Assembly (NCBI GenBank): GCA_026416055.1 | Contig: JAOAFX010000001.1 | Coordinates: 5,833-69,832, forward strand | Direction: 5' to 3' | Source: a candidate division WOR-3 bacterium | Lineage (GTDB): Bacteria > Hydrothermota > Tepidihabitantia > SM23-42 > JAOAFX01 | DNA length: 64,000 nt | Shown here: positions 1-64,000 of the stretch, piece after piece | How positions within the stretch are numbered: position 1 is the first letter of the stretch | Layout: each line of letters opens with the position of its first letter | Notes under the pieces: model-generated | What the model saw: only the letters and a program-made list of their open reading frames with translations | Databases searched by the model: none | Told to the model about the DNA's origin: nothing | Program-made: the position numbers and the translations under genes

Positions 1-530
1 CAGAGATGGGTGTCAATTATGTTTTTCTTTTGGGGCAATTCCATAATATGAAAATTTACCTTTTGAGATAAAATATCCCAGACCTTCTTTTTTGCATCAC
101 AGGTCGTTTCACCGACGGCGAGGCTCTTGATTGGTGCATAGAGACAGGTTTTGGAAAATGCAAGCCCCAGGGTTGATTTCACGAGCGGGCAGATATCTCT
201 GGGAAACATCTTTTCAGCGTAAGGAACAGAGAAATTCGTTCCCCCGCATAATGCGATTGGAATCATATCGAGTGCCATTATGATTTCTTCTGGTACATAG
301 ATACAGAAAAATCCCACAATCTTTTTACCCTTTGATTTTTCTTCAAGCAGCTCGGCAACCCTACCACCATGCGATTCATGAAGAACATTGTCAAAATAGT
401 CCATTGTCCTGGGACGATTCTTTTGTTTACCAACAGTATTTTGAAATCCTTTGTTTATGTAATTCAGGACCTCATTGTGCAAATTTACATCAAGTCCTAA
501 TTCCTGCCACATCTTTTCGTAATTATTCAT
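1..530 (-). CDS. 2-hydroxyacyl-CoA dehydratase / BcrC-BadD-HgdB family protein, N-terminal part; the gene runs off the left edge
   Basis: Absent from the ORF track because there is no stop in the window. Reverse translation from ATG 530..528 gives MNNYEKMWQELGLDVNLHNEVLNYINKGF...KGKKIVGFFCIYVPEEIIMALDMIPIALCGG...GETTCDAKKK, a pattern typical of HgdB/BcrC-type subunits. Its start overlaps the stop of the upstream gene as ATGA (527..530). Confidence 0.55.
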   Translation of the reverse strand, partial: MNNYEKMWQELGLDVNLHNEVLNYINKGFQNTVGKQKNRPRTMDYFDNVLHESHGGRVAELLEEKSKGKKIVGFFCIYVPEEIIMALDMIPIALCGGTNFSVPYAEKMFPRDICPLVKSTLGLAFSKTCLYAPIKSLAVGETTCDAKKKVWDILSQKVNFHIMELPQKKNIIDTHL

Positions 531-829
531 TTTTTTTCCTTTTTGAAAAATAGTTCGCAAAAACAATGCCCGTCTTTTCTGACTTCTTCATCCAGAGTGG
601 GGCAGGGGCAAAGGACGTCTTTTTCTGGATTTAACGGTTCGCTTTGCTTGCAAGGGCAATAGTATTTTCCATATTCAAGATAGTTTATCGTCATTAAACC
701 AATCACTTTTTTTACCCGGCTTAGCTTTTTGTTAAAGACATAACCTTTCTGCCTCGCGATCTTTATGAGCCTCTCATAATTTTTATTATACTCCTTGGTG
801 CCAACGATTTTATCCCAGGGATTAGGCAT
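527..829 (-). CDS. ferredoxin:thioredoxin reductase catalytic-subunit-like protein (FTR-like disulfide reductase)
   Basis: 100 aa with the cysteine pattern YCPCK...LCPCP...GHCFCELF, matching the CPC...CPC...CHC signature of FTR catalytic subunits. Translationally coupled to both neighbouring ORFs. Confidence 0.55.
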   Translation of the reverse strand: MPNPWDKIVGTKEYNKNYERLIKIARQKGYVFNKKLSRVKKVIGLMTINYLEYGKYYCPCKQSEPLNPEKDVLCPCPTLDEEVRKDGHCFCELFFKKEKK

Positions 830-971
830 AAAGCCCCCTTGCGGTATGGCATTTAAATTCAGTGTATTTGTTTACTGCGAAAAGAATGAATCTCTTATGG
901 AGGTTGGAAGATAAGAATTGCTCTTTTATCTTTCCATAGACCCGACCGGGCCTAAATACCCGGCGGATCAT
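822..971 (-). CDS. mini-ORF A (49 aa, MIRRVFRPGRV...), leader ORF of the FTR-like operon
   Basis: SD AAGGAG lies 7 nt before ATG 971..969. The stop TAA (824..822) overlaps ATG 829 of the next gene. The track start at 1022 lies upstream of the predicted TSS (~1018), so the ORF was trimmed. The N-terminus is shared with mini-ORFs B and C. Confidence 0.35.
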   Translation of the reverse strand: MIRRVFRPGRVYGKIKEQFLSSNLHKRFILFAVNKYTEFKCHTARGLYA

Positions 972-984
972 TTCCAAACTCCTT
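939..984 (-). promoter_or_regulatory. SD-AUG-GC-palindrome module, copy A
   Basis: Minus strand reads AAGGAGTTTGGAAATGATCCGCCGG-N9-CCCGGTCGGGTC. The 12-mer CCCGGTCGGGTC and the 9-nt spacer are the same as in copies B and C. Confidence 0.6.
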
Positions 985-1024
985 TGTAAACCATATTCCA
1001 GTGGGTAATAACTATCATACACAG

Positions 1025-1052
1025 ATTATATTTAAATATTGGTTTATGTCAA
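1025..1052 (-). promoter_or_regulatory. sigma70-type promoter, TTGACA-N16-TATAAT
   Basis: -35 at 1052..1047 and -10 at 1030..1025, both perfect consensus hexamers. Confidence 0.6.
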
Positions 1053-1141
1053 TAGAATGCTTACGATGTTTCCCTACGAGACTTAAGACTAAAGTCTAAT
1101 GATGGCTTGACTGACTTTTTCCTTTTATCTGTCTTGCGAAT

Positions 1142-1891
1142 TCACTTGACAATTCTTCTTTTCACTACCGCCTGAATAACTTCTTTTGTTTCCATATCCT
1201 GGACGAATGCAACAACCCCTAATTTATTGACATTCCAGTTAGACTGAATCAAGCAGTTCCTTTCTTCAATCAGGGAATCAGGATAGACTAAATTCACCGT
1301 TATACCCTTTGCATCCGGAATCATCTTGCGCATTACGAAATAGAAAATGGAATCAGGGGCACCTACCTGTTTGAAAAATACGCTATCTTCAACAAGGACT
1401 ATAAACAACCGATGCTCAGAATCTTTTATTGAATCAATCACAACGATATTTACTTTCAAAGAAACGACATCTCCTTTTAAGGTTGATTCAAGATTCAATC
1501 GCAACTTGGTCTTTCTGTTTCTCTCGCTGATGATGCAATTTTTATAAACTGGGTAATTATCCTCGGGCTTTTCTGTCTGAATTTTTTGCAATCCATCAAA
1601 TACTACAATCGGTGAGGTCTGGATATTATAAAGGGATTCGCGAACTGCAACATAAGGTGGACTTAATGTATCACCGAGGGCACGGCGGTGATAGGCAATT
1701 ACAGCAAGACTATCACCATATTCTTTTAGTAGACTATCAAGCGCATGTTCTGCGTAGGGACAATAAACACAGCGCGCAAAAGTAAAAAACTCAGCAAGGA
1801 CAATCCTGTCTCCTGGTTCAATTTTGATTTGCGGACTGTCAGAGCAGAATGTAATTAATAATATTGCTGTAAAAATTATAGTTTTTTTCAT
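1142..1891 (-). CDS. secreted, possibly lipidated thioredoxin-fold CxxC protein, Omp28-related
   Basis: Signal peptide MKKTIIFTAILLITFCSD. The motif AEFFTFARCVYCPYAEHAL (CxxC) resembles the N-domain of the 595-aa protein two genes upstream. 4-nt overlap with the preceding gene. Confidence 0.55.
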   Translation of the reverse strand: MKKTIIFTAILLITFCSDSPQIKIEPGDRIVLAEFFTFARCVYCPYAEHALDSLLKEYGDSLAVIAYHRRALGDTLSPPYVAVRESLYNIQTSPIVVFDGLQKIQTEKPEDNYPVYKNCIISERNRKTKLRLNLESTLKGDVVSLKVNIVVIDSIKDSEHRLFIVLVEDSVFFKQVGAPDSIFYFVMRKMIPDAKGITVNLVYPDSLIEERNCLIQSNWNVNKLGVVAFVQDMETKEVIQAVVKRRIVK

Positions 1892-2619
1892 TGGACTTTT
1901 ACCACCTTTCTATGAAATATATAGCCATTGTTTTTCAATTCAATGAAATACACGCCTTCCGGAACGGGCTTACCTGAGTGATCATCACCACGCCACACGA
2001 TTTCAGAAGATTGATTACTGGTTATATTGTCAAATCGTTTAATCAGCTGCCCTTTTGAATCAAAAATCTTTATCGAAGGTTGTAATCTTAAATCAGGCAT
2101 CCGGAATTTTATTACGAGGTAATTGTTGAACGGAATTGGATATAATTCAAATTTATAAATCGGGTCCTTCGTTTTGTAGATAAAAACTCCTTGTTCCATT
2201 GCTGCAATAACAGTTATTGAATCCCTTAAATTGGGGCTGCGAACCGATCTTACTTTTAGATTTACAACTTCAGTTCCCCATACTCCGGTTGCAGGGTATA
2301 TTGAAACATCAATTCCTGAATCTATTGCTCCAGGAGTAAGATAACTATAAAGAATTATTCCTGGTTCTGCACATTGTCCACCAGCACAATACAATTCAAA
2401 CCATCCAGGAACGCTATCAATCACCCGACAGTCAAATGCGTAACTATCGGGTTGGGATCCGGTATTCGTGAGCCGGAAACGGAATATAAAATAGTCTATT
2501 CCGGTCTGGAATGTATCACTTACGCAGACAAAGTTGAAACTATACTGGGCAGATAACATCGTGGTGAGCCCAACTAACCACAGTACCACTTTTTTGCCGA
2601 ACATATTAACCTCTTTCAA
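1888..2619 (-). CDS. secreted protein with a T9SS C-terminal sorting domain
   Basis: N-terminal signal peptide. The C-terminus ...PIPFNNYLVIKF...IKIFDSKGQLIKRF...WRGDDHSGKPVPEGVYFIELK... is a typical type-A T9SS/FlgD-Ig-like CTD. Confidence 0.6.
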   Translation of the reverse strand: MKEVNMFGKKVVLWLVGLTTMLSAQYSFNFVCVSDTFQTGIDYFIFRFRLTNTGSQPDSYAFDCRVIDSVPGWFELYCAGGQCAEPGIILYSYLTPGAIDSGIDVSIYPATGVWGTEVVNLKVRSVRSPNLRDSITVIAAMEQGVFIYKTKDPIYKFELYPIPFNNYLVIKFRMPDLRLQPSIKIFDSKGQLIKRFDNITSNQSSEIVWRGDDHSGKPVPEGVYFIELKNNGYIFHRKVVKVQ

Positions 2620-2651
2620 ATGGGGAGGGCAATCGCCCTCCCCATTATTGA

Positions 2652-4439
2652 TTATCGGACAATGACAACCTTTTCCAGAATGGTTTCTGATTCAGATTCT
2701 AATTTCACAAAATATATACCCGAAGGAAGCATCTTGCCATTAGAATCATCGCCATTCCAGATTATCACTGGATTCGCAGTGAGTGATTTAACAAGACGGC
2801 CAGATGCATCGTATATCTTAACGGATACAGACATATTATGAAAATTGCTGGACTGGCAAATTATCGCCACTTTTTCGGTAAATGGATTGGGTGTTATACT
2901 TAAAGTTAACCGCTTATTATTTTCTTTAGTTTCAATTCCTACCGGTCTCGGCATATTCACATCGTCGATATACCATCCTTCCTGGACTATGGAAGCATCG
3001 CTGATAAACCGGAATCTTATTCTCACGGTCTGTCCTGAATAACTGGTAAGGGGATATGACAGTTGAGTCCAGGCACTTTGTGTACCGGTGAATTTACCAA
3101 GGGTTTGCCACCACCCTGAACCATTGTCAATTTCCACATATCCATAATCCCAGCCTGCTTCAAGACTATACTGATGCCAGAGTTTCAAGGAACTATCCGG
3201 TGTTGCAACAAAGAAAACTGAAATCAAAGAAGCATCATTTTGATTTGTGTACTGCCAGGAACCCTCAACCCCGCAATACCAGGAGCGGGTTGGTGAATAA
3301 CTTTTGTATGTCGTGATATGCCAGTTATCATTCGTGCCAGAATGGGTCCAGTTATCCTGACCTGATTCCATATTGTCTGAAAAACCAGGGCTCCTCGTAA
3401 TCATAAAAGGAATCGTATCAATTTTTGAGCCAAAATTCAAAAAGAAAGAAACCAGTCTTGGTGTCGGGCAGGCATCACTGATTGTGAAATCGCAGATATT
3501 TACCGTATCTACATCACCGGGTCTAATTTCTACAGTTTGTGGAGTAGCACCACTAATTGTTATGTATGGATCTGAGCAGGTTACAGTGGTACTACCTGTA
3601 TAAATACCGTCTCTTAAATTTTTGCCATAGACATAAATTCTAATCGCCTCACCGGGCTCAGCCCACCGATTGTGGTTGCCTGCCGTTTCTGTAATATTCA
3701 ATCCGTAATAGTCCATTCCGGGGATGGGCACTATTCCAATCTCTGCACCCTGGTAAATCTCTCTGTTTGCGGCCTGAACAAATACGATAATTTTACAATC
3801 TTTTTCTTTCCAGTTTGAAGCGATTGTGAAGTTTCTGGACCTTGATATACTGCTATTTGCCGGAATGGTAACTGCTTCTCCATTCGCATCCGGCACCATA
3901 TCTCTCATCAAAAATTCTAACTTAGACATTCCCTGCCAGCTATATGGAATATTATTTTCAACAATCACAAAATGGAGTGTGCCACTTATCGGACTGGAAG
4001 TAATGTTCAGAATCGTGGCATTTACCGTTCCGGTATTACTAATCGTATCATAGTTACAGGTGAGACTGATATCCAGTGGACTTGAAATGTTCAACCTGTA
4101 TGCTATAGTGTCTCGGTAAATGGCATACATTGTGCCGAAACGTAAACCTCCGACTACTCTTCGTACTCCATCAAATATTGTTGTTGGATATCCGCTCACA
4201 CTGTAATATGATAATCGTGCTGCAGCCTCGGTACTATAGAATGGGTCGGATGTGGATGGATGGTAAGATATTACTACAACTGAATCATAACTTCTTGTAT
4301 AATTCTCATCCAGCGCACGCGCTGCTCCTGGACAGTATTGACACCAGGTTGCAGTAAAATTTTCACATACGACAACGCGCTGGGCAGCAAAGGCTAAGGT
4401 ACCTATTATTATACATGATAATAGCACTATTTTCTTCAT
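2652..4439 (-). CDS. multidomain T9SS cargo: Omp28-like thioredoxin-fold CxxC domain, Ig-like and MAM/choice-of-anchor-like beta-sandwich, T9SS CTD
   Basis: Signal peptide, then ENFTATWCQYCPGAARAL (CxxC). The middle reads ...FSDNMESGQDNWTH...GWYIDDV. The C-terminus ...ITPNPFTEKVAI...VKIYDASGRLVKSL...WNGDDSNGKMLPSGIYFVKL is a T9SS CTD. SD GGAGG precedes ATG 4439. Confidence 0.6.
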   Translation of the reverse strand: MKKIVLLSCIIIGTLAFAAQRVVVCENFTATWCQYCPGAARALDENYTRSYDSVVVISYHPSTSDPFYSTEAAARLSYYSVSGYPTTIFDGVRRVVGGLRFGTMYAIYRDTIAYRLNISSPLDISLTCNYDTISNTGTVNATILNITSSPISGTLHFVIVENNIPYSWQGMSKLEFLMRDMVPDANGEAVTIPANSSISRSRNFTIASNWKEKDCKIIVFVQAANREIYQGAEIGIVPIPGMDYYGLNITETAGNHNRWAEPGEAIRIYVYGKNLRDGIYTGSTTVTCSDPYITISGATPQTVEIRPGDVDTVNICDFTISDACPTPRLVSFFLNFGSKIDTIPFMITRSPGFSDNMESGQDNWTHSGTNDNWHITTYKSYSPTRSWYCGVEGSWQYTNQNDASLISVFFVATPDSSLKLWHQYSLEAGWDYGYVEIDNGSGWWQTLGKFTGTQSAWTQLSYPLTSYSGQTVRIRFRFISDASIVQEGWYIDDVNMPRPVGIETKENNKRLTLSITPNPFTEKVAIICQSSNFHNMSVSVKIYDASGRLVKSLTANPVIIWNGDDSNGKMLPSGIYFVKLESESETILEKVVIVR

Positions 4440-4466
4440 TTTAACCTCCTTTCTTTATTTTAAGTG

Positions 4467-4694
4467 CTATTGATTTTTAATTTTTTTTCTCTTATCACCC
4501 CCTTTCGTTCTGGTCAATTCGTGATTGATCAAAGGAATGATTGTATTAATTTTTGGAATACGATATTTTAAATATTTTTTAAAAAGTTCGTAAAGAATTT
4601 CGATGGAATGTTGATTGGTATTTAATAAAGGAGGTTGATTAAAATTATGGCATCTTTTTTTGACCCGACCGGGTCTTTTAATCCGGCGAGTCAT
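4467..4694 (-). CDS. mini-ORF B (75 aa, MTRRIKRPGRV...)
   Basis: SD GGAGG lies 6 nt before ATG 4694. This ATG overlaps the TGA of mini-ORF C (ATGA). The body is lysine-rich and low-complexity, with no recognisable family. Confidence 0.3.
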   Translation of the reverse strand: MTRRIKRPGRVKKRCHNFNQPPLLNTNQHSIEILYELFKKYLKYRIPKINTIIPLINHELTRTKGGDKRKKIKNQ

Positions 4695-4705
4695 TTGATG
4701 CCTCC
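4662..4705 (-). promoter_or_regulatory. SD-AUG-GC-palindrome module, copy B
   Basis: Minus strand reads GGAGGCATCAAATGACTCGCCGG-N9-CCCGGTCGGGTC. With the preceding GA it forms the 14-bp near-palindrome GACCCGGTCGGGTC. Confidence 0.6.
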
Positions 4706-4810
4706 GTTGAAGTATTTGATATAGTGTGGAATATTTAAGATTAACGCAGTGGAGTAGACAATGTAGTATGGTACTTTGACCCGACCGGGTCCGGATGTCC
4801 GTCGAGTCAT
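4691..4810 (-). CDS. mini-ORF C (39 aa, MTRRTSGPGRV...), below the track's size cut-off
   Basis: SD AAGGAG lies 7 nt before ATG 4810..4808. My translation is MTRRTSGPGRVKVPYYIVYSTALILNIPHYIKYFNGGIK*, ending in a TGA that overlaps the ATG of mini-ORF B. Confidence 0.3.
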   Translation of the reverse strand: MTRRTSGPGRVKVPYYIVYSTALILNIPHYIKYFNGGIK

Positions 4811-4823
4811 TTCCACACTCCTT
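4778..4823 (-). promoter_or_regulatory. SD-AUG-GC-palindrome module, copy C
   Basis: Minus strand reads AAGGAGTGTGGAAATGACTCGACGG-N9-CCCGGTCGGGTC. Confidence 0.6.
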
Positions 4824-4863
4824 TATTGTGATTTTTCCAGAAGTCTATCCAATTCACATTTTA

Positions 4864-4891
4864 ATTATATTAAAATTTTCTTTGTTGTCAA
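4864..4891 (-). promoter_or_regulatory. sigma70-type promoter, TTGACA-N16-TATAAT
   Basis: -35 at 4891..4886 and -10 at 4869..4864, both perfect consensus. It would drive mini-ORFs C and B and the T9SS/CxxC operon. Confidence 0.6.
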
Positions 4892-4921
4892 GCAGTCAAA
4901 GTAAATTGCCAAATAATGACT

Positions 4922-4987
4922 ACTCTCCGCTTTTTAGTTTAATGTTTTTTTGTTTTCCAGCAGGGGCGACTTCCCGGTCGCGATAAT
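4922..4987 (+). repeat. 66-nt intergenic repeat, copy 1 (inverted repeat GCGAC-N6-GTCGC followed by GATAAT)
   Basis: Aligns with 25091..25152 with 4 substitutions and one 4-nt indel (my hand alignment). Confidence 0.7.
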
Positions 4988-5002
4988 CATCTGTCCATCC
5001 CT

Positions 5003-5200
5003 TTGACAAAAGGGAATTTTCAGTATGAAAACAGTCTTCACCCAGCGGGTAATCAATTTTTAAACAAACCTGATGATTACGGCCTAACTATCTTTGGGTG
5101 CATTGGCGCTATTTCCTATGGCGAATTACCAATGTCTTGTTTTACTTGTAATGGCAGAGTTTACGAGGAAGTAGATGGGATTATTAATTTTTTAAACTAA
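5003..5200 (+). CDS. hypothetical 65-aa ORF; the C-terminus resembles a Trm112-like zinc-ribbon remnant
   Basis: TTG start. The ending ...SCFTCNGRVYEEVDGIINFLN resembles the C..C...Y...DGI..FL ribbon found at the N-terminus of some methyltransferases, but no MTase domain follows. Weak call. Confidence 0.2.
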   Translation: MTKGNFQYENSLHPAGNQFLNKPDDYGLTIFGCIGAISYGELPMSCFTCNGRVYEEVDGIINFLN

Positions 5201-5370
5201 GAATATCCAGCCGATAGTCTATCTTTCACCCTATAATACTTATACGCCCAAAAAATAATAATATTCTTGATTTTTAAAAGTGGAGAGGAGCCAGGTCAAA
5301 ATATCAGGCAATATATTTAAAAGTGTGAAAATTTATCTAAAGTGCTATATCGGGAAGTAATAATCTTCAG

Positions 5371-7176
5371 TTAGTCATGAGTTCCTTTTGAATTGATGAT
5401 TTTCAAATAACGGTATAATTGTGCCCTTGATATCTTTAATTCATTGCAGGTTTTAATTACATCACACCCATTCCGCTGATAACATTCAAAAATGAGTTTT
5501 GCCCGATACCTTCTTACCTTCTCTTCTATTGAAACTGGCTGATGATTTTCCAGACCAAGGTCTTTTAATTCAATATAGCCATTTTTGCAGCGCAAAAATG
5601 CCTGTTCTAATATTTTTTCAAGCTGGCGGACATTTCCGGGAAAATCAAATTCTAACAGACGTTTCTTTGCACTTTCGGTTATGCCAGCAAAATACCCTCT
5701 ATATCTTTCTTTTATTTTAAGCAACAGATGCTCAATCAAAAGAGGAATTTCATCCCGGCGCTCACGAAGAGGTGGAATTTCAATTTTGGGAGAGTGAATC
5801 CGGTAATATAAATCTTCTCTGAATTTACCCTGTGCTACAAGTTCCTCAAGGTTGCGATTGGTGGCAAAAATAAATCGGACATTGACAACCCTGCCCTCAT
5901 TACAACCCAGGGGGATTACCTTTTTATCCTCAATCACTCTTAAAAGTTTTGCCTGTACATTGAGCGGTAACTCAGCAATTTCATCAAAGAATAGTGTACC
6001 ATTATTGGCAAATTCAATCTTTCCTGTTTTGTCATAACGGGCATCGGTGAAGGCACCCCTTTTATAGCCAAACAATTCTGACTCAAACAGGTTCTCTGGA
6101 ATAGCTGCACAGTTCACCACCACAAATCTTTCACCCGCCCGTGAACTTTCATTGTGAATTGCGGCAGCAAGCAGATCTTTTCCGGTGCCACTTTCTCCAA
6201 TGATCAAGAGATTTGTATCCTGGATAGCAATTTTTTTCGCAGTCTCTTTTATTGTTTCAAGCCCGATTATATCGTCAAATGTATAAGGGGCACGCAACGA
6301 TAAACTTCTTTCTTTATTAACGGGAGAATATACCGGTTCAAAAATAAAGATGTATTTGTCTTCATATTCCTTTTTTAATACAAAAAACTTCATATGCAAA
6401 TTTTCTGATTCAAATATTTCGTTGATAATTGGTTTTTTTCTTACAATTTCCTCGTCAAATTTTTCCGTGATGTTCTTTCCAGTATTGAAATGTAGAAGTT
6501 TCTTTGCCTTCTCGCTGAGCCAGAGTATCTTTCCCTGATTATCAGTAATCACAAAAATGAGATTGAGCAATTTCGCCAGATCAGTATAAAAATTGAATTC
6601 AAATGTCTTCCGGTATTCTTTCTGAATTATTCCGGAAAGAATCTTCACAAGGGCAAAGGTATAAGGATGTCCCCTTTTTTCCGGATGGACGATCACAATC
6701 GTGCCAAGCAATTCTCCATTGTCCAGTATCGGTGAACAAAAACAGGCACCCGATTGAAAAATTTTTAGATAATATTCTTCCCCTTCTACATATACTGGCT
6801 TGTGATAACGCAGGGCAAGGGCAACGGCATTGGTCCCAGCATCTTCTTCGCGCAGTGACCCCCCCTCACCAAGACCAATTTTACTGCGGCTTTGTAAGAT
6901 GTGCCTGGGACCGATTGCCTTCAAAATATAGCCATCCCTGTCTGTTAATACCAGAATTGATCCGCAGAGTTTGAAAGTTTCGCTGCACAATTTCATATAC
7001 GGAAGGGCGGATTTTATTAAGGATTCATTAATTTTCTGGCGGTGGAGTAATTCTGAACGGCTGAGAGTATTTGTAATACATGGCTTATCGGGGTTCAAAC
7101 CCATTTTCTTACAACGTCTCTTAGACTCATTTATCCATCTTTTTCTTTCAGATGATTCAGACATAACTCCAACCAC
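5371..7176 (-). CDS. sigma-54-dependent transcriptional activator (AcoR-like GAF N-domain, AAA+ domain, Fis-type HTH)
   Basis: GESGTGKDLLAAAIH...VVVNCAAIPENLFESELFGYKRGAFTDA is the sigma-54 interaction domain. The C-terminal ISRAQLYRYLK is an HTH. The start may instead be ATG 7164 (MSESSERKRW). Confidence 0.85.
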   Translation of the reverse strand: MVGVMSESSERKRWINESKRRCKKMGLNPDKPCITNTLSRSELLHRQKINESLIKSALPYMKLCSETFKLCGSILVLTDRDGYILKAIGPRHILQSRSKIGLGEGGSLREEDAGTNAVALALRYHKPVYVEGEEYYLKIFQSGACFCSPILDNGELLGTIVIVHPEKRGHPYTFALVKILSGIIQKEYRKTFEFNFYTDLAKLLNLIFVITDNQGKILWLSEKAKKLLHFNTGKNITEKFDEEIVRKKPIINEIFESENLHMKFFVLKKEYEDKYIFIFEPVYSPVNKERSLSLRAPYTFDDIIGLETIKETAKKIAIQDTNLLIIGESGTGKDLLAAAIHNESSRAGERFVVVNCAAIPENLFESELFGYKRGAFTDARYDKTGKIEFANNGTLFFDEIAELPLNVQAKLLRVIEDKKVIPLGCNEGRVVNVRFIFATNRNLEELVAQGKFREDLYYRIHSPKIEIPPLRERRDEIPLLIEHLLLKIKERYRGYFAGITESAKKRLLEFDFPGNVRQLEKILEQAFLRCKNGYIELKDLGLENHQPVSIEEKVRRYRAKLIFECYQRNGCDVIKTCNELKISRAQLYRYLKIINSKGTHD

Positions 7177-7343
7177 CTGTTGAATTTATTTTTTTAGAGA
7201 ATCAACCATAAAAAAAGTATGTATAAGGCACCGGTATTTAAATTCAGTATAGATTACTATACTACCAGACGGGGCCTTATACTAAGGAAAGATTATACAT
7301 ATAAGTTGTGCATTGTCAATATACACCTATTAGCCTAAAAAAA

Positions 7344-7952
7344 TTACTTATAACTAAAGACAGCATAATTTCTTTCTCTATCTCCGCGCCGATAAGAGTA
7401 GAAATAATCTGGATTACAATATGTACAATAATTCAATTCAGCAATAAGATTTTCCTTTCCCAGTTCCTGTAGCACAGCCTTTTTTAAATCAAGATAGATC
7501 TTATTATATTTTCTTATCACTGCCTCCGGATATTTCTCACTGAATAGCCTTGCAACATCATTTTTGACTTCATAACAGCAGGGTCCAATACAGGCACCCA
7601 TGACATATTTATACTCCCTCATAATGGTCAGAGCTTTTGCCAGAATTCCTCTGATGATTGAACGCCATCCACAATGAAGAAGCATAATTTTTTCCTGAGA
7701 AAAGATATAAACTGGAAGACAGTCAGCAACCTTTACACCGATTGACTTACTTGATGTCATCAGCCCATCACCAGTGGTCTTTGTATCGGTATCAATATCT
7801 ACAATGATATCTGAATGAATCTGGGTAAGTAACGCGGGCTTAAAGGTATACAAAAATTTCTGCGTTCCAACCTTTGTTGAATAAAGAAAAATTTTATTTT
7901 CAAATTCACAACGAAAATACTTTAAATTCTCATCTTCAATTAACTGCCACAT
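7344..7952 (-). CDS. pgeF: peptidoglycan editing factor PgeF / YfiH (DUF152 laccase-domain) family
   Basis: VADCLPV...LLHCGWRS...CIGPCCYEV...CTYCNPDYFYSYRR motifs. Confidence 0.7.
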   Translation of the reverse strand: MWQLIEDENLKYFRCEFENKIFLYSTKVGTQKFLYTFKPALLTQIHSDIIVDIDTDTKTTGDGLMTSSKSIGVKVADCLPVYIFSQEKIMLLHCGWRSIIRGILAKALTIMREYKYVMGACIGPCCYEVKNDVARLFSEKYPEAVIRKYNKIYLDLKKAVLQELGKENLIAELNYCTYCNPDYFYSYRRGDRERNYAVFSYK

Positions 7953-9633
7953 TTTTTAATTCCTTAATCTTTAACATTATCTTTTTTTTGCCGACGAGTG
8001 AATCTTCAAATATTGTATACAAACAATCAATTCGAGTCTTTCCAGGCACCATTGTCATTATCTTATCCGCGTGATAAAAGGCGATTGCGGGAAACACGAC
8101 TCTTTCCTGGCGCAACGAGAATTTCAAGTGATCACTGCCCACTACCACAGGAACACCTACAACTTCAAAATTTTCACCCAAAAATACTGGCTGGGGGTTC
8201 TCCATTCCGGTGGGTTCAAAATATTTCAAAAAATAAACAATCTCTTCATTTATATCCTTCAAATCAAGCTTTATATCATAATAATGGCGCTTCATAAAAA
8301 TATGCTCATCAAATCCCTGTGCGTATTGATTTATCTTCTCAACAAAGGAATCTAAGTTGCTTTTAGAAAGTTCCAACCCTGCTGCCTGTTTATGCCCGCC
8401 GAATTTCATTAACAGGTCAGCACAGAAGTTCAGTGCCTCCGCAATATCAAATCCACTGACCGAACGGGCTGAGCCCTTGGCGATTTTTTCTTTTAATGTC
8501 AGAACTATCGCTGGTTTTGCATACTCCTCAACAATTCTTGATGCTACAATGCCGACAACGCCTTCATGCCAGTTTTCTTTACCCAGGACTATGACTCGCT
8601 TATCATACAGATGTTTTGCCTCAATCATATTAACTGCCTCCTGTAGAATTTCATCTTCCACTTTCTGGCGTTTTTCATTATCGGCCGAAAGTTCCTGGGC
8701 AAGTAAACAGGCCTTTTGATAGTCATCGGTAAGTAAAAGTTCTAAAGCCGCCTTTGCATCACGTAATCTACCACAGGCATTTATCCTTGGCCCGATTATG
8801 AACCCGAGATGGTATGCAGTCAGTTCACCCTTCAGGCCGGAAACTTTTATCAGTGCCTGGATACCCGCCTTTTTACTTTTCTGCATCTTTTTTAACCCGA
8901 GTTTTACCAGATAACGATTTTCCCCGGTCAAAGGTACTACATCAACCACACTGCCCAATGCAACAAGGTCAAGGTCGGAGAGAAGTTCTGCCTCATCAAG
9001 ACAGAGCTTCCGGTAAATACCCTGGAGAAATTTAAAAACTACTCCAACCCCGGCAAGTTCTTTGAATGGATAATTACAGTGGGCCAATTTAGGATTGAGT
9101 AATGCGTCAACAACCGGAATTTCCGATTTCGGATTGTGATGGTCACAGATTATCACATCTAAATTCTTTGATTTCGCATAGTTCAGCTCTTCAAATGCAG
9201 TAATGCCACAATCAACAGTAATCATCAGTGTGCATCCATTCTGCAGGGCATATTCAATCCCCAATTTTGAAACCCCGTAACCTTCTATAAGGCGGTGGGG
9301 AATATAACAATACACATCTAATCCAAGTTTTTTAAAATTTCTGTATAACATAGCCATACCTGTTATTCCATCGGCATCATAATCACCGTGGATTAATATC
9401 CTTTCTTTTCTTTCAAGTGCCTTTTCAATCCTTGCCACTGCTTTTTCCATATCTGAAAACATGAATGGGTCATGAAGTTCTGCAGGAGTTGGCGCAAAGA
9501 ATGTTTCTATCTCCTGGGCAGTCTTATACCCCCGATTTTTTAAAATTTGAACTATTACGGCAGGAATTCTCTTGCCCCGGATGATGAGATCTTCACCGAC
9601 CTCACCCTGATGTTTACCCACCCAGATAGACAT
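7936..9633 (-). CDS. recJ: single-stranded-DNA-specific exonuclease RecJ
   Basis: 565 aa with the DHH motifs ILIHGDYDADGITG, VDCG and ICDHH, plus a DHHA1 region. Confidence 0.85.
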   Translation of the reverse strand: MSIWVGKHQGEVGEDLIIRGKRIPAVIVQILKNRGYKTAQEIETFFAPTPAELHDPFMFSDMEKAVARIEKALERKERILIHGDYDADGITGMAMLYRNFKKLGLDVYCYIPHRLIEGYGVSKLGIEYALQNGCTLMITVDCGITAFEELNYAKSKNLDVIICDHHNPKSEIPVVDALLNPKLAHCNYPFKELAGVGVVFKFLQGIYRKLCLDEAELLSDLDLVALGSVVDVVPLTGENRYLVKLGLKKMQKSKKAGIQALIKVSGLKGELTAYHLGFIIGPRINACGRLRDAKAALELLLTDDYQKACLLAQELSADNEKRQKVEDEILQEAVNMIEAKHLYDKRVIVLGKENWHEGVVGIVASRIVEEYAKPAIVLTLKEKIAKGSARSVSGFDIAEALNFCADLLMKFGGHKQAAGLELSKSNLDSFVEKINQYAQGFDEHIFMKRHYYDIKLDLKDINEEIVYFLKYFEPTGMENPQPVFLGENFEVVGVPVVVGSDHLKFSLRQERVVFPAIAFYHADKIMTMVPGKTRIDCLYTIFEDSLVGKKKIMLKIKELKNVAVN

Positions 9634-9642
9634 CTTTATAAA

Positions 9643-11118
9643 TTAGCCGGGCAAAGGTACCTTCGTCACCTTTGGATATTTTTTATACAATTCGTGATAT
9701 CTCTCAGGATATTCAGTTTTGCTGCATAAAAGCAATGTTGTCAGGGGTGTAACTTTTTTCGCCTTTTCGCTCATGGAGTGCACAATATTTTGAATATCCC
9801 ATTGGGCTGTTGGGTCTTCACGCAGGCGTACAATGTGATATAACTCGCGAAGATTAAGATTGATTAGTACCCTTTTACGGTGGGCATTGGTGAGAATATA
9901 AGATGCCGCTGGTGGTGAAATTTTTACTATTTTTTTATACAACTTTTCAGTTTTTTTGATAACCTTCTTAAATTCTTCTTCCATCTTTATTTCTTTTATT
10001 GAAGGCGGGATGGTAATACCAAGTAACGGGTCATAGTCCTGGTTTATAAGGGTCATCATGCGGTGACGTTTTAATTGAGCAAAACAGCTACCGGATACGA
10101 CCGCTGAGAATGTATAATTGACCATTTCAAACTCCCGGGGCAGGGTGTCATATAGTTCCAGGTATTTGCAGGCATTTTTGAACAACTCAATTTTTTCTTT
10201 CCGGGATAATTTTTTGACAGCAGTTAAACATTGTTCAAAGCTGCTTCTTCCCACACGAAATAGTAATGAAGCAAGAATCTTATCATCTCCATCCCTGGTA
10301 TAATCTTCAAGCCTTACCTCTGAATTCAAGTCATTCAGAACCTTTATCTTATCACAGTATTCTTTGAGTTCCGGATATGTGCGCTGGTCATAATCGTTTG
10401 CTCTGTAGAAAAGTATTATTGAAGGTGCAATATGTTTAACCTGCCTGTATAAATGATTGCCAAGCTTGCGGATTTCATCAAGTTCATGACTGGCAAATCT
10501 CCGTATCATCAGTTCAAGATTACGGGCATTTATTGTAGTTCCGAGCTGGGTCTGGGTGGCGAGGGAAAGTATATAGCGGGCATCTTCTTTTGCTGCATTC
10601 TCAATATTTTTTAAGATTTTGGGATCTGATACCCCTGGTTGATTCTTTAATCTATACGATTTCAGCTTCTCCAGCAATATCTTATATAGATTATTCTGCT
10701 CAGATATGATGGTGCAGTATTCATCCACAAATTTCGAATTTTTAATCTCTTCAGGTATCACATAGTCTCCTTCCAGTGTCACATAACGCTGGGACTTTTC
10801 AGTGTAGGAACATAATCTGAATCTTTCAACCTCTTCAACCGCCCGGCGGGAAATACCGATGATATCAAAATTGAATACCGCATGTTCGGCAATTGAATGA
10901 TGACTCATCTCAAAGATAATGCGCCGGTTAGAAAGTCTTGCCTTTTCTACTTCTTTCAGGGCTTCCTTCCGCAGTGTACTGACCGATCTGGGGCTGCGGC
11001 TGATTCGTGCATAGGCTGCTGAGATGGTCTCGGGTGTAAAGACATTGTTGCTGGATAATCTTTTTAATTTTTTGATTAGCCCGGTATCAATGTTATATCC
11101 AGCAAGAATAACCTTCAT
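9643..11118 (-). CDS. thyX: FAD-dependent thymidylate synthase ThyX-like, long (about double-length) form
   Basis: ISRSPRS...HHSIAEHAVFNF...RFRLCSYTEKSQRYV approximates the RHRxxSxxxxSxRY ThyX signature. A second partial motif, LKRHRMMTL, occurs in the C-terminal half. Confidence 0.6.
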   Translation of the reverse strand: MKVILAGYNIDTGLIKKLKRLSSNNVFTPETISAAYARISRSPRSVSTLRKEALKEVEKARLSNRRIIFEMSHHSIAEHAVFNFDIIGISRRAVEEVERFRLCSYTEKSQRYVTLEGDYVIPEEIKNSKFVDEYCTIISEQNNLYKILLEKLKSYRLKNQPGVSDPKILKNIENAAKEDARYILSLATQTQLGTTINARNLELMIRRFASHELDEIRKLGNHLYRQVKHIAPSIILFYRANDYDQRTYPELKEYCDKIKVLNDLNSEVRLEDYTRDGDDKILASLLFRVGRSSFEQCLTAVKKLSRKEKIELFKNACKYLELYDTLPREFEMVNYTFSAVVSGSCFAQLKRHRMMTLINQDYDPLLGITIPPSIKEIKMEEEFKKVIKKTEKLYKKIVKISPPAASYILTNAHRKRVLINLNLRELYHIVRLREDPTAQWDIQNIVHSMSEKAKKVTPLTTLLLCSKTEYPERYHELYKKYPKVTKVPLPG

Positions 11119-12194
11119 ACCATTAATCTTTTCTTTATATCATCAGCCACCAGTTTCAGTGATGGATACATTTCCAGGGCAGTATCTCTATAGGTATAGA
11201 GGTCGCGTCCAACAGGATCAGAAACTTCGTTGTCAGATCTTCTTTTCCTTTTATATTCCTTTAACAAAAATGTCTTTATCGCTGCTGCGGGTGATAATTC
11301 AACTACGGTCTCATAATGTTTGTATTCCATCACAAGAATCAAGTCTGCTTCATCAACAAGTTCCCTTGTGAGGTATTTTGTCCGGTGGCTGGATATATCG
11401 CCACCAAATTCTTTAACTATAAGCAGGGCATTTTCACTCGCCGGCAATCCATCCACAGCCGCGGTTCCAGCCGATTTGATTTCAACATATCGTTCATCAA
11501 TCATGGTCTTTATAATTCCTACAGCCATAGGACTCCGGCATGAATTCCCCGAGCAAACGAACAGCAGGCTGAATTTGAGTGCAGGGTCAAGTTTTATCCT
11601 TCTACCAAATATTTTTTCAATCTCAAGGATAGGGATTGCACCCTTCTGTTTCACAACCGGAACAGGTGATGTCAAATCAAGAATCGTTGGATCTTTACCA
11701 TACCGATGTCCGTCATCAATGATTAAACTCACCGCCGGAAATTTTTCGGCAATCTCGACAGGTTCACTGATTCTTTCACCCCCAGGGATGCAGCCATTAA
11801 TCACTGCGATCGGCTTTTTATAGTAATTGAGTAAATTTATTACGAAATAATGGTCGGGAATCCTTATACCAATCTTATCCTCAGAGACCAATAATTTACT
11901 ACCCGGTTTTTTCTTCATTATCATGATTATCGGACCAGGGAGGAAATAATCGATAATCTTTTTTTTGGTGATTATTACATAATCAGCAAGTAAATTGCGG
12001 GCAATGAAGAATGTCATCAGTTTTTTTCCTTTTAAATTCTGTAGTTGCACAAATGCCCGGTCACTCTCGCCATTAACCGCAATTTCATAGAAAGTATCTG
12101 TGGGCAGGCCAACTATGCCGTCTTCATCAAGAACCTGAATGACCTTTTTATAAATTTCCAAATCATCAACAATTTTTACAATTGTGGCTGGCAT
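11115..12194 (-). CDS. fusion of an L-threonylcarbamoyladenylate synthase (TsaC/YrdC/Sua5 domain) and a low-molecular-weight protein phosphatase
   Basis: The N-half carries GLPTDTFYEIAV (YrdC-like). The C-half carries LLFVCSGNSCRSPMA, the CX5R(S/T) LMW-PTP P-loop, and a later DP motif. Confidence 0.7.
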   Translation of the reverse strand: MPATIVKIVDDLEIYKKVIQVLDEDGIVGLPTDTFYEIAVNGESDRAFVQLQNLKGKKLMTFFIARNLLADYVIITKKKIIDYFLPGPIIMIMKKKPGSKLLVSEDKIGIRIPDHYFVINLLNYYKKPIAVINGCIPGGERISEPVEIAEKFPAVSLIIDDGHRYGKDPTILDLTSPVPVVKQKGAIPILEIEKIFGRRIKLDPALKFSLLFVCSGNSCRSPMAVGIIKTMIDERYVEIKSAGTAAVDGLPASENALLIVKEFGGDISSHRTKYLTRELVDEADLILVMEYKHYETVVELSPAAAIKTFLLKEYKRKRRSDNEVSDPVGRDLYTYRDTALEMYPSLKLVADDIKKRLMV

Positions 12195-13484
12195 CTATCG
12201 AACCTTCCGTTTTCTTTTCATCTTCTTCATTCCGCTACTGCCAATATCCTTTCTATAAAACATACCATTAAAGTGAATCTTCTTTATCTCTTCGTACACT
12301 TTCTGTTTTGCCACACGTAAATTATCAGCAGCATATACTACATTCAACACCCTTCCGCCGGCCGTAACAAGTTTCCCATCTTCAATTTTGGTTCCAGCAT
12401 GAAAGAGGAGTGTTCCTGTATCGAGCGGTCCTTTTATTTGTATCTCCTCCCCAATTTTATAATCAAAAGGGTAACCTGCAGAAACGAGCACAACACAGAT
12501 TGACCATAAATTTTTAATCTTCACCTGTAAATCCTGTAAATTGTTGTCGACAACCCCGAGGAAAAGTTCAATGATATCATTTTCAATCAAAGGCACCATT
12601 GCCTGGAATTCGGGATCTCCAAATCGACAGTTAAATTCAAGGACCTTTGGTCCGGAAGGAGTTATAATCAGCCCTGCATATAGAACACCTTTAAATGGAA
12701 AACCTTTTTCATGCATACACAGGATAGTCGGTTGAACGATTACTTCTTTAATAAAATCGGTTACCAGTTTGCTCATGGGATATGGGGAATAAGCACCCAT
12801 TCCACCGGTATTCGGCCCCCGGTTTCCATCATAAAGCCTTTTGTGGTCCTGTGCCGAAGGTAGATATAATATTCTCAGACCATCGGTGAGTACAAAGACA
12901 GAACATTCCTGTCCGGTTAAAAATTCTTCAACCACTATTTTTTTGCCAGCCTCACCGAGTTTGTGCTGGACAAGAACCTCATCAACTATCCTCTCGTATT
13001 CATTTTTATTGTTTACAATAAAGACCCCTTTACCTCCAGCAAGCCCTGCTGCCTTTACCACAACCGGGAAGGTATTGATTGTCTTGAGGTATTTCAAGGC
13101 CTGTGCGGCGCTATCGTAAATCTGAAATTTAGGTGAAGGAATGTCATACTGGGCAAGAAATTCACGGGCGAAAGACTTATCAGATTCAATCCTGCTTGCT
13201 GCCCTGGTTGGACCGAATATCTTCAAACCGTTCTTGTTAAATTCATCAACGATACCCAGGGAGAGCGGCAATTCCGGACCAACGACCGTAAGGTCAATAT
13301 TTTTCTCTTTAGCAAATCGCACCAGTCCGTTAATATCCGTAGGCAGGATATTCACACAGGTTGCAATCTTTGCGATCCCTGGATTGCCTGGTGCCGCGTA
13401 CAGATTTTTTACCTTTCTTGATTTATTAATTTTCCAGACCAGGGCATGTTCCCTGCCGCCACCACCCACAACTAAAACATTCAT
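12195..13484 (-). CDS. purD: phosphoribosylamine--glycine ligase
   Basis: MNVLVVGGGGREHALVWK... and an ATP-grasp architecture, 429 aa. Confidence 0.9.
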   Translation of the reverse strand: MNVLVVGGGGREHALVWKINKSRKVKNLYAAPGNPGIAKIATCVNILPTDINGLVRFAKEKNIDLTVVGPELPLSLGIVDEFNKNGLKIFGPTRAASRIESDKSFAREFLAQYDIPSPKFQIYDSAAQALKYLKTINTFPVVVKAAGLAGGKGVFIVNNKNEYERIVDEVLVQHKLGEAGKKIVVEEFLTGQECSVFVLTDGLRILYLPSAQDHKRLYDGNRGPNTGGMGAYSPYPMSKLVTDFIKEVIVQPTILCMHEKGFPFKGVLYAGLIITPSGPKVLEFNCRFGDPEFQAMVPLIENDIIELFLGVVDNNLQDLQVKIKNLWSICVVLVSAGYPFDYKIGEEIQIKGPLDTGTLLFHAGTKIEDGKLVTAGGRVLNVVYAADNLRVAKQKVYEEIKKIHFNGMFYRKDIGSSGMKKMKRKRKVR

Positions 13485-13523
13485 ATCACTCCTTTATTGA
13501 TATAAATATAGCGGATAATAAAA

Positions 13524-14255
13524 TTACGATTGAACAAATTGTATAATTTTTTTAAACTTTGCTGGAGAGCTTTCTATAATGCTTCCCAGAACCAGAAAGT
13601 CGGCGCCAGCATCAAATAATTTCCTGGCGTCTTTCTCTTTTCTTATCCCGCCACCCACGATGAGGGGTATGGAAAGGTTTTTTTTAACCTCTTTCACTAC
13701 CTTCTCCGGCACTGGTGCTTCGGCTCCACTTCCAGCCTCAAGATATATCGCTTCCATCCCAAGATACTCTCCAGCTAAAGCATGGGCAACCGCAATTTCA
13801 GGTTTATTCCTCGGAATCGGACGTGTATTGGAAATGTATTCAACCGCTGTATAATTACCAGAAGAAATCAATATGTAGCCGACCGGTATAACTTCCAACC
13901 CATAAGATTTTATCAAGAAGACTGATTTCACATGCTCACCAATCAAAAATTCAGGATTACGACCGCTTAAAAGCGAAAGGAAAAATATTCCATCAGCATA
14001 TCTGGAAATCTGCTGGGAACCACCGGGAAATAGTATCACTGGACATGATGCAGCTTTTTTTACACGCAAAACAAAACCATCAAAATCTTCTTTCTTTAGT
14101 AGAGAGGTTCCAATTAGAATTGCCTTCGTTCCACACTCCGAAACGAAGTGAGCTATTTTATAAACATCCTTATCTGGAATACGGTCGGGATCAAGGAGTG
14201 CAATTATCCCCGGTTTTGAATCATTCAATCTTTGCCAGATACGATAATGTCTCAT
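13524..14255 (-). CDS. geranylgeranylglyceryl/heptaprenylglyceryl phosphate synthase family (GGGPS/PcrB)
   Basis: MRHYRIWQRL...IIALLDPDR...ILFPG...YLEAGSGA...IVGGGIR motifs. The track start (TTG 14363) overlaps a plus-strand consensus promoter. ATG 14255 sits 10 nt after TATAAT of a TTGATT-N16-TATAAT promoter, so I prefer it. Confidence 0.7.
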   Translation of the reverse strand: MRHYRIWQRLNDSKPGIIALLDPDRIPDKDVYKIAHFVSECGTKAILIGTSLLKKEDFDGFVLRVKKAASCPVILFPGGSQQISRYADGIFFLSLLSGRNPEFLIGEHVKSVFLIKSYGLEVIPVGYILISSGNYTAVEYISNTRPIPRNKPEIAVAHALAGEYLGMEAIYLEAGSGAEAPVPEKVVKEVKKNLSIPLIVGGGIRKEKDARKLFDAGADFLVLGSIIESSPAKFKKIIQFVQS

Positions 14256-14265
14256 ATTCGTTGAG

Positions 14266-14293
14266 ATTATAATCCAATTTTTAAAAAAATCAA
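14266..14293 (-). promoter_or_regulatory. promoter TTGATT-N16-TATAAT for the GGGPS-purD operon
   Basis: -35 at 14293..14288 and -10 at 14271..14266. Predicted TSS is ~14259, 4 nt before ATG 14255. Confidence 0.5.
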
Positions 14294-14307
14294 GCATTGT
14301 TTTTTTC

Positions 14308-14335
14308 TTGACAAACTTGCTTTTCTGGATATAAT
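14308..14335 (+). promoter_or_regulatory. promoter TTGACA-N16-TATAAT for the sugar-transferase gene
   Basis: Perfect hexamers at 14308..14313 and 14330..14335, divergent from the GGGPS promoter. Confidence 0.55.
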
Positions 14336-14385
14336 TGGATAATGGTGAAGCAAGGGAGGTCAATAAGGGATTTTAAAGACGTTTG

Positions 14386-15699
14386 ATGGCACGAAGAACT
14401 GAGCTGCTTATCACCCTCTGTGGTGATATTATAATCTTATTATCAATTTTCTTTATTGCCTGGCAATCTTCAAAGATAAACCAGTCAGTATTCAGCCAGC
14501 ATAGCATTATTGCTGGATTTGGACTATTGGTTTTCTGGCTATTTCTCTTCCAGTCGTTCAACTTATATAAGCCCAGGAACGAGATCCAGATAATGAACGG
14601 AATCTTTAACCTGCTGAAGGCAATTTTTTTTGGAATGACCCTCCTCCTTTCACTTGCCTATTTGATGAACATAGATTTTTTCAAGGCAAAGGGATTCCTT
14701 CCTTCTTATTCCATCACCCTCTCTTCACTACTGCTGTGGCGTCTCATACTCTGGGGATTGATAGGGGAATATGTAAAGAAAATTCCGAGCCGGGTTATTA
14801 TCTTTAAAAATGGAGACAACATCTCGGATTGCGAATATCCTAATTTTACCGCTGTGAGGGAAGTAAAGTTTTCAGAAATGGATTCAGAAACGGCAAAGAA
14901 GATTTTTAAGGCGAACAAAATAGACGGTATAGTTATCGAAAGTAATGGACAAAGCCGCGAAGAGGTGCTGAAAGTGATTTCTCAATTTGCTGAAAGTAAT
15001 TATAGCATTTTCGTTTCACCTAAACTCTATCCCCTTATTTACCAGCATTTTCTTATTAAAAAACTTCCCGATTCCAGCTTACTCCAGATCATCTTTCATC
15101 CCCTTTCTGCCTGGGACCGGTTTCTAAAGAGATTAACTGATATCGGTATTGCCTTGCTTTCTCTGGTAATCCTCTCCCCTTTACTGGCCTTGATTGCATT
15201 ACTCATCAAGATTGATTCTCCTGGTCCAGTTTTCTATACCCAGAAAAGGGTGGGCTACAGGGGTAAAAAATTTTTTCTGATAAAATTCCGTTCCATGATC
15301 AAGGATGCCGAAAAATATACAGGTCCGGTCTGGGCTAAGAAAGATGATAAAAGGATTACCCGCATGGGCAGGATAATGCGACCATTACGCCTCGACGAAT
15401 TACCCCAGTTGATAAATGTTCTAAAAGGGGATATGAGTTTTGTTGGACCGCGACCAGAGCGTCCCCATTTTGTGTCAAAATTTGTAAAGCAGATACCATT
15501 CTACTCACTCCGCCACACAGTGCACCCGGGTATTACGGGCTGGGCACAGGTCAAATATTCCTATGACCGCACAATTGAGGATGTAAAGAAAAAGTTAGAA
15601 TACGACCTTGAATATATCAACAACATCTCATTGAAAATGGATCTAAAGATATTTCTAAAAACAATCCTAATCGTAATTAAAAGACAGGGAGCACACTGA
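14386..15699 (+). CDS. polyprenyl-phosphate glycosyl-1-phosphate transferase (WbaP/EpsL-type bacterial sugar transferase)
   Basis: The C-terminal domain reads SPGPVFYTQKRVGYRGKKFFLIKFRSM...RLDELPQLINVLKGDMSFVGPRPERP, behind N-terminal TM segments. The track start TTG 14383 is directly followed by ATG 14386. Confidence 0.85.
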   Translation: MARRTELLITLCGDIIILLSIFFIAWQSSKINQSVFSQHSIIAGFGLLVFWLFLFQSFNLYKPRNEIQIMNGIFNLLKAIFFGMTLLLSLAYLMNIDFFKAKGFLPSYSITLSSLLLWRLILWGLIGEYVKKIPSRVIIFKNGDNISDCEYPNFTAVREVKFSEMDSETAKKIFKANKIDGIVIESNGQSREEVLKVISQFAESNYSIFVSPKLYPLIYQHFLIKKLPDSSLLQIIFHPLSAWDRFLKRLTDIGIALLSLVILSPLLALIALLIKIDSPGPVFYTQKRVGYRGKKFFLIKFRSMIKDAEKYTGPVWAKKDDKRITRMGRIMRPLRLDELPQLINVLKGDMSFVGPRPERPHFVSKFVKQIPFYSLRHTVHPGITGWAQVKYSYDRTIEDVKKKLEYDLEYINNISLKMDLKIFLKTILIVIKRQGAH

Positions 15700-15700
15700 G

Positions 15701-16336
15701 ATGTTTTTATTATTATATCTTATCAGCCAGAATTTACCTTTCACCTGGTCGCAGAGTTATTCCACCTTTGATAACCCGGAATGTCTAAAACCGTGTGAAT
15801 ACAGTATTGGATTGGGGATTGATAATTACTGCATTTATAGTTCTACCAATGATACAATTGCCTATGACGAGCGAAGGTTCGATATCTGGGTAAAGGCAGG
15901 AATTATCAAAAAAATTGAACTACAATTAATCTATTCTTATCCTACGGCTGGACTCATTGCGCTAAAATATGGATGGCTGAATAAAAGGATTTCCTGTGCA
16001 TTAAAATCAGGTTTCGGATACATGAAAGGCACCAGGGTTGGTTATATAACTGATTATGTATACGATTTTTACGGCTATCTACCGGTTGCTCTTGAATTGA
16101 AGAAGACAATAAAGTTATTATACACACCAAAATTTATCTACTCTATGCACTACCGGGACCGCCAGGAACATTCTGACCGTCCACCCCGATTCATATTCCA
16201 TATCGGGCATTGTCTGGGATTTTCAATAGGTACCAAGGCTGAATTCATACCTGAAGTTAACTGGATGTGGGGTAATAACGAAGGGAAAAAGTACATGGTT
16301 AATCAATTCGGTATCGGTATCAATTTGAGATTATAA
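15701..16336 (+). CDS. hypothetical protein, possible outer-membrane beta-barrel
   Basis: 211 aa with alternating aromatic/hydrophobic strands and a C-terminal ...FGIGINLRL. The start is 1 nt after the upstream stop. Confidence 0.45.
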   Translation: MFLLLYLISQNLPFTWSQSYSTFDNPECLKPCEYSIGLGIDNYCIYSSTNDTIAYDERRFDIWVKAGIIKKIELQLIYSYPTAGLIALKYGWLNKRISCALKSGFGYMKGTRVGYITDYVYDFYGYLPVALELKKTIKLLYTPKFIYSMHYRDRQEHSDRPPRFIFHIGHCLGFSIGTKAEFIPEVNWMWGNNEGKKYMVNQFGIGINLRL

Positions 16337-18694
16337 AGACCCTTCGGTAAGCTGTTTTAAAATCTCTTTTGCTGGTTCAAAATTGGGATCCAGGCGCAGC
16401 GTCTCATTCAGTTCCTTTATCGCTCTATTGATATCATTATTCAGATATAAGCAGTAAGCAAGATTATAATGGGCAAGAGGATATAGTGGGTTGATTTCCA
16501 CCTCTTTCTGGCAAAGCGCCAATCCTTCTTTTAATCTTCCAGTCAGGGCATATGCAATCCCCAGAGTGGTTGCCGAGCCAATGAGTGAAGGATAAAGGGC
16601 GAAAGATTTTTCCATCAACTGACATGCCTTCTTTGGATCTCTGGTCAAAATTTTATGTGCCTTCTGTAATAAGAATTTTGCGTTTTTTATTCTTTGCATG
16701 ATTGCTTCTGTATAACGATCATCAAAAAATTCAATATTTTTTGTTTGATTACCGAATGCCTTCAAATCGTATATTGACTGGTAGGGAATGGCCGAAGATA
16801 ACTGTAATCTTTTTTCCTTCACGACTCTGTAAAGTCGGTAAAAATTATTTTGATACACCAGTTCAAAATGTGCTAAATCTTCGGGGAAGAAGTGTAATAA
16901 AAATGCTGCTGATCTGGAATGAACTTCCTTCTTTCCCGCAATCCAGCGGCTTCCATCACGGGTATCATCGAGTAAAATTTTTATGTCATACAAAAAATAA
17001 TTGACATTTTTACTTTTACAGTAGTTGTAAAATTCGGTTTCAGAACTATAGATTGCGTCAAAAAATTCCTTTACAAGCTTCTGGCAATTTTTTACTTCAA
17101 ATTTCGGTTGAAGAACTATTGGCCGTCTGGCATAAGTAAATATGAGTGGACCCACACCGAAGGAAGAAAGAAATATTGCGTCCTCTGGGGTTTCATGGCG
17201 GATAAATCTTACAAGTTCTAAATTATTTAAGCGCCAGTTATAAAATTCTTGGCTGATTTCATTACCGAATATCCGGCGCAGTGTTGTTATATAACCAGTG
17301 GGATTATGGAGATGATAACCTTGGTAAAAATTGAATAGAAATACTATTCCCAGTACTGCTGATGGGAGATAATTATAAAATTTAAACCCTTTTTTTAACT
17401 CCACAACTCCAATCGCTGCAGCCAGCACACTGACGAAATAATTGTTTACCACCCCCATCCTCTCAATCGTCAGATAGCCCAAAAAAAATATAATGCTGAA
17501 GAAAATGAATAATCTGATTGATGAGTCGAAAAATCTTTTTCTTGTCAAGTAAACGAAACTGAATAGTGCCGGAATTATCAGTGGAAAAAGATTTTTGAAA
17601 ATACTAACCGGATGGGGACTGTTGAACGCTTCAATCCATAACGACCTTGCAGGATAATCAAGCAACCCAGGGTCAGCCGGTTTGATTCCAAAAAATTTAA
17701 TTTTGTTTATAATCAAAGACCATACATGGGTATATTCAGCTTCAATATTTAAAAGCCTTGTAATTACTATACTGACAGCAAGAAATACTAAGCCTATTAT
17801 AATTGACAACCTGCCCCGGGATGAAGATACAACGGTGTATTCAGCCTTCTGTTTAAAGATAAAAATACCTAAAATTGCACCAAAACTTAGTGCAAAAGGG
17901 AGTGAGAGAAAATATAATCTGCTTTTTAATACTGGTACAAAAAAACTTCCAATAAAAGGGATTAATAATGTATAAAAAAGCACTAAGGCATTATCTTTCA
18001 GTCTTGAGCCTCTTTCAAACACCCAGAGATTGAATACTGAAATGAATACTATTGCCAGAAATATGAATCGTGAGAAATGCCATGAACAGAGGCTTATTAA
18101 AAAGCAAATACCCGAAAGAAAGGAGAAAAGAATTTTGTTTTTTGAACTTCTTATCGCGTAGAAGTAGCTTGCAAGTCCGAAGGCAATAAAAGGAAGCGCA
18201 AAATCTTCGTTTAAAAAGCCAAATGTAGAACGACCCACAGAAACAAGAGAAAAATTAAATAATAAACAGGCAAGTATGGAATAGAAATGACTTATGCCAA
18301 TGGCCCTGCTTAAAAAAAATATTGCAAATATACCGAGGCTTGCGCAACCTGCAATAAATATTATTGTCCAGGTATGGAATAAAACATTTCTCTCTTTCAA
18401 TCTGAAAATTCTATAAAGCCAGCCACAGGGGTATTCCATTAAAATTGTAAGGTTTTCAAAAATTTTTACTCCCTCAGGTGCCTGAAGTTTTGGATCGAAT
18501 GATGGAATTTTTTCACCACTGGCAATTAGTTCTGCATAATGGTACTGCAATGCATTCTCGGTCCAGTAAAAGGCAGTGGGGTCTTTAGGGTCGTAATATT
18601 CAGGATTTGTGCTCAAGCGGAAGCGGTATACAATTGATGTAAAAAAAATTAGAAGCAAGATAATAGCTATGATTATGCTTTTAAACTTCACCAT
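16331..18694 (-). CDS. polytopic membrane protein with C-terminal TPR repeats (candidate GT-C-type glycosyltransferase)
   Basis: 787 aa with more than 10 predicted TM helices. The C-terminus has TPR-like repeats (...AHYNLAYCLYLNNDINRAIKELNETLRLDPNF...). Family assignment is tentative. Confidence 0.5.
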   Translation of the reverse strand: MVKFKSIIIAIILLLIFFTSIVYRFRLSTNPEYYDPKDPTAFYWTENALQYHYAELIASGEKIPSFDPKLQAPEGVKIFENLTILMEYPCGWLYRIFRLKERNVLFHTWTIIFIAGCASLGIFAIFFLSRAIGISHFYSILACLLFNFSLVSVGRSTFGFLNEDFALPFIAFGLASYFYAIRSSKNKILFSFLSGICFLISLCSWHFSRFIFLAIVFISVFNLWVFERGSRLKDNALVLFYTLLIPFIGSFFVPVLKSRLYFLSLPFALSFGAILGIFIFKQKAEYTVVSSSRGRLSIIIGLVFLAVSIVITRLLNIEAEYTHVWSLIINKIKFFGIKPADPGLLDYPARSLWIEAFNSPHPVSIFKNLFPLIIPALFSFVYLTRKRFFDSSIRLFIFFSIIFFLGYLTIERMGVVNNYFVSVLAAAIGVVELKKGFKFYNYLPSAVLGIVFLFNFYQGYHLHNPTGYITTLRRIFGNEISQEFYNWRLNNLELVRFIRHETPEDAIFLSSFGVGPLIFTYARRPIVLQPKFEVKNCQKLVKEFFDAIYSSETEFYNYCKSKNVNYFLYDIKILLDDTRDGSRWIAGKKEVHSRSAAFLLHFFPEDLAHFELVYQNNFYRLYRVVKEKRLQLSSAIPYQSIYDLKAFGNQTKNIEFFDDRYTEAIMQRIKNAKFLLQKAHKILTRDPKKACQLMEKSFALYPSLIGSATTLGIAYALTGRLKEGLALCQKEVEINPLYPLAHYNLAYCLYLNNDINRAIKELNETLRLDPNFEPAKEILKQLTEGSL

Positions 18695-18760
18695 TTAAAA
18701 GCATTAATTAGTTCAGGATAGATGCTTGAGTATGAATAAATTTTTGCGATAAATGATATT

Positions 18761-19018
18761 CTATTCCGGTAAAACCTTATATACGAGGTCTTTTTCGTGG
18801 ACAACAGAATCTACCTTCATCCCTATACTTTCACCCTTTTTTGCTTTCTCAATCGGCTTGTGTTCAATCTGCATAGAATGGACGACCTGCTGAAAATCAG
18901 TAGTACGTCCCTTTATATGGATTGTATCACCAACATTCAATTCATCATCAGTAATCTCAATGACCGCAACCCCTATTTTGTTAAAGTAATGAGTAACTTT
19001 ACCAATCAGTTTTTCCAT
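18761..19018 (-). CDS. small EF-Tu-domain-2-like beta-barrel protein
   Basis: 85 aa: IGKVTHYFNKIGVAVIEITDDELNVGDTIHIKG...GESIGMKV... resembles stand-alone translation-factor-like barrel proteins. Confidence 0.4.
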   Translation of the reverse strand: MEKLIGKVTHYFNKIGVAVIEITDDELNVGDTIHIKGRTTDFQQVVHSMQIEHKPIEKAKKGESIGMKVDSVVHEKDLVYKVLPE

Positions 19019-19111
19019 ATTTAACTCCTTTATTTTATATTTTATTTACTTTACAGAATTAGTCAACATCTGATTTGCCGTTCGTTTGATGAGCCGTTCT
19101 ATTAAAATTTA

Positions 19112-19139
19112 TTGACATCGTATTTATTTTTAATATAAT
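19112..19139 (+). promoter_or_regulatory. promoter TTGACA-N16-TATAAT for tRNA-Glu
   Basis: Perfect hexamers. The predicted TSS (~19146) is 1 nt before the mature tRNA 5' end. Confidence 0.55.
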
Positions 19140-19146
19140 TGAGCAC

Positions 19147-19222
19147 GGCGCCATCGTCTAACTTGGTTCAGGACATCGCCCTCTCAAGGCGAAGATTACG
19201 GGTTCGAATCCCGTTGGCGCCA
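19147..19222 (+). tRNA. tRNA-Glu (anticodon CUC)
   Basis: Hand-folded cloverleaf: acceptor GGCGCCA/TGGCGCC, anticodon stem TCGCC/GGCGA with loop CTCTCAA, T-arm ACGGG-TTCGAAT-CCCGT. No encoded CCA. Confidence 0.85.
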
Positions 19223-19224
19223 CT

Positions 19225-21285
19225 TCAATTTCTTGCGGTTTCAATTTTAACAATCTGATATCCTTTTCCATCTATCGACACCGTTTCTCCCGGTTTCTTT
19301 CCCAACAATACATCCCTGGCAATTGGCGATTCACAGGAAATTATATTTTTTGCAAGGTCAGCATCCCAGGGACCAAGGATTACATATTCAAGGATGCTAT
19401 CATCTTGTAAGGATTTGAGAATCACCTTCGTTCCAACGCCCACCCTGGAGGTATCAATATTACTGAAATCAATTAATTTTGCCCTGCGCAATTCAGATTC
19501 AAGCATCCTCACCTTCTGGTATAATTGATCCTGCTTTTCTTTTGCCGCTTTATATTCAAAATTTTCACTCAAATCCCCATATTCACGTGCACGGCTGATT
19601 TCTTTTTTATTCTCCGGAATTTCCACGGTGAGGAGGTGTTCAAGTTCTTTCTTCTTACGCTCCAGTGCTTCTGCGGTTGTATAAATGTAGTCTTCCTTTT
19701 TCTCGTTTAAATCAGGAAAGTAATAATCAATTATCCGTAGATAATCACCTTTCTCATATCCTTTGAGAACCGTTGATTTGACCAATGCTTCCCTTATTCT
19801 CGCAACTTCGGTGATTTCGGTATTCTTTATGATGGAATCAAATCGTTCCAGGGTCAAGGCTTTAAGAAAATTCGGTTTGGCGTTTTTGATGTATTCAAGA
19901 TTGTTGATCAGACGCGGCAAATATCGGGGTTCAAGAAATTCCTTTAAAAAACCACCTGTCAGTTTTTTTAATATATACACAAAAACACATGGATATTTCT
20001 GGGGCATTGATAAAGCTGATTTATAAAATTCATCTAAGCTATATCCTGAAACTATAAGTTCTTCTTCAATCTTTTCAATCAACTTTGTTTCATCAGTAAG
20101 CGCCATTATTTGCTGGAATATCCTCTGCCAGTTCTGAGGTTCCCTTTTTTTTATTTCCTGTAAGAACTTTTTTTTATGTTCATAGTTTTTCAAATTGAGC
20201 AGTAAATTTTCGTAGGTCTCATATTTTAAAATATCATCAATTGTATAACTTATACCTGTTTTGCCGTACTCTTCACATAGATAATAGATATCAAGACATC
20301 GTGCCGGATGTCTTGGATATTCTTCATTCGCTGTAGAGATGAGTAAATTTATAATCTCGTTAAGCAATTCAGGATACTCTTTTGCACACCGCTCAGCATA
20401 AAGGTACTTTTCATCAATATCCCCTTTCTGGAATGAAACAATGAAAGATTCCTTTTTATTTCCATCTGTTATGTATTGATAAATCTTCTGCCCTTTTCTT
20501 GATTCTACCTTTACGCACTCATTCTTTTCAAGTTTTTTCCTGACCTTTTCCCAGTATCTATCAATCTCACCCTCATCTATTATTCCAGTCAGGTGCTTTT
20601 TGATATCTCCGGAGCCAAGCGGTTCCTGGTAGCTTTTCAGCATAAATATCACAAGACCCACAGGGTCTTCCTCTGCCAGTTTCTTCAATTCTTCAATGTT
20701 TTTGTATTTCTTGAATAAAAAAGTCCCTTCGGGTGCAGGTTTCAGGAGTCCTTGTGCCACTTCGAATTTTGCAAAATAGCCCTTCTGCTTTTGAAAATCA
20801 AGCACGACCTCACGCCGTTCGGGATTCATGGAGACGACTTCACCCAGACCAAATTTTTCAAAATAAAAAACACGACCGATATCATATTTTAAGAATTCTT
20901 CAAGCCGTTCAAGACTCTTAAAAATATGCTCACCTTTTTCAATCCCTGATAGTTCAATAAATCTTTCAATCCGTGGATTATCATTGTATTTCGTTTTATA
21001 TAATTCCACGATTGCCTTTCTCAATAATCTATCATCTTCGGTGAAGTAAGCCATATGTTTATAAACTTCGATTGCTTCATCAAATCGCCTCTGAATTTTC
21101 AAATGAGAAGCAAGGATTTCAAGAAGCATAAAGGCAGATTTCGTTTCCTTTATTTTCTTCAATTCATCGGCTATGCTCAGGAATTCCTGTACAGGACTAT
21201 CCCCGGCTTCAACCATTTCTATCCATAAATTTTCTACTTCAGCAAGATTTCTTTCTTCAATCAATCTTTTTATTTTTTCAGTCAT
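19225..21285 (-). CDS. GreA-family transcript-cleavage factor with a ~530-aa N-terminal extension
   Basis: The C-terminal ~155 aa (...AREYGDLSENFEYKAAKEKQDQL...GPWDAD...ISCESPIARDVLGKKPGE) form GreA/GreB coiled-coil and globular domains. The N-terminal part has no family I recognise. Confidence 0.65.
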   Translation of the reverse strand: MTEKIKRLIEERNLAEVENLWIEMVEAGDSPVQEFLSIADELKKIKETKSAFMLLEILASHLKIQRRFDEAIEVYKHMAYFTEDDRLLRKAIVELYKTKYNDNPRIERFIELSGIEKGEHIFKSLERLEEFLKYDIGRVFYFEKFGLGEVVSMNPERREVVLDFQKQKGYFAKFEVAQGLLKPAPEGTFLFKKYKNIEELKKLAEEDPVGLVIFMLKSYQEPLGSGDIKKHLTGIIDEGEIDRYWEKVRKKLEKNECVKVESRKGQKIYQYITDGNKKESFIVSFQKGDIDEKYLYAERCAKEYPELLNEIINLLISTANEEYPRHPARCLDIYYLCEEYGKTGISYTIDDILKYETYENLLLNLKNYEHKKKFLQEIKKREPQNWQRIFQQIMALTDETKLIEKIEEELIVSGYSLDEFYKSALSMPQKYPCVFVYILKKLTGGFLKEFLEPRYLPRLINNLEYIKNAKPNFLKALTLERFDSIIKNTEITEVARIREALVKSTVLKGYEKGDYLRIIDYYFPDLNEKKEDYIYTTAEALERKKKELEHLLTVEIPENKKEISRAREYGDLSENFEYKAAKEKQDQLYQKVRMLESELRRAKLIDFSNIDTSRVGVGTKVILKSLQDDSILEYVILGPWDADLAKNIISCESPIARDVLLGKKPGETVSIDGKGYQIVKIETARN

Positions 21286-21291
21286 GCTTCT

Positions 21292-21319
21292 ATTATACTG
21301 AAAAAAACCAACCAGGCAA
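21292..21319 (-). promoter_or_regulatory. promoter TTGCCT-N16-TATAAT; leaderless start of the greA-like gene
   Basis: -10 at 21297..21292. The predicted TSS coincides with the A of ATG 21285. Confidence 0.45.
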
Positions 21320-21411
21320 GGGACGAGTTAAATAGGAAACCAATCTTTGTCTGAAAAGTTCAACTTCAGGATGAGAAATAGTTCTGGTAAAAATGGCAAT
21401 TCTGTTCAGTG

Positions 21412-22452
21412 CTACATATAATTTGCAAGAAGTTCTTCAACAGGATGGGGTGAATAATAACTGGGAGGAATTTCTAACATCGTGTAGGCACCATATCTCT
21501 TTTCCTTGTTGAATCGATAGCAGGCACGGGCACAAGCCACAAGGATACTTGCAGTAGCTTCAGGGTTACTGCCCCAGTCGCAATGGTACTCAATCAGTGC
21601 ATTATTATTATTAGAGGTATTGCCAGAAAGGATTATTGAACCCTTGTGAGGAAATTCTCTATGTTTCTGATTCAATTCCTTTTCTGAAACAAAGATCACC
21701 TTTGTATCATAGTCTGCAAAATAATTGGGCATTTTCTTTATCTGATGTATAATATCCCTTTTATCTGCATCCGGATGTGCCACAACATAAACAACTCTTC
21801 TGTGCATCATACCCGGTTTTAAAACAGGATTTTTGCCACCTTTTACCATCTTTATTGATTTTTTTATTGGAATTGTGTAAGAGCGCGCATCAAGCACACC
21901 GGGAACCTGGCGGACTGCATCTGAATGTCCTTGACTCACACCAGGACCCCAGAAGGTATAAATTTTACCCCCGGGTATGAATGCATCAGCAAGAACCCTT
22001 TCCATGGAGAAGGTTCCTGGATCCCAGCCTGCGGAGATGATTGAAGTATGCCGGTTTATTCTTGCCACCTTTCCCATCTGCCGGTAATAATCGGGAATAC
22101 GGCGATGGGTATCAAAACTATCGACAGTATTGAAAAACTGGGCAAAATAAAGACCCTGACCATGGGAATATGGGTCAGGAATGCGTACCCGGCTCAATTC
22201 TTTATTATTCTCCACACCGAAGATATCATCCTTTGAACCACCGCAGAGAATTGCAACATCCGCAATGCTCTTGAAATCGTCAAAAGAATACACCGGCACG
22301 TCTTTTTCAATCTTTTTTACTGCTTCAGGACGTCTGGTTATTATCTCAACCAGTTCCATATCTGGATTTTTATCTATCGCCTTCTTCACGCCCTTTCCCA
22401 GATTACCAAACCCAATGATTGCTATCTTGATTTTATTTTTTTTCATTCTCAC
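21412..22452 (-). CDS. ddh: meso-diaminopimelate D-dehydrogenase
   Basis: KIAIIGFGNLGKG Rossmann motif and WGPGVSQGHSDAVRQVPGV, characteristic of Ddh. Last gene of the lysine operon. Confidence 0.75.
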   Translation of the reverse strand: MRMKKNKIKIAIIGFGNLGKGVKKAIDKNPDMELVEIITRRPEAVKKIEKDVPVYSFDDFKSIADVAILCGGSKDDIFGVENNKELSRVRIPDPYSHGQGLYFAQFFNTVDSFDTHRRIPDYYRQMGKVARINRHTSIISAGWDPGTFSMERVLADAFIPGGKIYTFWGPGVSQGHSDAVRQVPGVLDARSYTIPIKKSIKMVKGGKNPVLKPGMMHRRVVYVVAHPDADKRDIIHQIKKMPNYFADYDTKVIFVSEKELNQKHREFPHKGSIILSGNTSNNNNALIEYHCDWGSNPEATASILVACARACYRFNKEKRYGAYTMLEIPPSYYSPHPVEELLANYM

Positions 22453-23690
22453 TCCTTTCTGAAAAGTTTTCTGATGGTATTATACGCCCGGTTTTTGTCC
22501 TGGGATTCAACAAAGATCATAATATCGGTGTGGACTGTTAAAACTTCCCAGATGTTGATCTTCTCTCTGGCTATTGGAGTCACTATCTTCTTGAGAGCAC
22601 CGGGCTCATTTATAAATTCCAAACTCCGTACTACAATCTTGGCAATTCCTTTTTTCAGATTCAAAGCCTTCAGGTTTTTTACCTCTGAGATAAGTTCAGA
22701 GAGAAGTCCATAGGCCTCCTCAGCCCTTTTTTCTTCCACATATACTGCTAATAGATTATCTGAAATCGTGAGGGAGTGTATGGCAATCTTTTTTTCCGTA
22801 AGGGCACCTGAGAGCAGGCTTAAAATCCCTGGTGTTTCCGGTATCTTTTCGCCAATAAAAGTAAGAACCCCATAGGTTTTCTCCGAGAGGACAATTGAAA
22901 CATTTTTATCAAATATAACCTCGGTTCCGCTGTTCTCAATACTTTTACTATCATTTGCGATCACCCTTAATCTGGGAAGATTCCTTCTATGTTTTAAAGA
23001 TACAGGATTTAGCACCTGTGCACCAGAGGCAGCAAGGGCACCGAGTTCAGTCCAGGAAAGTTTTCTTATCATCTTTGGATTAGAAACGATCTTGGGATCA
23101 ACACTCAGGATACCTCCAACATCCTTTACCAGGACCAATTCTCCTGCTCCTAATAATTCTGCAATCAATAATGCCGAGATATCACTGCCACCCCGACCCA
23201 GTGTTACGACCCTTTCTTTTTCATCCTGGGCAACAAAACCAGGGATTACCAAAATATTCTTATTTAACAGGGCGCGGATATACTTACGCACGATCCTCCA
23301 TGATTTCGGTAGAAGCGAAAATTCCCTTTTTTCATTGATCTTCTGGGCACTGAGCTGGGTCTTTGATTTCAATCTTATGTGTATTGGCCACTCTGGCATA
23401 CCAGGCATGATTGCACAGGCATTGGCACCGAGAGATTTGAAAACTGATTCAAAGATCATTGCTGAAAGGACTTCACCCATACCTGCAAATTTTTCAAACC
23501 CGTAGAAGTCAGGTTCAGGAACTGCTTCCTGATATATCCTGATCAACTCATCGGTCTGCCCCTTCATTGCCGAAGTGACAAGACAGATTCTTGTATTCTT
23601 AAATTTCAAAAGTAGCCTTGCAATTTTCAGAAAATCACCTGGCCCAGCAAGGACTGAGCCTCCAACCTTGAAGACCTTTATATTATTCAT
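22449..23690 (-). CDS. lysC: aspartate kinase
   Basis: VFKVGGSVL..., GRGGSDISA and C-terminal ACT-like repeats. Overlaps both neighbouring genes. Confidence 0.8.
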   Translation of the reverse strand: MNNIKVFKVGGSVLAGPGDFLKIARLLLKFKNTRICLVTSAMKGQTDELIRIYQEAVPEPDFYGFEKFAGMGEVLSAMIFESVFKSLGANACAIMPGMPEWPIHIRLKSKTQLSAQKINEKREFSLLPKSWRIVRKYIRALLNKNILVIPGFVAQDEKERVVTLGRGGSDISALLIAELLGAGELVLVKDVGGILSVDPKIVSNPKMIRKLSWTELGALAASGAQVLNPVSLKHRRNLPRLRVIANDSKSIENSGTEVIFDKNVSIVLSEKTYGVLTFIGEKIPETPGILSLLSGALTEKKIAIHSLTISDNLLAVYVEEKRAEEAYGLLSELISEVKNLKALNLKKGIAKIVVRSLEFINEPGALKKIVTPIAREKINIWEVLTVHTDIMIFVESQDKNRAYNTIRKLFRKE

Positions 23691-24894
23691 TTGCTATTAA
23701 CTCCTTTAAAGATTGTTTCTTTCTGATTAATTTTATTCCACCATCTATAAGATATTCTTGCGGCAACGGTCGTCCATTATATGTAGATGCCATCGTTCTC
23801 GTATATGCACCAGAATTATGGATAAGCAGATAATCACCGATTTTGAGTTCTGGTAGATTGAATACACCAAACTCATCGGCATTCTCGCAGAGCGGTCCTG
23901 TGACCCGTACCTTCAATCTTCTGCCTTTATATTTGAAAAGTGGCTCGATGTGATGATAGGCATCATAGAGCGCAGGCCTTGGATTTTCGGTCATGCCTGC
24001 ATCGATCATATAAACTGGTAGGTGGTTCCGCATTTTCTTATCAATCAGGCGCGTAAGAATATACCCACCGTTGGCAACAAAGAATCTACCGGGCTCAAGC
24101 AGGACTTCTAAATTATATCTCTGTTTCATCTGCCGGTAGCAATCGACGATGGGACTGAAATCGAGATCCTTTTCCTCTGGTCTATAGGGAACACCGAATC
24201 CACCACCAAGATTGACAAAATCTATCTTTATCCTGTTCTTTTTGAAAAACTCAATTGCTTCAACTACTTTTCGACTCGCTTTGATAAAGGGCTCAGGTGA
24301 AAGAATCTGGGAACCGATATGAGAATGTATCCCGACAAGCTTTGCGTATCTGAATTTCTTTATGATCCTCAACACTTCAGACAATTCTTCCATTTTTATG
24401 CCGAATTTGCTCTTTGTCGAGCCGGTTGAAAGATGGGGATGGGTCTCGGGAAAAATCCCTGGATTTATACGCACAAAGACTTTTATACATTTACCCATTT
24501 CTTTTGCAACCTGTTCCAGAAGGATTGCCTGATTGATGCTTTCAAAATTGAAAAATTCTACGCCGCTTTTCAGGGCATAATAAATTTCTTCTGATTTTCT
24601 TGCCACATTATTATAAAGGATTTCATTTCCTTTGAATCCAGCTTTTTTACAGATGAATATCTCACCCGGTGATACAACTTCTGCCCCAATCCCCTGATCC
24701 TTTATAAGTTTTAGAATTGTGAGATTTGTATTTGCCTTTACCGCAAAATACAGCCGGGCAATATCAGTAAAGTTCTTTTTAAGAATGGCAATATTCTTTA
24801 AAATTTTTTGCCGGTCATAGACATAACAGGGAGTATCAATATCATTCCCTGATTGTATCCTCCTTTTTATTTTCGCCACCAGTTTATCTTCCAT
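23683..24894 (-). CDS. lysA: diaminopimelate decarboxylase
   Basis: PLP-dependent Orn/DAP/Arg decarboxylase fold (YFAVKANTN, HSHIGSQ, GGGFGV, CENAD). SD AAAGGGGG precedes ATG 24894. Confidence 0.85.
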   Translation of the reverse strand: MEDKLVAKIKRRIQSGNDIDTPCYVYDRQKILKNIAILKKNFTDIARLYFAVKANTNLTILKLIKDQGIGAEVVSPGEIFICKKAGFKGNEILYNNVARKSEEIYYALKSGVEFFNFESINQAILLEQVAKEMGKCIKVFVRINPGIFPETHPHLSTGSTKSKFGIKMEELSEVLRIIKKFRYAKLVGIHSHIGSQILSPEPFIKASRKVVEAIEFFKKNRIKIDFVNLGGGFGVPYRPEEKDLDFSPIVDCYRQMKQRYNLEVLLEPGRFFVANGGYILTRLIDKKMRNHLPVYMIDAGMTENPRPALYDAYHHIEPLFKYKGRRLKVRVTGPLCENADEFGVFNLPELKIGDYLLIHNSGAYTRTMASTYNGRPLPQEYLIDGGIKLIRKKQSLKELIANE

Positions 24895-24913
24895 TTAACC
24901 CCCTTTTCTATTT

Positions 24914-24944
24914 TAAAATAAAAAAGCCCACCAATCCGGTGGGC
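24914..24944 (-). terminator. intrinsic terminator (attenuator) in the lysA leader
   Basis: Minus strand reads GCCCACC-GGATT-GGTGGGC followed by TTTTTTATTTT, about 30 nt upstream of the lysA SD. Confidence 0.7.
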
Positions 24945-24965
24945 TCTCGTCCATAAATCAATAAA

Positions 24966-25031
24966 TCAGGGGGACGAAAAGCCCACCCCCTTGTGAACCT
25001 TCTTCATCCAGTATCTTCTAAAAAGCCTCAT
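24966..25031 (-). CDS. candidate leader peptide MRLFRRYWMKKVHKGVGFSSP (21 aa) of the lysine operon
   Basis: My translation. Lys codons AAG AAG .. .. AAG lie just before, and run into, the 5' arm of the antiterminator. The stop TGA lies inside the antiterminator loop. ATG 25031 is about 2 nt from the predicted TSS, and an internal ATG at 25007 is also possible. Confidence 0.3.
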   Translation of the reverse strand: MRLFRRYWMKKVHKGVGFSSP

Positions 25032-25039
25032 CACCGATA

Positions 25040-25067
25040 AGTATATCCAGAAATTAGAAAAAGTCAA
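25040..25067 (-). promoter_or_regulatory. promoter TTGACT-N16-TATACT of the lysine operon leader
   Basis: -35 at 25067..25062 and -10 at 25045..25040. Confidence 0.55.
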
Positions 25068-25090
25068 GGATGACCAACTGATTCCTCCCC

Positions 25091-25152
25091 ACTCTCTTTT
25101 AGTTTAATGGTTTTTTGTTTTCCTGCAGGAGCGACTTCCCAGTCGCGATAAT
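25091..25152 (+). repeat. intergenic repeat, copy 2 (62 nt), abutting the IS110 remnant
   Basis: Reads actctcttttagtttaatggttttttgttttcctgcaggagcgacttcccagtcgcgataat and matches 4922..4987. Confidence 0.7.
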
Positions 25153-25299
25153 TCCGAGACTGGAAGTCAAATCTCTACATTCTACATTCATTGTGCTACT
25201 TCCTTCTATTTTAACAAATTTGGGGCGAAAATTAGCAACCCTAACCATTCACTTTTGTATAAATAAAGTGGATTATAAATAAAAACAGAAGGTGCAATT

Positions 25300-25804
25300 A
25301 TGAAATTTATCGGGATTGATTTCATAAAAAATATTCGTTCATCACAGAGATGAGCGAAAATGATGGTATGATACAATCAAATCAGGTTATCAAATGATCG
25401 TGATGGTCTGAAAAGTTATCTTACCAATCTGCCTGCGGATAGTAAAATTGCTATTGAAAACATCTGTAATTGATATTATTTTTATGAACTCATTGAAGAA
25501 CACGATCTCGATGTCTTCCTTGCTCATCCCTTAAAAACTAAAGCTATTGCCACAGCACCATTGATGAATGATAAAATTAGCTCCGAAACCCTGGTACACC
25601 TGCTCCGTACTAACTTGCTACCCGCCGCATATATTCCAGAACAAGTACCCGGAATGTCCTTATCAACGCGTTATCGTAGTTCATATGAACGGGTGGCACA
25701 AAAACATGGTCGTGGTACGACACGGATTGCAATTGCCCGTAGTATGCTCAAATTTAATCAGCCTTATCAAGAAAGATAATCCGGTCAGCGCCTTGGGGTC
25801 ATAA
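25300..25804 (+). pseudogene. IS110-family (DEDD) transposase remnant, frameshifted and internally deleted
   Basis: MKFIGIDF.. start, then stops and frameshifts. Later fragments LIEEHDLDVFLAHPLKTKAIATAP..NDKISSETLVHLLRTNLLPAAYIPEQ and KHGRGTTRIAIARSMLK match conserved IS110 transposase blocks. Only ~500 bp remain. Confidence 0.7.
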
Positions 25805-25891
25805 CCTTCAAAGAGGGTTCTGAAATTTGATTGCGCGACCGGAGTTGAGTTAATCAATGATTAAGAAAAATATAAATAATCGCTGTTAGAT

Positions 25892-27697
25892 TCAAGGTCT
25901 GGGAACGGTTGCTGGCTTTTCTATCTTTTCTTTTTTGGGAACGAGTTCAATATCTTCAACGAGCACTGCTGGAGCAGCAATCGAGACCGGAAATTCATCC
26001 CCATACTCATTGCGATAGATAAAATTATAAACATACTCTCTATCACCGGTTGCGATTATATCCTTGAGAATCCCCAAAGAAACCTGGGCAAAATCAAGTC
26101 CATGGATCAATTCAATTTTATCAGAATGGACATCCACCTTGTAGATGTTTACCGGTGAGGAAAGAATAGGTATAGATTTTGTCCGCATCTGATAGAACCT
26201 CTGGTACTGTTCATATTCAGTCCGGGGAAATGTAGGCTGGAGCCTGGTGATGATGAGGGCATATTCATTGCCATATTCACGGGCTACCTCTTTTAATTTC
26301 TTTATGAGTTCCTCTTCTTTTACTGGTTTTTGAGATTTTATTATTAAATTACTCACAAATCCAATGTATCTGGGTACATAAATCTCACTCCAGTAGCGGG
26401 CGTGACCATTGGAAGTTCTGATTTTATTTGTCGGAGTCCGGCACATCAAAAAATTTATGAGTTTACCATCTTTCACCAGTTCCACTTTTTCTGACTTCAC
26501 ACCCTGTTCATCCACTGAAAATCCACCTATTGTCTTGATGTCGTTGTATCCTTTTAAATTCGGGTCATCGAATACCGAAATGAATTCAGGTAAGATGCGC
26601 CGACCCAGCCGGTTTGAGAATAGACCGAGATTCTCCTTTGAAACACTCCTTTCAAGCATTTCACTCTCTATCACTGCATTTCTCACACCACTCACACCTT
26701 TGCCCAGAACCTGAAAGAATAGTTCACATGCAGCGGGTCCAAGAAACAGAACAGGACCTGAATAACTCTCTTCTTCGGGTCTTGTATTTACCTTCAGAGT
26801 AAGGGTTTCAGCCCAGGCATTTATTGCTTCTGTGATTTTTACAAAATTTAAATCATCAATGCCCTGGCTGTAGAACTCAATGAAATCATCAATCAATGTA
26901 CCATTCTGTGCCTGTGCCTTTGCCCTGACTTCGATGCCAGTAATTAGTTCACCTCTAACACTCTTTGCACCGTCACTGTCTATAAAATATTGATTACCAG
27001 ACTTTAATTTAAATCTTACAAAAGATTCTTTAATCTCACGATATCTATTTAGAACTGCTGAGAGAGCAGTGATTTTTTTATTCAAATCGCTACGGTCGAA
27101 CACAGGATGGACGATTGGCTCAAACAGGGAACAGGGTTTCACCTTTATAAAATCAGGAATAGTATCATTAACCTGTTTATTCTGAAAATAGGCTATCTTT
27201 TTTGCCAGCACTTCCAGTGCTTTTTTATAGGTACCATCAGTCACAAGCCATATCGCCCGGCGCAGGGCAAGATATTCATCTTCAAGGGGAAGCTGTATCC
27301 GGTCTGATTCAATTATCCGGGAAGTAAATGTTGGGCAGATGAAGTTGCTGTTATCCAGTTGATAACTGCCCACTCTTAAATCGACAAACAACTCACGGGA
27401 ACGTTCTTCATTACTCGCTATCAACCCACCTCCGGATGCCTTTATTTCTACTTCCTTTAAGTCCAAAACCCGGTAGGCGATATAGTATGGTCGTTCCTGT
27501 TTAGGCAATTGCAATTCGCAGATGCTGCGCTTTAGTTCATCCTGCAACGCCCTGAACAAAATATCTTCATTATTATTGGCTGTCTCAAACAAAGACGAAC
27601 ATAGCGGCATAGAATATAGCATACCTGAAAGAATTAATATCCAGGGACCGAACTCAAAAGTAGAATATTTATTTTTTTGTGTATTAATAATTTTCAC
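25892..27697 (-). CDS. TldE/PmbA-like protein (TldD/PmbA family, no HExxxH), secreted or membrane-anchored
   Basis: 601 aa with an N-terminal hydrophobic anchor and a C-terminal ...TSNGHARY... block. Paired with the TldD-like gene 8 nt upstream. Confidence 0.6.
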   Translation of the reverse strand: MKIINTQKNKYSTFEFGPWILILSGMLYSMPLCSSLFETANNNEDILFRALQDELKRSICELQLPKQERPYYIAYRVLDLKEVEIKASGGGLIASNEERSRELFVDLRVGSYQLDNSNFICPTFTSRIIESDRIQLPLEDEYLALRRAIWLVTDGTYKKALEVLAKKIAYFQNKQVNDTIPDFIKVKPCSLFEPIVHPVFDRSDLNKKITALSAVLNRYREIKESFVRFKLKSGNQYFIDSDGAKSVRGELITGIEVRAKAQAQNGTLIDDFIEFYSQGIDDLNFVKITEAINAWAETLTLKVNTRPEEESYSGPVLFLGPAACELFFQVLGKGVSGVRNAVIESEMLERSVSKENLGLFSNRLGRRILPEFISVFDDPNLKGYNDIKTIGGFSVDEQGVKSEKVELVKDGKLINFLMCRTPTNKIRTSNGHARYWSEIYVPRYIGFVSNLIIKSQKPVKEEELIKKLKEVAREYGNEYALIITRLQPTFPRTEYEQYQRFYQMRTKSIPILSSPVNIYKVDVHSDKIELIHGLDFAQVSLGILKDIIATGDREYVYNFIYRNEYGDEFPVSIAAPAVLVEDIELVPKKEKIEKPATVPRP

Positions 27698-27705
27698 GTC
27701 TCCCC

Positions 27706-29373
27706 CTATTCTGAAGGAGCAATGGGTGCGGGCAGGATGGGTGGCCGTTCCTGCCCTTTTGATTTTTTCTCAACTTCAATTTCTGAAACCAGTATGGAAG
27801 GAGCAATCGCTGAGACCGGAACCCAGCCTGATTCAGCTCCACAGGTACCGTTGAATATATCGTAATCATTGCCGGTCATAATAATCTTGGAAAGAGAAAG
27901 TAGCGGTGTCCCCACGATATCAACTCCGCGCACCACTTCGTCCGGCCTGCCATCAACATAGATTCTTTTTACAAAGAGTGGTATAACCTTGAAGGTCTGT
28001 GGACCTTCCCTGCCAGTCATCGTAAAACCACCCGCTATGTCATAAAAGATAAGACCATACGGTTTATTCTGCTTTTTGCATTCTTCAATCAGGTTTGTGC
28101 GTAATTCTTCAAATGGTACCTCTTTTGTTGACTTTATGTATAATACCCCCTGACGTGCTACAACCTTTCTTCCATACTGCCGTCTTCCATGGCCATTTGA
28201 AACCGGGAAACCTGCGATTGGTGAGCGACTCATTAAGAATCCTTTTAATACACCGTTATCAACAATCACTGCTTTCTGAGCCTTTACTCCTTCATCGTCA
28301 AATAGGTAGTGACCGTTCAGGTCTTTATAGTTAAATTTTTCCAGGGTCGGGTCATCATAAACTGATATGAAATCGGGCATTATCTTCTCATTCAATTTTT
28401 TAGTAAATGTCTGCCCTTCAAATTCACTCTTCTGTCTATGTCCTTCAATCCTGTGTCCGAATATCTCATGGAAGAAGACACCGCAGGCGCGGTTCATTAA
28501 AATTGCCGGTCCGGAGTAGGGTTCCACCATCGGTGCATTTCTTAAAGCATATAAATTCTGAATCAAGGAATCAATGTAGATTCTTAGAATTTCATCATCA
28601 GGAATATCTTTTATATTTCTTGCAAAAACCGGATAAGAGAGATAAAGTTCCATCCCATCATCCGCCATGGTTTCGGCATAGATCTGAATTGAATAACTGC
28701 TCTGACTGTGTACCAATCTCGTTCCTTCAGTATTGACAAGATATTTTGTCAATGAAGTTGCCCTCAGGCTGACCCGTGAACCATAAATCCAGGGATGATT
28801 TTTAAAAACTGCGGAGAGATTGCGTAGCTTTTCTTTCCATAATTCACGGTCAAAGGCAAGGGTATCAATCTTTTCGCTGTATACAATTTTCGGTGCAGGA
28901 CTGAAATCCGGGGATGTATCAGACTCCAGAACTTTTACCTGCCTCTCATTAAGAATTTTTATATATCGTTCCTGGGCAGCCTTAAATTTCTTATCAGTCT
29001 CTGCCCATAGAATCAACTTCAATGCCCGGGCATGGTCGTCAATCGGCACCTCTATCGGTGATGACCACCAATCATATTCTTCTGCACCGCGTATTTCATG
29101 ATAGTTATCAAGTTTGTAAGAACCAACTCTTACATCAACATCGAGATACCGATTTCTCTCTTCTTTTTCATCAATAATTACCCCGAGCGATGCAATAATG
29201 GAAGACTGATGTTCCTCCATAATTTCGTATTGCATGAAGTAAACTGGATATGGTTTTTCTTTACTCAGGACTTTATAAGAACGGCTCAATTCCTCAGCCA
29301 TTGTTTGAATGATACTATTTCCGGCAAATACTCCACCTGCGATTGTCATTAATAAGATAAAAAATCTTTTCAT
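27706..29373 (-). CDS. TldD-like metallopeptidase with signal peptide
   Basis: Signal peptide MKRFFILLMTIAGGVFAG. GVFFHEIFGHRIEGHRQ matches the TldD HExxxH-type motif, and SNGHGRR lies further on. SD GGAGG and a TTGACA-N16-CATAAT promoter lie upstream. Confidence 0.7.
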   Translation of the reverse strand: MKRFFILLMTIAGGVFAGNSIIQTMAEELSRSYKVLSKEKPYPVYFMQYEIMEEHQSSIIASLGVIIDEKEERNRYLDVDVRVGSYKLDNYHEIRGAEEYDWWSSPIEVPIDDHARALKLILWAETDKKFKAAQERYIKILNERQVKVLESDTSPDFSPAPKIVYSEKIDTLAFDRELWKEKLRNLSAVFKNHPWIYGSRVSLRATSLTKYLVNTEGTRLVHSQSSYSIQIYAETMADDGMELYLSYPVFARNIKDIPDDEILRIYIDSLIQNLYALRNAPMVEPYSGPAILMNRACGVFFHEIFGHRIEGHRQKSEFEGQTFTKKLNEKIMPDFISVYDDPTLEKFNYKDLNGHYLFDDEGVKAQKAVIVDNGVLKGFLMSRSPIAGFPVSNGHGRRQYGRKVVARQGVLYIKSTKEVPFEELRTNLIEECKKQNKPYGLIFYDIAGGFTMTGREGPQTFKVIPLFVKRIYVDGRPDEVVRGVDIVGTPLLSLSKIIMTGNDYDIFNGTCGAESGWVPVSAIAPSILVSEIEVEKKSKGQERPPILPAPIAPSE

Positions 29374-29462
29374 GAAAAACCTCCTCTGTAATTATGAAAC
29401 AATTTTATCCGGTGTCAAGATAGCGGCAGACATATACAGAAGCAGCGCCTCTTAGCTGTAAT

Positions 29463-30080
29463 TTAAAGAAAATTTAACAAATGTGCTATATCCTCTGGTC
29501 CTTTTACTTCAAATATCTCCATTCCCTGTTCCTTTGCGGGCAGAAGGTCAACATAATACCGGTCGCCAACCATCATACATTCTTCAGGCTTAAAATTGAG
29601 TGCCCTTATTATCTGTTTGAAAACCTCAGGGTCTGGTTTTATTCGTTTGAAATTTTCGTAGGTAAAAATGTAATCAAAAAGTTCTTTAATCCCCAGTGCT
29701 TCAAGGATACGTTCGGTTTGAATACGGTTGTTATTGGTGAAAACCGCAAGTTTGTATTTCTCTTTCAGTCTTACAAGAATCGATCTCAATCCCTCATCCC
29801 TTTTCAGGTAATCACCGGCATTAAAATAATTTATGTTCTCCTTATGCCATTCTTCAATTGAGATGCCAAATGAAAGTAGTGCAAGGGTGTAGGGAACCGC
29901 AAATCCCTTTTCATTTCTCATCTCCTCACGCCTTTTTTCAATAATATCTTTAGCCTGCTCAATATCTGTATTCTTTATCCGGGCATAGGTATAGTAAGCA
30001 GCCTCGGCAAATTTTTGATAGACCTCAGTGCTGTTATAAAGGGTTCCATCAAGGTCAAAAATAATTATTTTCACCATCAC
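29463..30080 (-). CDS. HAD-superfamily hydrolase
   Basis: IIFDLDGTLY (DxDGT motif I), ...AVFTNN..., ...MMVGDRYYVD. Confidence 0.7.
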   Translation of the reverse strand: MMVKIIIFDLDGTLYNSTEVYQKFAEAAYYTYARIKNTDIEQAKDIIEKRREEMRNEKGFAVPYTLALLSFGISIEEWHKENINYFNAGDYLKRDEGLRSILVRLKEKYKLAVFTNNNRIQTERILEALGIKELFDYIFTYENFKRIKPDPEVFKQIIRALNFKPEECMMVGDRYYVDLLPAKEQGMEIFEVKGPEDIAHLLNFL

Positions 30081-30159
30081 GGAATGGGTAATGAAGGTTA
30101 TCAGGGATTAAAAGATCTCAGGGAAATATTATGTACTCTCTTTTCAGTATACCAGATAG

Positions 30160-31083
30160 CTATTCGGCACACCGCTTCTGCAACCTTTCCCAGATTCTAT
30201 CTACTTCAGATTGAAATTCTTTTATCGGTGTTTGGTCTTTTAATTTAAACAGATGAGCAAATCGTCCTTGAAATTTCAAGAATTCTTCAATCGGTTTTTT
30301 CTCTTTTGGTTTAACCGTAATCCGATATTTCCCTTTTTCATATTCATAAAGAGGCCAGATACAGGTTTCAACAGCAAGCCTGGTGATTGCTACGGTCTTT
30401 TCCGGTGGATATGCCCAGCCGAGCCGGCACGGTGAAAATATGTTGATAAAAGAAGGACCTTCTGCATCAAGGGCTTTGCGTACCTTTGTTACTAAATCAT
30501 TCCAGTAACCTATCGTCGCCTGGGCTGCGTAAGCTGGTTCGTGGGCAATGACGATTTCTGTAAGATTTTTGCGTGGCTGTAATTTGCCCGGGATTACAGT
30601 CCCTGCCGGTGAAGTTGTAGTATGAGCACCATACGGTGTAGCAGAAGAACGTTGAATTCCTGTATTCATATATGCTTCATTGTTGTAACATATGTATAGA
30701 ACGCGATGTCTTCTCTCAAGCATTCCCGAGAGTGCCTGTAAACCAATGTCATAGGTTCCACCATCACCACCAAAGGCAATGAATCTCATTTCTTTTGTAA
30801 TCTTACCCTTTCTTTTGAGTGCATTATATGCTGCCTCAACTCCCGCCATCGTAGCTGCAACGTTTTCAAATGCACTGTGGATATAAGGAGTTTTCCAGGC
30901 AGAATATGGAAAAATCGTAGAGACAACTTCAAGGCAACCGGTCGCAGCACCAACGACTACTGGATACCGGGCAGCAAGTAATACCTGTCTTGCTACAATC
31001 GTGGCTCCACAACCTGCACAAGCACGATGACCACTTAGAAATTTTTCGCCTTGTTGTGCCAGTTCCTTTAATGTTGCCATCAC
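30160..31083 (-). CDS. porB: 2-oxoacid (pyruvate-type):ferredoxin oxidoreductase, beta (TPP-binding) subunit
   Basis: CAGCG..., FGGDGGTYDIG TPP motif. 4-nt overlap with the alpha subunit. Confidence 0.8.
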   Translation of the reverse strand: MMATLKELAQQGEKFLSGHRACAGCGATIVARQVLLAARYPVVVGAATGCLEVVSTIFPYSAWKTPYIHSAFENVAATMAGVEAAYNALKRKGKITKEMRFIAFGGDGGTYDIGLQALSGMLERRHRVLYICYNNEAYMNTGIQRSSATPYGAHTTTSPAGTVIPGKLQPRKNLTEIVIAHEPAYAAQATIGYWNDLVTKVRKALDAEGPSFINIFSPCRLGWAYPPEKTVAITRLAVETCIWPLYEYEKGKYRITVKPKEKKPIEEFLKFQGRFAHLFKLKDQTPIKEFQSEVDRIWERLQKRCAE

Positions 31084-32252
31084 TCCCCCCTTACTCCATA
31101 ATAGACAATTTCTTTATCAACTCTACCTCTCTCTTTAATCTCAAGCAACTGTTCAAAGACTGTTTCGATCTCTTCAATGCTGATATCACGACCACCGAGT
31201 CCATATATATAATTTTTCAGCAACGGTCTGGCTTCTGATTCATAAAGAATTGAGCGACAGTCATTATACAGATGACCACCGAGTGTGGAAAGTGTATCTG
31301 CGCGGTCCATGATACCGAGGACCTTGACCTTTGTGATTGCCTTGAGCATCCTTTCCCTGGGAAATGGACGATAGACCCGACAGCGTACCAGACCTACCTT
31401 TTTTCCTTTCTTACGCATCCTGTCAACCGCAACCTTTCCTGTACCTCCAGTGGAGCCCATCACTAAAACTGCAACCTCGGCATCTTCCATCCGGTATTCA
31501 TCAACTATCGGATAATACCTGCCAAATGTATCACCAAAATCTTTTTGAACCTTTTCGATTACTGGCAGGGCATTATTCATTGCTTCTATTTCCTGGCGTT
31601 TGTGTTCAAAATAATAATCCTGAAGATCAAGCATACCGATTGTTATTGGGTTATCAACATCTAAGAGAGTGTAAGGAGCCTTTCTCTCACCGAGCCATTC
31701 TGGAACCTTATCATCATCAATCAGTTCTACCCGTTCCATCCCATGGCTGATTATAAAACCATCTGTAGTTACCATCACCGGAAGGAGGATTTCCTCGGCT
31801 ATCTTCACAGCCATAATCGTTGTATCATAGGCTTCCTGAGGATTTTCAGTAAATATCTGGAGCCAGCCTGAATCCCTCGATGCGAGGGAGTCAGAATGGT
31901 CGCAATGGATGTTTATAGGACTTGACAGGGCACGATTAACAAGACAGAGAACGATGGGCAATCTCATTCCGGATGCAATAAAAAGCATCTCATGCATTAA
32001 AGCAAGCCCCTGGGCCGCGGTTGCGGTCATCACCCTGGCACCGGCAGCAGCAGCACCAATGCAGGCACTCAATGCTGAATGTTCACTCTCAGCCGGAACA
32101 TATTCTGTCGTTACCAATCCATCGGCTACGTAAGAGGCAAAATGTTGAACAATTTCAGTTGCTGGGGTAATGGGATATGCAGCCACAACATCTGGATTTA
32201 TCTGCCTCATTGCCTCGGCCATTGCTTCATTGCCAGTCCTTGCTACAATCAT
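31080..32252 (-). CDS. porA: 2-oxoacid:ferredoxin oxidoreductase, alpha subunit
   Basis: MIVARTGNEAMAEAMRQINPDVVAAYPITP... I chose ATG 32252 because it has SD GGGAGGAG 4 nt upstream and an ATGA overlap with the porD stop. The track start at 32297 would overlap porD by 49 nt. Confidence 0.8.
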   Translation of the reverse strand: MIVARTGNEAMAEAMRQINPDVVAAYPITPATEIVQHFASYVADGLVTTEYVPAESEHSALSACIGAAAAGARVMTATAAQGLALMHEMLFIASGMRLPIVLCLVNRALSSPINIHCDHSDSLASRDSGWLQIFTENPQEAYDTTIMAVKIAEEILLPVMVTTDGFIISHGMERVELIDDDKVPEWLGERKAPYTLLDVDNPITIGMLDLQDYYFEHKRQEIEAMNNALPVIEKVQKDFGDTFGRYYPIVDEYRMEDAEVAVLVMGSTGGTGKVAVDRMRKKGKKVGLVRCRVYRPFPRERMLKAITKVKVLGIMDRADTLSTLGGHLYNDCRSILYESEARPLLKNYIYGLGGRDISIEEIETVFEQLLEIKERGRVDKEIVYYGVRGE

Positions 32253-32539
32253 TTCTCCTCCCTTACCATCGTGATTGCCTTCACCTTTGGTGGACATTCT
32301 TCAGCACAGATCCCGCAACCCTTGCAATATCTGTAATCTATACCCTGGACCTTTCCATCTTTAATAATAATTGCTGAATCCGGACAGTAAATCCAGCAAA
32401 TCAGACAATGGGTGCATTTCTTAGCATCCCAGATTGGCTTATCACTCCGCCAGTCTCCAGTCTCAAATTCCTGGCTTGTGCCTGATTGCCAGACCAGTCC
32501 CAGTGGTAATTCTTTCCAGCCCTTTTTTTCTTTCTTCAT
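32249..32539 (-). CDS. porD: 2-oxoacid:ferredoxin oxidoreductase, delta subunit (2x[4Fe-4S])
   Basis: CTHCLICWIYCP and CKGCGICAEECP cluster motifs, 96 aa. Confidence 0.8.
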   Translation of the reverse strand: MKKEKKGWKELPLGLVWQSGTSQEFETGDWRSDKPIWDAKKCTHCLICWIYCPDSAIIIKDGKVQGIDYRYCKGCGICAEECPPKVKAITMVREEK

Positions 32540-33117
32540 TCCTTCACCTCCTCATAAGCCCGGATTATTGCTTTTATGTTATTTTCTACCACATCTGGAC
32601 GGTTGGGGAATTTATGCTCAAGTCGCTTCCTGACTGATTCCAACATCGGTTCAAACTCAAGCAATTTTGATACCTTGATAAGTGCTCCGAGCATTGGGGT
32701 ATTGGGAATGTCCATTTTTAAAATCTCCTTCGCGATCTTGCTCGCATCCACAACATAGATCCTGGTCTTTTCACTTTTAATCTTTAATTGCTCCCTAATC
32801 TCTTTAGATGTCTTCTGGGTATTGACTAAAAGGATTCCATCTTCTTTTAAACCTTCGGTCACATCTATCGTCTCCATCAACGTGGAATCGAGTACCACAA
32901 CGATATCTGGATTCTTGATGCCGCAATGCTGGAGAATGGGCTCGTCTGAGAGACGATTGAAGGCAAATACAGGTGCTCCCATCCTCTCCGGGCCATATTC
33001 AGGAAAAGCCTGAATATATTTTCCGGTCTCAACTGCGGCATCGGCAAAAAGCAGGGCAGCGGTCTTGGCACCCTGCCCACCCCGGCCATGCCACCTTATC
33101 TCAAGTAATACCATCAT
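32536..33117 (-). CDS. porG: 2-oxoacid:ferredoxin oxidoreductase, gamma subunit
   Basis: EIRWHGRGGQGAKTAA... SD AAGGAG precedes the start. First gene of a G-D-A-B operon. Confidence 0.8.
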   Translation of the reverse strand: MMVLLEIRWHGRGGQGAKTAALLFADAAVETGKYIQAFPEYGPERMGAPVFAFNRLSDEPILQHCGIKNPDIVVVLDSTLMETIDVTEGLKEDGILLVNTQKTSKEIREQLKIKSEKTRIYVVDASKIAKEILKMDIPNTPMLGALIKVSKLLEFEPMLESVRKRLEHKFPNRPDVVENNIKAIIRAYEEVKE

Positions 33118-33220
33118 TCACTCCTTTTGTTAATTTTTAAAGGCATAAAGCCCGCGAAACTTAAGTTAAATTTTGAAAATAGCCCAGATATTCCCTGGTT
33201 AAATATAGACCTGCCCGGCT

Positions 33221-33248
33221 ATTATATCCAGTTTCTAATCCCAGTCAA
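33221..33248 (-). promoter_or_regulatory. promoter TTGACT-N16-TATAAT of the por operon (~95-nt leader)
   Basis: -35 at 33248..33243 and -10 at 33226..33221. Confidence 0.5.
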
Positions 33249-33274
33249 GAGCTATTCCTCATATTTTTAGACTA

Positions 33275-33302
33275 TTGAAAAGATACAAAAACTGGATATA
33301 AT
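33275..33302 (+). promoter_or_regulatory. promoter TTGAAA-N16-TATAAT for the OMP-thi4 genes
   Basis: Hexamers at 33275..33280 and 33297..33302. SD AAGGAG follows. Confidence 0.5.
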
Positions 33303-33321
33303 TGCATGAAAAGGAGAAAAA

Positions 33322-33837
33322 ATGAAAAAAATCATCTCGATAATTCTTGTTACAATTGTCCTTGCCCAAGCAAAAGGTGTGAAAAGATATGGCTCTATGT
33401 TAGAGATTGCCCCAAAAGCAAGTTTTTACATAAGCAGTGATGCCTATTTGGGAATAGGTGGCGAATGTGTGATAAATCCAGTAAAACAGGCTGGTATACG
33501 AATTACCTTTTCAGAAGCAGTATTCGGAAATGGAACATACTTTTACTTAAATAGCGATGTATGGGTTGGAGGCGGCCTCTCCCTTGATGGTCTATTCTAC
33601 ATTCCCATGGCCGGTTTAGAACCATATGTCCATGGTGGGCTTGGTTTTTTTGTGCAAGATCCACCTGGACAGGCAGGCACAAATACCTTCTTTTCCTTCA
33701 GATTCGGAATGGGACTTCATTATTTTTTAAATCCAAAGACAAAATTTTTTGTTGAACCCGGAATCATTGTTTATGATGCCCATGATACTGAAGCGATGTT
33801 CAGATTGTCAACCGGGGTAAGATTTGGAGTACTGTAG
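33322..33837 (+). CDS. small outer-membrane beta-barrel protein (OmpW/OprF-N-like)
   Basis: Signal peptide MKKIISIILVTIVLAQA, alternating beta-strand pattern, C-terminal ...RLSTGVRFGVL. Confidence 0.5.
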   Translation: MKKIISIILVTIVLAQAKGVKRYGSMLEIAPKASFYISSDAYLGIGGECVINPVKQAGIRITFSEAVFGNGTYFYLNSDVWVGGGLSLDGLFYIPMAGLEPYVHGGLGFFVQDPPGQAGTNTFFSFRFGMGLHYFLNPKTKFFVEPGIIVYDAHDTEAMFRLSTGVRFGVL

Positions 33838-33840
33838 ATT

Positions 33841-34614
33841 ATGCTTGATGAGACTATTATATCAAGGGCAATAATTGAAACTTACCTAAGAGATCTTTTG
33901 GATTACGTCGAATCAGACGTGATCATCGGTGGTGGTGGTCCTTCTGGCCTTTGTGCTGGTTATTACCTGGCAAAGGAAGGTATAAAGACGGTTCTTTTTG
34001 AAAGTGGCCTGAAACTCGGTGGTGGTATGCCTGGTGGTGGCATGATGTTCAACAAGATAGTGGTCCAGAAACAGGGGCTGGAGATTATTGAAGAATTTGG
34101 AATCAGATATAAAGAGTATCAGAAAGGTTATTATGTTGCCGATTCCCTGGAAGCGACTGCCTGTCTTACTGACCGGGCATTGAAACAGGGTTTGAAGATC
34201 TTTAATCTAATCAGGATTGAAGATGTGATGATAAAAGAAGACCGGGTCTGCGGTGTTGTGATAAACTGGACGAGTGTGGATATTGCAAAGCTCCACATCG
34301 ATCCGATCACATTTAAATCAAAGGCAGTCATCGATGCCACGGGGCATCCCTGTGAAATTGTGCATATAGTAGAAAAAAAGAGTGGTGGAAGATTGCTCAC
34401 GGTATCCGGAAAGATAGAAGGCGAAAAGTCAATGTGGGCTGATGTTGCCGAGACCTTGACTTTGAAAAACACCCGTGAAGTTTATCCCGGACTTTATGTT
34501 TGTGGGATGGCAGCGAATGCAGTATTTGGTGGTCCGAGAATGGGACCTATATTCGGTGGTATGCTATTATCGGGTAGAAAGGTGGCAGAAATATTGATAA
34601 AGAAATTGAAATAA
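33841..34614 (+). CDS. thi4: thiazole synthase Thi4 (archaeal/eukaryotic-type, sulfide-dependent class)
   Basis: [24 protein letters not shown] motif, [19 protein letters not shown]. Confidence 0.75.
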
Positions 34615-34751
34615 AAAACCATCCCCGGGATTACTTTGCCCGAGCCTTTCAGTATACATCAAAAAAATTTTTTAAAGCGATAACGCTCTATCAACAGAAG
34701 TTAAAACTAATACCCCGTAACTGCTGGCTATTTCTCACTGGCACATTCTTC

Positions 34752-35870
34752 ATGGGAATGGGTTTCTCCGGATTCATGCTTTTGTTCAACCTTTATCTGA
34801 AAAGCATAAATCTGGGTGAAGGAAAAATTGGAAATATAATCACCGCAAGCACCCTTGGGACCCTGATAATGGCCATCCCGGCTTCTTTTATCATCCGACA
34901 GACTTCTATCAAAAAACTTCTTCTGATATCGATACCATTCGCGGTAATCTGTTATTTCATCCAGGTTTCAATACAAAGCTATCATATAGTATTATGGACG
35001 AGCCTTCTGTCCGGTATTGCCAATGTCTTTTTCCAAGTCGCCGCCGCACCGTTTTTTATGCGCAATTCCACACCCAATGAAAGGCCTTATCTTTTTAGCT
35101 TAAACTTTGCAGCATCTCTGATTGCGGGTACCATAGGAAGTATTCTCGGTGGATTATTACCAGGAATGATTGAAAAATATGGCCTTGCCGGTGCCATGAC
35201 TTTTCGTTATACATTATACATCTTTGGAGGACTGGTGATGGCTGCAATCATTCCTTATCTGTCGATTGATGAACGGATTGAGCAGAGGATAGAACAACCA
35301 GAAAAAAAATTGCAACTCTGTACAAAAAAATCAATCAATATAAAACTATTCCTGCCCAATTTTGTTACAGGACTCGGTGCAGGTTTGAGCATACCCTTTA
35401 TGAATCTTTATTTTAAAACCTGGCTGGATGTTCCTACATACCTCATCGGGGTCTATTTTAGCCTTTCCCAGTTTTTGATGATTATTGGACTTTTGATTGC
35501 GCCGCTCATCGCTGAAAAAATTGGTAAGATTAAAACTGTATTTTATTCACAGATTTTTTCAATCCCGTTTCTAATAATAATGGGGGTCACAAAAAATATA
35601 AATCTCGCTGTAGTATCTTTTCTCGTCCGGGCGACACTGATGAATATGGCGCAGCCATTATTTACAAACTTCGCAATGGAAAAGGTCGATAAAGACGAAC
35701 AACCAATTACAAATGCCCTCTTGATAATCGCCTGGACCGCAGGCCGTGGATTGAGTGCTGGTATTGGTGGTTTATTAATTGAACATCTATCATCCTATGC
35801 CCTGCCATTTTTCACCACAAGTTTTCTCTATTTAATCTCAAGCATTCTTTTATTTGTTTTCTTTCGTTAA
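34752..35870 (+). CDS. MFS transporter; N-terminus uncertain
   Basis: About 11-12 TM helices. The frame is open from 34578, and ...IPRNCWLFLTGTFF upstream of the first ATG looks like the start of TM1, but there is no ATG/GTG/TTG in that stretch. Confidence 0.6.
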   Translation: MGMGFSGFMLLFNLYLKSINLGEGKIGNIITASTLGTLIMAIPASFIIRQTSIKKLLLISIPFAVICYFIQVSIQSYHIVLWTSLLSGIANVFFQVAAAPFFMRNSTPNERPYLFSLNFAASLIAGTIGSILGGLLPGMIEKYGLAGAMTFRYTLYIFGGLVMAAIIPYLSIDERIEQRIEQPEKKLQLCTKKSINIKLFLPNFVTGLGAGLSIPFMNLYFKTWLDVPTYLIGVYFSLSQFLMIIGLLIAPLIAEKIGKIKTVFYSQIFSIPFLIIMGVTKNINLAVVSFLVRATLMNMAQPLFTNFAMEKVDKDEQPITNALLIIAWTAGRGLSAGIGGLLIEHLSSYALPFFTTSFLYLISSILLFVFFR

Positions 35871-36749
35871 TTTGATAAGATGATACTGCTGGATGAGGAT
35901 GCCCAGGATAATAAAAAAAAGTCCGGCAACAGTTGACCACAATATCTTCTCACCCACGGTCAATCTTATAAAAATCAAAGATAAAAACGGGATGAGGTAT
36001 ACCAGAATACTTATTCGGGCGGTAGTCCTAGAAAGGCTCAGAGCCTTTAGCCAGAAATAAAATGCAATTCCCATTTCAAAAATTCCTATATAAAGTCCAC
36101 CAATGATTCCATAAAGATTTGGAAAAAAATCCTGCCCGGATATGAGCATAAAAGCGAATATGAATGCTACTCCAAAAATGAAATTTGAAAATAATTCAAC
36201 GATTGGTTCTTTGAGACCATGAAGATTCAATATCCAGTAAAACGCCCAGACAAAAGCACTGCCCAGGGCAAGCAAGACGCCACCCGGATTTGAGAACTTA
36301 AGATCTGACAGCCTCCCCTGTGTTGAGATTATAAGAACACCGGTAAAACTTATAAATAGAGCGAGAAAGTCCTTCCATCCTGTCTTTTGTTTTAAAAACA
36401 ATGCAGACAAAAAGGTAAGGAGGATTGCCCAGGTCTGGTTTAAAGGCTGTGCCTGCTGGGCGGGAAGTAATGAATATGCCTTAAAAAGGACGAGATAATA
36501 AACAAAAGGATTCAGTATTCCAAGAATTAGGTGGTGAGTCCAGTAAATTTTAAAATAACGTAAAAATTTTTTAAAACGATTTTCAAACAAAAGTATAAGA
36601 AAAAGGACGATCATGGAAAAAAAGGATGCCCAGAAAACGAGCTGGATATAGTTTAAAAAACGCAGGGTAATCTTGAACGCAGAAGCAACGGTTGACCAGA
36701 AGAGGATTACAATAAATGCGAAAAGATATGCTTTCTTTTGATTATCCAT
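35850..36749 (-). CDS. DMT-superfamily (EamA-like) transporter
   Basis: 299 aa, ten hydrophobic helices arranged as two EamA-like halves. Confidence 0.65.
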   Translation of the reverse strand: MDNQKKAYLFAFIVILFWSTVASAFKITLRFLNYIQLVFWASFFSMIVLFLILLFENRFKKFLRYFKIYWTHHLILGILNPFVYYLVLFKAYSLLPAQQAQPLNQTWAILLTFLSALFLKQKTGWKDFLALFISFTGVLIISTQGRLSDLKFSNPGGVLLALGSAFVWAFYWILNLHGLKEPIVELFSNFIFGVAFIFAFMLISGQDFFPNLYGIIGGLYIGIFEMGIAFYFWLKALSLSRTTARISILVYLIPFLSLIFIRLTVGEKILWSTVAGLFFIILGILIQQYHLIKLTKENK

Positions 36750-36818
36750 GGCGCAATTTTACTTAAAATCGAATAAAATATCAAGACCCCCAGGTGAGTT
36801 AAGTTTGAAAGGGCAAGC

Positions 36819-36847
36819 CTTGACATGGGATTGATTTTCTATATACT
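36819..36847 (+). promoter_or_regulatory. promoter TTGACA-N17-TATACT for tatA
   Basis: Hexamers at 36819..36824 and 36842..36847. Confidence 0.45.
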
Positions 36848-36865
36848 TGTTTCAAGGAGGCTTTA

Positions 36866-37045
36866 ATGAATTTAGGCTGGCAGGAAATTCTCCTGATATT
36901 ACTGATAGTGCTCCTGCTCTTTGGTGCCCGGAAGATTCCAGAACTCGCCAGAAGTTTAGGCAAAGGCGTGAGAGAATTTAAAAAAGGTCTCCATGAGATT
37001 GAGAGTTCTGAACCTGAAGAGGAAAAAAAAGCAGAAAAACAATAG
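36866..37045 (+). CDS. tatA: twin-arginine translocase subunit TatA/E
   Basis: 59 aa, so below the track cut-off. My translation is [66 protein letters not shown] lies 5 nt upstream. Confidence 0.8.
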
Positions 37046-37091
37046 TGCTAAATAATCTGTCTCAAGTATTGTGAATATATGAAGTTGGCTC

Positions 37092-37180
37092 GGAGAGGTG
37101 TCCGAGTGGTCCAAGGAGCACGACTGGAAATCGTGTTTCCGCCGAAAGGCGGAACGCGGGTTCGAATCCCGCCCTCTCCG
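37092..37180 (+). tRNA. tRNA-Ser (anticodon GGA)
   Basis: Acceptor GGAGAGG/CCTCTCC, anticodon loop CTGGAAA, long variable arm TTTCCGCCGAAAGGCGGAAC, T-arm GCGGG-TTCGAAT-CCCGC. Confidence 0.85.
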
Positions 37181-37206
37181 TTTTTAATTTTAAAGAAAGG
37201 AGTTTT

Positions 37207-37935
37207 ATGTATTATAATGGTAGCAGGATTTTTTTAATCTCTTTTCTTGTTTCTCTCATTACTTCAGTCATAGTGTGTATATTATTTTTCTTTGTATTAC
37301 CAATCGGGCAGACCGGAGAAGTTGTAATACCTGATTTCACCGGTTCAACATACGAACAGGCACTGGTCATTGCAGAAAACCGGGGGCTGTTGCTCGTGAA
37401 GGGCGGCGAGGAAGAAAACGAGAGGATTCCAGAGAATCAGATCTGCCGCCAGGTACCACTTCCTGGTTCAATTGTCAGACGAAAATCAAGTATTACGGTG
37501 TATATTTCAAAGGGCTCAAGTGCGGTAATGGTTCCAGAGCTCAAGGGGCTTGGACTCAGCGAGGCAACAATAAAACTTAATGAACTCGGTCTGCGCATAG
37601 GTGATATTAAGACTGAAGAGAATGCTACAGTGGATAAGGATAAAATAGTGACGACCCAACCTCCACCCAATACAAAAGTAAAAAAGGGAGATGCCATAAC
37701 AATCGTCTTAAGTGGCGGAACAGAAATGATTGAAGTGCCCCGGGTTATAGGAAGAGCCCTCGCAACAGCCAAAAGGATTATTGAGGAAAGAGGGTTCGTC
37801 GTGGGGAATGTAGCATATGAAGTGAGCACAGAGTTTGATGTGGGAATAGTGATGGCACAAAATCCGCGTGCCGGAGCAAAGTTAAAAAAGGGGTCAAAAA
37901 TAGATTTAACCGTTGCTACAGTCCTTGACCAGTGA
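37207..37935 (+). CDS. membrane-anchored protein made of three PASTA domains, with no kinase or PBP domain
   Basis: N-terminal TM helix, then three repeats of the type VVIPDFTGSTYEQALVIAENRGL...VPLPGSIVRRKSSITVYISKG. Confidence 0.7.
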   Translation: MYYNGSRIFLISFLVSLITSVIVCILFFFVLPIGQTGEVVIPDFTGSTYEQALVIAENRGLLLVKGGEEENERIPENQICRQVPLPGSIVRRKSSITVYISKGSSAVMVPELKGLGLSEATIKLNELGLRIGDIKTEENATVDKDKIVTTQPPPNTKVKKGDAITIVLSGGTEMIEVPRVIGRALATAKRIIEERGFVVGNVAYEVSTEFDVGIVMAQNPRAGAKLKKGSKIDLTVATVLDQ

Positions 37936-38636
37936 AAAGATTTTTGACTTATTTAATTATCATTCTGATTTTTTTCATTATCGGGCTTTTACTTGCAAAT
38001 TTTTTGCTGATGCCTATGCTGGTGCGCAGAGGTGAGGAAGTCTTTGTTCCGAATGTTTGTAATATGCCCCTTGACTCAGCCACTGCAGTCCTCAAGAGAG
38101 CCGGATTACAATCGGTAGTGGTAGAAAGGAGATACGACCAGATCATCGAAGAAGGAAGGGTGATTACCCAGGAGCCTCTTCCTGATACAAAAGTAAAAAA
38201 AGGCAGAATTGTTAATCTTTCTGTGAGTCTGGGTGCTGAGAAGGTTGCGATCCCGGTCTTGACTGGGCTTGAACTTGCCCGTGCCCGACAAATAATTGAA
38301 AGGCTGGGATTAGTTCTTGAAGATATTGATTCAGTTTATTCAGATTCACTAGGTGAAGGGAAGGTAATCCAAACCATTCCTGAACCCGAAACTGAAGTAA
38401 AGAAAGGTGATGGAATAAAAATCATAATGAGCAAAGGTATTTTATTGAAAATTCCGAATTTAATTGGACTCAAACTCGATTCTGCACGGGTATTGATAAA
38501 AAATATCGGTTTGAACATAGGAATGATAACCGAAGTTGAAGGGACTGGAGAGAAGGGCACAATTATCGTCCAGAATCCCCAGCCTGACCAATTGGCAAAT
38601 AAGGGCGATACAATAAACCTCATGGTTGTGAAGTGA
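37932..38636 (+). CDS. second membrane-anchored triple-PASTA protein
   Basis: The GTG start overlaps the upstream stop (GTGA). TM helix followed by three PASTA-like repeats (VFVPNVCNMPLDSATAVLKRAGL...). Confidence 0.7.
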   Translation: MKRFLTYLIIILIFFIIGLLLANFLLMPMLVRRGEEVFVPNVCNMPLDSATAVLKRAGLQSVVVERRYDQIIEEGRVITQEPLPDTKVKKGRIVNLSVSLGAEKVAIPVLTGLELARARQIIERLGLVLEDIDSVYSDSLGEGKVIQTIPEPETEVKKGDGIKIIMSKGILLKIPNLIGLKLDSARVLIKNIGLNIGMITEVEGTGEKGTIIVQNPQPDQLANKGDTINLMVVK

Positions 38637-39283
38637 AGATTGCTCCCTCAATAATCGCTGCTGATTTCACAAGATTGAGATCAGAAATAAAAAAGGTTGA
38701 GAATGCAGGCGCAGATTTAATCCATCTTGACATAATGGATGGTGTCTTTGTGCCGAATATCACATTTGGACCGATGATTGTTGAAGCAATCAATAGAATG
38801 ACCGAATTAGAACTCGATGCGCATCTCATGATTGTCAATCCCGAAAATTACTATGAGCGATTCATCGAAAGTGGAGCTGACTGGATTTCTTTCCATATTG
38901 AAACCGTGGCTGATGTGAAAAAGAGTATAAAGTTCTTAAAAGAAAAAAAATGCCGTGCAGGAATTGCGATAAATCCGGAGACCCCGCTGAAAAAAGTCCT
39001 CAAGTTTATTGAGGAACTCGATTATCTGTTAATCATGAGCGTCCATCCTGGATTTTACGGACAGAAATTCATACCTGAAGTTTTGAAGAAGATTGAACAG
39101 GCAAGGGAATATATAGATAAAAATAATTATAAATGCCTGGTTCAGGTTGATGGTGGCATAAATGGGGATAATGCAGGACGCGTTGCCCGATCCGGGGCTG
39201 ATATACTTGTAGCCGGAGCCGGGGTATTCAAGACCAGAGATTATAAAAAGGCAATAAGGAGCTTGAAATGTTCCAGAACCTGA
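38633..39283 (+). CDS. rpe: ribulose-phosphate 3-epimerase
   Basis: MKIAPSIIAADF...DLIHLDIMDGVFVPNITFGP...VDGGIN motifs. Confidence 0.9.
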   Translation: MKIAPSIIAADFTRLRSEIKKVENAGADLIHLDIMDGVFVPNITFGPMIVEAINRMTELELDAHLMIVNPENYYERFIESGADWISFHIETVADVKKSIKFLKEKKCRAGIAINPETPLKKVLKFIEELDYLLIMSVHPGFYGQKFIPEVLKKIEQAREYIDKNNYKCLVQVDGGINGDNAGRVARSGADILVAGAGVFKTRDYKKAIRSLKCSRT

Positions 39284-40569
39284 CCGATAGATTCCATATT
39301 TTCCGGAGAAAAGTATTGGGTTACGGCAGGATTACAAAGTCCGAAATCGATACGATACTAAAAGAACTGCGCATAACCCTTCTTGAGGCCGATGTTCATT
39401 ATCAGGTTGTGAAAGAATTTATCGAGAATATAAACAAAAAGGCGTTAAATCAGAATCTTGACAAACGGCTCAGCCCTGGAGAATTGATAATGAAGATTGT
39501 TTTTGAAGAACTTGTAGAATTGCTGGGAAAAAGCCCCCGTTATATCAACTTTAGAACTAATGGTCCAACGATAATAAGCCTTCTGGGTTTACAGGGGGTG
39601 GGTAAAACGACGACTGCAGCAAAGATTGCCTATCGTTTTAGTAACAAAAAACCCTTGCTTGTTCCGGCTGATGCCAAAAGACCTGCAGCAGTTGAGCAAC
39701 TGACTCAACTGGGAAAAAGGAATAACATCCCGGTTTTTTCTCTCCAGAACAATGATCCTGTTTTGACCGCAAAACTTGCCAAGGAGACTGCAGAAAAACA
39801 GGGATTTGGTCTTTTGATAATTGATACTGCTGGAAGATTGCATATTGATGATGAACTCGTTGATGAACTGGTCCAGATTCATAATACCGTAAAACCAGAT
39901 TATAAGATTCTGGTCGCCGATGGTATGACTGGGCAGGATGCAGTAAATCAGGCAAAGGCTTTTAAAGAAAAAGTGGGGCTTGACGGTGTGATTTTGACAA
40001 AACTTGACGGTGATGCCCGGGGCGGAGCAGCTCTTTCCATTGCCCGGATTTCAGGTGTTCCTATCTACTACATCGGCATAAGTGAAAATGTGGATGGACT
40101 TGAGGAATTTCATCCTGACCGTATTGCCCAGCGGATTTTAGGCATGGGTGATGTGGTGAGTCTGGTTGAAAAAGTAAAAACTATAGAAAGAGATATTGAT
40201 CAGGCGCATTTACAGAGAAAGATTGTCAGAGGCGAGTTAAACCTTGAAGATTTTTTAGAACAGCTACGGGCATTAAAAAGGCTTGGACCACTCTCCAGAC
40301 TTGTGGAAATGCTGCCCGGTGTAAATGAATCTGATGTCGATGAAAGAGAATTCAAAAAGATTGAGGCAATAATAAATTCAATGACCGTAAAAGAAAGACA
40401 GCATCCCGAGATCATAGATGGTTCAAGAAGACGAAGGATTGCCTTAGGAAGCGGGACGACCGTAGCCGATGTCAATCAGTTGTTGAAACAGTTTTTTTAT
40501 GCCCGTGATTTATTAAAAAAGATGGCACAGGGTAAATTGCCCGGCAGGATACCATTTAGATTAAAATAA
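39268..40569 (+). CDS. ffh: signal recognition particle protein Ffh
   Basis: NG domain GLQGVGKTTTAAKIA, DTAGR, TKLDGDARGG, and a Met-rich M domain. Confidence 0.9.
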   Translation: MFQNLTDRFHIFRRKVLGYGRITKSEIDTILKELRITLLEADVHYQVVKEFIENINKKALNQNLDKRLSPGELIMKIVFEELVELLGKSPRYINFRTNGPTIISLLGLQGVGKTTTAAKIAYRFSNKKPLLVPADAKRPAAVEQLTQLGKRNNIPVFSLQNNDPVLTAKLAKETAEKQGFGLLIIDTAGRLHIDDELVDELVQIHNTVKPDYKILVADGMTGQDAVNQAKAFKEKVGLDGVILTKLDGDARGGAALSIARISGVPIYYIGISENVDGLEEFHPDRIAQRILGMGDVVSLVEKVKTIERDIDQAHLQRKIVRGELNLEDFLEQLRALKRLGPLSRLVEMLPGVNESDVDEREFKKIEAIINSMTVKERQHPEIIDGSRRRRIALGSGTTVADVNQLLKQFFYARDLLKKMAQGKLPGRIPFRLK

Positions 40570-40575
40570 CCAATC

Positions 40576-40603
40576 TTGACATTTCATTGAAATTGGATAT
40601 TAT
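40576..40603 (+). promoter_or_regulatory. promoter TTGACA-N16-TATTAT for the tRNA-Thr/Tyr pair
   Basis: Hexamers at 40576..40581 and 40598..40603. Confidence 0.5.
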
Positions 40604-40619
40604 TGAATCAGTAACATTT

Positions 40620-40691
40620 GCCGGTGTAACTCAGCGGTAGAGTAGCGGTTTTGTAAACCGCAAGTCGCCAGTTCGAATCTGGCCGCCGGCT
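40620..40691 (+). tRNA. tRNA-Thr (anticodon UGU)
   Basis: Acceptor GCCGGTG/CGCCGGC, anticodon stem GCGGT/ACCGC with loop TTTGTAA, T-arm GCCAG-TTCGAAT-CTGGC. Confidence 0.85.
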
Positions 40692-40694
40692 TCA

Positions 40695-40777
40695 GGGCAG
40701 GTACCCAAGTGGACAACGGGGGCAGACTGTAAATCTGCTGGCGCAAGCCTTCGGAGGTTCGAATCCTTCCCTGCCCA
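40695..40777 (+). tRNA. tRNA-Tyr (anticodon GUA)
   Basis: Acceptor GGGCAGG/CCTGCCC, anticodon loop CTGTAAA, long variable arm, T-arm GGAGG-TTCGAAT-CCTTC. Confidence 0.85.
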
Positions 40778-40859
40778 TTTTTTGTTTTAAATCCCGAACG
40801 AAATCAAAATCAATCATCAGATTTCAAAAATTGCTATAGTAAAAATTTCCCCATTAACA

Positions 40860-40887
40860 TTGACAAAAGGATATTTTTGGTTAATAT
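40860..40887 (+). promoter_or_regulatory. promoter TTGACA-N16-TAATAT; leaderless start at 40895
   Basis: Predicted TSS ~40894, with ATG at 40895. Confidence 0.5.
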
Positions 40888-40894
40888 TTACATT

Positions 40895-42514
40895 ATGAGA
40901 AAGCTACCGTTATTCCTTTTGATTTTTTTCAACTGTATGCCACTTACACCAAGGCTTACTAACATCGCTGACAGGTCGACTGAACATTTTGAAGCAGGAA
41001 ATAATCATTTCAAGGCAAAAGAATATGAGAAGGCAATCATTGAACTTGAAAAAGTTGTTCGCGACTATCCCGGAACTGAGGCTTATGAACCTGCCCTATA
41101 TCTCTTAACATTTTCCTATTATAGAATCAACAGTTTTGAAAAGGCAGCCCACTTTGGAGAAAGATTTGTTAAAGAATTTCCTCATTCAAATTATCTGGTA
41201 AAGATACTTGGATTGTTGGGTGATACATATTTAAAACTCCTTGATGATTACAGAGCAGGCTATTATCTGATAAAATTTTATAAACAATCATCTGATGAAT
41301 TTGAAAAGGAGACTGCATATAAAAAGATAATTCAACTACTTTCTGAAATGTCTCTGGAAAATCTTGAGCGGCTGCACAGAAACTTCCTGGGGGAACCTAT
41401 TGATGAACATGTTCTCTACTATTTAATCAAAGCCGAAATAAAAGCAGGAAAGGAAAAGGATGCGGAGCGGGATTTTAAGCTTCTCACCCGCCGTTATCCG
41501 GAAACCGTGTATGCTGGAGAGTTCAAGGATTTCAAAAAAATTACTGAACTCGGTTCAACATCCAGAATTGCCGGTATATTATTGCCCATCACAGGCAAAT
41601 ATGCCCGTTACGGGGAAAAGTTGAAAGAAATTTTGAAGATCTTTGATAAGAATAACTATCTACCATTTTCAACTATTTTAATGGATACGAAATCTGATCC
41701 GGTAGAAGCAATAATTGTCGCAAAAAAACTTATTGATGAGAAAAAAGTCGATTTCATTATTGGTCCTTTATTTTCTATTGAAGCATTAGGTGTTGCTGGA
41801 TATTCAAGTGCGAAGGGTATCCCTCTCGTCGTTCCCACGAATATAGAACTAAAACTAAACTCACTTTCAATGGTTTTTACACCTGCCCAGACGCTCGAAC
41901 AACAGGCAAGGGCAGTGGCTCGCTACAGCATAAAACAATTAGGTCTTAACAGATTCGCAGTCTTATTCCCGGATATCCCCCGCTACGCTACCCTAGCAGG
42001 CATCTTTGCTGAGGAAATCAAAAAGAATGATGGTGATGTCATTGCTGCTGAGTCTTTCAATCCCGATTCGGTTACACTGAGATACGAACTGGAAAGGATC
42101 AAGCGGAGAAAACCAGAAGCAATCTTTCTGGCGATGGATGCTGACATGCTTATAAATACTGCGCCCCAGATTTATTATTATGGTCTTGAAGGGGTTAAAA
42201 TTCTTGGTACCGAATCATTTGAAAATGAAAAAGTAATAAGACTGGGAGAAAAATATGTGGAATCAGCCATCTTTGCAACATCTTCAATTGACACCACAAT
42301 AATACAAGAAATGGCAAAAAATGGATTTGAAACGAGCGACCCGCTTGTATCGAAATTTTTCCAGACGCTCTGGATATTACGCCAGATGGGTGGTTATGAA
42401 AGGGTCAATCTGAACAGTAAATTATCTGAAATTTTCTTAAAAGAGCGTAATTTCAACATCTGGACTATTAGAAACGGGGAGTATGTCAAATTGACCGAGT
42501 TAAAGATTGACTGA
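40895..42514 (+). CDS. TPR plus type-1 periplasmic-binding-fold lipoprotein (LpoA/LppC-like or Leu/Ile/Val-binding-like)
   Basis: MRKLPLFLLIFFNC signal/lipobox-like start, an N-terminal TPR-like region, and a C-terminal PBP1-like region. The track's TTG 40877 lies inside the promoter spacer, so ATG 40895 was chosen. Confidence 0.5.
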   Translation: MRKLPLFLLIFFNCMPLTPRLTNIADRSTEHFEAGNNHFKAKEYEKAIIELEKVVRDYPGTEAYEPALYLLTFSYYRINSFEKAAHFGERFVKEFPHSNYLVKILGLLGDTYLKLLDDYRAGYYLIKFYKQSSDEFEKETAYKKIIQLLSEMSLENLERLHRNFLGEPIDEHVLYYLIKAEIKAGKEKDAERDFKLLTRRYPETVYAGEFKDFKKITELGSTSRIAGILLPITGKYARYGEKLKEILKIFDKNNYLPFSTILMDTKSDPVEAIIVAKKLIDEKKVDFIIGPLFSIEALGVAGYSSAKGIPLVVPTNIELKLNSLSMVFTPAQTLEQQARAVARYSIKQLGLNRFAVLFPDIPRYATLAGIFAEEIKKNDGDVIAAESFNPDSVTLRYELERIKRRKPEAIFLAMDADMLINTAPQIYYYGLEGVKILGTESFENEKVIRLGEKYVESAIFATSSIDTTIIQEMAKNGFETSDPLVSKFFQTLWILRQMGGYERVNLNSKLSEIFLKERNFNIWTIRNGEYVKLTELKID

Positions 42515-42526
42515 ACGGAGGTGTTT

Positions 42527-42733
42527 ATGGCAAAAAAAGAAAAAAAAGAGAAGAAATCAGAGGCGTTGATTGAAGTTAAATTTACAAAGAAAAATTACCT
42601 ATTATTTGGCGCCGGACTCATCTCTTTAATAATCGGATTTATATTATTGAGAACCGGCGATATTGTCCTCGCTCCGATTCTTCTCGTCCTCGGCTATCTC
42701 GTCTTCTTTCCGCTGGGGATTCTTTTGAAATAA
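42527..42733 (+). CDS. small two-TM membrane protein (DUF3098-like)
   Basis: SD GGAGG lies 5 nt before ATG 42527. The sequence runs MAKKEKKEKK...FTKKNYLLFGAGLISLIIGFILL... and contains two hydrophobic helices. Confidence 0.45.
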   Translation: MAKKEKKEKKSEALIEVKFTKKNYLLFGAGLISLIIGFILLRTGDIVLAPILLVLGYLVFFPLGILLK

Positions 42734-42814
42734 AATATTGAGTTCAACCCTTCTTTATCTGGTTGAAATCGCTTAACCGATTTTCTGCAGAAGAAAATTG
42801 GATGAAAGTTTAGC

Positions 42815-43831
42815 ATGAATATCACCCAAAGGATAAAAGATTTTGCAAAGAGTTTAGGACTGGAAATAAGAGTTACTTCAGCCGAACCTTTTATTAAAGA
42901 AGCGGAAAAGATAAAAAAACAGCGTGAACGTGGCCTATTCCTTGACAATAACCACTGGCAGGATAGAGATATAGAAAATTTCTGCAATCCTGCCTCAGTT
43001 TTGAATGGTGCAAAATCAATCATCAGTGCCTTTCTATTCTATCTCACACCCGATGAACCTAATTTATCGATTCCGGGAAGGCCTTATGGGCTCGTCGCGC
43101 GCTATACCCGACGCAATTACTATAAAGAATTAAAAAAAAGGTTGAAAAAACTTGCAGAGCGATTGAAAAAAGAATACAGGGCAAATATGGCAGTTCATGC
43201 CTGTGGCCCGATTGCCGAAAAACCGATTGCCCAAAGGAGTGGAATAGGATATTATGGAAAACACAGCATAATCATCAATCCTGAATTCGGCTCATGGATT
43301 GTTCTTGGTGAGATAATCACCGACCTTGAATTAGAACCGGATACATCTCTGAATCTTAATTGTGGAGACTGTCGTCGGTGTATAGATGTATGCCCCACGG
43401 GTGCAATAATTGAACCTTATGTAATTGATAGAAAGAAATGTATTCAGAACCTTACTCACCATCCGTGCATAATCCCTGATGACATTGCCCGTGTCTGGGC
43501 TGATCGGATTTATGGTTGCACAACATGTCAGGATGTCTGTCCGATGAATGAAAAAATAAAACCCGAAGAACCAAAGACTGAAATAGGTACAGTCGGAGCT
43601 TATCTGCCCTTGGTTGAAATACTGACGATGGACGAAAAAACGTATCGGAGCAGATACGCAAATAACCAGATCAGCGCCCGCTGGGTAAGTTTTGATGCAA
43701 TAAAAAGAAATGCCCTAATTGCCCTCGGGAATATAAAAGACAAAAAAACAATTCCGATAATCAAAAAATTTTTAAATAACAGTAATTATATTTTACAGGA
43801 AACCGCGCGCTGGGCATTAAGTCAATTTTAA
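42815..43831 (+). CDS. queG: epoxyqueuosine reductase
   Basis: CGDCRRCIDVCPTGAI and CTTCQDVCPMN ferredoxin motifs with C-terminal HEAT-like repeats, 338 aa. Confidence 0.75.
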   Translation: MNITQRIKDFAKSLGLEIRVTSAEPFIKEAEKIKKQRERGLFLDNNHWQDRDIENFCNPASVLNGAKSIISAFLFYLTPDEPNLSIPGRPYGLVARYTRRNYYKELKKRLKKLAERLKKEYRANMAVHACGPIAEKPIAQRSGIGYYGKHSIIINPEFGSWIVLGEIITDLELEPDTSLNLNCGDCRRCIDVCPTGAIIEPYVIDRKKCIQNLTHHPCIIPDDIARVWADRIYGCTTCQDVCPMNEKIKPEEPKTEIGTVGAYLPLVEILTMDEKTYRSRYANNQISARWVSFDAIKRNALIALGNIKDKKTIPIIKKFLNNSNYILQETARWALSQF

Positions 43832-43832
43832 A

Positions 43833-44930
43833 ATGTCAAAATTTATTACGAAAGTTCGGTCTACGCTTTTAAATCATGAAAATATAATAGAGATGCTGGT
43901 AAATAGAATAAAATCGAAAATGAGTTATTATATTTTGAAGACCCATGCCCTGGCACCTGAAACTATAAACATATATCCCACATTCCGATGCAACCTGAAA
44001 TGTGAAATGTGTTTCGAAAGATTTGCCGAGGTGGAAAAGGAACTCGACATCAACGACTGGCTTAGGATCATAGATGAAATCAAAAGATTTAAACCGAGGA
44101 TCCATCTCTCAGGTGGAGAACCATTTGTGTACAAAAAAATAATAAATATTATCGAAAAAATTAAAAACTCCCATCTTTATCTCCACATCACAACCAATGG
44201 TACATACCTTGAAGATTATGCAGCAGAATTAGTAAAATACAGGGTCAATCAGATTGACATCTCTATTGATGGTCCGGAAAATTTACATGACCGGATAAGG
44301 GGAGTGAGGGGAACATTTAATAAAATAATCAGAGGACTGGAAAAATTACACCATTTAAAAAAACATTTGCCTTTGATCAAGATCAATTCAATAATAAATT
44401 TAAGTAATCCCGCAACAATGGCTGAAATCATTCGGGTCGCAGAAGAATACAGGGCCTTAATGATTCAATTCATTTATCCTCTTTATCTCGATAATGGTGC
44501 AGTTGAGCACCATCAGAAATTTCTTATGGAAAAATTGAACAAAAAGATAAATTACTGGTGCTTTGCAAATCGCTATAAACCAGCGGGTGGTGATTTTTTC
44601 GAAATCCAGTCGGTTTTGAAGAGTTTCTCACAAAAAAGAGTATACATTGATGTATTCCCCCGGTTCAATGCAAAGCAATTTGATGCATTCTATAATTCAC
44701 CCGGGGAATTTAGTGTGATATATAAGGGGCGTTGCCGGGCAATGTGGGATACCGCTACGATATTACCTGATGGTGACTTAGAATCCTGCCCAGATTATGT
44801 AGTGGGCAATATTAAAAATGAGAGTTTCTCTACAGCATGGAATAATGAGAAAATGAAGTATCTGCGCATGCTCATTCTTAACAAAAATTTCTTTTCTGTT
44901 TGCCGTGCTTGTTGTTTCTATTATCAGTAG
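43833..44930 (+). CDS. radical SAM enzyme with a C-terminal SPASM/twitch-like Cys-rich domain
   Basis: FRCNLKCEMCF (CxxxCxxC), GGEPF, and C-terminal CRAMWDTATILPDGDLESCPD...VCRACCFY. Confidence 0.7.
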   Translation: MSKFITKVRSTLLNHENIIEMLVNRIKSKMSYYILKTHALAPETINIYPTFRCNLKCEMCFERFAEVEKELDINDWLRIIDEIKRFKPRIHLSGGEPFVYKKIINIIEKIKNSHLYLHITTNGTYLEDYAAELVKYRVNQIDISIDGPENLHDRIRGVRGTFNKIIRGLEKLHHLKKHLPLIKINSIINLSNPATMAEIIRVAEEYRALMIQFIYPLYLDNGAVEHHQKFLMEKLNKKINYWCFANRYKPAGGDFFEIQSVLKSFSQKRVYIDVFPRFNAKQFDAFYNSPGEFSVIYKGRCRAMWDTATILPDGDLESCPDYVVGNIKNESFSTAWNNEKMKYLRMLILNKNFFSVCRACCFYYQ

Positions 44931-45011
44931 CAAGAAATCCTGCAATCATCTTTCCACCACGACCCATCTTGATTTTTTTCATTTATTCAGATATAGTTTA
45001 TAAGCAAGGAT

Positions 45012-46694
45012 ATGAATTTCTTAAAGCGAAAAAAAGAATATACATTGCTTGTACTTCTGATAATAATTATCGCTACCTACCTCCGGTTTACAGGTTTTAA
45101 CTGGGCATTGCCCCAGAAGCCTTATTATCGTGCTGGATACCAGGATGAAGCCTTTGTCATCAACATGATACTAACGATGAACCCGAAAGATTACAATCCC
45201 CATTATTTTATAAATCCTACTTTCCATTACTACATTTTACTTTTGGCAACCAAACTCAGCCATGCCCTCGGGTATATCAAAAATTTTTCCCAACCAGTTA
45301 TGACCAATCTCCAGGGGCATCCGATAGAAAAGATGACCCTGAATGATTATCAGAAAATGTATGAAGTCTGCCGGTTGATTGCGATAATTGAAGGAATTCT
45401 AACTGTGTTACTCCTTTATTTCATTGGCAAAAAACTTTATGATGAAAAAACCGGGATATTCACTGCGTTTATCTTTTCAATCCTTCCCACTCATGTTTTT
45501 CAGTCCCATTTCTTTGTTGTTGACGCGCCAGCCGTATTCTGGGAGATGTTATGTTTTTATTATCTCGTTAAGGTCGTTGATAAAAATGGTATCAGCAAGA
45601 AATGGTTTATTATAAGCGGGATATTACTCGGTCTTGCACTCGGAACAAAATATATGAACCTTTTATTGATTTTTCCTTTTTTAACTATAAACTTATTAAG
45701 CAGGCGAAAAATAGAACTAAAAGAATTGCTCATTACATTTACAATAATGATGCTCGTATTTTTATTTACAACTCCGCACTCAATACTCTCTTGGCGCGAG
45801 TTTCTTTTTGGTAATCCTGATGGCTTCGGCGGAATCTTTGGAGAAAAGGGATTGTTTGCCTATAACCGGTATCCCACAAATCCGTTTAAACCATTCATTT
45901 ATGTAATTTATTATTCTTTAAGAATCCCACTTGCAGTCCTTGCATTTATATCCCTTGGTTATGTAATTTACCGGAGGAACACATCGGATAAGATAATTTT
46001 ATCTTTTCTTGTGCCATTTTATGTAATAATGGCAATATCACCGTCTCCCCATCTCCGCCATGCCCTGCCTGCCTTGCCTTTTCTTGCAATTGCCATTGCA
46101 ACTTCAATAATAAGTCTGGCAAGGGTGATAAAAAATAGATTTTTACTTTACTCCTTTGCTGGTTTTACTGCAATCGCACTTATTTATACATTTCTGTTTA
46201 CAATCGCCATGCTGGACAGAATGAATCTCCCTGATACACGTCTTGTTGCTGCAGATTGGATTTTCAAAAATATCCCGGCACGGACCCCATTCGGTGTCGC
46301 CACTGTAATGCCATTCAGATACACGCCGCCCATCGAAATGCCTGGATATGACGGTAATGATTTCGGACCTACTGATGAAAAAATTTTACTGAACCTCTAC
46401 TATATTTTTATCAAAACCAATTACGATTATTATTCTCTGCTCCATTTCTGCCCGGAATATTTCCTCATATCCCAGGTGGAATGTGAGGAATTACCATATA
46501 ATGAAGTGGGTGAGGTTAATGGCCGTAATTTTATTCGCCAGCTGTTCAGCCAGAAACATTATAAACTAATCAAAATTTTTGAAAGAAAATTTAATATCCT
46601 TGGATTTAAATTCCATCCTGATTTTCCTAATTTAGACTGGAATCCTGTCAGTCAGAAGATATATCTTTTCAAAAAAAATTTTAATCCAGATTGA
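45012..46694 (+). CDS. GT-C fold glycosyltransferase (family 39 / ArnT-PMT-like)
   Basis: 560 aa, more than 10 TM helices, and a loop-1 acidic motif GYQDEAFVIN. Confidence 0.6.
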   Translation: MNFLKRKKEYTLLVLLIIIIATYLRFTGFNWALPQKPYYRAGYQDEAFVINMILTMNPKDYNPHYFINPTFHYYILLLATKLSHALGYIKNFSQPVMTNLQGHPIEKMTLNDYQKMYEVCRLIAIIEGILTVLLLYFIGKKLYDEKTGIFTAFIFSILPTHVFQSHFFVVDAPAVFWEMLCFYYLVKVVDKNGISKKWFIISGILLGLALGTKYMNLLLIFPFLTINLLSRRKIELKELLITFTIMMLVFLFTTPHSILSWREFLFGNPDGFGGIFGEKGLFAYNRYPTNPFKPFIYVIYYSLRIPLAVLAFISLGYVIYRRNTSDKIILSFLVPFYVIMAISPSPHLRHALPALPFLAIAIATSIISLARVIKNRFLLYSFAGFTAIALIYTFLFTIAMLDRMNLPDTRLVAADWIFKNIPARTPFGVATVMPFRYTPPIEMPGYDGNDFGPTDEKILLNLYYIFIKTNYDYYSLLHFCPEYFLISQVECEELPYNEVGEVNGRNFIRQLFSQKHYKLIKIFERKFNILGFKFHPDFPNLDWNPVSQKIYLFKKNFNPD

Positions 46695-46719
46695 CAAGGC
46701 ACAATTATTTCAATATAAT
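46691..46719 (+). promoter_or_regulatory. promoter TTGACA-N17-TATAAT; leaderless guaB
   Basis: The -10 ends at 46719 and ATG is at 46725, so the predicted TSS (~46726) falls at the start codon. Confidence 0.55.
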
Positions 46720-46724
46720 AATAA

Positions 46725-48188
46725 ATGAAAGAATTTAAAATAAAAGAAGGCTTGACTTTTGATGATATTCTGTTAATACCCCAATATTCCGAAGTCTTAC
46801 CCCGGGATTGTGAAGTCAAAACAAAATTCTCCCGACATATTAATCTCAATATCCCTCTGGTAAGTGCAGCAATGGATACCGTTACTGAATCCGCAATGGC
46901 AATTGCCCTTGCCCAGGAAGGTGGCATCGGTGTCATCCATAAAAATCTGAGTATCGAAGAGCAACAGAGAGAAGTACGTAAAGTAAAAAGGGCAGAAAGC
47001 TGGATAATCATGGACCCTATTACCGTTACTGAAAATATGACAGTGAAAGAAGCGAAGGATTTAATGGAGAAAAATGCTATCTCCGGAGTAGTAGTCGTTG
47101 ACAACGAATACCATCTCGTCGGAATGTTGACGAATCGCGATATCATCTTTGAAGACAATTTAAACAAAAAAATAAAGGAAGTGATGACGCGTGAGAAACT
47201 TGTTACTGCACCTGTAGGTACAACCCTGGAGCAGGCAAAGAAAATTATCAAAAAACATAAAATTGAAAAATTACCCATCCTGGATAAAAACGGTAGGTTA
47301 AAGGGTTTGATAACGGTGAAGGATATAACCAAAAAAATGGAGCACCCCAATGCCATTGTGGACAGAACCGGTAGATTGCGCTGTGCAGCAGCGGTAGGGG
47401 TAGAAAAAAGAACTCTGGATCGCGTTGCCGCACTCATTGAAGCCGAAGTCGATGCCGTTGTGATTGATGTTGCCCATGCCCATTCTCTGAGTGTAATAAA
47501 TCTTATTAAAGATATTCGGCAAAAATTTCCTGATATTGAGCTTGTCGCAGGTAATATCGGTTGTCCCGAGGCTGCTGAATATCTTGCCAGGCTTGACGTG
47601 GATGCGATAAAAGTAGGCATTGGACCGGGTTCTATATGTACAACCCGAATCATAGCTGGAATAGGTGTTCCCCAGGTGACTGCGATAATGGAATGTGCAC
47701 GGGTGGCAAAGAAATATAATATTCCTGTTATTGCCGATGGTGGCATCAGATATTCTGGAGATATTGTCAAAGCCCTTGCCTGTGGTGCCTCAAGCGTTAT
47801 GATTGGTAACCTGTTCGCAGGCACAGAAGAGAGCCCTGGTGAGACGATTCTACTTGAGGGAAGGAGGTATAAAGAATACCGGGCAATGGGTTCTTTATCT
47901 GCGATGCGCCGTGGTTCTGCTGATAGATATTTTCAGGAAGTAACTAAAAAACTTGTGCCTGAGGGGGTTGAGGGAAGGGTGCCCTATCGGGGTTATGTGA
48001 AAGATGTAATATTCCAGTTGATCGGAGGTCTGAAATCAGGGATGGGTTATTGTGGAGCAAAGGACATCAAAACCCTGCAGCAGAAAGCACGGTTCATTAA
48101 AATCAGTCCTGCAGGATTGAGGGAAAGCCATCCCCATGATATCACCATAACCAAGGAAGCACCAAATTATGAAATCAGAGGGATTTAG
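46725..48188 (+). CDS. guaB: IMP dehydrogenase
   Basis: LTFDDILLIPQYS, a CBS pair, GIGPGSICTTR catalytic loop, 487 aa. Confidence 0.92.
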   Translation: MKEFKIKEGLTFDDILLIPQYSEVLPRDCEVKTKFSRHINLNIPLVSAAMDTVTESAMAIALAQEGGIGVIHKNLSIEEQQREVRKVKRAESWIIMDPITVTENMTVKEAKDLMEKNAISGVVVVDNEYHLVGMLTNRDIIFEDNLNKKIKEVMTREKLVTAPVGTTLEQAKKIIKKHKIEKLPILDKNGRLKGLITVKDITKKMEHPNAIVDRTGRLRCAAAVGVEKRTLDRVAALIEAEVDAVVIDVAHAHSLSVINLIKDIRQKFPDIELVAGNIGCPEAAEYLARLDVDAIKVGIGPGSICTTRIIAGIGVPQVTAIMECARVAKKYNIPVIADGGIRYSGDIVKALACGASSVMIGNLFAGTEESPGETILLEGRRYKEYRAMGSLSAMRRGSADRYFQEVTKKLVPEGVEGRVPYRGYVKDVIFQLIGGLKSGMGYCGAKDIKTLQQKARFIKISPAGLRESHPHDITITKEAPNYEIRGI

Positions 48189-48936
48189 TCCCCCTTTTTC
48201 AGAAATCGCACCTTATTACGATAGATTGATGTCTTTTATAAACTATCAATCCTGGGTGAACTATATTGAACGAATAATAATGATACACAGGATTGAAGAA
48301 AAATTAATACTGGACATTGCCTGCGGCACTGGAGTCTGTCTCGAACTCTGGCTGAAAAAAGGTTATAATGTAATAGGACTCGACGGTTCTGAGGCTATGC
48401 TTGAGATTTCAAGAAATCGCTTTGATTATGAACTATTCAAACAGGGACGGGTTAAATTATTAAAGAGTGACATGCGTAACTTCTCACTGGATGAACCGGT
48501 ACCGGTAATCACCTGTCTTTATGACAGCCTTAATTACCTTTTGACACCTGACGAGTTATACAGTTGTTTTAAATCGGTGTATGAAAACCTGAAAAGTAAT
48601 GGTCTTTTTATATTTGATATGAATACTATTCATGCCCTTCAGGTAGAATGGGGAAATCAAACTTTTGAAAGAAGGGACGGACCGATCCACTCAATATGGA
48701 ATAATGTCTTTGACCCCCATACTCGGATTTCCACACTAAGATTGACTCTTAATATCTATGAGAATGGCCAGATAAAAACGATCAAGGAACTCCATCAGGA
48801 GAAGGCCTATTCCCTTGATGAAATAAGAAAATTGGCAGACGATGCAGGATTCAAAATTTCACTCTACCGCCATCTCACGTTCAAACCGGCCTGTGAAATG
48901 GACACAAGAATAATGGGTGTCGCAATAAAGTTATGA
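48169..48936 (+). CDS. class I SAM-dependent methyltransferase
   Basis: LDIACGTGVCLE motif I, 255 aa. Confidence 0.7.
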   Translation: MKSEGFSPPFSEIAPYYDRLMSFINYQSWVNYIERIIMIHRIEEKLILDIACGTGVCLELWLKKGYNVIGLDGSEAMLEISRNRFDYELFKQGRVKLLKSDMRNFSLDEPVPVITCLYDSLNYLLTPDELYSCFKSVYENLKSNGLFIFDMNTIHALQVEWGNQTFERRDGPIHSIWNNVFDPHTRISTLRLTLNIYENGQIKTIKELHQEKAYSLDEIRKLADDAGFKISLYRHLTFKPACEMDTRIMGVAIKL

Positions 48937-50156
48937 TTGCTGATTTGCATATCCATTCACGATTTTCACGTGCCACATCCCAGGAAATGACCATCCCCAG
49001 GATAACTGAATATGCAAAGTTGAAAGGCATCGGCATGGTCGGAACCGGTGATTTTACCCATCCTGAATGGTTGAAAGAGTTAAAGGAATATCTTCAATTC
49101 AAAGATGGGGTATATGAGTATGCCGGTGTAAAATTTGTACTTACCACTGAAGTTAATAATATCTACACAAAAAATGGAAAACTGCGAAGAATCCATAATA
49201 TCATCTTTGCCCCTGATTTTTCTACAGTGGAACGGATAAATGAATACCTTGCCAGGTACGGGAAGCTTGAAATAGATGGCAGGCCCACACTCTCTTTACC
49301 TGCTGATGAAATGTTGAAGGCATTGATAGACATTTCTGCCGATATCTTCTTAGTACCTTCCCATATCTGGACTCCCTGGTTTTCTCTCTTCGGTTCAAAT
49401 TCTGGTTTTGATACCATCGAGGAATGTTTCGGTCCATTATCAGAGAAAATTTTTGCCCTTGAAACTGGGCTGTCATCTGATCCGGCAATGAACTGGCGGC
49501 TATCAGCCCTTGACAGGCATACATTGATCTCAAATTCGGACGCCCACTCACCCAATAGACTGGGACGCGAAGCAAATGTCTTTGCCGGAGATTTAGACTA
49601 CTATGGCTTGATGAGTGTATTAAAAAACAAGGACAGGACAAAATTTCTGTACACTATCGAATTTTATCCCGAAGAGGGAAAGTATCATTATGACGGACAC
49701 CGGCGCTGTCAGGTAAGGCTATCACCAAAAGAAGCAAGGATGAATAACAACCTCTGCCCGATCTGTTCTAAAACGATAACTGTGGGGGTATTACACAGGG
49801 TCGAAATCCTTGCCGACCGACCAGAAGGATTCGTCCCAGAAAATAGCATCCCATATAGAAATCTCATTCCACTTGAAGAAATTATCGCCGAGGCACTCGG
49901 TATTGGAAGGGAAAGCGTGGCAGTCAAGAATGAGTACATAAGACTTTGTAAGATGTTTGGTAGTGAATTTGAAATCCTGCTCAATACTCCGATAGAAGAT
50001 TTAAGAAATAATACCCATGAAAGGATAGCCCTGGGGATTGATCTTGCCCGCAAAGGGAAGGTGATTATAAATCCCGGGTATGATGGTGAATTCGGGATAA
50101 TCAAACTCTTTGAGCAGGCACAGTCTGAACCCACAGCCCAGCTCGGGTTATTTTAA
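48933..50156 (+). CDS. endonuclease Q family protein (PHP-like domain plus zinc finger)
   Basis: MIADLHIHSRFSRATS, VGTGDFTHP, SNSDAHSPNRLGREAN, GKYHYDGHR, CPICS, PGYDGEFGII. This motif order is the one I recall from Pyrococcus EndoQ. Confidence 0.7.
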   Translation: MIADLHIHSRFSRATSQEMTIPRITEYAKLKGIGMVGTGDFTHPEWLKELKEYLQFKDGVYEYAGVKFVLTTEVNNIYTKNGKLRRIHNIIFAPDFSTVERINEYLARYGKLEIDGRPTLSLPADEMLKALIDISADIFLVPSHIWTPWFSLFGSNSGFDTIEECFGPLSEKIFALETGLSSDPAMNWRLSALDRHTLISNSDAHSPNRLGREANVFAGDLDYYGLMSVLKNKDRTKFLYTIEFYPEEGKYHYDGHRRCQVRLSPKEARMNNNLCPICSKTITVGVLHRVEILADRPEGFVPENSIPYRNLIPLEEIIAEALGIGRESVAVKNEYIRLCKMFGSEFEILLNTPIEDLRNNTHERIALGIDLARKGKVIINPGYDGEFGIIKLFEQAQSEPTAQLGLF

Positions 50157-50338
50157 CCGAAAAAAGTTGGAGGGCTAAAGTCCTGTCCCAAATTTTGCCT
50201 TAATCAAAAACGAAACGATTGTACCTGCAGGCTTTAGCCTGCGGATAATATTTGAAATCATAAAAAATCTTCAGGTTTGCATTTATTGAGTATCTCTGCT
50301 CATTTGTTTGAGTTAATTTTTTGATTTAAATCGTAATC

Positions 50339-50366
50339 TTGACATTTGTTTTATTTTAAATAAAAT
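50339..50366 (+). promoter_or_regulatory. promoter TTGACA-N16-TAAAAT; near-leaderless fabG
   Basis: The -10 ends at 50366 and ATG is at 50372. Confidence 0.5.
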
Positions 50367-50371
50367 TGATT

Positions 50372-51103
50372 ATGGTGCTCGACGGAAAAATAGCACTTAT
50401 CACAGGCGGAGCGAGTGGAATTGGTGCAGCGATTGCACAAAAATTTGTGCAGAATGGTGCAAGTGTGATTATCGTGGATGTGGATGAAGAACTGGGGAAG
50501 GCGACAATTCAAAATATCGGTGAAAGAGCCTATTTCTATCCTCTAAATATCGCGGATGAAGATTCAGTCAACACCACCATTGATAGAATCATGGGCGAAT
50601 TTACCAAGGTTGATATTCTGATTAATAATGCCGGTATCACCAATGACCGATTGCTCATTCGCATGACAAAGGAAGACTGGGATAAAGTAATCAGCGTAAA
50701 CCTTACCGGAACTTTCCTGGTGACCCGGGCTGTTGTAAAATATATGATGAAACAACGTTTCGGCCGGATAATAAATATCGCTTCTGTAATCGGTTTGATT
50801 GGAAATGCTGGACAGGCAAATTATGCAGCAAGCAAGGCAGGAATTATTGGATTTACAAAATCCTGTGCCAAGGAATTAGCATCCCGGAATATTACAGTGA
50901 ACGCAATTGCTCCGGGATTTATTGAAACAAGGATGACCGAAAAACTGCCCGAAGCGATAAAACAGGAGTATTTTAAATTAATCCCCTTGGGCAGATTCGG
51001 TAAGCCAGAAGATGTAGCAAACCTGGCTTTGTTTCTGGCGTCAGACCAGGCCGATTATATAACAGGTCAGGTAATCGCCATTGATGGCGGAATGGTAATG
51101 TAA
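50372..51103 (+). CDS. fabG: 3-oxoacyl-ACP reductase
   Basis: [19 protein letters not shown] and YAASKAG SDR motifs. ATG 50372 is preferred over TTG 50366, which overlaps the -10 box. Confidence 0.85.
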
Positions 51104-51119
51104 AAAGAAAGGAGAGAAA

Positions 51120-51359
51120 ATGGCAATATTTGATGAAGTCAGAAATATCATTGTGGAACAGCTCCACGTTCCACCAGAAAAAGTCAATCCTGATGCAAAA
51201 TTTATTGAGGATCTTGGTGCGGATTCTCTCGATACCGTGGAATTAATCATGGCTTTCGAAGAAAAATTCAATATTCAAATCCCTGAGGAAGACGCCCAGA
51301 AGCTTGATACCGTTGGCAAGGCGATTGCCTATCTAGAAGAAAAACTTAAATCAAAATGA
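51120..51359 (+). CDS. acpP: acyl carrier protein
   Basis: [18 protein letters not shown] phosphopantetheine-attachment motif. Confidence 0.9.
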
Positions 51360-52597
51360 AAAGGGTAGTTGTAACTGGCCTTGGGATAATAACACCCCTG
51401 GGTAATGATGTGCCGACGAACTGGAACAATATGCTCCAGGGGAAGAGTGGAATTGATTTAATCAAATCTTTCGATACAACTAATCATGCTGTCAAGATTG
51501 CCGGTGAAGTAAAGGACTTCCATCCAGAAACAAAACTCGATCCCAAGTCGCTCAAAAGACTTGACCGCTGTGTTCAATTATGTCTTTGGGCAACGCTTGA
51601 GGCTGTTGCTGATGCAGGGATTGATTTTGAAAAATATGATAAAACCGATATAGGTGTCATCATCGGTTCCGGGATAGGAGGATTGCTCACCTGGGAAGAT
51701 GAACATATCAAATTTTTGAACCAGGGTCCAGCCCGTGTTTCTCCGTTTTTAATTCCGATGATGATTCCGGATATGACATCCGGTTATGTCGCCATCCACT
51801 ATGGCCTGAAAGGACCCAATTACACCACGGTCTCTGCCTGTGCTTCAGGTGCCCATGCAATAGGTGTGGCGTTTAGAGAGATAAAATTAGGCAATGCCTC
51901 GGTAATCATCACCGGAGGTTCAGAAGCACCAGTGACACCATTTGCCCTCGCTGGTTTCAGCAATATGCGTGCCCTTTCCCGGCGCAATGATGAACCCCAG
52001 AAGGCTTCAAGACCATTTGACAAGGATCGAGATGGGTTTGTAATGGCTGAAGGTGCAGGTATACTAATCCTTGAAGAATTAGAATTCGCAAAGAGGCGTG
52101 GTGCAAAGATCTATGCCGAGGTCGTTGGCTTTGGAGCCACAGGCGATGGCTACCACATCACCGCCCCTTCACCAGAAGGTGAGGGTGCTCGTCGGGCGAT
52201 GGAAAGGGCAATCAGGGAAGCAGGATGTCCAAAAGAGGCGATTGATTATATCAATACCCATGGAACGTCTACCGACCTCAATGATAAATTTGAGGCGAGG
52301 GCAATCAAGGACCTTTTTGGTGAGCATGCGAAGAATATCTGGCTCAATTCAACCAAGTCCATGATCGGTCACACCCTTGGTGCCGCAGGTGCAATTGAAG
52401 CGATTGTAACCATTCTTTCAATCCATGAACAGATTCTCCATCCTTCAATAAATCTTGAAAATCCTGATCCTGAGTGTGAAGGATTGAATTTTGTGGTGAA
52501 AGAAGCAAGAAGAGCAAAGATTGATTATGCCCTTTCTAACTCACTGGGATTTGGTGGACACAATTCCACATTATGTTTCAAAAGATATTCTGAATGA
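51356..52597 (+). CDS. fabF: 3-oxoacyl-ACP synthase II
   Basis: VSACASG active-site Cys and the HGTST / GHTLGAAG motifs, 413 aa. Confidence 0.9.
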
Positions 52598-53181
52598 AAG
52601 AGAAGGTGGTAATTGGAGTGGGGGGTAATATCGGTTCAGGCAAGACAACCGTGGCAAAGATATTTAGTGATTATGGCATGATATACATCTCGGCTGACAA
52701 AATAGGCTGGCGTGTATTACCCGAAATTGCAGAAGAACTTAGAAACCATTTTGGTGATGGAATATTCTCCGGTGAAAAAATCAATCGCGAAAGACTCCGT
52801 GCTTTAGTATTTTCCAATCGCAAATATTTAAAGATACTCAACGCTCTTTCCCATCCAAAATTGATTGAAAAGCTAAACGGAAAGATCGACCGTATCCGTA
52901 AGGGCATGGTAGTTGTAGATGCTGCGCTCCTTTTTGACTGGAAAGAGTTATTAAAAAAAATTGATTACCCCATTCTTGTGAAAGCACCGTTAGTCCTTAA
53001 AAAGAAACGGGCTATTAAGAAAGGAATTCCGGGACCAATTTTCGACCGGATATTAAAATGTCAGAAAACTGAGCGGGAAATGGCTAAGGCAGCAAAGTTT
53101 GTGATAAATAATAATAGCACCATTGGGCAACTTAAAAAACAGTGCCTGAGGATTTTACAGGAGATAAAAAATGATTGTTGA
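52594..53181 (+). CDS. coaE: dephospho-CoA kinase
   Basis: IGVGGNIGSGKTTV P-loop, 195 aa. Confidence 0.75.
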   Translation: MKEKVVIGVGGNIGSGKTTVAKIFSDYGMIYISADKIGWRVLPEIAEELRNHFGDGIFSGEKINRERLRALVFSNRKYLKILNALSHPKLIEKLNGKIDRIRKGMVVVDAALLFDWKELLKKIDYPILVKAPLVLKKKRAIKKGIPGPIFDRILKCQKTEREMAKAAKFVINNNSTIGQLKKQCLRILQEIKNDC

Positions 53182-53776
53182 ATGCAGTAACTGCCATTCA
53201 AAATATAATGTTGATGAAAACAAAATACCACCGGCTGGCGTAAAGGTAAAATGTCCGAAATGCCAGAACATCATGACTATTAAAAAAGAAATATCCCGGG
53301 TTACACCAGTGCCTGAACAACCAAAACCCCCCCCTCCACCTCCACCAAAGGTAGAACCACCCCCCCCACCAAAAGTAGAACCACCGCCTTCACCGGTACC
53401 CGAGCCTACAGTGCCACCACCGCCCGAGCCAAAAATTCCTGAACCACCCAAGGTTGAGGTTCCTTCCTCGACCCAGGGTGTTGAAATCATTTCCAAACCT
53501 CAACCCCAGCCAGAAATGAGTGAAGAAGATAAAAAGTGGCACGAAAGGGCAAGAAGGCTCGCCAAGGCACTCGCCTCTGACCTGGTGCTCTACAATCAGG
53601 AAAAAGTAGAACAGGGTCTGCGTGATGGAACACTTGCACAGTTGCTCGGTGCCGAAATTAAACGCTCCTGGGAGTATTATTGCCAGCAAATTCCTAAACA
53701 TATTGTAGAAAGCACTGATTATTTTCGTGAGCAATTAAATAAAATCGTAGGTAAAGGGAAAGAGATCTTTCGGTAA
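53171..53776 (+). CDS. MJ0042-type zinc-ribbon protein with a Pro-rich linker and conserved C-terminal helical domain
   Basis: MIVECSNCHSKYNVDENKIPPAGVKVKCPKCQN, then a PPPKVEPPP tandem repeat, then ...RARRLAKALASDLVLYNQE... Confidence 0.55.
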   Translation: MIVECSNCHSKYNVDENKIPPAGVKVKCPKCQNIMTIKKEISRVTPVPEQPKPPPPPPPKVEPPPPPKVEPPPSPVPEPTVPPPPEPKIPEPPKVEVPSSTQGVEIISKPQPQPEMSEEDKKWHERARRLAKALASDLVLYNQEKVEQGLRDGTLAQLLGAEIKRSWEYYCQQIPKHIVESTDYFREQLNKIVGKGKEIFR

Positions 53777-53974
53777 ATGTTAATAAAGAATTATCCCGAT
53801 AAATACATCAAGTCTTTTACATTGTTTTAAATTATAAACCCTCTGCTAAAAAGACTTGTTGGTAGTAAACGGACATAATATCTTATATTGATGGCAAGTT
53901 AGACTTTGAGAAAATCCTAATTTAAATGAATATCAGGATACTTTGGAAACAGAAAAAATGATTAAAAAGGAATC

Positions 53975-54436
53975 ATGAACATCACGAAGATTTTTGCAAA
54001 AGTTAAAAATGCAATAGTCAGAGTGGAAACAGAGGGAGGCTTCGGAACTGGGATTGTAGTTGATAAAAGAGGGATTATTCTGACGAATCACCATGTGGTT
54101 GAACTGGAGAATATTGCTACTTTATATTTTTATAATGGTAAAATTGAAATCGGTAAAATCATCTATGCGAATCGTGCAAGAGATATCGCTTTTATCTATA
54201 TAAACCAACAGAATTTGTATGAAGCAAAATTGAGCTACTTACAAAAGACAAAAATTGGAGAAGAAATCATTGCTATTACAAATCCTGGTAGTAGTGGTGG
54301 TCCTATTATTAATCGAATGGGAGAAGTTGTGGGCATGACTTGTATGGGTTTTTCGGAAGGATTGAACTTAGCCATTCCGATCAGCGATATAAAGTCTTAT
54401 TTGTTAGATATCAAAAAAATGCTTCAACTGGTATAA
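53975..54436 (+). CDS. trypsin-like (S1/HtrA-type) serine protease domain; 5' part of a gene broken at an A7 run
   Basis: GTGIVVDKRGIILTNHHVV (His), ARDIAF (Asp), GSSGGPII (Ser). The frame ends 15 nt after the A7 run at 54413..54419. Confidence 0.6.
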   Translation: MNITKIFAKVKNAIVRVETEGGFGTGIVVDKRGIILTNHHVVELENIATLYFYNGKIEIGKIIYANRARDIAFIYINQQNLYEAKLSYLQKTKIGEEIIAITNPGSSGGPIINRMGEVVGMTCMGFSEGLNLAIPISDIKSYLLDIKKMLQLV

Positions 54437-54803
54437 GTCAGCCAAATACTGCCCAATTTGTGGAAATGCGAATAATAACCAAAATAAATTCTGTGAATAC
54501 TGTGGTTACAAGTTACCCTTGCAAACTGAACTGGGAGAAAAAATCAAAAAAAGGAAATCTCAAATTAAAGATAAATCAGTATGTAGAAATTGCCTGAAAA
54601 TCAATTCTAAAGAAAGCACAAAGTGCACCTTTTGCGGTGCACTTCTCCATTCTGTAAAAATGAGGAACACCAGGTGTGAACAAATACCAACCAAAAATAT
54701 CGTATGTCAAGTATGTAAAAAAAGGAATCGTATGATTGACCACTATTGCAAAAATTGTGGTGCAGTTTTGTTTAACATAAGGAGGGGGCATAATGAATCT
54801 TAG
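54408..54803 (+). pseudogene. triple zinc-ribbon (DZR-like) domain ORF with no start codon; the +1-frame continuation of the protease gene
   Basis: The frame is open from 54408 and reads ..KYCPICGNANNNQNKFCEYCG..VCRNCLKINSKESTKCTFCG..VCQVCKKRNRMIDHYCKNCG. There is no ATG/GTG/TTG before the first ribbon. The track only reports 54519..54803. Confidence 0.5.
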
Positions 54804-55525
54804 AAGAATTAAAAATATAAAATATTATATAAAAAAACTTGAAAATCGAGAAGAAAGGGTAGAAACATTTGTGCAACTGGCAAAAACCGGCTCTTCTGAG
54901 GTAATAAAACCTCTTATAGAAACACTTAATAAAATGAGTTTGAGAGAGGCTTTATCTGTTGCTGAGTATTTTGCTAACTTCGGTTAAAAAAATAATTCCT
55001 TATCTACTTGCCCTGATAAAACTAACACAAAAATTTGCTGTTTATACATCTGCCATTAGGGCATTGGGTATTACAATGAGTGAAGAGGGCTACAGATTTT
55101 TATTTCCATTAATAATTAAGAAAGAAAAATGGATTCTTGACAATGATATTGTCCGTCAGTAAATAATTGATGCGATTGTTCGATGTGGCAGCAAACATTT
55201 AAAAGAATTAATGGAAATGTTAGAAAGTTCTGCTTGGAGAGTAAGAATCGGTGGTGTGTATGTCTGTGGTAAGATTGCCGCAAATATTAAAGACAATAAG
55301 GCACTGATTTCTCAGTTAAAAAATAAACTGCGGAGCATTGCAAAGAATGATCGTAGTGGTAAAGTTAAAAGATTAGCGAGAATGGCACTTGGCTGGATTA
55401 TTGGAGAAGAAGAGATAGTTGATAGTTATGAACACGCAATGAATATAATTGGACGCGAAATACACGGTGAAATTAGAGAAAAAGATTTATATTCAAAATA
55501 CAGGGAAGTCTTAAAGCAATTTTAA
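54793..55525 (+). pseudogene. HEAT/PBS-lyase-like repeat protein broken into three ORFs
   Basis: SD GGAGGGGG precedes ATG 54793. The frame changes at TAA 54985..54987 (FANFG* followed by KKIIPYLLALIK in the +1 frame). An in-frame TAA at 55160..55162 separates ..DIVRQ from IIDAIVRCGSKHLKELMEML... Confidence 0.5.
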
Positions 55526-55922
55526 TGAATTAGGCTATTCTCAGTTACCGGAGAGAAGTGAAAATAATTGCTGGGTAATAGATAATCTACCTTACAACTA
55601 TAAAATTGGTGTATTAATAAATGAAGATAGTGAGACTGGTGAGGGTTATTTAAACATTTACACCTTTATTTGTAAATTACCGGAGAAAAATATTCTTGCT
55701 TTTTATCGTAAGTTACTTGAATGGAATGAATACATTTTTACAGGCACGTCAAAACTTTTTGTTGTTGATAATCGTGTTTTTATTATAGAAGTTCGGAAAC
55801 TTGAATCGCTTAATGTTGAAGAAACTGTCGAGGCAATAAAAAGATTGGCAGAAAGAGCCGGTACATTTCGTGATAATTTGATTGATGAATTCGGCGTCAG
55901 CGCAGTGAATAGAATAAATTAA
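55515..55922 (+). pseudogene. YbjN / T3SS-chaperone-like domain ORF with no canonical start codon
   Basis: 135 codons open (..ENNCWVIDNLPYNYKIGVLINEDSETGEGYLNIYTFICKLPEKNILAFYRKLLEWNEY...) with no in-frame ATG at all, so it is absent from the track. Confidence 0.4.
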
Positions 55923-56060
55923 TTAATTTTTGAACCGAATTGCATTTATGATCGAAGGATATAAGAAAGGGCAATATTTTATGATCATTCTGAATAAAGT
56001 AACAGATTATTTTCAAGACTGACCATAGTGATGAGAAGATTTGCTAATAAAGTTGCCAAA

Positions 56061-57017
56061 TCATTTGTTTTTCGTCAGAATCCGATTATAAAACCATAAC
56101 AGAAGTATCAATATTCCTGCAGTCACTAGTATAAAATATCCCAGGGGAACGAAGTGGGTTCCGTTGATATTGAACCAGTACAGGTCAAACGAAAAAAATG
56201 CCACAACTATCTGAATAAAAGAAAGAACAATTATCATTAAATAAAGGGCATGGGGATTGCGATATTTATTCCTTCCGATGAAAAACATCAGAAATGCTGA
56301 TAAAAGTAGAATAAACTGCGGTATAACACTCAAATATATAAAGACAATTTTATCATTCCATTGGTCAGGATTGCCTGTAGCATCAAAGTGGGTTGCGATT
56401 CTATCCGGAAGTCTGGGATATAAGAGAATTACCATGATTAAGGTGATGGCAAAAATAGTATCCGGTATTAACAAAATCAAGGGATTTGCTCGTTTCGTAG
56501 AATGTTCTGGTTTTGAGATTTCTTTATGGGATGCTGGAGCAAGTGATTGAAAAAATTCCAGCATGCGTTCGGGATTCTCTGGTGATATCGCATAATATCC
56601 TTTCTTGGACTTTATGATTACTACATCTTTCATACTCGTCAACTGGCAATTGATATTTCCATATTCTCTGGTTTCAAACATTCCGTAATAACCAAATAAC
56701 CCTCCATTACCCATAGAGCGGAGCGGTTTCAATTTCATAAAATTTTGTACATAATCAACCCTTTCTATCTCATTCACCGGAATTATTATTTTATTACCGA
56801 TAACTTTTTCAATAATTAAGTTACCACCCTGGAAGTAGTAATTCTTAGGGCTCAATCCATAACTGGCAGCGATGATAAAAATCAAAAGGAGTGCAAAGAG
56901 CCAGTTAAATGGGATATCTTTTAATAAGAAAAATATGGCTAAAGCAGATAAACCGACACTTGTAGTTATTGAGGTAACTAATGCAAAAGTATCGAGTTTA
57001 CGAGGTTTGAATTCCAT
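56061..57017 (-). CDS. membrane protein: bacterial PH-like N-domain plus DUF1648/SdpI-like C-domain
   Basis: TM pairs flank a soluble segment. The C-half reads RLPDRIATHFDATGNPDQWNDK, followed by 3 TM helices. Confidence 0.45.
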   Translation of the reverse strand: MEFKPRKLDTFALVTSITTSVGLSALAIFFLLKDIPFNWLFALLLIFIIAASYGLSPKNYYFQGGNLIIEKVIGNKIIIPVNEIERVDYVQNFMKLKPLRSMGNGGLFGYYGMFETREYGNINCQLTSMKDVVIIKSKKGYYAISPENPERMLEFFQSLAPASHKEISKPEHSTKRANPLILLIPDTIFAITLIMVILLYPRLPDRIATHFDATGNPDQWNDKIVFIYLSVIPQFILLLSAFLMFFIGRNKYRNPHALYLMIIVLSFIQIVVAFFSFDLYWFNINGTHFVPLGYFILVTAGILILLLWFYNRILTKNK

Positions 57018-57019
57018 GT

Positions 57020-58249
57020 CTATTCAAGATCGACCATAAATCTCTTTTCGGCATTTTCCAGTGCCTGGTCAGGTGTCCGCTCTAAACGCATTGCCTCTTC
57101 CAGTGCTTCGTTCAGGTATATTCGACCGGTGAACCATTCCTTTGTCCTGGGCTCGGTTCTTGCATAATCAAGCTGGGCAATGACTTTACTATAGTCAGGA
57201 TTTTCAGAAAGGAATTTCTTAAATTCTGGCAATTCTGTTGCACTACGGCGCGTGGGAAGATAGTAACTATAAATCGTCCAGCGCACCTGCTGTTCAGGTT
57301 CTAAAAACCAGCGAATAAACTTCCAGGCAAGCTGCTTTTGCTCCAGAGTTGCTCTTTTGAACATTCCAACATTCGTCCCGGCAATCACAATACTTTTCTT
57401 TTTTCCCATTGGGAAGGGTGCTACTCTCATATTGAATTTGTGGCGGCCTTTTAAGAATGCCCAGGAAACGATTGAGGCGGGTATGGTTGCAACATTCCTG
57501 CTCAAAAATTCATCCTGGCGCTGAAATCCTGGATTGAGATAAAATAAACTATCTTTTATCAAATTCACAAGATATTCCAGAACCTTTTTTCCTGCTTCGG
57601 AATTGAAAAGAGGACGTTTTGTTTGCTCGTCAAACAATTCTCCGCCTTCCTGATACAACATTGAGCTGAAATACCAAACATCTATCGGCCAGGAAGTAGG
57701 CCAGATATTATAATTCTTTAATCGTTCGCAGACCCTGCGGAATTCATCCCAGTCTTTCGGAAATTCTGCAATCCCTGCCGAATCGAATAACGTTGCATTG
57801 TAATAGAATACAGGAAGGCTTTTATTGAATGGAAGTGTGACAATGATAGAGTCAAATGTATTATCTTCAATAAACACCGGATAAAAATCGGCAATATTGA
57901 ATAAAGAATCAGAATTGATGAAATTCTGGAGAGGTTCCAAACATCCAGCTTTCAGAAACTGGTCAGTCCATGACTCATACATCTGGGAAATGGTCGGTGG
58001 TGTGTTAGAGGCAATAGCACCCATCAATTTCTGTGCCAGGGCATCGTATGAACCCATCTGGACTGATTTTATCACACCCTCGGGATGCTGTTGATTGAAC
58101 TCTTGTATCATCTGTTCAAGCCTTTTACCGATCGGCCCTCCCATCACATGCCAGAAATAAACCGTGCATTTTTTCTCCTGGGTACACAAGACTGTACCAA
58201 GAATGATAAAACAGAAAAAAATTTTTTTAATCTGTGTTTTTATCACCAT
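57020..58249 (-). CDS. ABC-transporter family-1 (sugar-type) extracellular solute-binding protein; no permease adjacent
   Basis: Signal peptide and overall SBP_bac_1-like composition, 409 aa. 7-nt overlap with the upstream 930-aa gene. Confidence 0.55.
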   Translation of the reverse strand: MVIKTQIKKIFFCFIILGTVLCTQEKKCTVYFWHVMGGPIGKRLEQMIQEFNQQHPEGVIKSVQMGSYDALAQKLMGAIASNTPPTISQMYESWTDQFLKAGCLEPLQNFINSDSLFNIADFYPVFIEDNTFDSIIVTLPFNKSLPVFYYNATLFDSAGIAEFPKDWDEFRRVCERLKNYNIWPTSWPIDVWYFSSMLYQEGGELFDEQTKRPLFNSEAGKKVLEYLVNLIKDSLFYLNPGFQRQDEFLSRNVATIPASIVSWAFLKGRHKFNMRVAPFPMGKKKSIVIAGTNVGMFKRATLEQKQLAWKFIRWFLEPEQQVRWTIYSYYLPTRRSATELPEFKKFLSENPDYSKVIAQLDYARTEPRTKEWFTGRIYLNEALEEAMRLERTPDQALENAEKRFMVDLE

Positions 58250-61035
58250 TCAGGACCGATTGTGAAATATACTTTCCATTTTGATGGCATATTATTTTCA
58301 TCAATCCAGTCCTGAAGGTTATTGGCACGGGCAAAATCGAGTTTGAATATGGCAAAAAATAGGGTAAATCTAAGTCCAAATCCCACACCCATTTTTACAT
58401 CCTTCAGGCGAAAAGGTAATAAACCTTCAGCCGGCTCAAATACTTTAAATGAATCGGTATAGACACCGGCAAAATCTGCAAACAAAACACCCCTTATATT
58501 TTTAATCTCCACCGGTAAAGGAAAGGCAAGTCTTAACCTATCAATGAAAGGGAAGCGGTATTCAAAATTTAGAAAACCTAAATCTCCACCAGTGAAGGTG
58601 TAGGGATCAAAGCCACGAATTGATCCTGGACCGCCGATTGACCAGCGTTCTTCATCCCTGCCAAAATTCCCGGCGAGAACGAGCCTTGAAGCAAAACTCG
58701 CCCTCGGTGAAAGTCGAAAATAACGCCGGCAATCCAGAATTCCAACTTTTACATCAAAATCACTCATTATCGTGGTATAGCAGGTTATCCGTGCCCGCCT
58801 GCCATTGACTGGACCTGTATCACCCCATTTGGCATTATCAAAAATAAACGAGAGCTCGGGATATGAAAAATCATAGGAATTTTCTGTGTAGAAATCAGAA
58901 TAATAATCATCAAAGAAATTGAACCATCTTGTTTCATAGACTTTGTATTTATAGAATCCAAGTTCTGAACGGAAAAATTTTGTGAATGGGTACTGGAAAA
59001 TACCACCAGCACCAAGATAACGCCAGATAACAAGATCGTTCCGTTCCGCAAAGTAATTTAGATATTGGTAGAAGGCGAAGCCAAAATCAGTTCGTTTCTT
59101 TAAGTACCAGTATACAAAAAATATATCTGAGGAGCTCAAACTTCCGTAAAAATCTGTGCTGAACTGGATGAGATGATCTCCAAGGATGTCGCTTATTGCG
59201 ATTTGGGTTGCTCCAGAAAAGCCAAGTGGTGTGTAGTATGATGCACTCGCAACGATATAATCAAGGGTGAATTTCAAACGATAATTTCTAACTTTTGCCT
59301 GGTCAATCTCACCACCCGCATAGGAGTTTTCAGCAGTTATAGATTCAACTGAATCACAATCGACCATTTTTTTAAGCGGTTCCTTCACAACACAGATGTC
59401 ATAGCCGCGGTCATTATAATAACAAAAAGCAATCTTCTCGTAATCACGGGAGATAGAAGGATAATGAATGCTGGTAAGAACATCAGTCCTTTTAACTACC
59501 CGATTTTTATTGAGTGAGTAATAGTAAAGATTATAGGCAGAGTCATAGTCAGCAACGAAGAAAATGCCGGTATCGGCATTAAAAAATGGTGATGCCAAAT
59601 ATGTCGTCCGGGGAGTAAGCCTTGTAATATTGTCACCATCTTTCAGAAATAATGCATAGTTTCCATAATTATAAGTTTCTAATGAATCAGGACGGTCTGA
59701 GACAAAAACAATTTTTCCATCAGGGGAGAACGAAGGGAATTTGTCAGAGTAAATATCATTGGTAAACCTTTGTATCTCACCGGTTGCGATTTCAATCTGA
59801 TAGATATCAAGTGCAGAATCCTTTAGACCACTGAATATTATTTTCTTTCCATCTGGAGAGAATTGGGGTGAATATAAACCATTGAGTTTTAATTTAAATT
59901 TTTTATAAACCCGACCATTGCGTGAGTTTATCACATAAAGGACATCTTCTCCCTGAGACTTGGCGGCAAAAGTCAAATATTTCTCATCCGGAGACCAGCT
60001 TATGCCACCCTGGTAAAGATGGAGACCTTCATAACCTGAAGAATATTCAGCACGGATGAGCCTTTTTAGTATTCTACCATCTATACTGGAGATTACTATC
60101 AAATCTACATTCCCCTCATGGTCGCTGATAAAGGCAATCTTGTCTCCATTCGGTGATATCGCAGAAGAAGTATTATAAAATGAGCCAGTTTTTTTATGGT
60201 CATAAACCACGCGCGCGAAATTTTCAAAATTTTCAGAGAGTCTTACTTCAGGCCAGTATTTAAGTTGATAGAATTTAATCCATCTTTTATTGAATTCCTC
60301 AACACCTATCCCGAAGGTAGCAATAAAGGTATTTTCCAGATTCTTTTTTGCCTTTAAAAGATGAATAAATTCACTGATCTTCTCCCGCCCATACTTTTTA
60401 TTTATATAGTTGAAAAACGCCTGCCCTTCTTTATAGATTATATATCCTTCATAATTACCCAGCTCTGATAAAGAGATCACACGGTTATTCATAATGAGGT
60501 CGCGCATGTAGATATCGGCCTCAAGATTCCATCCCTGAGAGAAAAATTCTGCACATCCTTCCATCACCCATAGTGGTATTGAATACAAAAGATCACCTGT
60601 GAGTATTGCCTCCAGTTTAGAAGGGAAGAAAATTACAAACTCAAATACATGGGTCAGTTCATGGACCAGCACATGGCGGAAATCTTCGTAATCACCATTG
60701 AATGGTATTACCATCCGATTTTTGAGAATTTCAGTAAACCCACCCACGGACTCTTCAATCAATTCAAGGGTAACATTGGTCTGAGAAAAATGATTTGGTG
60801 AATTGTAAAGAATCACCGGGATGCGGAAGTCAATCTCAATCCCGAAGTCCTTGCTCAGTTGTTCATATCCATCTTCCAGAACATCCTGGGCAAAATGGGC
60901 GAGGGTTTCGCCGCCTTCGTAAAAATATATTTCAAAATGCTCGGTCGATAAAATCTTAAAATTAAAGTCCCGATATTGAATTTTATTCTGTCCAAAATAT
61001 TCAGTAGCAATGATTAATATAAATAAGCCTGTCAT
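58243..61035 (-). CDS. tri-modular outer-membrane protein: MA-clan HExxH peptidase-like N-domain, TolB/PD40 beta-propeller, Omp85/surface-antigen beta-barrel
   Basis: VLVHELTHVFEF (HExxH). Repeated SPDGKKIIFSG / SPDGKIVFVSDR PD40 motifs. C-terminal ...GPGSIRGFD...FNFEYRFP...KWKVYFTIGPEW beta-barrel. Confidence 0.6.
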   Translation of the reverse strand: MTGLFILIIATEYFGQNKIQYRDFNFKILSTEHFEIYFYEGGETLAHFAQDVLEDGYEQLSKDFGIEIDFRIPVILYNSPNHFSQTNVTLELIEESVGGFTEILKNRMVIPFNGDYEDFRHVLVHELTHVFEFVIFFPSKLEAILTGDLLYSIPLWVMEGCAEFFSQGWNLEADIYMRDLIMNNRVISLSELGNYEGYIIYKEGQAFFNYINKKYGREKISEFIHLLKAKKNLENTFIATFGIGVEEFNKRWIKFYQLKYWPEVRLSENFENFARVVYDHKKTGSFYNTSSAISPNGDKIAFISDHEGNVDLIVISSIDGRILKRLIRAEYSSGYEGLHLYQGGISWSPDEKYLTFAAKSQGEDVLYVINSRNGRVYKKFKLKLNGLYSPQFSPDGKKIIFSGLKDSALDIYQIEIATGEIQRFTNDIYSDKFPSFSPDGKIVFVSDRPDSLETYNYGNYALFLKDGDNITRLTPRTTYLASPFFNADTGIFFVADYDSAYNLYYYSLNKNRVVKRTDVLTSIHYPSISRDYEKIAFCYYNDRGYDICVVKEPLKKMVDCDSVESITAENSYAGGEIDQAKVRNYRLKFTLDYIVASASYYTPLGFSGATQIAISDILGDHLIQFSTDFYGSLSSSDIFFVYWYLKKRTDFGFAFYQYLNYFAERNDLVIWRYLGAGGIFQYPFTKFFRSELGFYKYKVYETRWFNFFDDYYSDFYTENSYDFSYPELSFIFDNAKWGDTGPVNGRRARITCYTTIMSDFDVKVGILDCRRYFRLSPRASFASRLVLAGNFGRDEERWSIGGPGSIRGFDPYTFTGGDLGFLNFEYRFPFIDRLRLAFPLPVEIKNIRGVLFADFAGVYTDSFKVFEPAEGLLPFRLKDVKMGVGFGLRFTLFFAIFKLDFARANNLQDWIDENNMPSKWKVYFTIGPEW

Positions 61036-61044
61036 TCAATTTTT

Positions 61045-61072
61045 ATTATATTTAAATATTTCTTACCGTCAA
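61045..61072 (-). promoter_or_regulatory. promoter TTGACG-N16-TATAAT; leaderless 930-aa gene
   Basis: -10 at 61050..61045. Predicted TSS ~61038, with ATG at 61035. Confidence 0.5.
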
Positions 61073-61121
61073 GTGCGAGCAAGGAATATTACCCAAACTC
61101 AATTTGGTAGTGTTTAACATT

Positions 61122-61149
61122 TTGACATTCCAATCCTTCTGGCTATAAT
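61122..61149 (+). promoter_or_regulatory. promoter TTGACA-N16-TATAAT for the CaCA gene
   Basis: Perfect hexamers. The -10 ends 2 nt before the track's GTG 61152, so the true start must be GTG 61155 or TTG 61164, or the mRNA is leaderless. Confidence 0.5.
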
Positions 61150-61151
61150 CC

Positions 61152-61661
61152 GTGGTGATTACCTTGATCTTCGGTTTCACTCTCTGTACAGCTGTAATTT
61201 TTCTTGCCGGTGTCAGGCTTTCCTTCTACGGTGATGTAATCGCAGAAAAGACAAAACTTGGTAGAACCTGGATTGGTCTTATCCTTGTTGCCTCAGTCAC
61301 CTCTCTTCCTGAAGTGATAAATTCAGTCAGTGCAGTAGTATATGTCGACGCCCCTGATCTTGCGGCAGGGGATTTAATCGGCAGCTGTGCGTTCAACTTG
61401 TCAATAATCGTGTTTCTCGATCTGTTCTATCGGGAGAAATCAATAGCAACTTTTTTCCATCCCGGGCATATAATCTCAGGGAGTTTCGGGATTCTGCAAC
61501 TCTCTTTATTCCTGCTTGCAATTTTCCTGGGGAAAAACATGTCTCAATTTGGCTGGATAGGATTGAACAGTATATTCTCTGTTATTGTTTATTTCTGGGC
61601 AATGAACTTGAATTATCGATATGAAAAAAAAAGTAATTGCTTCAGCCCAACAATGTGGTAA
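61152..61661 (+). CDS. Ca2+/Na+ antiporter (CaCA, YrbG-like), N-terminal half with the alpha-1 repeat
   Basis: GLILVASVTSLPEVINSV (GxSxPE alpha-repeat), 5 TM helices. The frame breaks at the A9 run 61624..61632. Confidence 0.6.
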   Translation: MVITLIFGFTLCTAVIFLAGVRLSFYGDVIAEKTKLGRTWIGLILVASVTSLPEVINSVSAVVYVDAPDLAAGDLIGSCAFNLSIIVFLDLFYREKSIATFFHPGHIISGSFGILQLSLFLLAIFLGKNMSQFGWIGLNSIFSVIVYFWAMNLNYRYEKKSNCFSPTMW

Positions 61662-62151
61662 TGAACTTTATGCTGAAATAACTCTGAAGAAATCAGTCGG
61701 ATTATTTATTTTAAACGCAATCTTGGTCGTGGTTGCCGCAATTTTCCTTCCCAAGATCGGCGAAGGAATTGCGGAAATCACCGGCCTCGGTCAGACTTTC
61801 GTCGGAAATATCCTGATCGCCTTTTCAACATCATTACCGGAGACCGTCGTTTGTTTTGGAGCACTGAAATGTAAGGCGGTGGATTTAGCAATCGGTAATA
61901 TCACGGGAAGCACAATTTTTAATATCACAATCCTCGGTATTATCGATTTCATTTATTCAAAAGCTCCGTTACTTTCTTCGATATCACCCAATCACTCAAT
62001 ACCTGCACTTTCAGCAATAATCATGACCACGATAGTAATAATCAGTACCGGTCATCAGGGAGAAAGAAAAAAATGTTTCTTTTCTTCAGGTATACTACTA
62101 CTGTCAGTATATTTAATGAATGTTCTTTTATTATACCTGCTTAAAAAGTAG
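61621..62151 (+). CDS. CaCA antiporter, C-terminal half with the alpha-2 repeat
   Basis: GNILIAFSTSLPETVVCF, 5 TM helices. In the +1 frame relative to the N-half. No SD precedes ATG 61621. Confidence 0.6.
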   Translation: MKKKVIASAQQCGNELYAEITLKKSVGLFILNAILVVVAAIFLPKIGEGIAEITGLGQTFVGNILIAFSTSLPETVVCFGALKCKAVDLAIGNITGSTIFNITILGIIDFIYSKAPLLSSISPNHSIPALSAIIMTTIVIISTGHQGERKKCFFSSGILLLSVYLMNVLLLYLLKK

Positions 62152-62227
62152 CATCTGCCAGGGTATTCCTTACTTTCTACATAGAATTTAAAAGAATATA
62201 AAAATAAAAAAGTTTAGAGTTTGCCGC

Positions 62228-62255
62228 TTGACAAAAAAATATATCAGGCTATAAT
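62228..62255 (+). promoter_or_regulatory. promoter TTGACA-N16-TATAAT
   Basis: Perfect hexamers at 62228..62233 and 62250..62255. SD AGGGGG precedes ATG 62286. Confidence 0.55.
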
Positions 62256-62285
62256 TTATTAATTTTACCGACAAAAGGGGGCTTT

Positions 62286-62519
62286 ATGGCACTGTGGGCA
62301 ATGGTTGTTTTCTTACTGGGCGTGCTGGCCTTGTTATTCAATCTTTTTAACATTTTTGAATGGTTTACACCATTCTGGGCGGTCATATTAATGGCAATTG
62401 CCTTTGCCATGCTCACGCGCATTGCCCAGAAAGAAAAAGAGGCAGAAAAAGAAAAACTGGTAGAAAAAATAATGGAACTTGAGGCAAAATTGAGCAAATA
62501 TGAGGGTAAGAAAACATAG
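62286..62519 (+). CDS. small membrane protein with a C-terminal charged coiled-coil tail
   Basis: Two TM helices followed by KEKEAEKEKLVEKIMELEAKLSKYEGKK. Confidence 0.5.
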   Translation: MALWAMVVFLLGVLALLFNLFNIFEWFTPFWAVILMAIAFAMLTRIAQKEKEAEKEKLVEKIMELEAKLSKYEGKKT

Positions 62520-62593
62520 GGGGTTTGACACCGGCATTATTTTAGATACACATTTTTTTAACCCACCTGGGAAATTCCTGTTAAAAAAGTAAG

Positions 62594-64000
62594 ATGTTTG
62601 AATTTCATATTCAAAAAAAGTGTCGGGATCGTTATCAATTTGATATTTCGCTGTATCAATCGAGTGGTAATGTAATTCTCGCCAACATTTCAGCCGTAAA
62701 AAAATTTGTTGATAAGTGGAATACCCACAGAAGGAAATCAGGGTCGAAATTGATAAGTCCAGCGGAATTGAATGTTATGGGTCTGATTGACGAAATATTG
62801 CATATTGTGATTGAGAAATACCAGGCAGAAAAGAACCCTGATGCTTTCAAAAAAGCGCTGAAATTCTTAAATCAGAAAATTGGAGCGAAAAAAGTTTCGG
62901 CAGTTATAAGAAAATTTCTGGAGTTATTCCCTCCACGTGACGTATACACAGGGAAGATAACAACGGAAGCATATCTCAGAGGGAAAACCAAAGGGGTACC
63001 AAATATTTTGATTGTGCTTCAGGAAATCTTAATGCTCAGCCTTGCCAACGAAAATCCGGCATTTGCAGAATTCAAAGAATTGTTTGATGATGAGGATTTA
63101 AAAAATTATACCGGATATGAAACAATGATACAGAAAATAGAAGATTTTTTTAAAACCCAGCCTGTTTATGGTCCATATGGTCAGACCCTGATTGAACTTT
63201 TGAGGGCGCCGATGCGTGCATCTCCTACTTCTCTTATCGGACAATTAATGTATATAAAAGAGCACTGGAAAATGCTACTATCAGGGGAGCTGCTTGAAGA
63301 TTTAACGATGCGCATTATTGTTTCTTTTGATTTCGTTAAAGAAGAAAAAAAAGAACGATTACATGGTCCCGGGCCTGTGCTCATTTTAGAATTTAAATCT
63401 GGCTCTGAAACTTATGCTGAACTACACGCTGATGAACCAAGATTCAGCCCGGATACAGACTGGATGCCAAAAGTTGTTATGATTGCAAAACACACCTATG
63501 TCTGGTTGTATCAGTTGAGCAAAAAATATAATCGCGAGATAAAAAGGCTCGATGAAATTCCGGATGAAGAATTAAAGTCATTGAGCGAATGGGGATTTAA
63601 TGCATTATGGCTCATAGGTATCTGGGAAAGGAGTAAAGCATCGATGAAAATAAAAAAGCTTTGTGGTAATCCAGAGGCAATCGCTTCCGCATATTCAATA
63701 TACGATTATGTAGTAGCACAGGATTTAGGAGGTGAATCCGCATTTAATGAATTGAAACAAAGGGCTTTAAATTATAATATCCGGATTGCCGTTGATATGG
63801 TACCCAATCACACTGCAATCGACTCAAGATGGATGAAGGAACATCCGGACTGGTTTATTCAGCGTGATACACCTCCTTTTTTTAATTATCGCTTCAGCGG
63901 TCCAAATCTTTCTGAAGACCCTGATTTTGAGATCTACATTGAAGACGGTTATTACGATCGAACCGATGCAGCAGTAGTATTTAAATTTGTAGAAAGAAAA
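62594..64000 (+). CDS. alpha-amylase-family (GH13-like) protein with a long N-terminal extension; runs off the right edge
   Basis: Absent from the track because there is no stop in the window. My translation from ATG 62594 is MFEFHIQKKCRDRYQFD...EWGFNALWLIGIWERS...NIRIAVDMVPNHTAIDS.., where the last block resembles GH13 conserved region I (DxxxNH). Confidence 0.6.
   Translation, partial: MFEFHIQKKCRDRYQFDISLYQSSGNVILANISAVKKFVDKWNTHRRKSGSKLISPAELNVMGLIDEILHIVIEKYQAEKNPDAFKKALKFLNQKIGAKKVSAVIRKFLELFPPRDVYTGKITTEAYLRGKTKGVPNILIVLQEILMLSLANENPAFAEFKELFDDEDLKNYTGYETMIQKIEDFFKTQPVYGPYGQTLIELLRAPMRASPTSLIGQLMYIKEHWKMLLSGELLEDLTMRIIVSFDFVKEEKKERLHGPGPVLILEFKSGSETYAELHADEPRFSPDTDWMPKVVMIAKHTYVWLYQLSKKYNREIKRLDEIPDEELKSLSEWGFNALWLIGIWERSKASMKIKKLCGNPEAIASAYSIYDYVVAQDLGGESAFNELKQRALNYNIRIAVDMVPNHTAIDSRWMKEHPDWFIQRDTPPFFNYRFSGPNLSEDPDFEIYIEDGYYDRTDAAVVFKFVERK

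What the first reader, a model, noticed from the sequence alone, without database searches (positions are those of the whole stretch)
896..1052. Third copy of the module heads the FTR-like/dehydratase operon, and each copy has its own anti-SD complement
Copy A reads AAGGAGTTTGGAAATGATCCGCCGG-N9-CCCGGTCGGGTC at 984..939. It lies about 35 nt downstream of a perfect promoter (1052..1025). In the transcript, the SD segment GGAGUUUGGAA (982..972) can pair 10/11 with UUCCAACCUCC (909..899), enclosing the AUG and the GC core. In copy B the SD-overlapping GGCAUC (4702..4697) pairs with GAUGCC (4654..4649), and a CCUCC lies at 4634..4630. In copy C, GGAGUG (4821..4816) pairs with UACUCC (4756..4751), and GUGUGG pairs with CCAUAC. 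The three SD-flanking sequences differ, but each has a matching partner 45-70 nt downstream. That is the pattern expected for a conserved SD-sequestering helix, meaning translational control by a riboregulator or thermosensor-like element. Both operons carrying the module encode thiol/disulfide chemistry (an FTR-like reductase and Omp28-like CxxC proteins), which hints at a shared redox-linked regulon.
Basis: inference. Interest (0 to 1): 0.65.

Follow-up and report, generated by a model that had tools for sequence, protein, structure and literature searches.

The report
Selenocysteine-signal leader before a thiol-enzyme operon
The repeated GC-rich module is a short RNA leader in which a tiny upstream reading frame ends in a UGA stop overlapping the next start codon, followed by a hairpin like this bacterium's own selenocysteine-insertion signals. 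It probably lets selenium supply decide whether selenium-free backup enzymes and selenium-linked genes are made.

Summary
The conserved core is not an SD-sequestering helix. It is a fixed unit:
- a consensus sigma-70 promoter;
- a 16-codon ORF that starts at the predicted transcription start;
- its UGA stop overlapping the AUG of a second small ORF (AUGA);
- exactly 20 nt;
- a 5-7 bp hairpin with an invariant GGUC loop.

In 43 non-redundant copies from one class of candidate division WOR-3, the stem covaries while UGA, spacing and loop never change. Two genuine selenoprotein genes in this genome carry the same UGA-N20-stem-GGUC geometry. The second ORF stays open until it overlaps the next module or the first structural gene.

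The leader precedes a small regulon: Cys-type Omp28-like proteins (the genome also has Sec-type paralogues), the FTR-like/double-cubane-reductase operon, and a methyltransferase. It often lies beside selA/selB.

Best reading (inferred): a selenium sensor. Either the UGA is read as Sec, a dead end, or translation terminates and re-initiates at AUG, switching the operon on.

The anti-SD complement exists but is weak. It is found in about half the copies and is largely explained by a conserved C-rich, G-poor tract that could equally be a Rho loading site.

The parts
1025..1052 (-). Sigma-70 promoter of leader A (TTGACA 1052..1047, 16-nt spacer, TATAAT 1030..1025)
   Evidence: 12/12 consensus match. 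The same promoter geometry recurs in about 29 promoter-proximal copies in relatives.
968..1018 (-). uORF1: 16 codons (MIVITHWNMVYKGVWK) plus a UGA stop. The A of its ATG (1018) is the 7th nt after the -10 hexamer, so the ORF is predicted to be leaderless.
   Evidence: Sequence. In about 27/29 promoter-proximal copies an ATG or GTG lies 5-9 nt (mostly 6) after the -10 and opens a 13-16-codon frame that ends at this UGA. The other two frames are closed.
979..983 (-). Shine-Dalgarno AGGAG of sORF2, inside uORF1, 7 nt before the AUG (spacer 978..972)
   Evidence: GG.G is nearly invariant at this fixed position in alignments A1/A3.
968..971 (-). AUGA overlap: AUG of sORF2 (971..969) and UGA stop of uORF1 (970..968)
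   Evidence: UGA is invariant in 43/43 copies. The first letter is A, G or U, never C.
937..954 (-). SECIS-like hairpin UAGGCCC-GGUC-GGGUCUA (7 bp, loop 947..944). The loop lies at nt 24-27 counted from the U of UGA.
   Evidence: Folds alone at -10.2 kcal/mol, like the genome's real SECIS tips at -9.2 to -10.2. RNAalifold consensus shows 4/5 pairs with compensatory changes. 33 cells have double-sided changes, with 0/500 shuffles as high. Two real Sec genes share the UGA-N20-GGUC geometry.
939..969 (-). Alternative long hairpin. The 5' arm GAUCCGCCGGGU, starting at the G of AUG, pairs with GCCCGG-U-CGGGUC. This structure excludes the SECIS tip and buries the AUG/UGA.
   Evidence: Present in the MFE fold. 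79% of cells are paired across 43 copies, with weak covariation.
822..971 (-). sORF2 (49 codons, MIRRVFRPGRV...). Its stop TAA (824..822) overlaps codons 2-3 of the FTR-like gene.
   Evidence: The AUG-frame ORF stays open for 18-166 codons in all copies (37-166 in the first 26), with unconserved sequence. It ends at the next module's UGA or within about -77..+27 nt of the downstream start in most copies. The UGA frame closes after 2-26 codons in all copies but one (12-26 in the first 26).
881..931 (-). C-rich, G-poor tract after the hairpin.
   Evidence: At +40..+90 over 43 copies, C is 20-29% and G is 7-10%. CUCC/CCUC is enriched. It pairs with the SD in the MFE fold.
527..829 (-). FTR-like gene (FeThRed_B), Cys-type
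   Evidence: Pfam PF02943, 55 bits. Best NCBIfam match is the FtrB family double-selenoprotein NF041072, below cut-off.
3..530 (-). Start of the double-cubane-cluster reductase gene (ATGA overlap with the FTR-like stop). The gene continues off the window.
   Evidence: NF040772, 450.8 bits, over cut-off. Followed on the contig by an activase, a porin-like protein, an SSS transporter, an ArsM/DVU_1556-like methyltransferase and a YdjY-domain protein.
4691..4891 (-). Leader copy C: promoter 4891..4864, uORF1 from GTG 4857 to UGA 4809..4807, AUG 4810, hairpin 4791..4778, and sORF-C ending at UGA 4693..4691
4467..4694 (-). Leader copy B, in tandem with C. Its AUG (4694..4692) overlaps the UGA of sORF-C. 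Hairpin 4675..4662. sORF-B ends 27 nt before the Omp28-like gene.
1142..4439 (-). Operon of Cys-type (CxxC) Omp28-like and T9SS proteins controlled by copies C+B
   Evidence: Pfam Omp28 and Por_Secre_tail. Best NCBIfam match is the Omp28-related selenoprotein NF045500, below cut-off. Sec-type UxxC paralogues lie elsewhere in the genome.

Best explanation
Copy A is one member of a conserved 'SECIS leader'.

Shown by the analysis:
- A consensus promoter is followed, at the predicted +1, by a 16-codon ORF whose UGA stop overlaps the AUG of a second small ORF.
- Exactly 20 nt after the UGA lies a covarying stem with an invariant GGUC loop. This matches the selenocysteine-insertion signals of real selenoprotein genes in the same genome.
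- The second ORF is kept open until it overlaps the FTR-like gene.
- The leader marks a regulon made of Cys-type paralogues of selenoproteins and genes clustered with selA/selB.

Inferred mechanism:
- In free RNA, the AUG/UGA and the SD are buried by the long hairpin and by the downstream C-rich tract.
- A ribosome translating the leaderless uORF1 opens them and arrives at the UGA. This frees the small GGUC hairpin at the mRNA entrance.
- With selenium, SelB-GTP-Sec-tRNASec binds the hairpin. The UGA is read as Sec, or the start is simply blocked. The ribosome runs on in a dead-end frame for 12-26 codons, and sORF2 is not translated.
- Without selenium, the ribosome terminates at the UGA and re-initiates at the overlapping AUG. 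sORF2 is translated up to the FTR-like start, which couples translation of the operon. It may also cover a Rho-loading tract.
- Net effect: the operon is on when Sec-tRNASec is scarce.
For: - Geometry and covariation. UGA, the N20 spacer and the GGUC loop are invariant in 43 copies. 6 of 7 stem pairs show double-sided changes, with 0/500 shuffles as high. RNAalifold independently predicts the hairpin.
- The hairpin acts on the sense-strand RNA. G-U pairs occur, and the loop is asymmetric.
- Same geometry in real Sec genes. In G000, UGA-N20-(>=5 bp)-GGUC occurs 6 times: 3 leaders, 2 genuine selenoprotein genes and 1 other site. Hairpin stabilities match.
- Sec machinery is present. selA-selB-tRNASec lie on contig C80.
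- uORF1 and sORF2 architecture is conserved while their sequences are not.
- Regulon content. The leader precedes FTR-like, double-cubane reductase, Omp28-like CxxC and methyltransferase genes across 18 genera. Their best family matches are selenoprotein families.
- Sec/Cys pairing. G000 has three UxxC Sec paralogues of the Omp28-like proteins. Across the genus, Cys versions sit at leader loci and TGA versions sit elsewhere.
- Neighbourhood. In the complete genome G028 a tandem leader heads a same-strand cluster ending in SelA-SelB. selB lies 3-17 kb downstream in the same orientation in 6 genomes.
- Confident hits fall in SelB-positive genomes.
- Precedent. The E. coli selAB SECIS-like operator is cited in PMC13449736. 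Selenium limitation raises the Cys-type fdhF in Treponema primitia (PMC3892789).
- Rho is encoded in G000, and the tract after the hairpin is C-rich and G-poor.
Against: - No experimental data exist.
- The direction of regulation is inferred only from ORF architecture and paralogue logic.
- sORF2 has a strong SD and could initiate independently.
- Bacterial Sec insertion is usually inefficient, so decoding alone would make a weak switch.
- In one relative (L054) the UGA frame runs in frame into the FTR-like gene, so read-through would still make the protein.
- No Sec-type FtrB paralogue exists in the genus, so the 'backup' logic does not explain this operon.
- G010 has a Cys-type Omp28-like gene without a leader.
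- G009 has leaders but no selB in its assembly. It does keep TGA-containing Omp28 genes, so this is probably an assembly gap.
- No Rfam SECIS model matches the hairpin.
- There is no bulged U as in E. coli fdhF.
Confidence: 0.55

Rival explanations
1. SelB operator without decoding, as in the E. coli selAB leader. The hairpin is only a binding site. The SelB-GTP-Sec-tRNASec complex sits on it, 19 nt after the sORF2 start codon, and sterically blocks initiation or re-initiation. The UGA serves only as the uORF1 stop for coupling.
For: There is a precedent for a SECIS-like element repressing translation next to an SD. The hairpin is adjacent to the start site. The outcome is the same as in the main model, namely off when selenium is available. 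It does not depend on efficient Sec insertion.
Against: The spacing UGA-N20-loop is exactly that of real Sec codons in this genome and is invariant in 43 copies. A pure operator would not need this. In tandem copies the UGA is always in frame with the preceding ORF.
Confidence: 0.2
2. An SD-sequestering helix (riboregulator or RNA thermometer, possibly redox-linked) is the regulatory element, and the GC core is merely a stable enclosed stem.
For: The SD:anti-SD helix is in the MFE folds of the window's leaders. CUCC/CCUC is enriched at +36..+80. There is a slight own-partner preference, p = 0.018.
Against: The pairing is not better than dinucleotide shuffles (p = 0.10). It is weak or absent in about half the copies, including FTR-type orthologues. 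It is explained by a general C-rich, G-poor tract. The model does not explain the invariant UGA, the N20 spacer, the GGUC loop, uORF1 or the link to selenium.
Confidence: 0.07
3. uORF1 plus Sec plus the 12-26-codon extension is a genuine small selenoprotein of about 30-43 aa. The downstream ORF arrangement is incidental.
For: There is an in-frame UGA with a canonical SECIS geometry.
Against: Nothing in that frame is conserved outside the nucleotides that form the hairpin. Its length is what chance gives in AT-rich DNA. Three copies occur in one genome, always in front of the same operons.
Confidence: 0.05
4. The conserved element acts as a peptide (N-terminus MTRRxFRPGRV as an arrest or leader peptide) or as a DNA palindrome (GACCCG..CGGGTC) bound by a transcription factor.
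For: There is an apparent peptide motif within the genus. The stem is palindromic.
Against: In divergent copies the codons change (GLGRV, RAGRL, RHGRV and others) while base pairing is kept. Within the genus there is no synonymous variation. G-U pairs and the strictly asymmetric GGUC centre fit RNA on the sense strand, not a symmetric DNA site.
Confidence: 0.04

Closest known systems
Bacterial SECIS element (SelB-dependent, E. coli fdhF type)
   Same: A UGA in an open frame is followed at a fixed short distance by a stem-loop whose apical loop carries conserved G-U (GGUC). The lower part of the structure includes the UGA and must melt when the ribosome arrives. The geometry is identical to two real Sec genes in this genome. 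The review PMC8659212 gives the E. coli rules: a 17-nt upper stem-loop, G23/U24 in the loop, 11 nt from the UGA.
   Different: It sits in a 13-16-codon leader ORF, not in an enzyme gene. The frame after the UGA is unconserved and closes after 12-26 codons. The UGA overlaps a start codon with its own SD. There is no bulged U. The loop is 2 nt further from the UGA than in E. coli. No Rfam SECIS model matches.
SECIS-like element in the E. coli selAB 5' leader (Thanbichler and Bock 2002, EMBO J; PMC139081, cited in PMC13449736)
   Same: A SECIS-like hairpin beside a ribosome-binding site is used for regulation rather than for making a selenoprotein. In E. coli the reported readout is the SelB-GTP-Sec-tRNASec complex. 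In some relatives here the regulated cluster also ends in selA-selB.
   Different: Here the hairpin comes with a correctly spaced in-frame UGA, a leaderless uORF, an AUGA overlap, a coupled second ORF and tandem copies. It controls a multi-operon regulon: Cys paralogues of selenoproteins, and a reductase/methyltransferase/transporter operon.
Leader-ORF sensors of translation status (trpL-type attenuators, tnaC with a Rho site, prfB autoregulation at UGA); named from general knowledge
   Same: A short leader ORF contains a codon whose decoding rate or outcome reports the supply of one translation factor or charged tRNA. The outcome decides whether downstream genes are expressed. A C-rich, G-poor tract follows the ORF, as with the tnaC rut site.
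   Different: The sensed species would be Sec-tRNASec/SelB at a recoded stop codon. No intrinsic terminator is present in leader A. The output is proposed to be termination and re-initiation in a different frame.
Selenium-dependent choice between Sec and Cys isoenzymes (Treponema primitia fdhF Sec/Cys, PMC3892789; Methanococcus Cys homologues, from memory)
   Same: An organism carries Sec and Cys paralogues of the same protein and raises the Cys form when selenium is scarce. Here three UxxC Omp28 paralogues are paired with leader-controlled CxxC paralogues.
   Different: In those systems the cis mechanism for the Cys gene is transcriptional or unknown. Here a defined RNA element is present in front of the Cys genes.
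   Same: The SD can pair with a downstream CCUCC-type sequence in the window's three leaders.
   Different: The pairing is not conserved or covarying across the family. The conserved core is elsewhere. No ROSE or fourU match was found in Rfam.

Membership tests
Bacterial SECIS element | UGA codon in frame with an upstream translated ORF | tested here: met
   The UGA ends a 13-16-codon ORF from the predicted +1, or ends the preceding sORF in tandem copies, in essentially all copies. Translation itself has not been shown.
Bacterial SECIS element | Stem-loop at a fixed short distance 3' of the UGA | tested here: met
   UGA-N20-loop in 43/43 copies. Two real selenoprotein genes of G000 share this spacing. 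In E. coli the loop is at nt 22-25 and here at 24-27 (for the E. coli numbering).
Bacterial SECIS element | Apical loop with conserved G and U contacted by SelB | tested here: met
   The GGUC loop is invariant. The same GGUC loop occurs in the HdrA, C104 and C112 SECIS elements, and GGUAC occurs in two Omp28 selenoprotein genes.
Bacterial SECIS element | Stem maintained by compensatory changes | tested here: met
   6/7 pairs show double-sided changes, in 33 cells, with 0/500 shuffles as high. Slid controls give 21-49% pairing against 86% observed. RNAalifold agrees.
Bacterial SECIS element | Bulged U in the upper stem (E. coli U17) | tested here: not met
   The stem is a continuous 5-7 bp. The genome's own real SECIS tips also lack the bulge, so this is probably a lineage feature.
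Bacterial SECIS element | The reading frame continues past the UGA into a conserved, functional protein | tested here: not met
   The UGA frame closes after 2-26 codons (12-26 in the first 26 copies) and has no conservation outside the hairpin. The one exception is L054, which runs in frame into the FTR-like gene.
Bacterial SECIS element | Match to curated SECIS covariance models | tested here: not met
   An Rfam 15 scan of 1..8000 at E<=5 gave no match.
Bacterial SECIS element | SelB binding and Sec insertion | not testable with these tools
   This needs binding assays and 75Se labelling or mass spectrometry.
selAB-type SECIS-like translational operator | SECIS-like hairpin in a leader next to the SD or start of the regulated cistron | tested here: met
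   The hairpin starts 17-19 nt after the sORF2 AUG, and the SD lies 7 nt upstream of it (spacer 978..972).
selAB-type SECIS-like translational operator | The regulated genes are the Sec machinery | tested here: inconclusive
   In G028 the same-strand cluster ends in SelA-SelB. In L020 it is followed by SelB and SelD. In G000 selA-selB lie on another contig, C80.
Leader-peptide transcription attenuator | Intrinsic terminator/antiterminator alternative after the leader ORF | tested here: not met
   No minus-strand terminator-like site lies between 971 and 829. Rho-dependent termination on the C-rich tract remains possible.
SD-sequestering riboregulator or thermometer | Conserved, covarying SD:anti-SD helix | tested here: inconclusive
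   The helix is present in the window's folds. At family level there is enrichment (p = 1.4e-4). It is not better than dinucleotide shuffles (p = 0.10) and is weak in about half the copies.

The most novel reading that the evidence does not exclude
This would be a natural recoding-based selenium sensor. A leaderless mini-ORF ends in a UGA that is either decoded as selenocysteine (a dead end) or used for termination and re-initiation at an overlapping AUG. The sensor occurs singly or as tandem stages. It switches on a selenium-starvation regulon when Sec-tRNASec/SelB is scarce. That regulon comprises Cys paralogues of secreted selenoproteins, a double-cubane reductase/methyltransferase/transporter operon and, in some lineages, selA-selB themselves. 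Rho may act on the C-rich tract as a second output.
Probability: 0.5. Interest if true: 0.9.

Novelty: new variant of a known kind. Interest (0 to 1): 0.78.

Why it matters
How bacteria sense selenium, and how they choose between selenoproteins and their cysteine paralogues, is largely unknown at the mechanistic level. The one defined cis element is the E. coli selAB SECIS-like operator.

This leader would be a compact, sequence-defined sensor that uses the Sec-decoding machinery itself as the detector, and it makes the question directly testable with reporters.

It also does three further things:
- It defines a selenium regulon in an uncultured phylum.
- It links the double-cubane-cluster reductases, whose physiological substrate is unknown, and an ArsM/DVU_1556-like methyltransferase to selenium metabolism.
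- It offers a portable selenium-responsive switch and a search pattern (NUGA-N20-stem-GGUC after an SD) for annotation pipelines, which now miscall these small ORFs.

Tried and rejected
- Rfam scan of 1..8000 at E<=5: no family matched.
- Peptide reading (MTRRxFRPGRV): rejected. The genus shows no synonymous variation, and divergent copies change the residues while keeping the base pairs. Pfam found nothing for the three small ORFs.
- DNA-palindrome operator: rejected because of G-U pairs, the asymmetric invariant loop, and the fixed orientation relative to UGA and promoter.
- Long hairpin (5' arm from the G of AUG) as the conserved structure: only 79% paired with little covariation. Several tandem copies have a broken 5' arm but an intact tip. 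It is kept as an alternative, mutually exclusive fold.
- Strict-pattern scan of 185,579 species genomes: only WOR-3 and unnamed MAGs matched, plus chance or unrelated hits in high-GC genomes. These include a conserved planctomycete element.
- Covariance-model search of the phylum: no hit outside one class.
- Search for a Sec-type FtrB paralogue in the genus: none found. The 'Cys backup' logic therefore holds for the Omp28 operon but not for the FTR-like operon.
- G010 Cys-type Omp28-like gene: no leader found even with filters off.
- SelD: not found in G000 by tblastn. The assembly is 85% complete.
- Relation between the UGA-frame stop position and the anti-SD position: no consistent pattern, by inspection.
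Full report
**1. Observation**

On the minus strand, copy A reads AAGGAGTTTGGAAATGATCCGCCGG-N9-CCCGGTCGGGTC at 984..939. The 12-mer CCCGGTCGGGTC occurs exactly three times in the window, at 939, 4662 and 4778. Allowing up to 2 mismatches there are 7 matches against 1.3 expected. It occurs nowhere else in the 2.1-Mb, 163-contig genome.

Both promoters, 1052..1025 and 4891..4864, are 12/12 matches to TTGACA-16-TATAAT. The genes downstream of copy A are an FTR-like protein (PF02943) and an HGD-D-family protein. Copies C and B precede two Omp28-like CxxC proteins and T9SS cargo proteins.

**2. What the conserved core is**

A pattern search in 61 relatives, and then in 185,579 species genomes, found the module only in candidate division WOR-3 MAGs and unnamed relatives. 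Within the genus, the 3' half AGACCCGGTCGGGTC shows no synonymous change, although the genome is 39% G+C. Several tandem copies have a mutated 5' arm (MTPHQF, MTHHTY, MTHWIF) but an intact 3' half. This pointed to a nucleotide-level element centred on GACCC-GGUC-GGGUC.

I built a covariance model from 25 copies and searched 132 genomes of the class. It found hits in 33 genomes of 18 genera. In the divergent hits the stem covaries:
- GACUC/GAGUC
- GAGCC/GGCUC
- GACAC/GUGUC
- GACGC/GCGUC
- GACCU/AGGUC
- AACCC/GGGUU
- GGCUC/GAGCC

Three things never change: the UGA, the 20-nt spacer and the GGUC loop.

On 43 non-redundant copies, the five inner pairs are almost always formed. Six of seven pairs show double-sided changes, in 33 cells, and none of 500 shuffles reaches this. 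Slid controls drop to 21-49% pairing. RNAalifold predicts the same hairpin on its own. G-U pairs and the asymmetric loop show that the structure acts as sense-strand RNA. The amino acids encoded across the hairpin are not conserved.

No hit was found outside this class among 272 genomes of the phylum.

**3. Why it is SECIS-like**

The genome has selA-selB-tRNASec on contig C80. A scan for in-frame UGA followed by a GGUC-loop hairpin found three selenoprotein genes:
- HdrA.
- Two T9SS-sorted proteins with a C-U motif. Their signal is UGA-N20-GGCGAA-GGUC-UUCGCC, the same loop and the same spacing as the module.

Across the whole genome, UGA-N20-(>=5 bp)-GGUC occurs six times: the three leaders, these two genes, and one other site. 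Other spacings give 0-5 occurrences. The isolated tips fold at -8.5 to -10.2 kcal/mol for the leaders and -9.2 to -10.2 for the real signals.

The E. coli rules are an upper stem-loop 11 nt from the UGA with G23/U24 in the loop and a bulged U17 (PMC8659212). They are met except for the bulge and a 2-nt offset. The organism's own signals lack the bulge too. No Rfam model matches.

**4. The ORF architecture**

The invariant 'ATGA' is a start codon overlapping a stop codon. The first letter is A, G or U, never C. The SD sits at a fixed distance upstream.

- **uORF1.** In about 27 of 29 promoter-proximal copies, an ATG or GTG lies 5-9 nt (mostly 6) after the -10 hexamer. That is the expected transcription start. 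From there a 13-16-codon frame runs open to this UGA, while the other two frames are closed. In copy A this is ATG 1018 to UGA 970..968. In copy C the start is GTG 4857.
- **Tandem copies.** The UGA is the stop of the preceding small ORF.
- **AUG frame after the module.** It stays open for 18-166 codons (37-166 in the first 26 copies) with unconserved sequence. It ends at the next module's UGA or close to the downstream start. In copy A the TAA at 824..822 overlaps codons 2-3 of the FTR-like gene. In most orthologues the overlap is 20 nt.
- **UGA frame.** It closes after 12-26 codons, about what chance gives.

The region therefore contains a chain of coupled small ORFs with a recoding-type signal at each junction.

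**5. The regulon and its tie to selenium**

The leader precedes only a few gene types across genera: the FTR-like gene, the double-cubane reductase, Omp28-like CxxC proteins, one methyltransferase family, and one unknown family of 150-160 aa.

Downstream of copy A, the contig encodes:
- the FTR-like protein (best NCBIfam match: FtrB double-selenoprotein, below cut-off);
- a double-cubane-cluster reductase (NF040772, 451 bits);
- its activase;
- a porin-like protein;
- a sodium/solute symporter;
- an ArsM/DVU_1556-like methyltransferase;
- a YdjY-domain protein.

The Omp28-like proteins match the Omp28-related selenoprotein family best. The genome also carries three UxxC (Sec) paralogues on other contigs. 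Across the genus, Cys versions sit at leader loci and TGA versions elsewhere. One Cys gene, in G010, has no leader.

In the complete genome G028, a tandem leader heads a same-strand cluster. Its order is: FTR-like gene, methyltransferase, corrinoid protein, MtaA-like protein, HGD-like proteins, activase, SelA, SelB. In L020 the operon is followed by SelB and SelD. selB lies 3-17 kb downstream in the same orientation in six genomes.

Confident leader hits occur in 21 of 48 SelB-positive genomes. They occur in 1 of 13 genomes without a SelB hit. That one genome (G009) still has TGA-containing Omp28 genes, so its selB is probably unassembled. No Sec-type FtrB exists in the genus.

**6.

The helix is part of the minimum-free-energy fold of leader A (-38.6 kcal/mol, z = -2.3) and of leader C+B (z = -3.3). 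Across 43 copies the signal is modest:
- Duplex energy is -9.06 kcal/mol, against -7.53 for the next window (p = 0.01).
- Against dinucleotide shuffles it is -9.06 versus -8.40 (p = 0.10).
- Own-versus-cross pairing gives p = 0.018.
- Several FTR-type orthologues have no good partner.

CUCC/CCUC is enriched at +36..+80, in 22/43 copies against 5/43 and 7/43 in the following windows. However, this lies inside a conserved tract with C at 20-29% and G at 7-10%. The tract can act as an anti-SD, as a Rho loading site (Rho is encoded), or as both. The long hairpin that starts at the G of AUG competes with the SECIS tip for the same 3' strand.

**7. Mechanism (inferred)**

Free RNA hides the SD and the AUG. 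A ribosome translating the leaderless uORF1 opens them and stops at the UGA, with the GGUC tip at the mRNA entrance.

- **With Sec-tRNASec-SelB.** The UGA is decoded, or the site is occupied. The ribosome leaves in a dead-end frame.
- **Without it.** The ribosome terminates and re-initiates at the overlapping AUG. It translates sORF2 into the start of the FTR-like gene and covers the C-rich tract.

The operon is therefore on when selenium is scarce. Tandem modules would sharpen the response.

The direction of regulation rests on two observations: the kept-open AUG frame, and the Sec/Cys paralogue pairs. It also fits two precedents: the E. coli selAB operator, and the T. primitia Sec/Cys fdhF pair, where selenium limitation raises the Cys form.

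Caveats:
- sORF2 has its own SD.
- Sec insertion is usually inefficient.
- In L054 the UGA frame runs into the FTR-like gene.
- There are no expression data.

**8. Comparison and novelty**

The element meets the structural definition of a bacterial SECIS, but it is not in a selenoprotein gene. It works like the selAB SECIS-like operator and like leader-ORF sensors, but it combines features that neither has:
- an in-frame UGA;
- a leaderless uORF;
- a start/stop overlap;
- tandem stages;
- a multi-operon regulon.

Four literature searches found no description of such a leader.

Noticed in passing
G000 contigs C104 (minus strand, UGA at reverse-strand offset 14889) and C112 (plus strand, offset 14081), outside the window: Two ~650-aa T9SS-sorted proteins have an in-frame UGA in a C-U motif (TAHTCUGAS and RSYGCUPGH) and a UGA-N20-GGCGAA-GGUC-UUCGCC signal. 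They are apparently secreted selenoproteins. The C104 protein matched no NCBIfam family beyond the T9SS sorting domain; the C112 protein was not scanned.
   Followed up: partly
G000 contigs C72:18808-19527, C104:3922-4641 and C22:6181-6879, outside the window: Three Omp28-related selenoprotein paralogues carry UxxC where the window's proteins have CxxC. Two of them use a GGUAC loop 21 nt after the UGA.
   Followed up: partly
L063 (G028:C1:447000-461500), minus strand: A tandem leader heads a cluster in this order: FTR-like, ArsM/DVU_1556-like methyltransferase, B12-binding corrinoid protein, MtaA/URO-D-like methyltransferase, HGD-D-like proteins, activase, SelA, SelB. This suggests a corrinoid-dependent methyl-transfer system tied to selenium supply.
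   Followed up: partly
L054 (G088) 95..450: This is a compact variant. sORF2 is only 18 codons and its TAA overlaps the FTR-like start as in copy A. The UGA frame runs in frame into the FTR-like gene, so Sec read-through would give an N-terminally extended protein.
   Followed up: no
L004 and L011 (G008): The two leaders of this genome, one before the Omp28-like gene and one before the FTR-like gene, share an identical ~110-nt promoter, uORF1 and hairpin. They diverge right after GGGTC, which suggests recent duplication or gene conversion of the module as a unit.
   Followed up: no
L019, L023, L024, L030 (Planctomycetota and unnamed MAGs): A ~130-nt stretch containing ATGATGCTCCTGATCCTGAGACCCGGTCGGGTCTGGTTGTCCTGAG is nearly identical in four high-GC genomes. 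It has no SD or promoter context like the leader and is probably an unrelated conserved element.
   Followed up: no
window 527..530: The FTR-like stop and the double-cubane reductase start also overlap as ATGA, the ordinary form of translational coupling, with no hairpin after it.
   Followed up: no
window 4467..4520, and the equivalent position in L005, L013, L017: The C-terminal part of the sORF-B type ORFs keeps a K-G-G-D-x-R/K motif, encoded by an SD-like AAAGGGGGTGATAA about 40-70 nt before the Omp28-like start. This may be a further ribosome-binding or pausing site.
   Followed up: no
G016, G017, G019, G044 (relatives): These genomes carry two full-length selB genes. In G017 and G019 the second copy lies on the leader contig a few kb downstream of the leader operon. 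It may be a dedicated or regulatory SelB paralogue.
   Followed up: no

Follow-up and report, generated by a model that had tools for sequence, protein, structure and literature searches.

The locus described here raises the question of why one short sequence recurs at the head of two operons of a candidate division WOR-3 bacterium. In the window, by which we mean the whole 64,000-nt stretch of DNA analysed, CCCGGTCGGGTC is present in exactly three copies, all on the minus strand (939-950, 4662-4673 and 4778-4789). Only 0.05 copies were expected, and three copies were reached in none of 100 dinucleotide shuffles, in agreement with the initial annotation, which held the motif to be too rare for chance. 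Upstream of each copy, at 18 nt, is an ATG (4810, 4694 and 971, minus strand), and an AAAGGAG-type Shine-Dalgarno (SD) sequence, as claimed, precedes all three ATGs. The ORFs thus opened (C, B and A, respectively) have no common sequence past codon 11, again as described. Operon 1 carries two modules in series, C then B, while operon 2 carries A. The perfect TTGACA-N16-TATAAT promoters reported earlier were also found. Both the operon-1 leader promoter (4864..4891, minus strand; TTGACA 4891-4886, 16 nt, TATAAT 4869-4864) and the operon-2 leader promoter (1025..1052, minus strand; TTGACA 1052-1047, 16 nt, TATAAT 1030-1025) match the consensus at 12 of 12 positions, and their geometry is common to all related leaders. 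A 9-nt spacer between the conserved blocks is indeed present, but it is not variable as had been stated, being semi-conserved in relatives and mostly GTATTYAGR.

Two further parts had escaped the initial annotation. Each ATG is overlapped by a UGA, and upstream lies an ORF of 16 codons, here termed uORF0. On the minus strand of the window, uORF0-C (4807..4857) starts with a GTG 6 nt after the -10 box, runs for 16 codons (VNWIDFWKNHNKGVWK) and ends at the UGA at 4809-4807, while uORF0-A (968..1018) starts with an ATG 6 nt after the -10 box, also has 16 codons (MIVITHWNMVYKGVWK) and ends at the UGA at 970-968; both are predicted to be leaderless. A uORF0 of 12-16 codons is present in every first-position copy (about 24-25 distinct leaders). 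It starts, in frame with the UGA, at an ATG 5-8 nt past the -10 box, the GTG of window copy C replacing this ATG, and since so few nucleotides separate the start codon from the -10 box, uORF0 is probably leaderless. Over the 13 codons before the UGA, 24 distinct leaders contain no stop in the uORF0 frame, as against 25 in one and 17 in the other of the two remaining frames. The UGA always closes a stop-free ORF, be it uORF0, read from where the transcript is predicted to start, or the preceding relay ORF, and second-stage modules always use the UGA of the preceding ORF. In module C, the GGAG of the SD (4818..4821, minus strand) lies within uORF0-C, and its positions G6, G7 and G9 are invariant or nearly so in 35 copies; the AUG of mini-ORF C and the UGA of uORF0-C together make up the AUGA overlap at 4807..4810 (minus strand).

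The mini-ORFs, all on the minus strand, lead from one start to the next. Mini-ORF C (4691..4810, 39 codons) has its stop UGA (4693-4691) overlapping the AUG of mini-ORF B (shared ATGA), mini-ORF B (4467..4694, 75 codons) is separated by 27 nt from the start of the gene for a 595-aa protein, and mini-ORF A (822..971, 49 codons) stops 5 nt inside the next gene (ATG at 829). When all genomes were considered (1593 codons), these relay ORFs were open to the next start without a single in-frame stop, compared to 122 and 139 stops off frame. The translational coupling proposed for the mini-ORFs is thus borne out, as they are open to the next start in every genome. Their openness is conserved and their amino-acid sequence is not. 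The mini-ORFs have no match in Pfam, and a profile search of 5.8 billion proteins returned only 11 matches, all of them WOR-3 mini-ORFs, thereby upholding the earlier view that what is conserved is a short module of nucleotides and not a protein family.

Conservation was determined from 35 distinct module copies from WOR-3 genomes. The module is kept in about 20 related genomes or contigs, which argues against the local duplication that the initial annotation had offered as an alternative. Each genome has only two conserved module contexts, in which the distance to the SD-ATG is always fixed, and transposase domains are absent; the other alternative, the 5' end of an IS or RAYT transposase gene, and with it a REP/RAYT or IS-end repeat, was therefore rejected. 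A covariance model gave 37 hits of at least 38 bits, the next best hit scoring 12.9 bits, and a generic scan of about 300 kb for TGA-N20-stem-GGTY-loop matched the modules only. Matches to the strict pattern in GC-rich genomes (Alphaproteobacteria, Actinomadura and others) had neither an SD nor the module context and were considered unrelated. The UGA, the loop bases G41, G42 and U43, and C38, C40, G47 and the SD G are invariant in the 35 copies. The start codon opens with either A or G ([A/G]UGA) while the UGA itself is present in 35 of 35, and the GGU loop follows it at a distance of exactly 20 nt in every copy.

This loop caps a short hairpin. In the window, on the minus strand, hairpin C (GACCC-GGUC-GGGUC, 4778..4791, loop 4786-4783) and hairpin A (UAGGCCC-GGUC-GGGUCUA, 937..954, loop 947-944) each lie 20 nt after the UGA of their module, and hairpin B (GACCC-GGUC-GGGUC, 4662..4675, loop 4670-4667) lies 20 nt after the terminal UGA of mini-ORF C. 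Over the 35 copies, pairing holds in 172 of 175 cells for the inner 5 stem pairs. Three stem positions show compensatory changes (C-G in 31 copies and U-A in 4; A-U in 30, G-U in 4 and G-C in 1; G-C in 30, A-U in 2 and G-U in 1), and the covariation score of the hairpin was equalled by only 1 of 500 shuffles. Judged from the aligned copies, the repeated motif is the tip of an RNA signal and neither a peptide nor a DNA operator. The initial annotation had read the palindrome either as an RNA hairpin or as a site for a dimeric DNA-binding protein. The first reading agrees with the covarying stem, whereas the second does not agree with a centre that is GT and never AC or with the G-U wobbles that replace pairs.

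Binding of a dimeric transcription factor to the near-palindrome GACCCGGTCGGGTC, as a roadblock downstream of the promoter, would account for a GC-rich inverted repeat placed after strong promoters in DNA that is otherwise AT-rich, and an Rrf2 regulator does lie near one distant locus. However, no regulator is conserved beside the modules, none of the 35 copies departs from the one orientation and the one distance to the start codon, and the stem bases swap yet stay complementary, with G-U wobbles that are meaningless in duplex DNA. We consider such an operator highly improbable. The same low probability is assigned to a signal at the peptide level, in which the N-terminus MTRRxxRPGRV would be an arrest peptide or an N-terminal tag. 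A few synonymous differences (TTT/TTC, AGA/AGG) and the superficial likeness of TRRxF to a Tat motif speak for it. The initial annotation had seen selection on the peptide, but codons 8-11 never vary synonymously, while pair-keeping replacements (R to C, R to L, T to I, P to L) are tolerated. CCC GGT CGG GTC is fixed despite a codon usage of only 0.15-0.39, variants such as MTPHQF, MICLVY, MTHHTY, MKCVFSQPGRV and MTLHTSGLGRV (P to L) occur, and no hydrophobic region follows the 'RR'. A Tat signal, an arrest peptide and a RiPP precursor were each rejected as their defining features are absent, and so were a frameshift/bypass site, an intrinsic terminator and guanidine-II-like tandem hairpins.

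A hairpin at a fixed distance from a UGA is the arrangement of a bacterial SECIS element. In such elements, a stem of 6-8 bp is accompanied by a conserved G that lies some 20 nt past the UGA (PMC4605307), and the bSECIS model demands a loop of 3-9 nt opening with G[G|U], a stem of 4-16 bp, 16-37 nt from the UGA to the loop and an MFE of -7.5 kcal/mol or lower (PMC13188914). All 35 copies have a 4-nt loop on a stem of 5-9 bp, the loop being GGUC in 34 copies and GGUU in 1; the spacing from UGA to loop is 20 nt in 35 of 35, and the local hairpin has an MFE of -8.5 to -10.8 kcal/mol at 37 C. Sec decoding by the host, as judged outside the window, is found in relatives. The hairpin with its overlapping UGA therefore does fit the published bacterial SECIS model, which is a permissive one, and the statement that no described element resembles the module is not upheld. 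As in bacterial SECIS elements of the E. coli fdhF type, the hairpin comes just after an in-frame UGA with the GU about 20 nt away, the small loop opens with G and then G/U, the stem is free to covary, and the bases close to the UGA, below the apical stem, can form pairs that the ribosome melts. In contrast to these elements, the UGA of the module ends a leaderless uORF0 or a relay ORF, overlaps a start codon and belongs to no conserved protein; what follows Sec in the product would be short and without conservation, the lower pairing is an alternative to the apical hairpin, with which it competes, and does not stack beneath it, and the bulged U is absent from most copies. In the same lineages, bona fide SECIS elements place 22-32 nt between UGA and loop, compared to 20 in the modules, and their loops are AGUUG, GGUUU or AGGU as against GGUC. 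No match to the module, at E up to 10, was found when positions 1-8000 of the window were searched with Rfam (4227 models including SECIS_1-5); one chance snoRNA match lies away from the module.

On balance we consider it probable, from the arrangement of these signals, that the module is the core of a leader in which Sec insertion at the UGA is set against termination and reinitiation at the overlapping AUG, the operon being ON in selenium scarcity. The transcript would have its 5' end at the uORF0 AUG, or one or two nt off, giving a leaderless uORF0, and the hairpin, which begins about 15-18 nt past the uORF0 UGA, would recruit SelB-GTP-Sec-tRNA(Sec). When Sec-tRNA(Sec) is scarce, RF2 would end uORF0 at the UGA, and reinitiation at the overlapping AUG would allow translation of the relay mini-ORF, which would pass ribosomes to the operon via its stop/start overlap. 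When Sec-tRNA(Sec)/SelB is available, the UGA would be read as Sec or the SelB complex would occupy the hairpin; ribosomes would then carry on past the UGA, out of the relay frame, and meet a stop after a few to about 25 codons, leaving the relay unstarted. Operon 1 would have two serial checkpoints, C first and B second. The case for the fuller claim of a cis-acting selenium sensor with UGA recoding as its read-out, a "selenocysteine attenuator" with one or two serial checkpoints, appears to us evenly balanced. No earlier description of a regulatory leader composed of a UGA and a SECIS was found in a full-text literature search.

Sec insertion is reported to be inefficient in E. coli (PMC8659212), which would imply a limited dynamic range for a pure switch between read-through and termination, and the GTG with which uORF0-C of the window begins is a further point against the proposed leader. 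The inefficiency reported for E. coli is in favour of a simpler operator, in which SelB-GTP-Sec-tRNA on the hairpin would block the adjacent AUG while the UGA and uORF0 are not Sec-decoded. The E. coli selAB leader provides a precedent, as its 5'-UTR holds a SECIS-like element through which translation is repressed via the SelB complex (PMC13449736, PMC8124441, citing Thanbichler and Boeck 2002). It shares with the module a SECIS-type hairpin at the translation start of selenium-pathway genes and feedback by SelB-Sec-tRNA, but controls selA/selB and is described without a decoded UGA, an upstream ORF or relay ORFs. The module hairpin spans +18 to +35 of the relay ORF, whose AUG follows a strong SD by 8 nt, and would lie at the edge of the initiating ribosome. 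The Sec frame after the UGA runs for 2 to 27 codons and in two copies, those of L034 and L029, stops after only 2-4, which speaks against the proposed model and suits an operator. A selAB-type leader is untranslated and has no decoded UGA, whereas the module has an invariant in-frame UGA, overlapping the start, and a uORF0, and the WOR-3 leaders precede Cys homologues of selenoproteins and a reductase/YedE/SelD cluster. An operator alone is rather unlikely in our estimate. It gives no reason for an invariant UGA, placed at exactly 20 nt, in a module whose start codon differs in its first base between copies, nor for the stop-free ORF that in each case runs from the predicted transcript start to this UGA, nor for the constant use, by second-stage modules, of the UGA of the preceding ORF.

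An in-frame UGA with a SECIS-like hairpin is also the standard signature of a selenoprotein gene, and uORF0, Sec and 12-25 further codons might encode a functional product of about 30-40 aa. This is very unlikely, since the product is unconserved beyond what the RNA signals dictate, only 2 to 27 codons follow Sec, and for the uORF0/Sec-frame products no homologues, Cys-containing or other, and no family match were found. For want of the Sec/Cys pair, with neither Cys-aligned homologues nor conserved flanks, uORF0 was not filed as a selenoprotein gene.

The genes that follow the leaders, all of them on the minus strand, are consistent with the proposed Sec-sensing leader. Operon 1 encodes the 595-aa secreted (T9SS) Omp28-related protein (2652..4439) with a WCQYCP motif and the Pfam domains Omp28, MAM and Por_Secre_tail, a 243-aa T9SS-tail protein (1888..2619) in conserved synteny, and a 249-aa Omp28-related protein (1142..1891) with an RCVYCP motif, identified with Pfam and NCBIfam. 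The best NCBIfam match of the 595-aa protein, below cutoff, is an Omp28-related selenoprotein, and its orthologue in L036 has a TGA at the Cys aligned with the WCQYCP of the window. By this alignment, the 595-aa protein is the Cys homologue of a selenoprotein. The first gene of operon 2 encodes a 100-aa ferredoxin:thioredoxin-reductase-beta-like protein (527..829, PF02943), which is all-Cys (CPC..CPC..CHC) and whose sole NCBIfam match, also below cutoff, is the FtrB family double-selenoprotein. Such below-cutoff matches to selenoprotein families fit Cys homologues. A double-cubane reductase, linked with an activase, follows behind the leaders; genes for HGD-D and an activase are known to adjoin Se genes (PMC5322559). 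In relatives, the putative Se transporter YedE and SelD lie in the same cluster as the double-cubane reductase, and in distant relatives SelD is directly upstream and SelA downstream. SelD has an in-frame UGA in L017 (from the clade of the window), L034, L036 and L037, SelA is present in L035, and the Omp28-like selenoprotein of L036 has a SECIS (CGGCAAG-AGGU-CUUGCCG) and no leader module. These genes indicate that the lineage of the relatives decodes Sec. Neither sel genes nor tRNA-Sec were found inside the window, nor was tRNA-Sec found in the module loci, and a selenoprotein scan of the window gave one weak candidate only (53392, minus strand), which was not credible. Low selenium would thus lead to synthesis of Cys versions of selenoproteins (Omp28-related, FtrB-like) as well as of the double-cubane reductase/activase and, in relatives, of YedE and SelD. 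A link to a sigma-54 promoter and activator was rejected, the activator not being a conserved neighbour of the modules, and so was the FTR variable subunit, whose defining features are absent.

In the leader peptides trpL and hisL, a very short ORF holds the codon whose decoding capacity is sensed, and in prfB (RF2) the outcome at an early UGA, termination or recoding, sets expression. The WOR-3 uORF0 would likewise be a very short leader ORF with a sensed codon. Unlike trpL and hisL, however, the WOR-3 leaders have no evident terminator/antiterminator pair, and transcription attenuation of the trpL type was rejected as there is no sense-strand terminator-like site between leaders and genes. 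The read-out appears to be translational, in contrast to the above systems, and the sensed species would be Sec-tRNA(Sec)/SelB. In Treponema primitia fdhF(Sec) (PMC3892789), too, downstream expression depends on what becomes of the ribosome at a SECIS-directed UGA, but there the UGA lies inside the selenoenzyme gene and selenium turns expression ON, whereas the WOR-3 leader is dedicated and predicted to be turned OFF. Selenium starvation of Methanococcus induces Cys isoforms and yedE (PMC11097638), a gene content analogous to that behind the WOR-3 leaders. That switch between Sec and Cys isoforms (HrsM, LysR type) is transcriptional and uses a protein repressor, while the sensor proposed here is a cis-acting RNA/ORF that uses Sec decoding.

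How prokaryotes sense their selenium status is an unresolved question, and even for the well studied isoform switch of Methanococcus the signal is still unknown (PMC11097638). If the leader works as proposed, selenium would be sensed by decoding as such, with Sec-tRNA(Sec)/SelB acting on the UGA of a dedicated leader. A selenium-starvation regulon comprising the Omp28-related and FtrB-like Cys isoforms, the double-cubane reductase and its activase, YedE and SelD would then be defined in an uncultivated phylum, giving functional leads for poorly understood genes. The use of SECIS elements outside selenoprotein genes would extend past the single case of E. coli selAB, annotators would be warned that predictions of a SECIS plus a UGA can be regulatory, and mini-ORFs annotated as 'hypothetical proteins' would be relay ORFs.

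The start regions of the modules are unusually structured, with a mean unpaired probability (-15 to +15) of 0.36 compared to 0.53 in 19 control genes (p = 2e-6), and we count this among the points for the proposed Sec-sensing leader. In the window, an alternative long hairpin has its 5' arm GAUCCGCCGGG at 959..969 (minus strand), which pairs with 950-939 and buries the AUG/UGA; the equivalent arms of the other two copies are at 4808-4798 and 4692-4682 (minus strand). The long hairpin is the MFE fold (-15 to -22 kcal/mol), and falls to only -9 to -13 kcal/mol at about 65 C, a crude estimate of the optimal growth temperature. Both the structured start regions and this temperature dependence, crude as the estimate is, would suit a structured start unrelated to selenium, either the operator of an RNA-binding protein or an RNA thermometer in a thermophile, with uORF0/AUGA as a constitutive reinitiation device, and the looseness of the bSECIS model is a further point for it. 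We hold this to be unlikely, since the GGU loop, the UGA spacing, the Sec-decoding lineage, the Cys homologues of selenoproteins and the YedE, SelD and SelA neighbours would all have to be coincidences, and a thermometer has no need for an invariant loop with a covarying stem.

The long start-codon hairpin is 91% paired in the close clade. It was rejected as a conserved element because its changes are wobbles only, some B copies have it in degenerate form and distant relatives lack it, and on this comparison we demote it to a clade-specific accessory. Within the proposed Sec-sensing leader, in the clade of the window, it would block independent SD-driven initiation until the uORF0 ribosome melts it. 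For SD:anti-SD pairing with downstream sequence, no more than a trend was seen (mean z = -0.88, 6 of 27 at p < 0.05). In some leaders, the SD is sequestered by upstream sequence.

Three copies of the 12-mer CCCGGTCGGGTC are present in the window of 64 kb, on the minus strand only (939-950, 4662-4673 and 4778-4789), against an expected count of 0.05, and three copies were reached in none of 100 shuffles. An ATG (971, 4694 and 4810) lies exactly 18 nt before each copy, with an AAAGGAG-type SD ahead of it, thereby bearing out the tandem modules and third copy described in the initial annotation. The ORF layout was likewise as stated there: on the minus strand, mini-ORF C (4810-4691) has ATGA in common with mini-ORF B (4694-4467), which ends just 5' of the gene for a 595-aa protein, and mini-ORF A (971-822) overlaps the ATG of the gene for a 100-aa protein. 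Perfect TTGACA-N16-TATAAT promoters, also claimed earlier, were found ahead of C and A. Directly upstream of the operon 1 leader, and on its strand, is the gene of a GAF-domain sigma-54-dependent activator (5371-7176, minus), which other loci do not have as a conserved neighbour.

The module had been recommended for a genome-wide search, and it was found beyond the window when one genome per species was scanned with the pattern ATG-N3-CGNCGG-N9-CCCGGTCGGGTC. This gave 23 loci, of which all the low-GC ones were MAGs of candidate division WOR-3 carrying the whole module including the SD. GC-rich matches came from Alphaproteobacteria MAGs (L001-L003, L009, L010, L022; L numbers designate loci of other genomes or contigs) and from Actinomadura, Spirillospora and Actinocrispum (L007, L011, L013, L019, L021; two per contig, 3-5 kb apart), with conserved flanks peculiar to each set, e.g. 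gaaacgccatcgggcaaATGGCGCGACGGCGAGAATTTCCCGGTCGGGTC, and without SD or module context. A covariance model gave 37 instances of at least 38 bits, exactly three of them in the window, as compared to noise of at most 12.9 bits. A mini-ORF profile searched against 5.8 billion proteins gave only 11 matches, WOR-3 without exception, two being annotated as 'hypothetical proteins' on the WOR-3 contig matching the window. Synteny was kept in operon 1 (promoter, mini-ORF C, mini-ORF B, a ~600-aa Omp28/MAM/T9SS protein with WCxYCP, then a ~245-aa T9SS and a ~250-aa Omp28 protein with RCVYCP) and in operon 2 (promoter, mini-ORF A, FTR-beta-like protein, HGD-D, BcrAD-type ATPase). More distant WOR-3 loci, reached via FTR-like homologues (57-67% identity), have the element too. 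In one of them (L034, 6721-6888), a 55-aa Cys-rich ORF (CDKC..CGCEPCEIICCG..CCCSK) without a match in a family search separates the leader mini-ORF from the FTR-like gene.

We aligned 35 distinct copies in a fixed register; the data came from a single phylum, as MAGs and metagenome contigs, and the analysis was computational throughout. Compensatory changes backed a local hairpin whose 4-nt loop reads GGUC: pair 39-46 is C-G in 31 copies and U-A in 4, pair 37-48 is A-U in 30, G-U in 4 and G-C in 1, and pair 36-49 is G-C in 30, A-U in 2 and G-U in 1. The inner five pairs were formed in 172 of 175 cells, and the covariation score was matched in 1 of 500 shuffles. The palindrome had been read either as an RNA hairpin, which this covariation upholds, or as the site of a dimeric DNA-binding protein. 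We give a DNA operator next to no weight, since the stem covaries with G-U substitutions, the strand is fixed and the GT centre is never inverted. Compared with 19 control genes, the start regions showed more structure (p = 2e-6). In the window's clade the MFE fold (-15 to -22 kcal/mol) is a long hairpin, in which the start-codon region GAYYCGCCGGG pairs with the 3' arm of the local hairpin; distant relatives lack it and some B copies have it in degenerate form, and we regard it as an alternative fold specific to that clade.

Selection on the peptide had also been suggested. Codons 8-11 (CCC GGT CGG GTC) show zero synonymous variation in the close clade, their usage being merely 0.15-0.39, while the N-termini differ (MTPHQF, MICLVY, MTHHTY, MTCREF; MKCVFSQPGRV and MTLHTSGLGRV in distant copies) and several non-synonymous changes keep the base pairs. 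Because these codons are synonymously fixed, the peptide is variable and the pairs are preserved, selection, as judged from these comparisons, acts on the RNA and not on the peptide, and a peptide-level signal is hardly credible.

The invariant columns were U18-G19-A20, loop G41-G42-U43, C38, C40, G47 and one G of the SD. The start codon begins with A or G, and thus the conserved triplet is a UGA that overlaps it ([A/G]UGA) and invariably precedes the loop by 20 nt. In B-type copies this UGA closes the preceding mini-ORF, and at every first-position copy it ends a tiny upstream ORF in its frame, uORF0, which has 16 codons within the close clade and 12-15 elsewhere (in the window uORF0-A, 1018-968, and uORF0-C, 4857-4807, both minus). 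The initial annotation, correct in its ORFs, SD and promoters, had missed both the overlapping UGA and uORF0. Over the 13 codons before the UGA, 24 distinct leaders had 0 stops in frame, whereas their other two frames had 25 and 17. The ATG of uORF0 (GTG in window copy C) lies 5-8 nt, mostly 6, past the -10 hexamer, at the expected transcription start, and uORF0 is therefore probably leaderless. An ATG-TGA start-stop pair (4859-4854, minus) overlaps the GTG of uORF0-C, and the transcript could open with either one, according to where transcription truly starts. A-type leaders of L018 (minus, ~340-320), L026 (~100-125) and L029 (~6785-6810) contain a small hairpin inside uORF0, with compensatory changes across genomes (AUGAACC/GGUUCAU, UUGAACU/AGUUCAA, AUGACCC/GGGUUCAU). 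The relay mini-ORFs, which start at the overlapping AUG or GUG, stay open in all genomes as far as the start of the next gene (0 in-frame stops versus 122 and 139 off frame in 1593 codons), and neither their length (37-126 codons) nor their sequence is conserved. Their bodies (window 822-971, 4467-4810 and homologues) are A-rich and G-poor (12.5% versus 21.5% in ordinary coding sequence and long ORFs), which fits an unstructured tract and possibly a Rho-loading tract when untranslated. A divergent Omp28 operon in L027 is headed by an extra module (GGGACUC-GGUC-GAGUUUC; 6210-6422, minus), which has a promoter and a 12-codon uORF0 to itself, so the two operons need not be tandem.

The fdhF SECIS has a GGUC loop. 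The bacterial SECIS model specifies an apical loop of 3-9 nt opened by G and then G or U, a stem of 4-16 bp, 16-37 nt from UGA to loop and an MFE of -7.5 kcal/mol or lower (PMC13188914). According to a structural study the stem measures 6-8 bp and has a conserved G ~20 nt past the UGA, located at the mRNA entrance (PMC4605307), and E. coli SelB contacts loop G23/U24 and bulged U17 (PMC8659212). The module agrees with the model in every sequence-level criterion, and a generic TGA-N20-stem-GGTY-loop scan of ~300 kb found the modules as sole matches. By its gene content, the WOR-3 lineage decodes Sec: SelD has an in-frame UGA near the N-terminus (..G-U-ASK..) in four loci (L017, of the window's clade, 1655-615, minus, TGA 1613-1611; L034, ~3500-4588; L036, ~4350-5345; L037, ~4480-5549), and is consequently called as N-terminally truncated ORFs. 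The SelD SECIS loops are GGUUU or AGUUG, and SelA is present in distant clusters.

The genes behind the leaders also point to selenium. The best NCBIfam match of the 595-aa and 249-aa proteins was 'Omp28-related selenoprotein', and the sole match of the 100-aa protein 'FtrB family double-selenoprotein', all below cutoff, as expected for Cys homologues of selenoproteins. An Omp28-related T9SS selenoprotein orthologue in L036 (2406-4211) has TGA (2499-2501) at the first Cys of the motif (..EEFTATT-U-PYCPG.. versus ..FTATW-C-QYCPG.. in the window) and a SECIS (CGGCAAG-AGGU-CUUGCCG), without the leader module; the gene caller had cut it into 31-aa and 499-aa genes. The HGD-D protein is a double-cubane reductase with an activase partner. 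In close relatives the cluster continues with a methyltransferase, YdjY proteins, the putative selenium transporter YedE and SelD, and in distant relatives SelD directly precedes the leaders. Published work ties YedE, HGD-type proteins and activases to selenium loci (PMC5322559), and in Methanococcus selenium starvation induces Cys isoforms and yedE, by a sensing step unknown there (PMC11097638). An operator or thermometer unrelated to selenium appears rather unlikely.

In the mechanism that we propose, a ribosome loading at the 5' AUG would translate uORF0, melting the long hairpin, and would arrive at the UGA with the GGUC hairpin folded at the mRNA entrance. With SelB-GTP-Sec-tRNA present, Sec would be inserted or the complex would occupy the site; after insertion the ribosome would stay in the uORF0 frame and halt 2-27 codons on, bypassing the relay start. 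That the products are functional small selenopeptides is very improbable. With the complex absent, RF2 would terminate at the UGA, and reinitiation at the overlapping AUG, aided by the SD 8 nt upstream, would send the ribosome through the relay ORF and, via the stop/start overlap, into the operon. This selenocysteine-dependent checkpoint would act twice in series in window operon 1 (C, then B), and likewise ahead of the FTR-like gene in L035-L037. We infer that SelB binds, that Sec is inserted and that starts are leaderless, as well as the sign of regulation. The model is weakened by the reported inefficiency of Sec insertion (PMC8659212), an early stop in the Sec frame in two copies, the GTG start of uORF0-C, and a loop distance of 20 nt where genuine SECIS elements from these lineages have 22-32 nt. 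The predicted sign, ON under selenium limitation, agrees with the gene content and with the sign of E. coli selAB feedback (PMC13449736). The SECIS-like operator of selAB is the nearest known system; it has no decoded UGA, uORF0 or relay ORFs. That the hairpin is a SelB-binding operator without Sec decoding is unlikely, though a shade less so than a role unrelated to selenium. Rfam had no family matching the module, and no regulatory leader combining a UGA with a SECIS turned up in full-text literature searches. We put the chance that the leader is a selenocysteine attenuator, a genuinely new regulatory principle, at roughly even.

Elsewhere in the window, the only other TGA-plus-hairpin candidate (53392, minus; GGTGGGG-GGGGTGG-TTCTACC), apparently spurious, lies near a tract (~54000-56000) of low GC (0.33) and strong positive GC skew. 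A 686-aa protein (19228-21285, minus) has a C-terminal GreA domain and a long N-terminal extension, of the GreA/unknown-domain fusion type.
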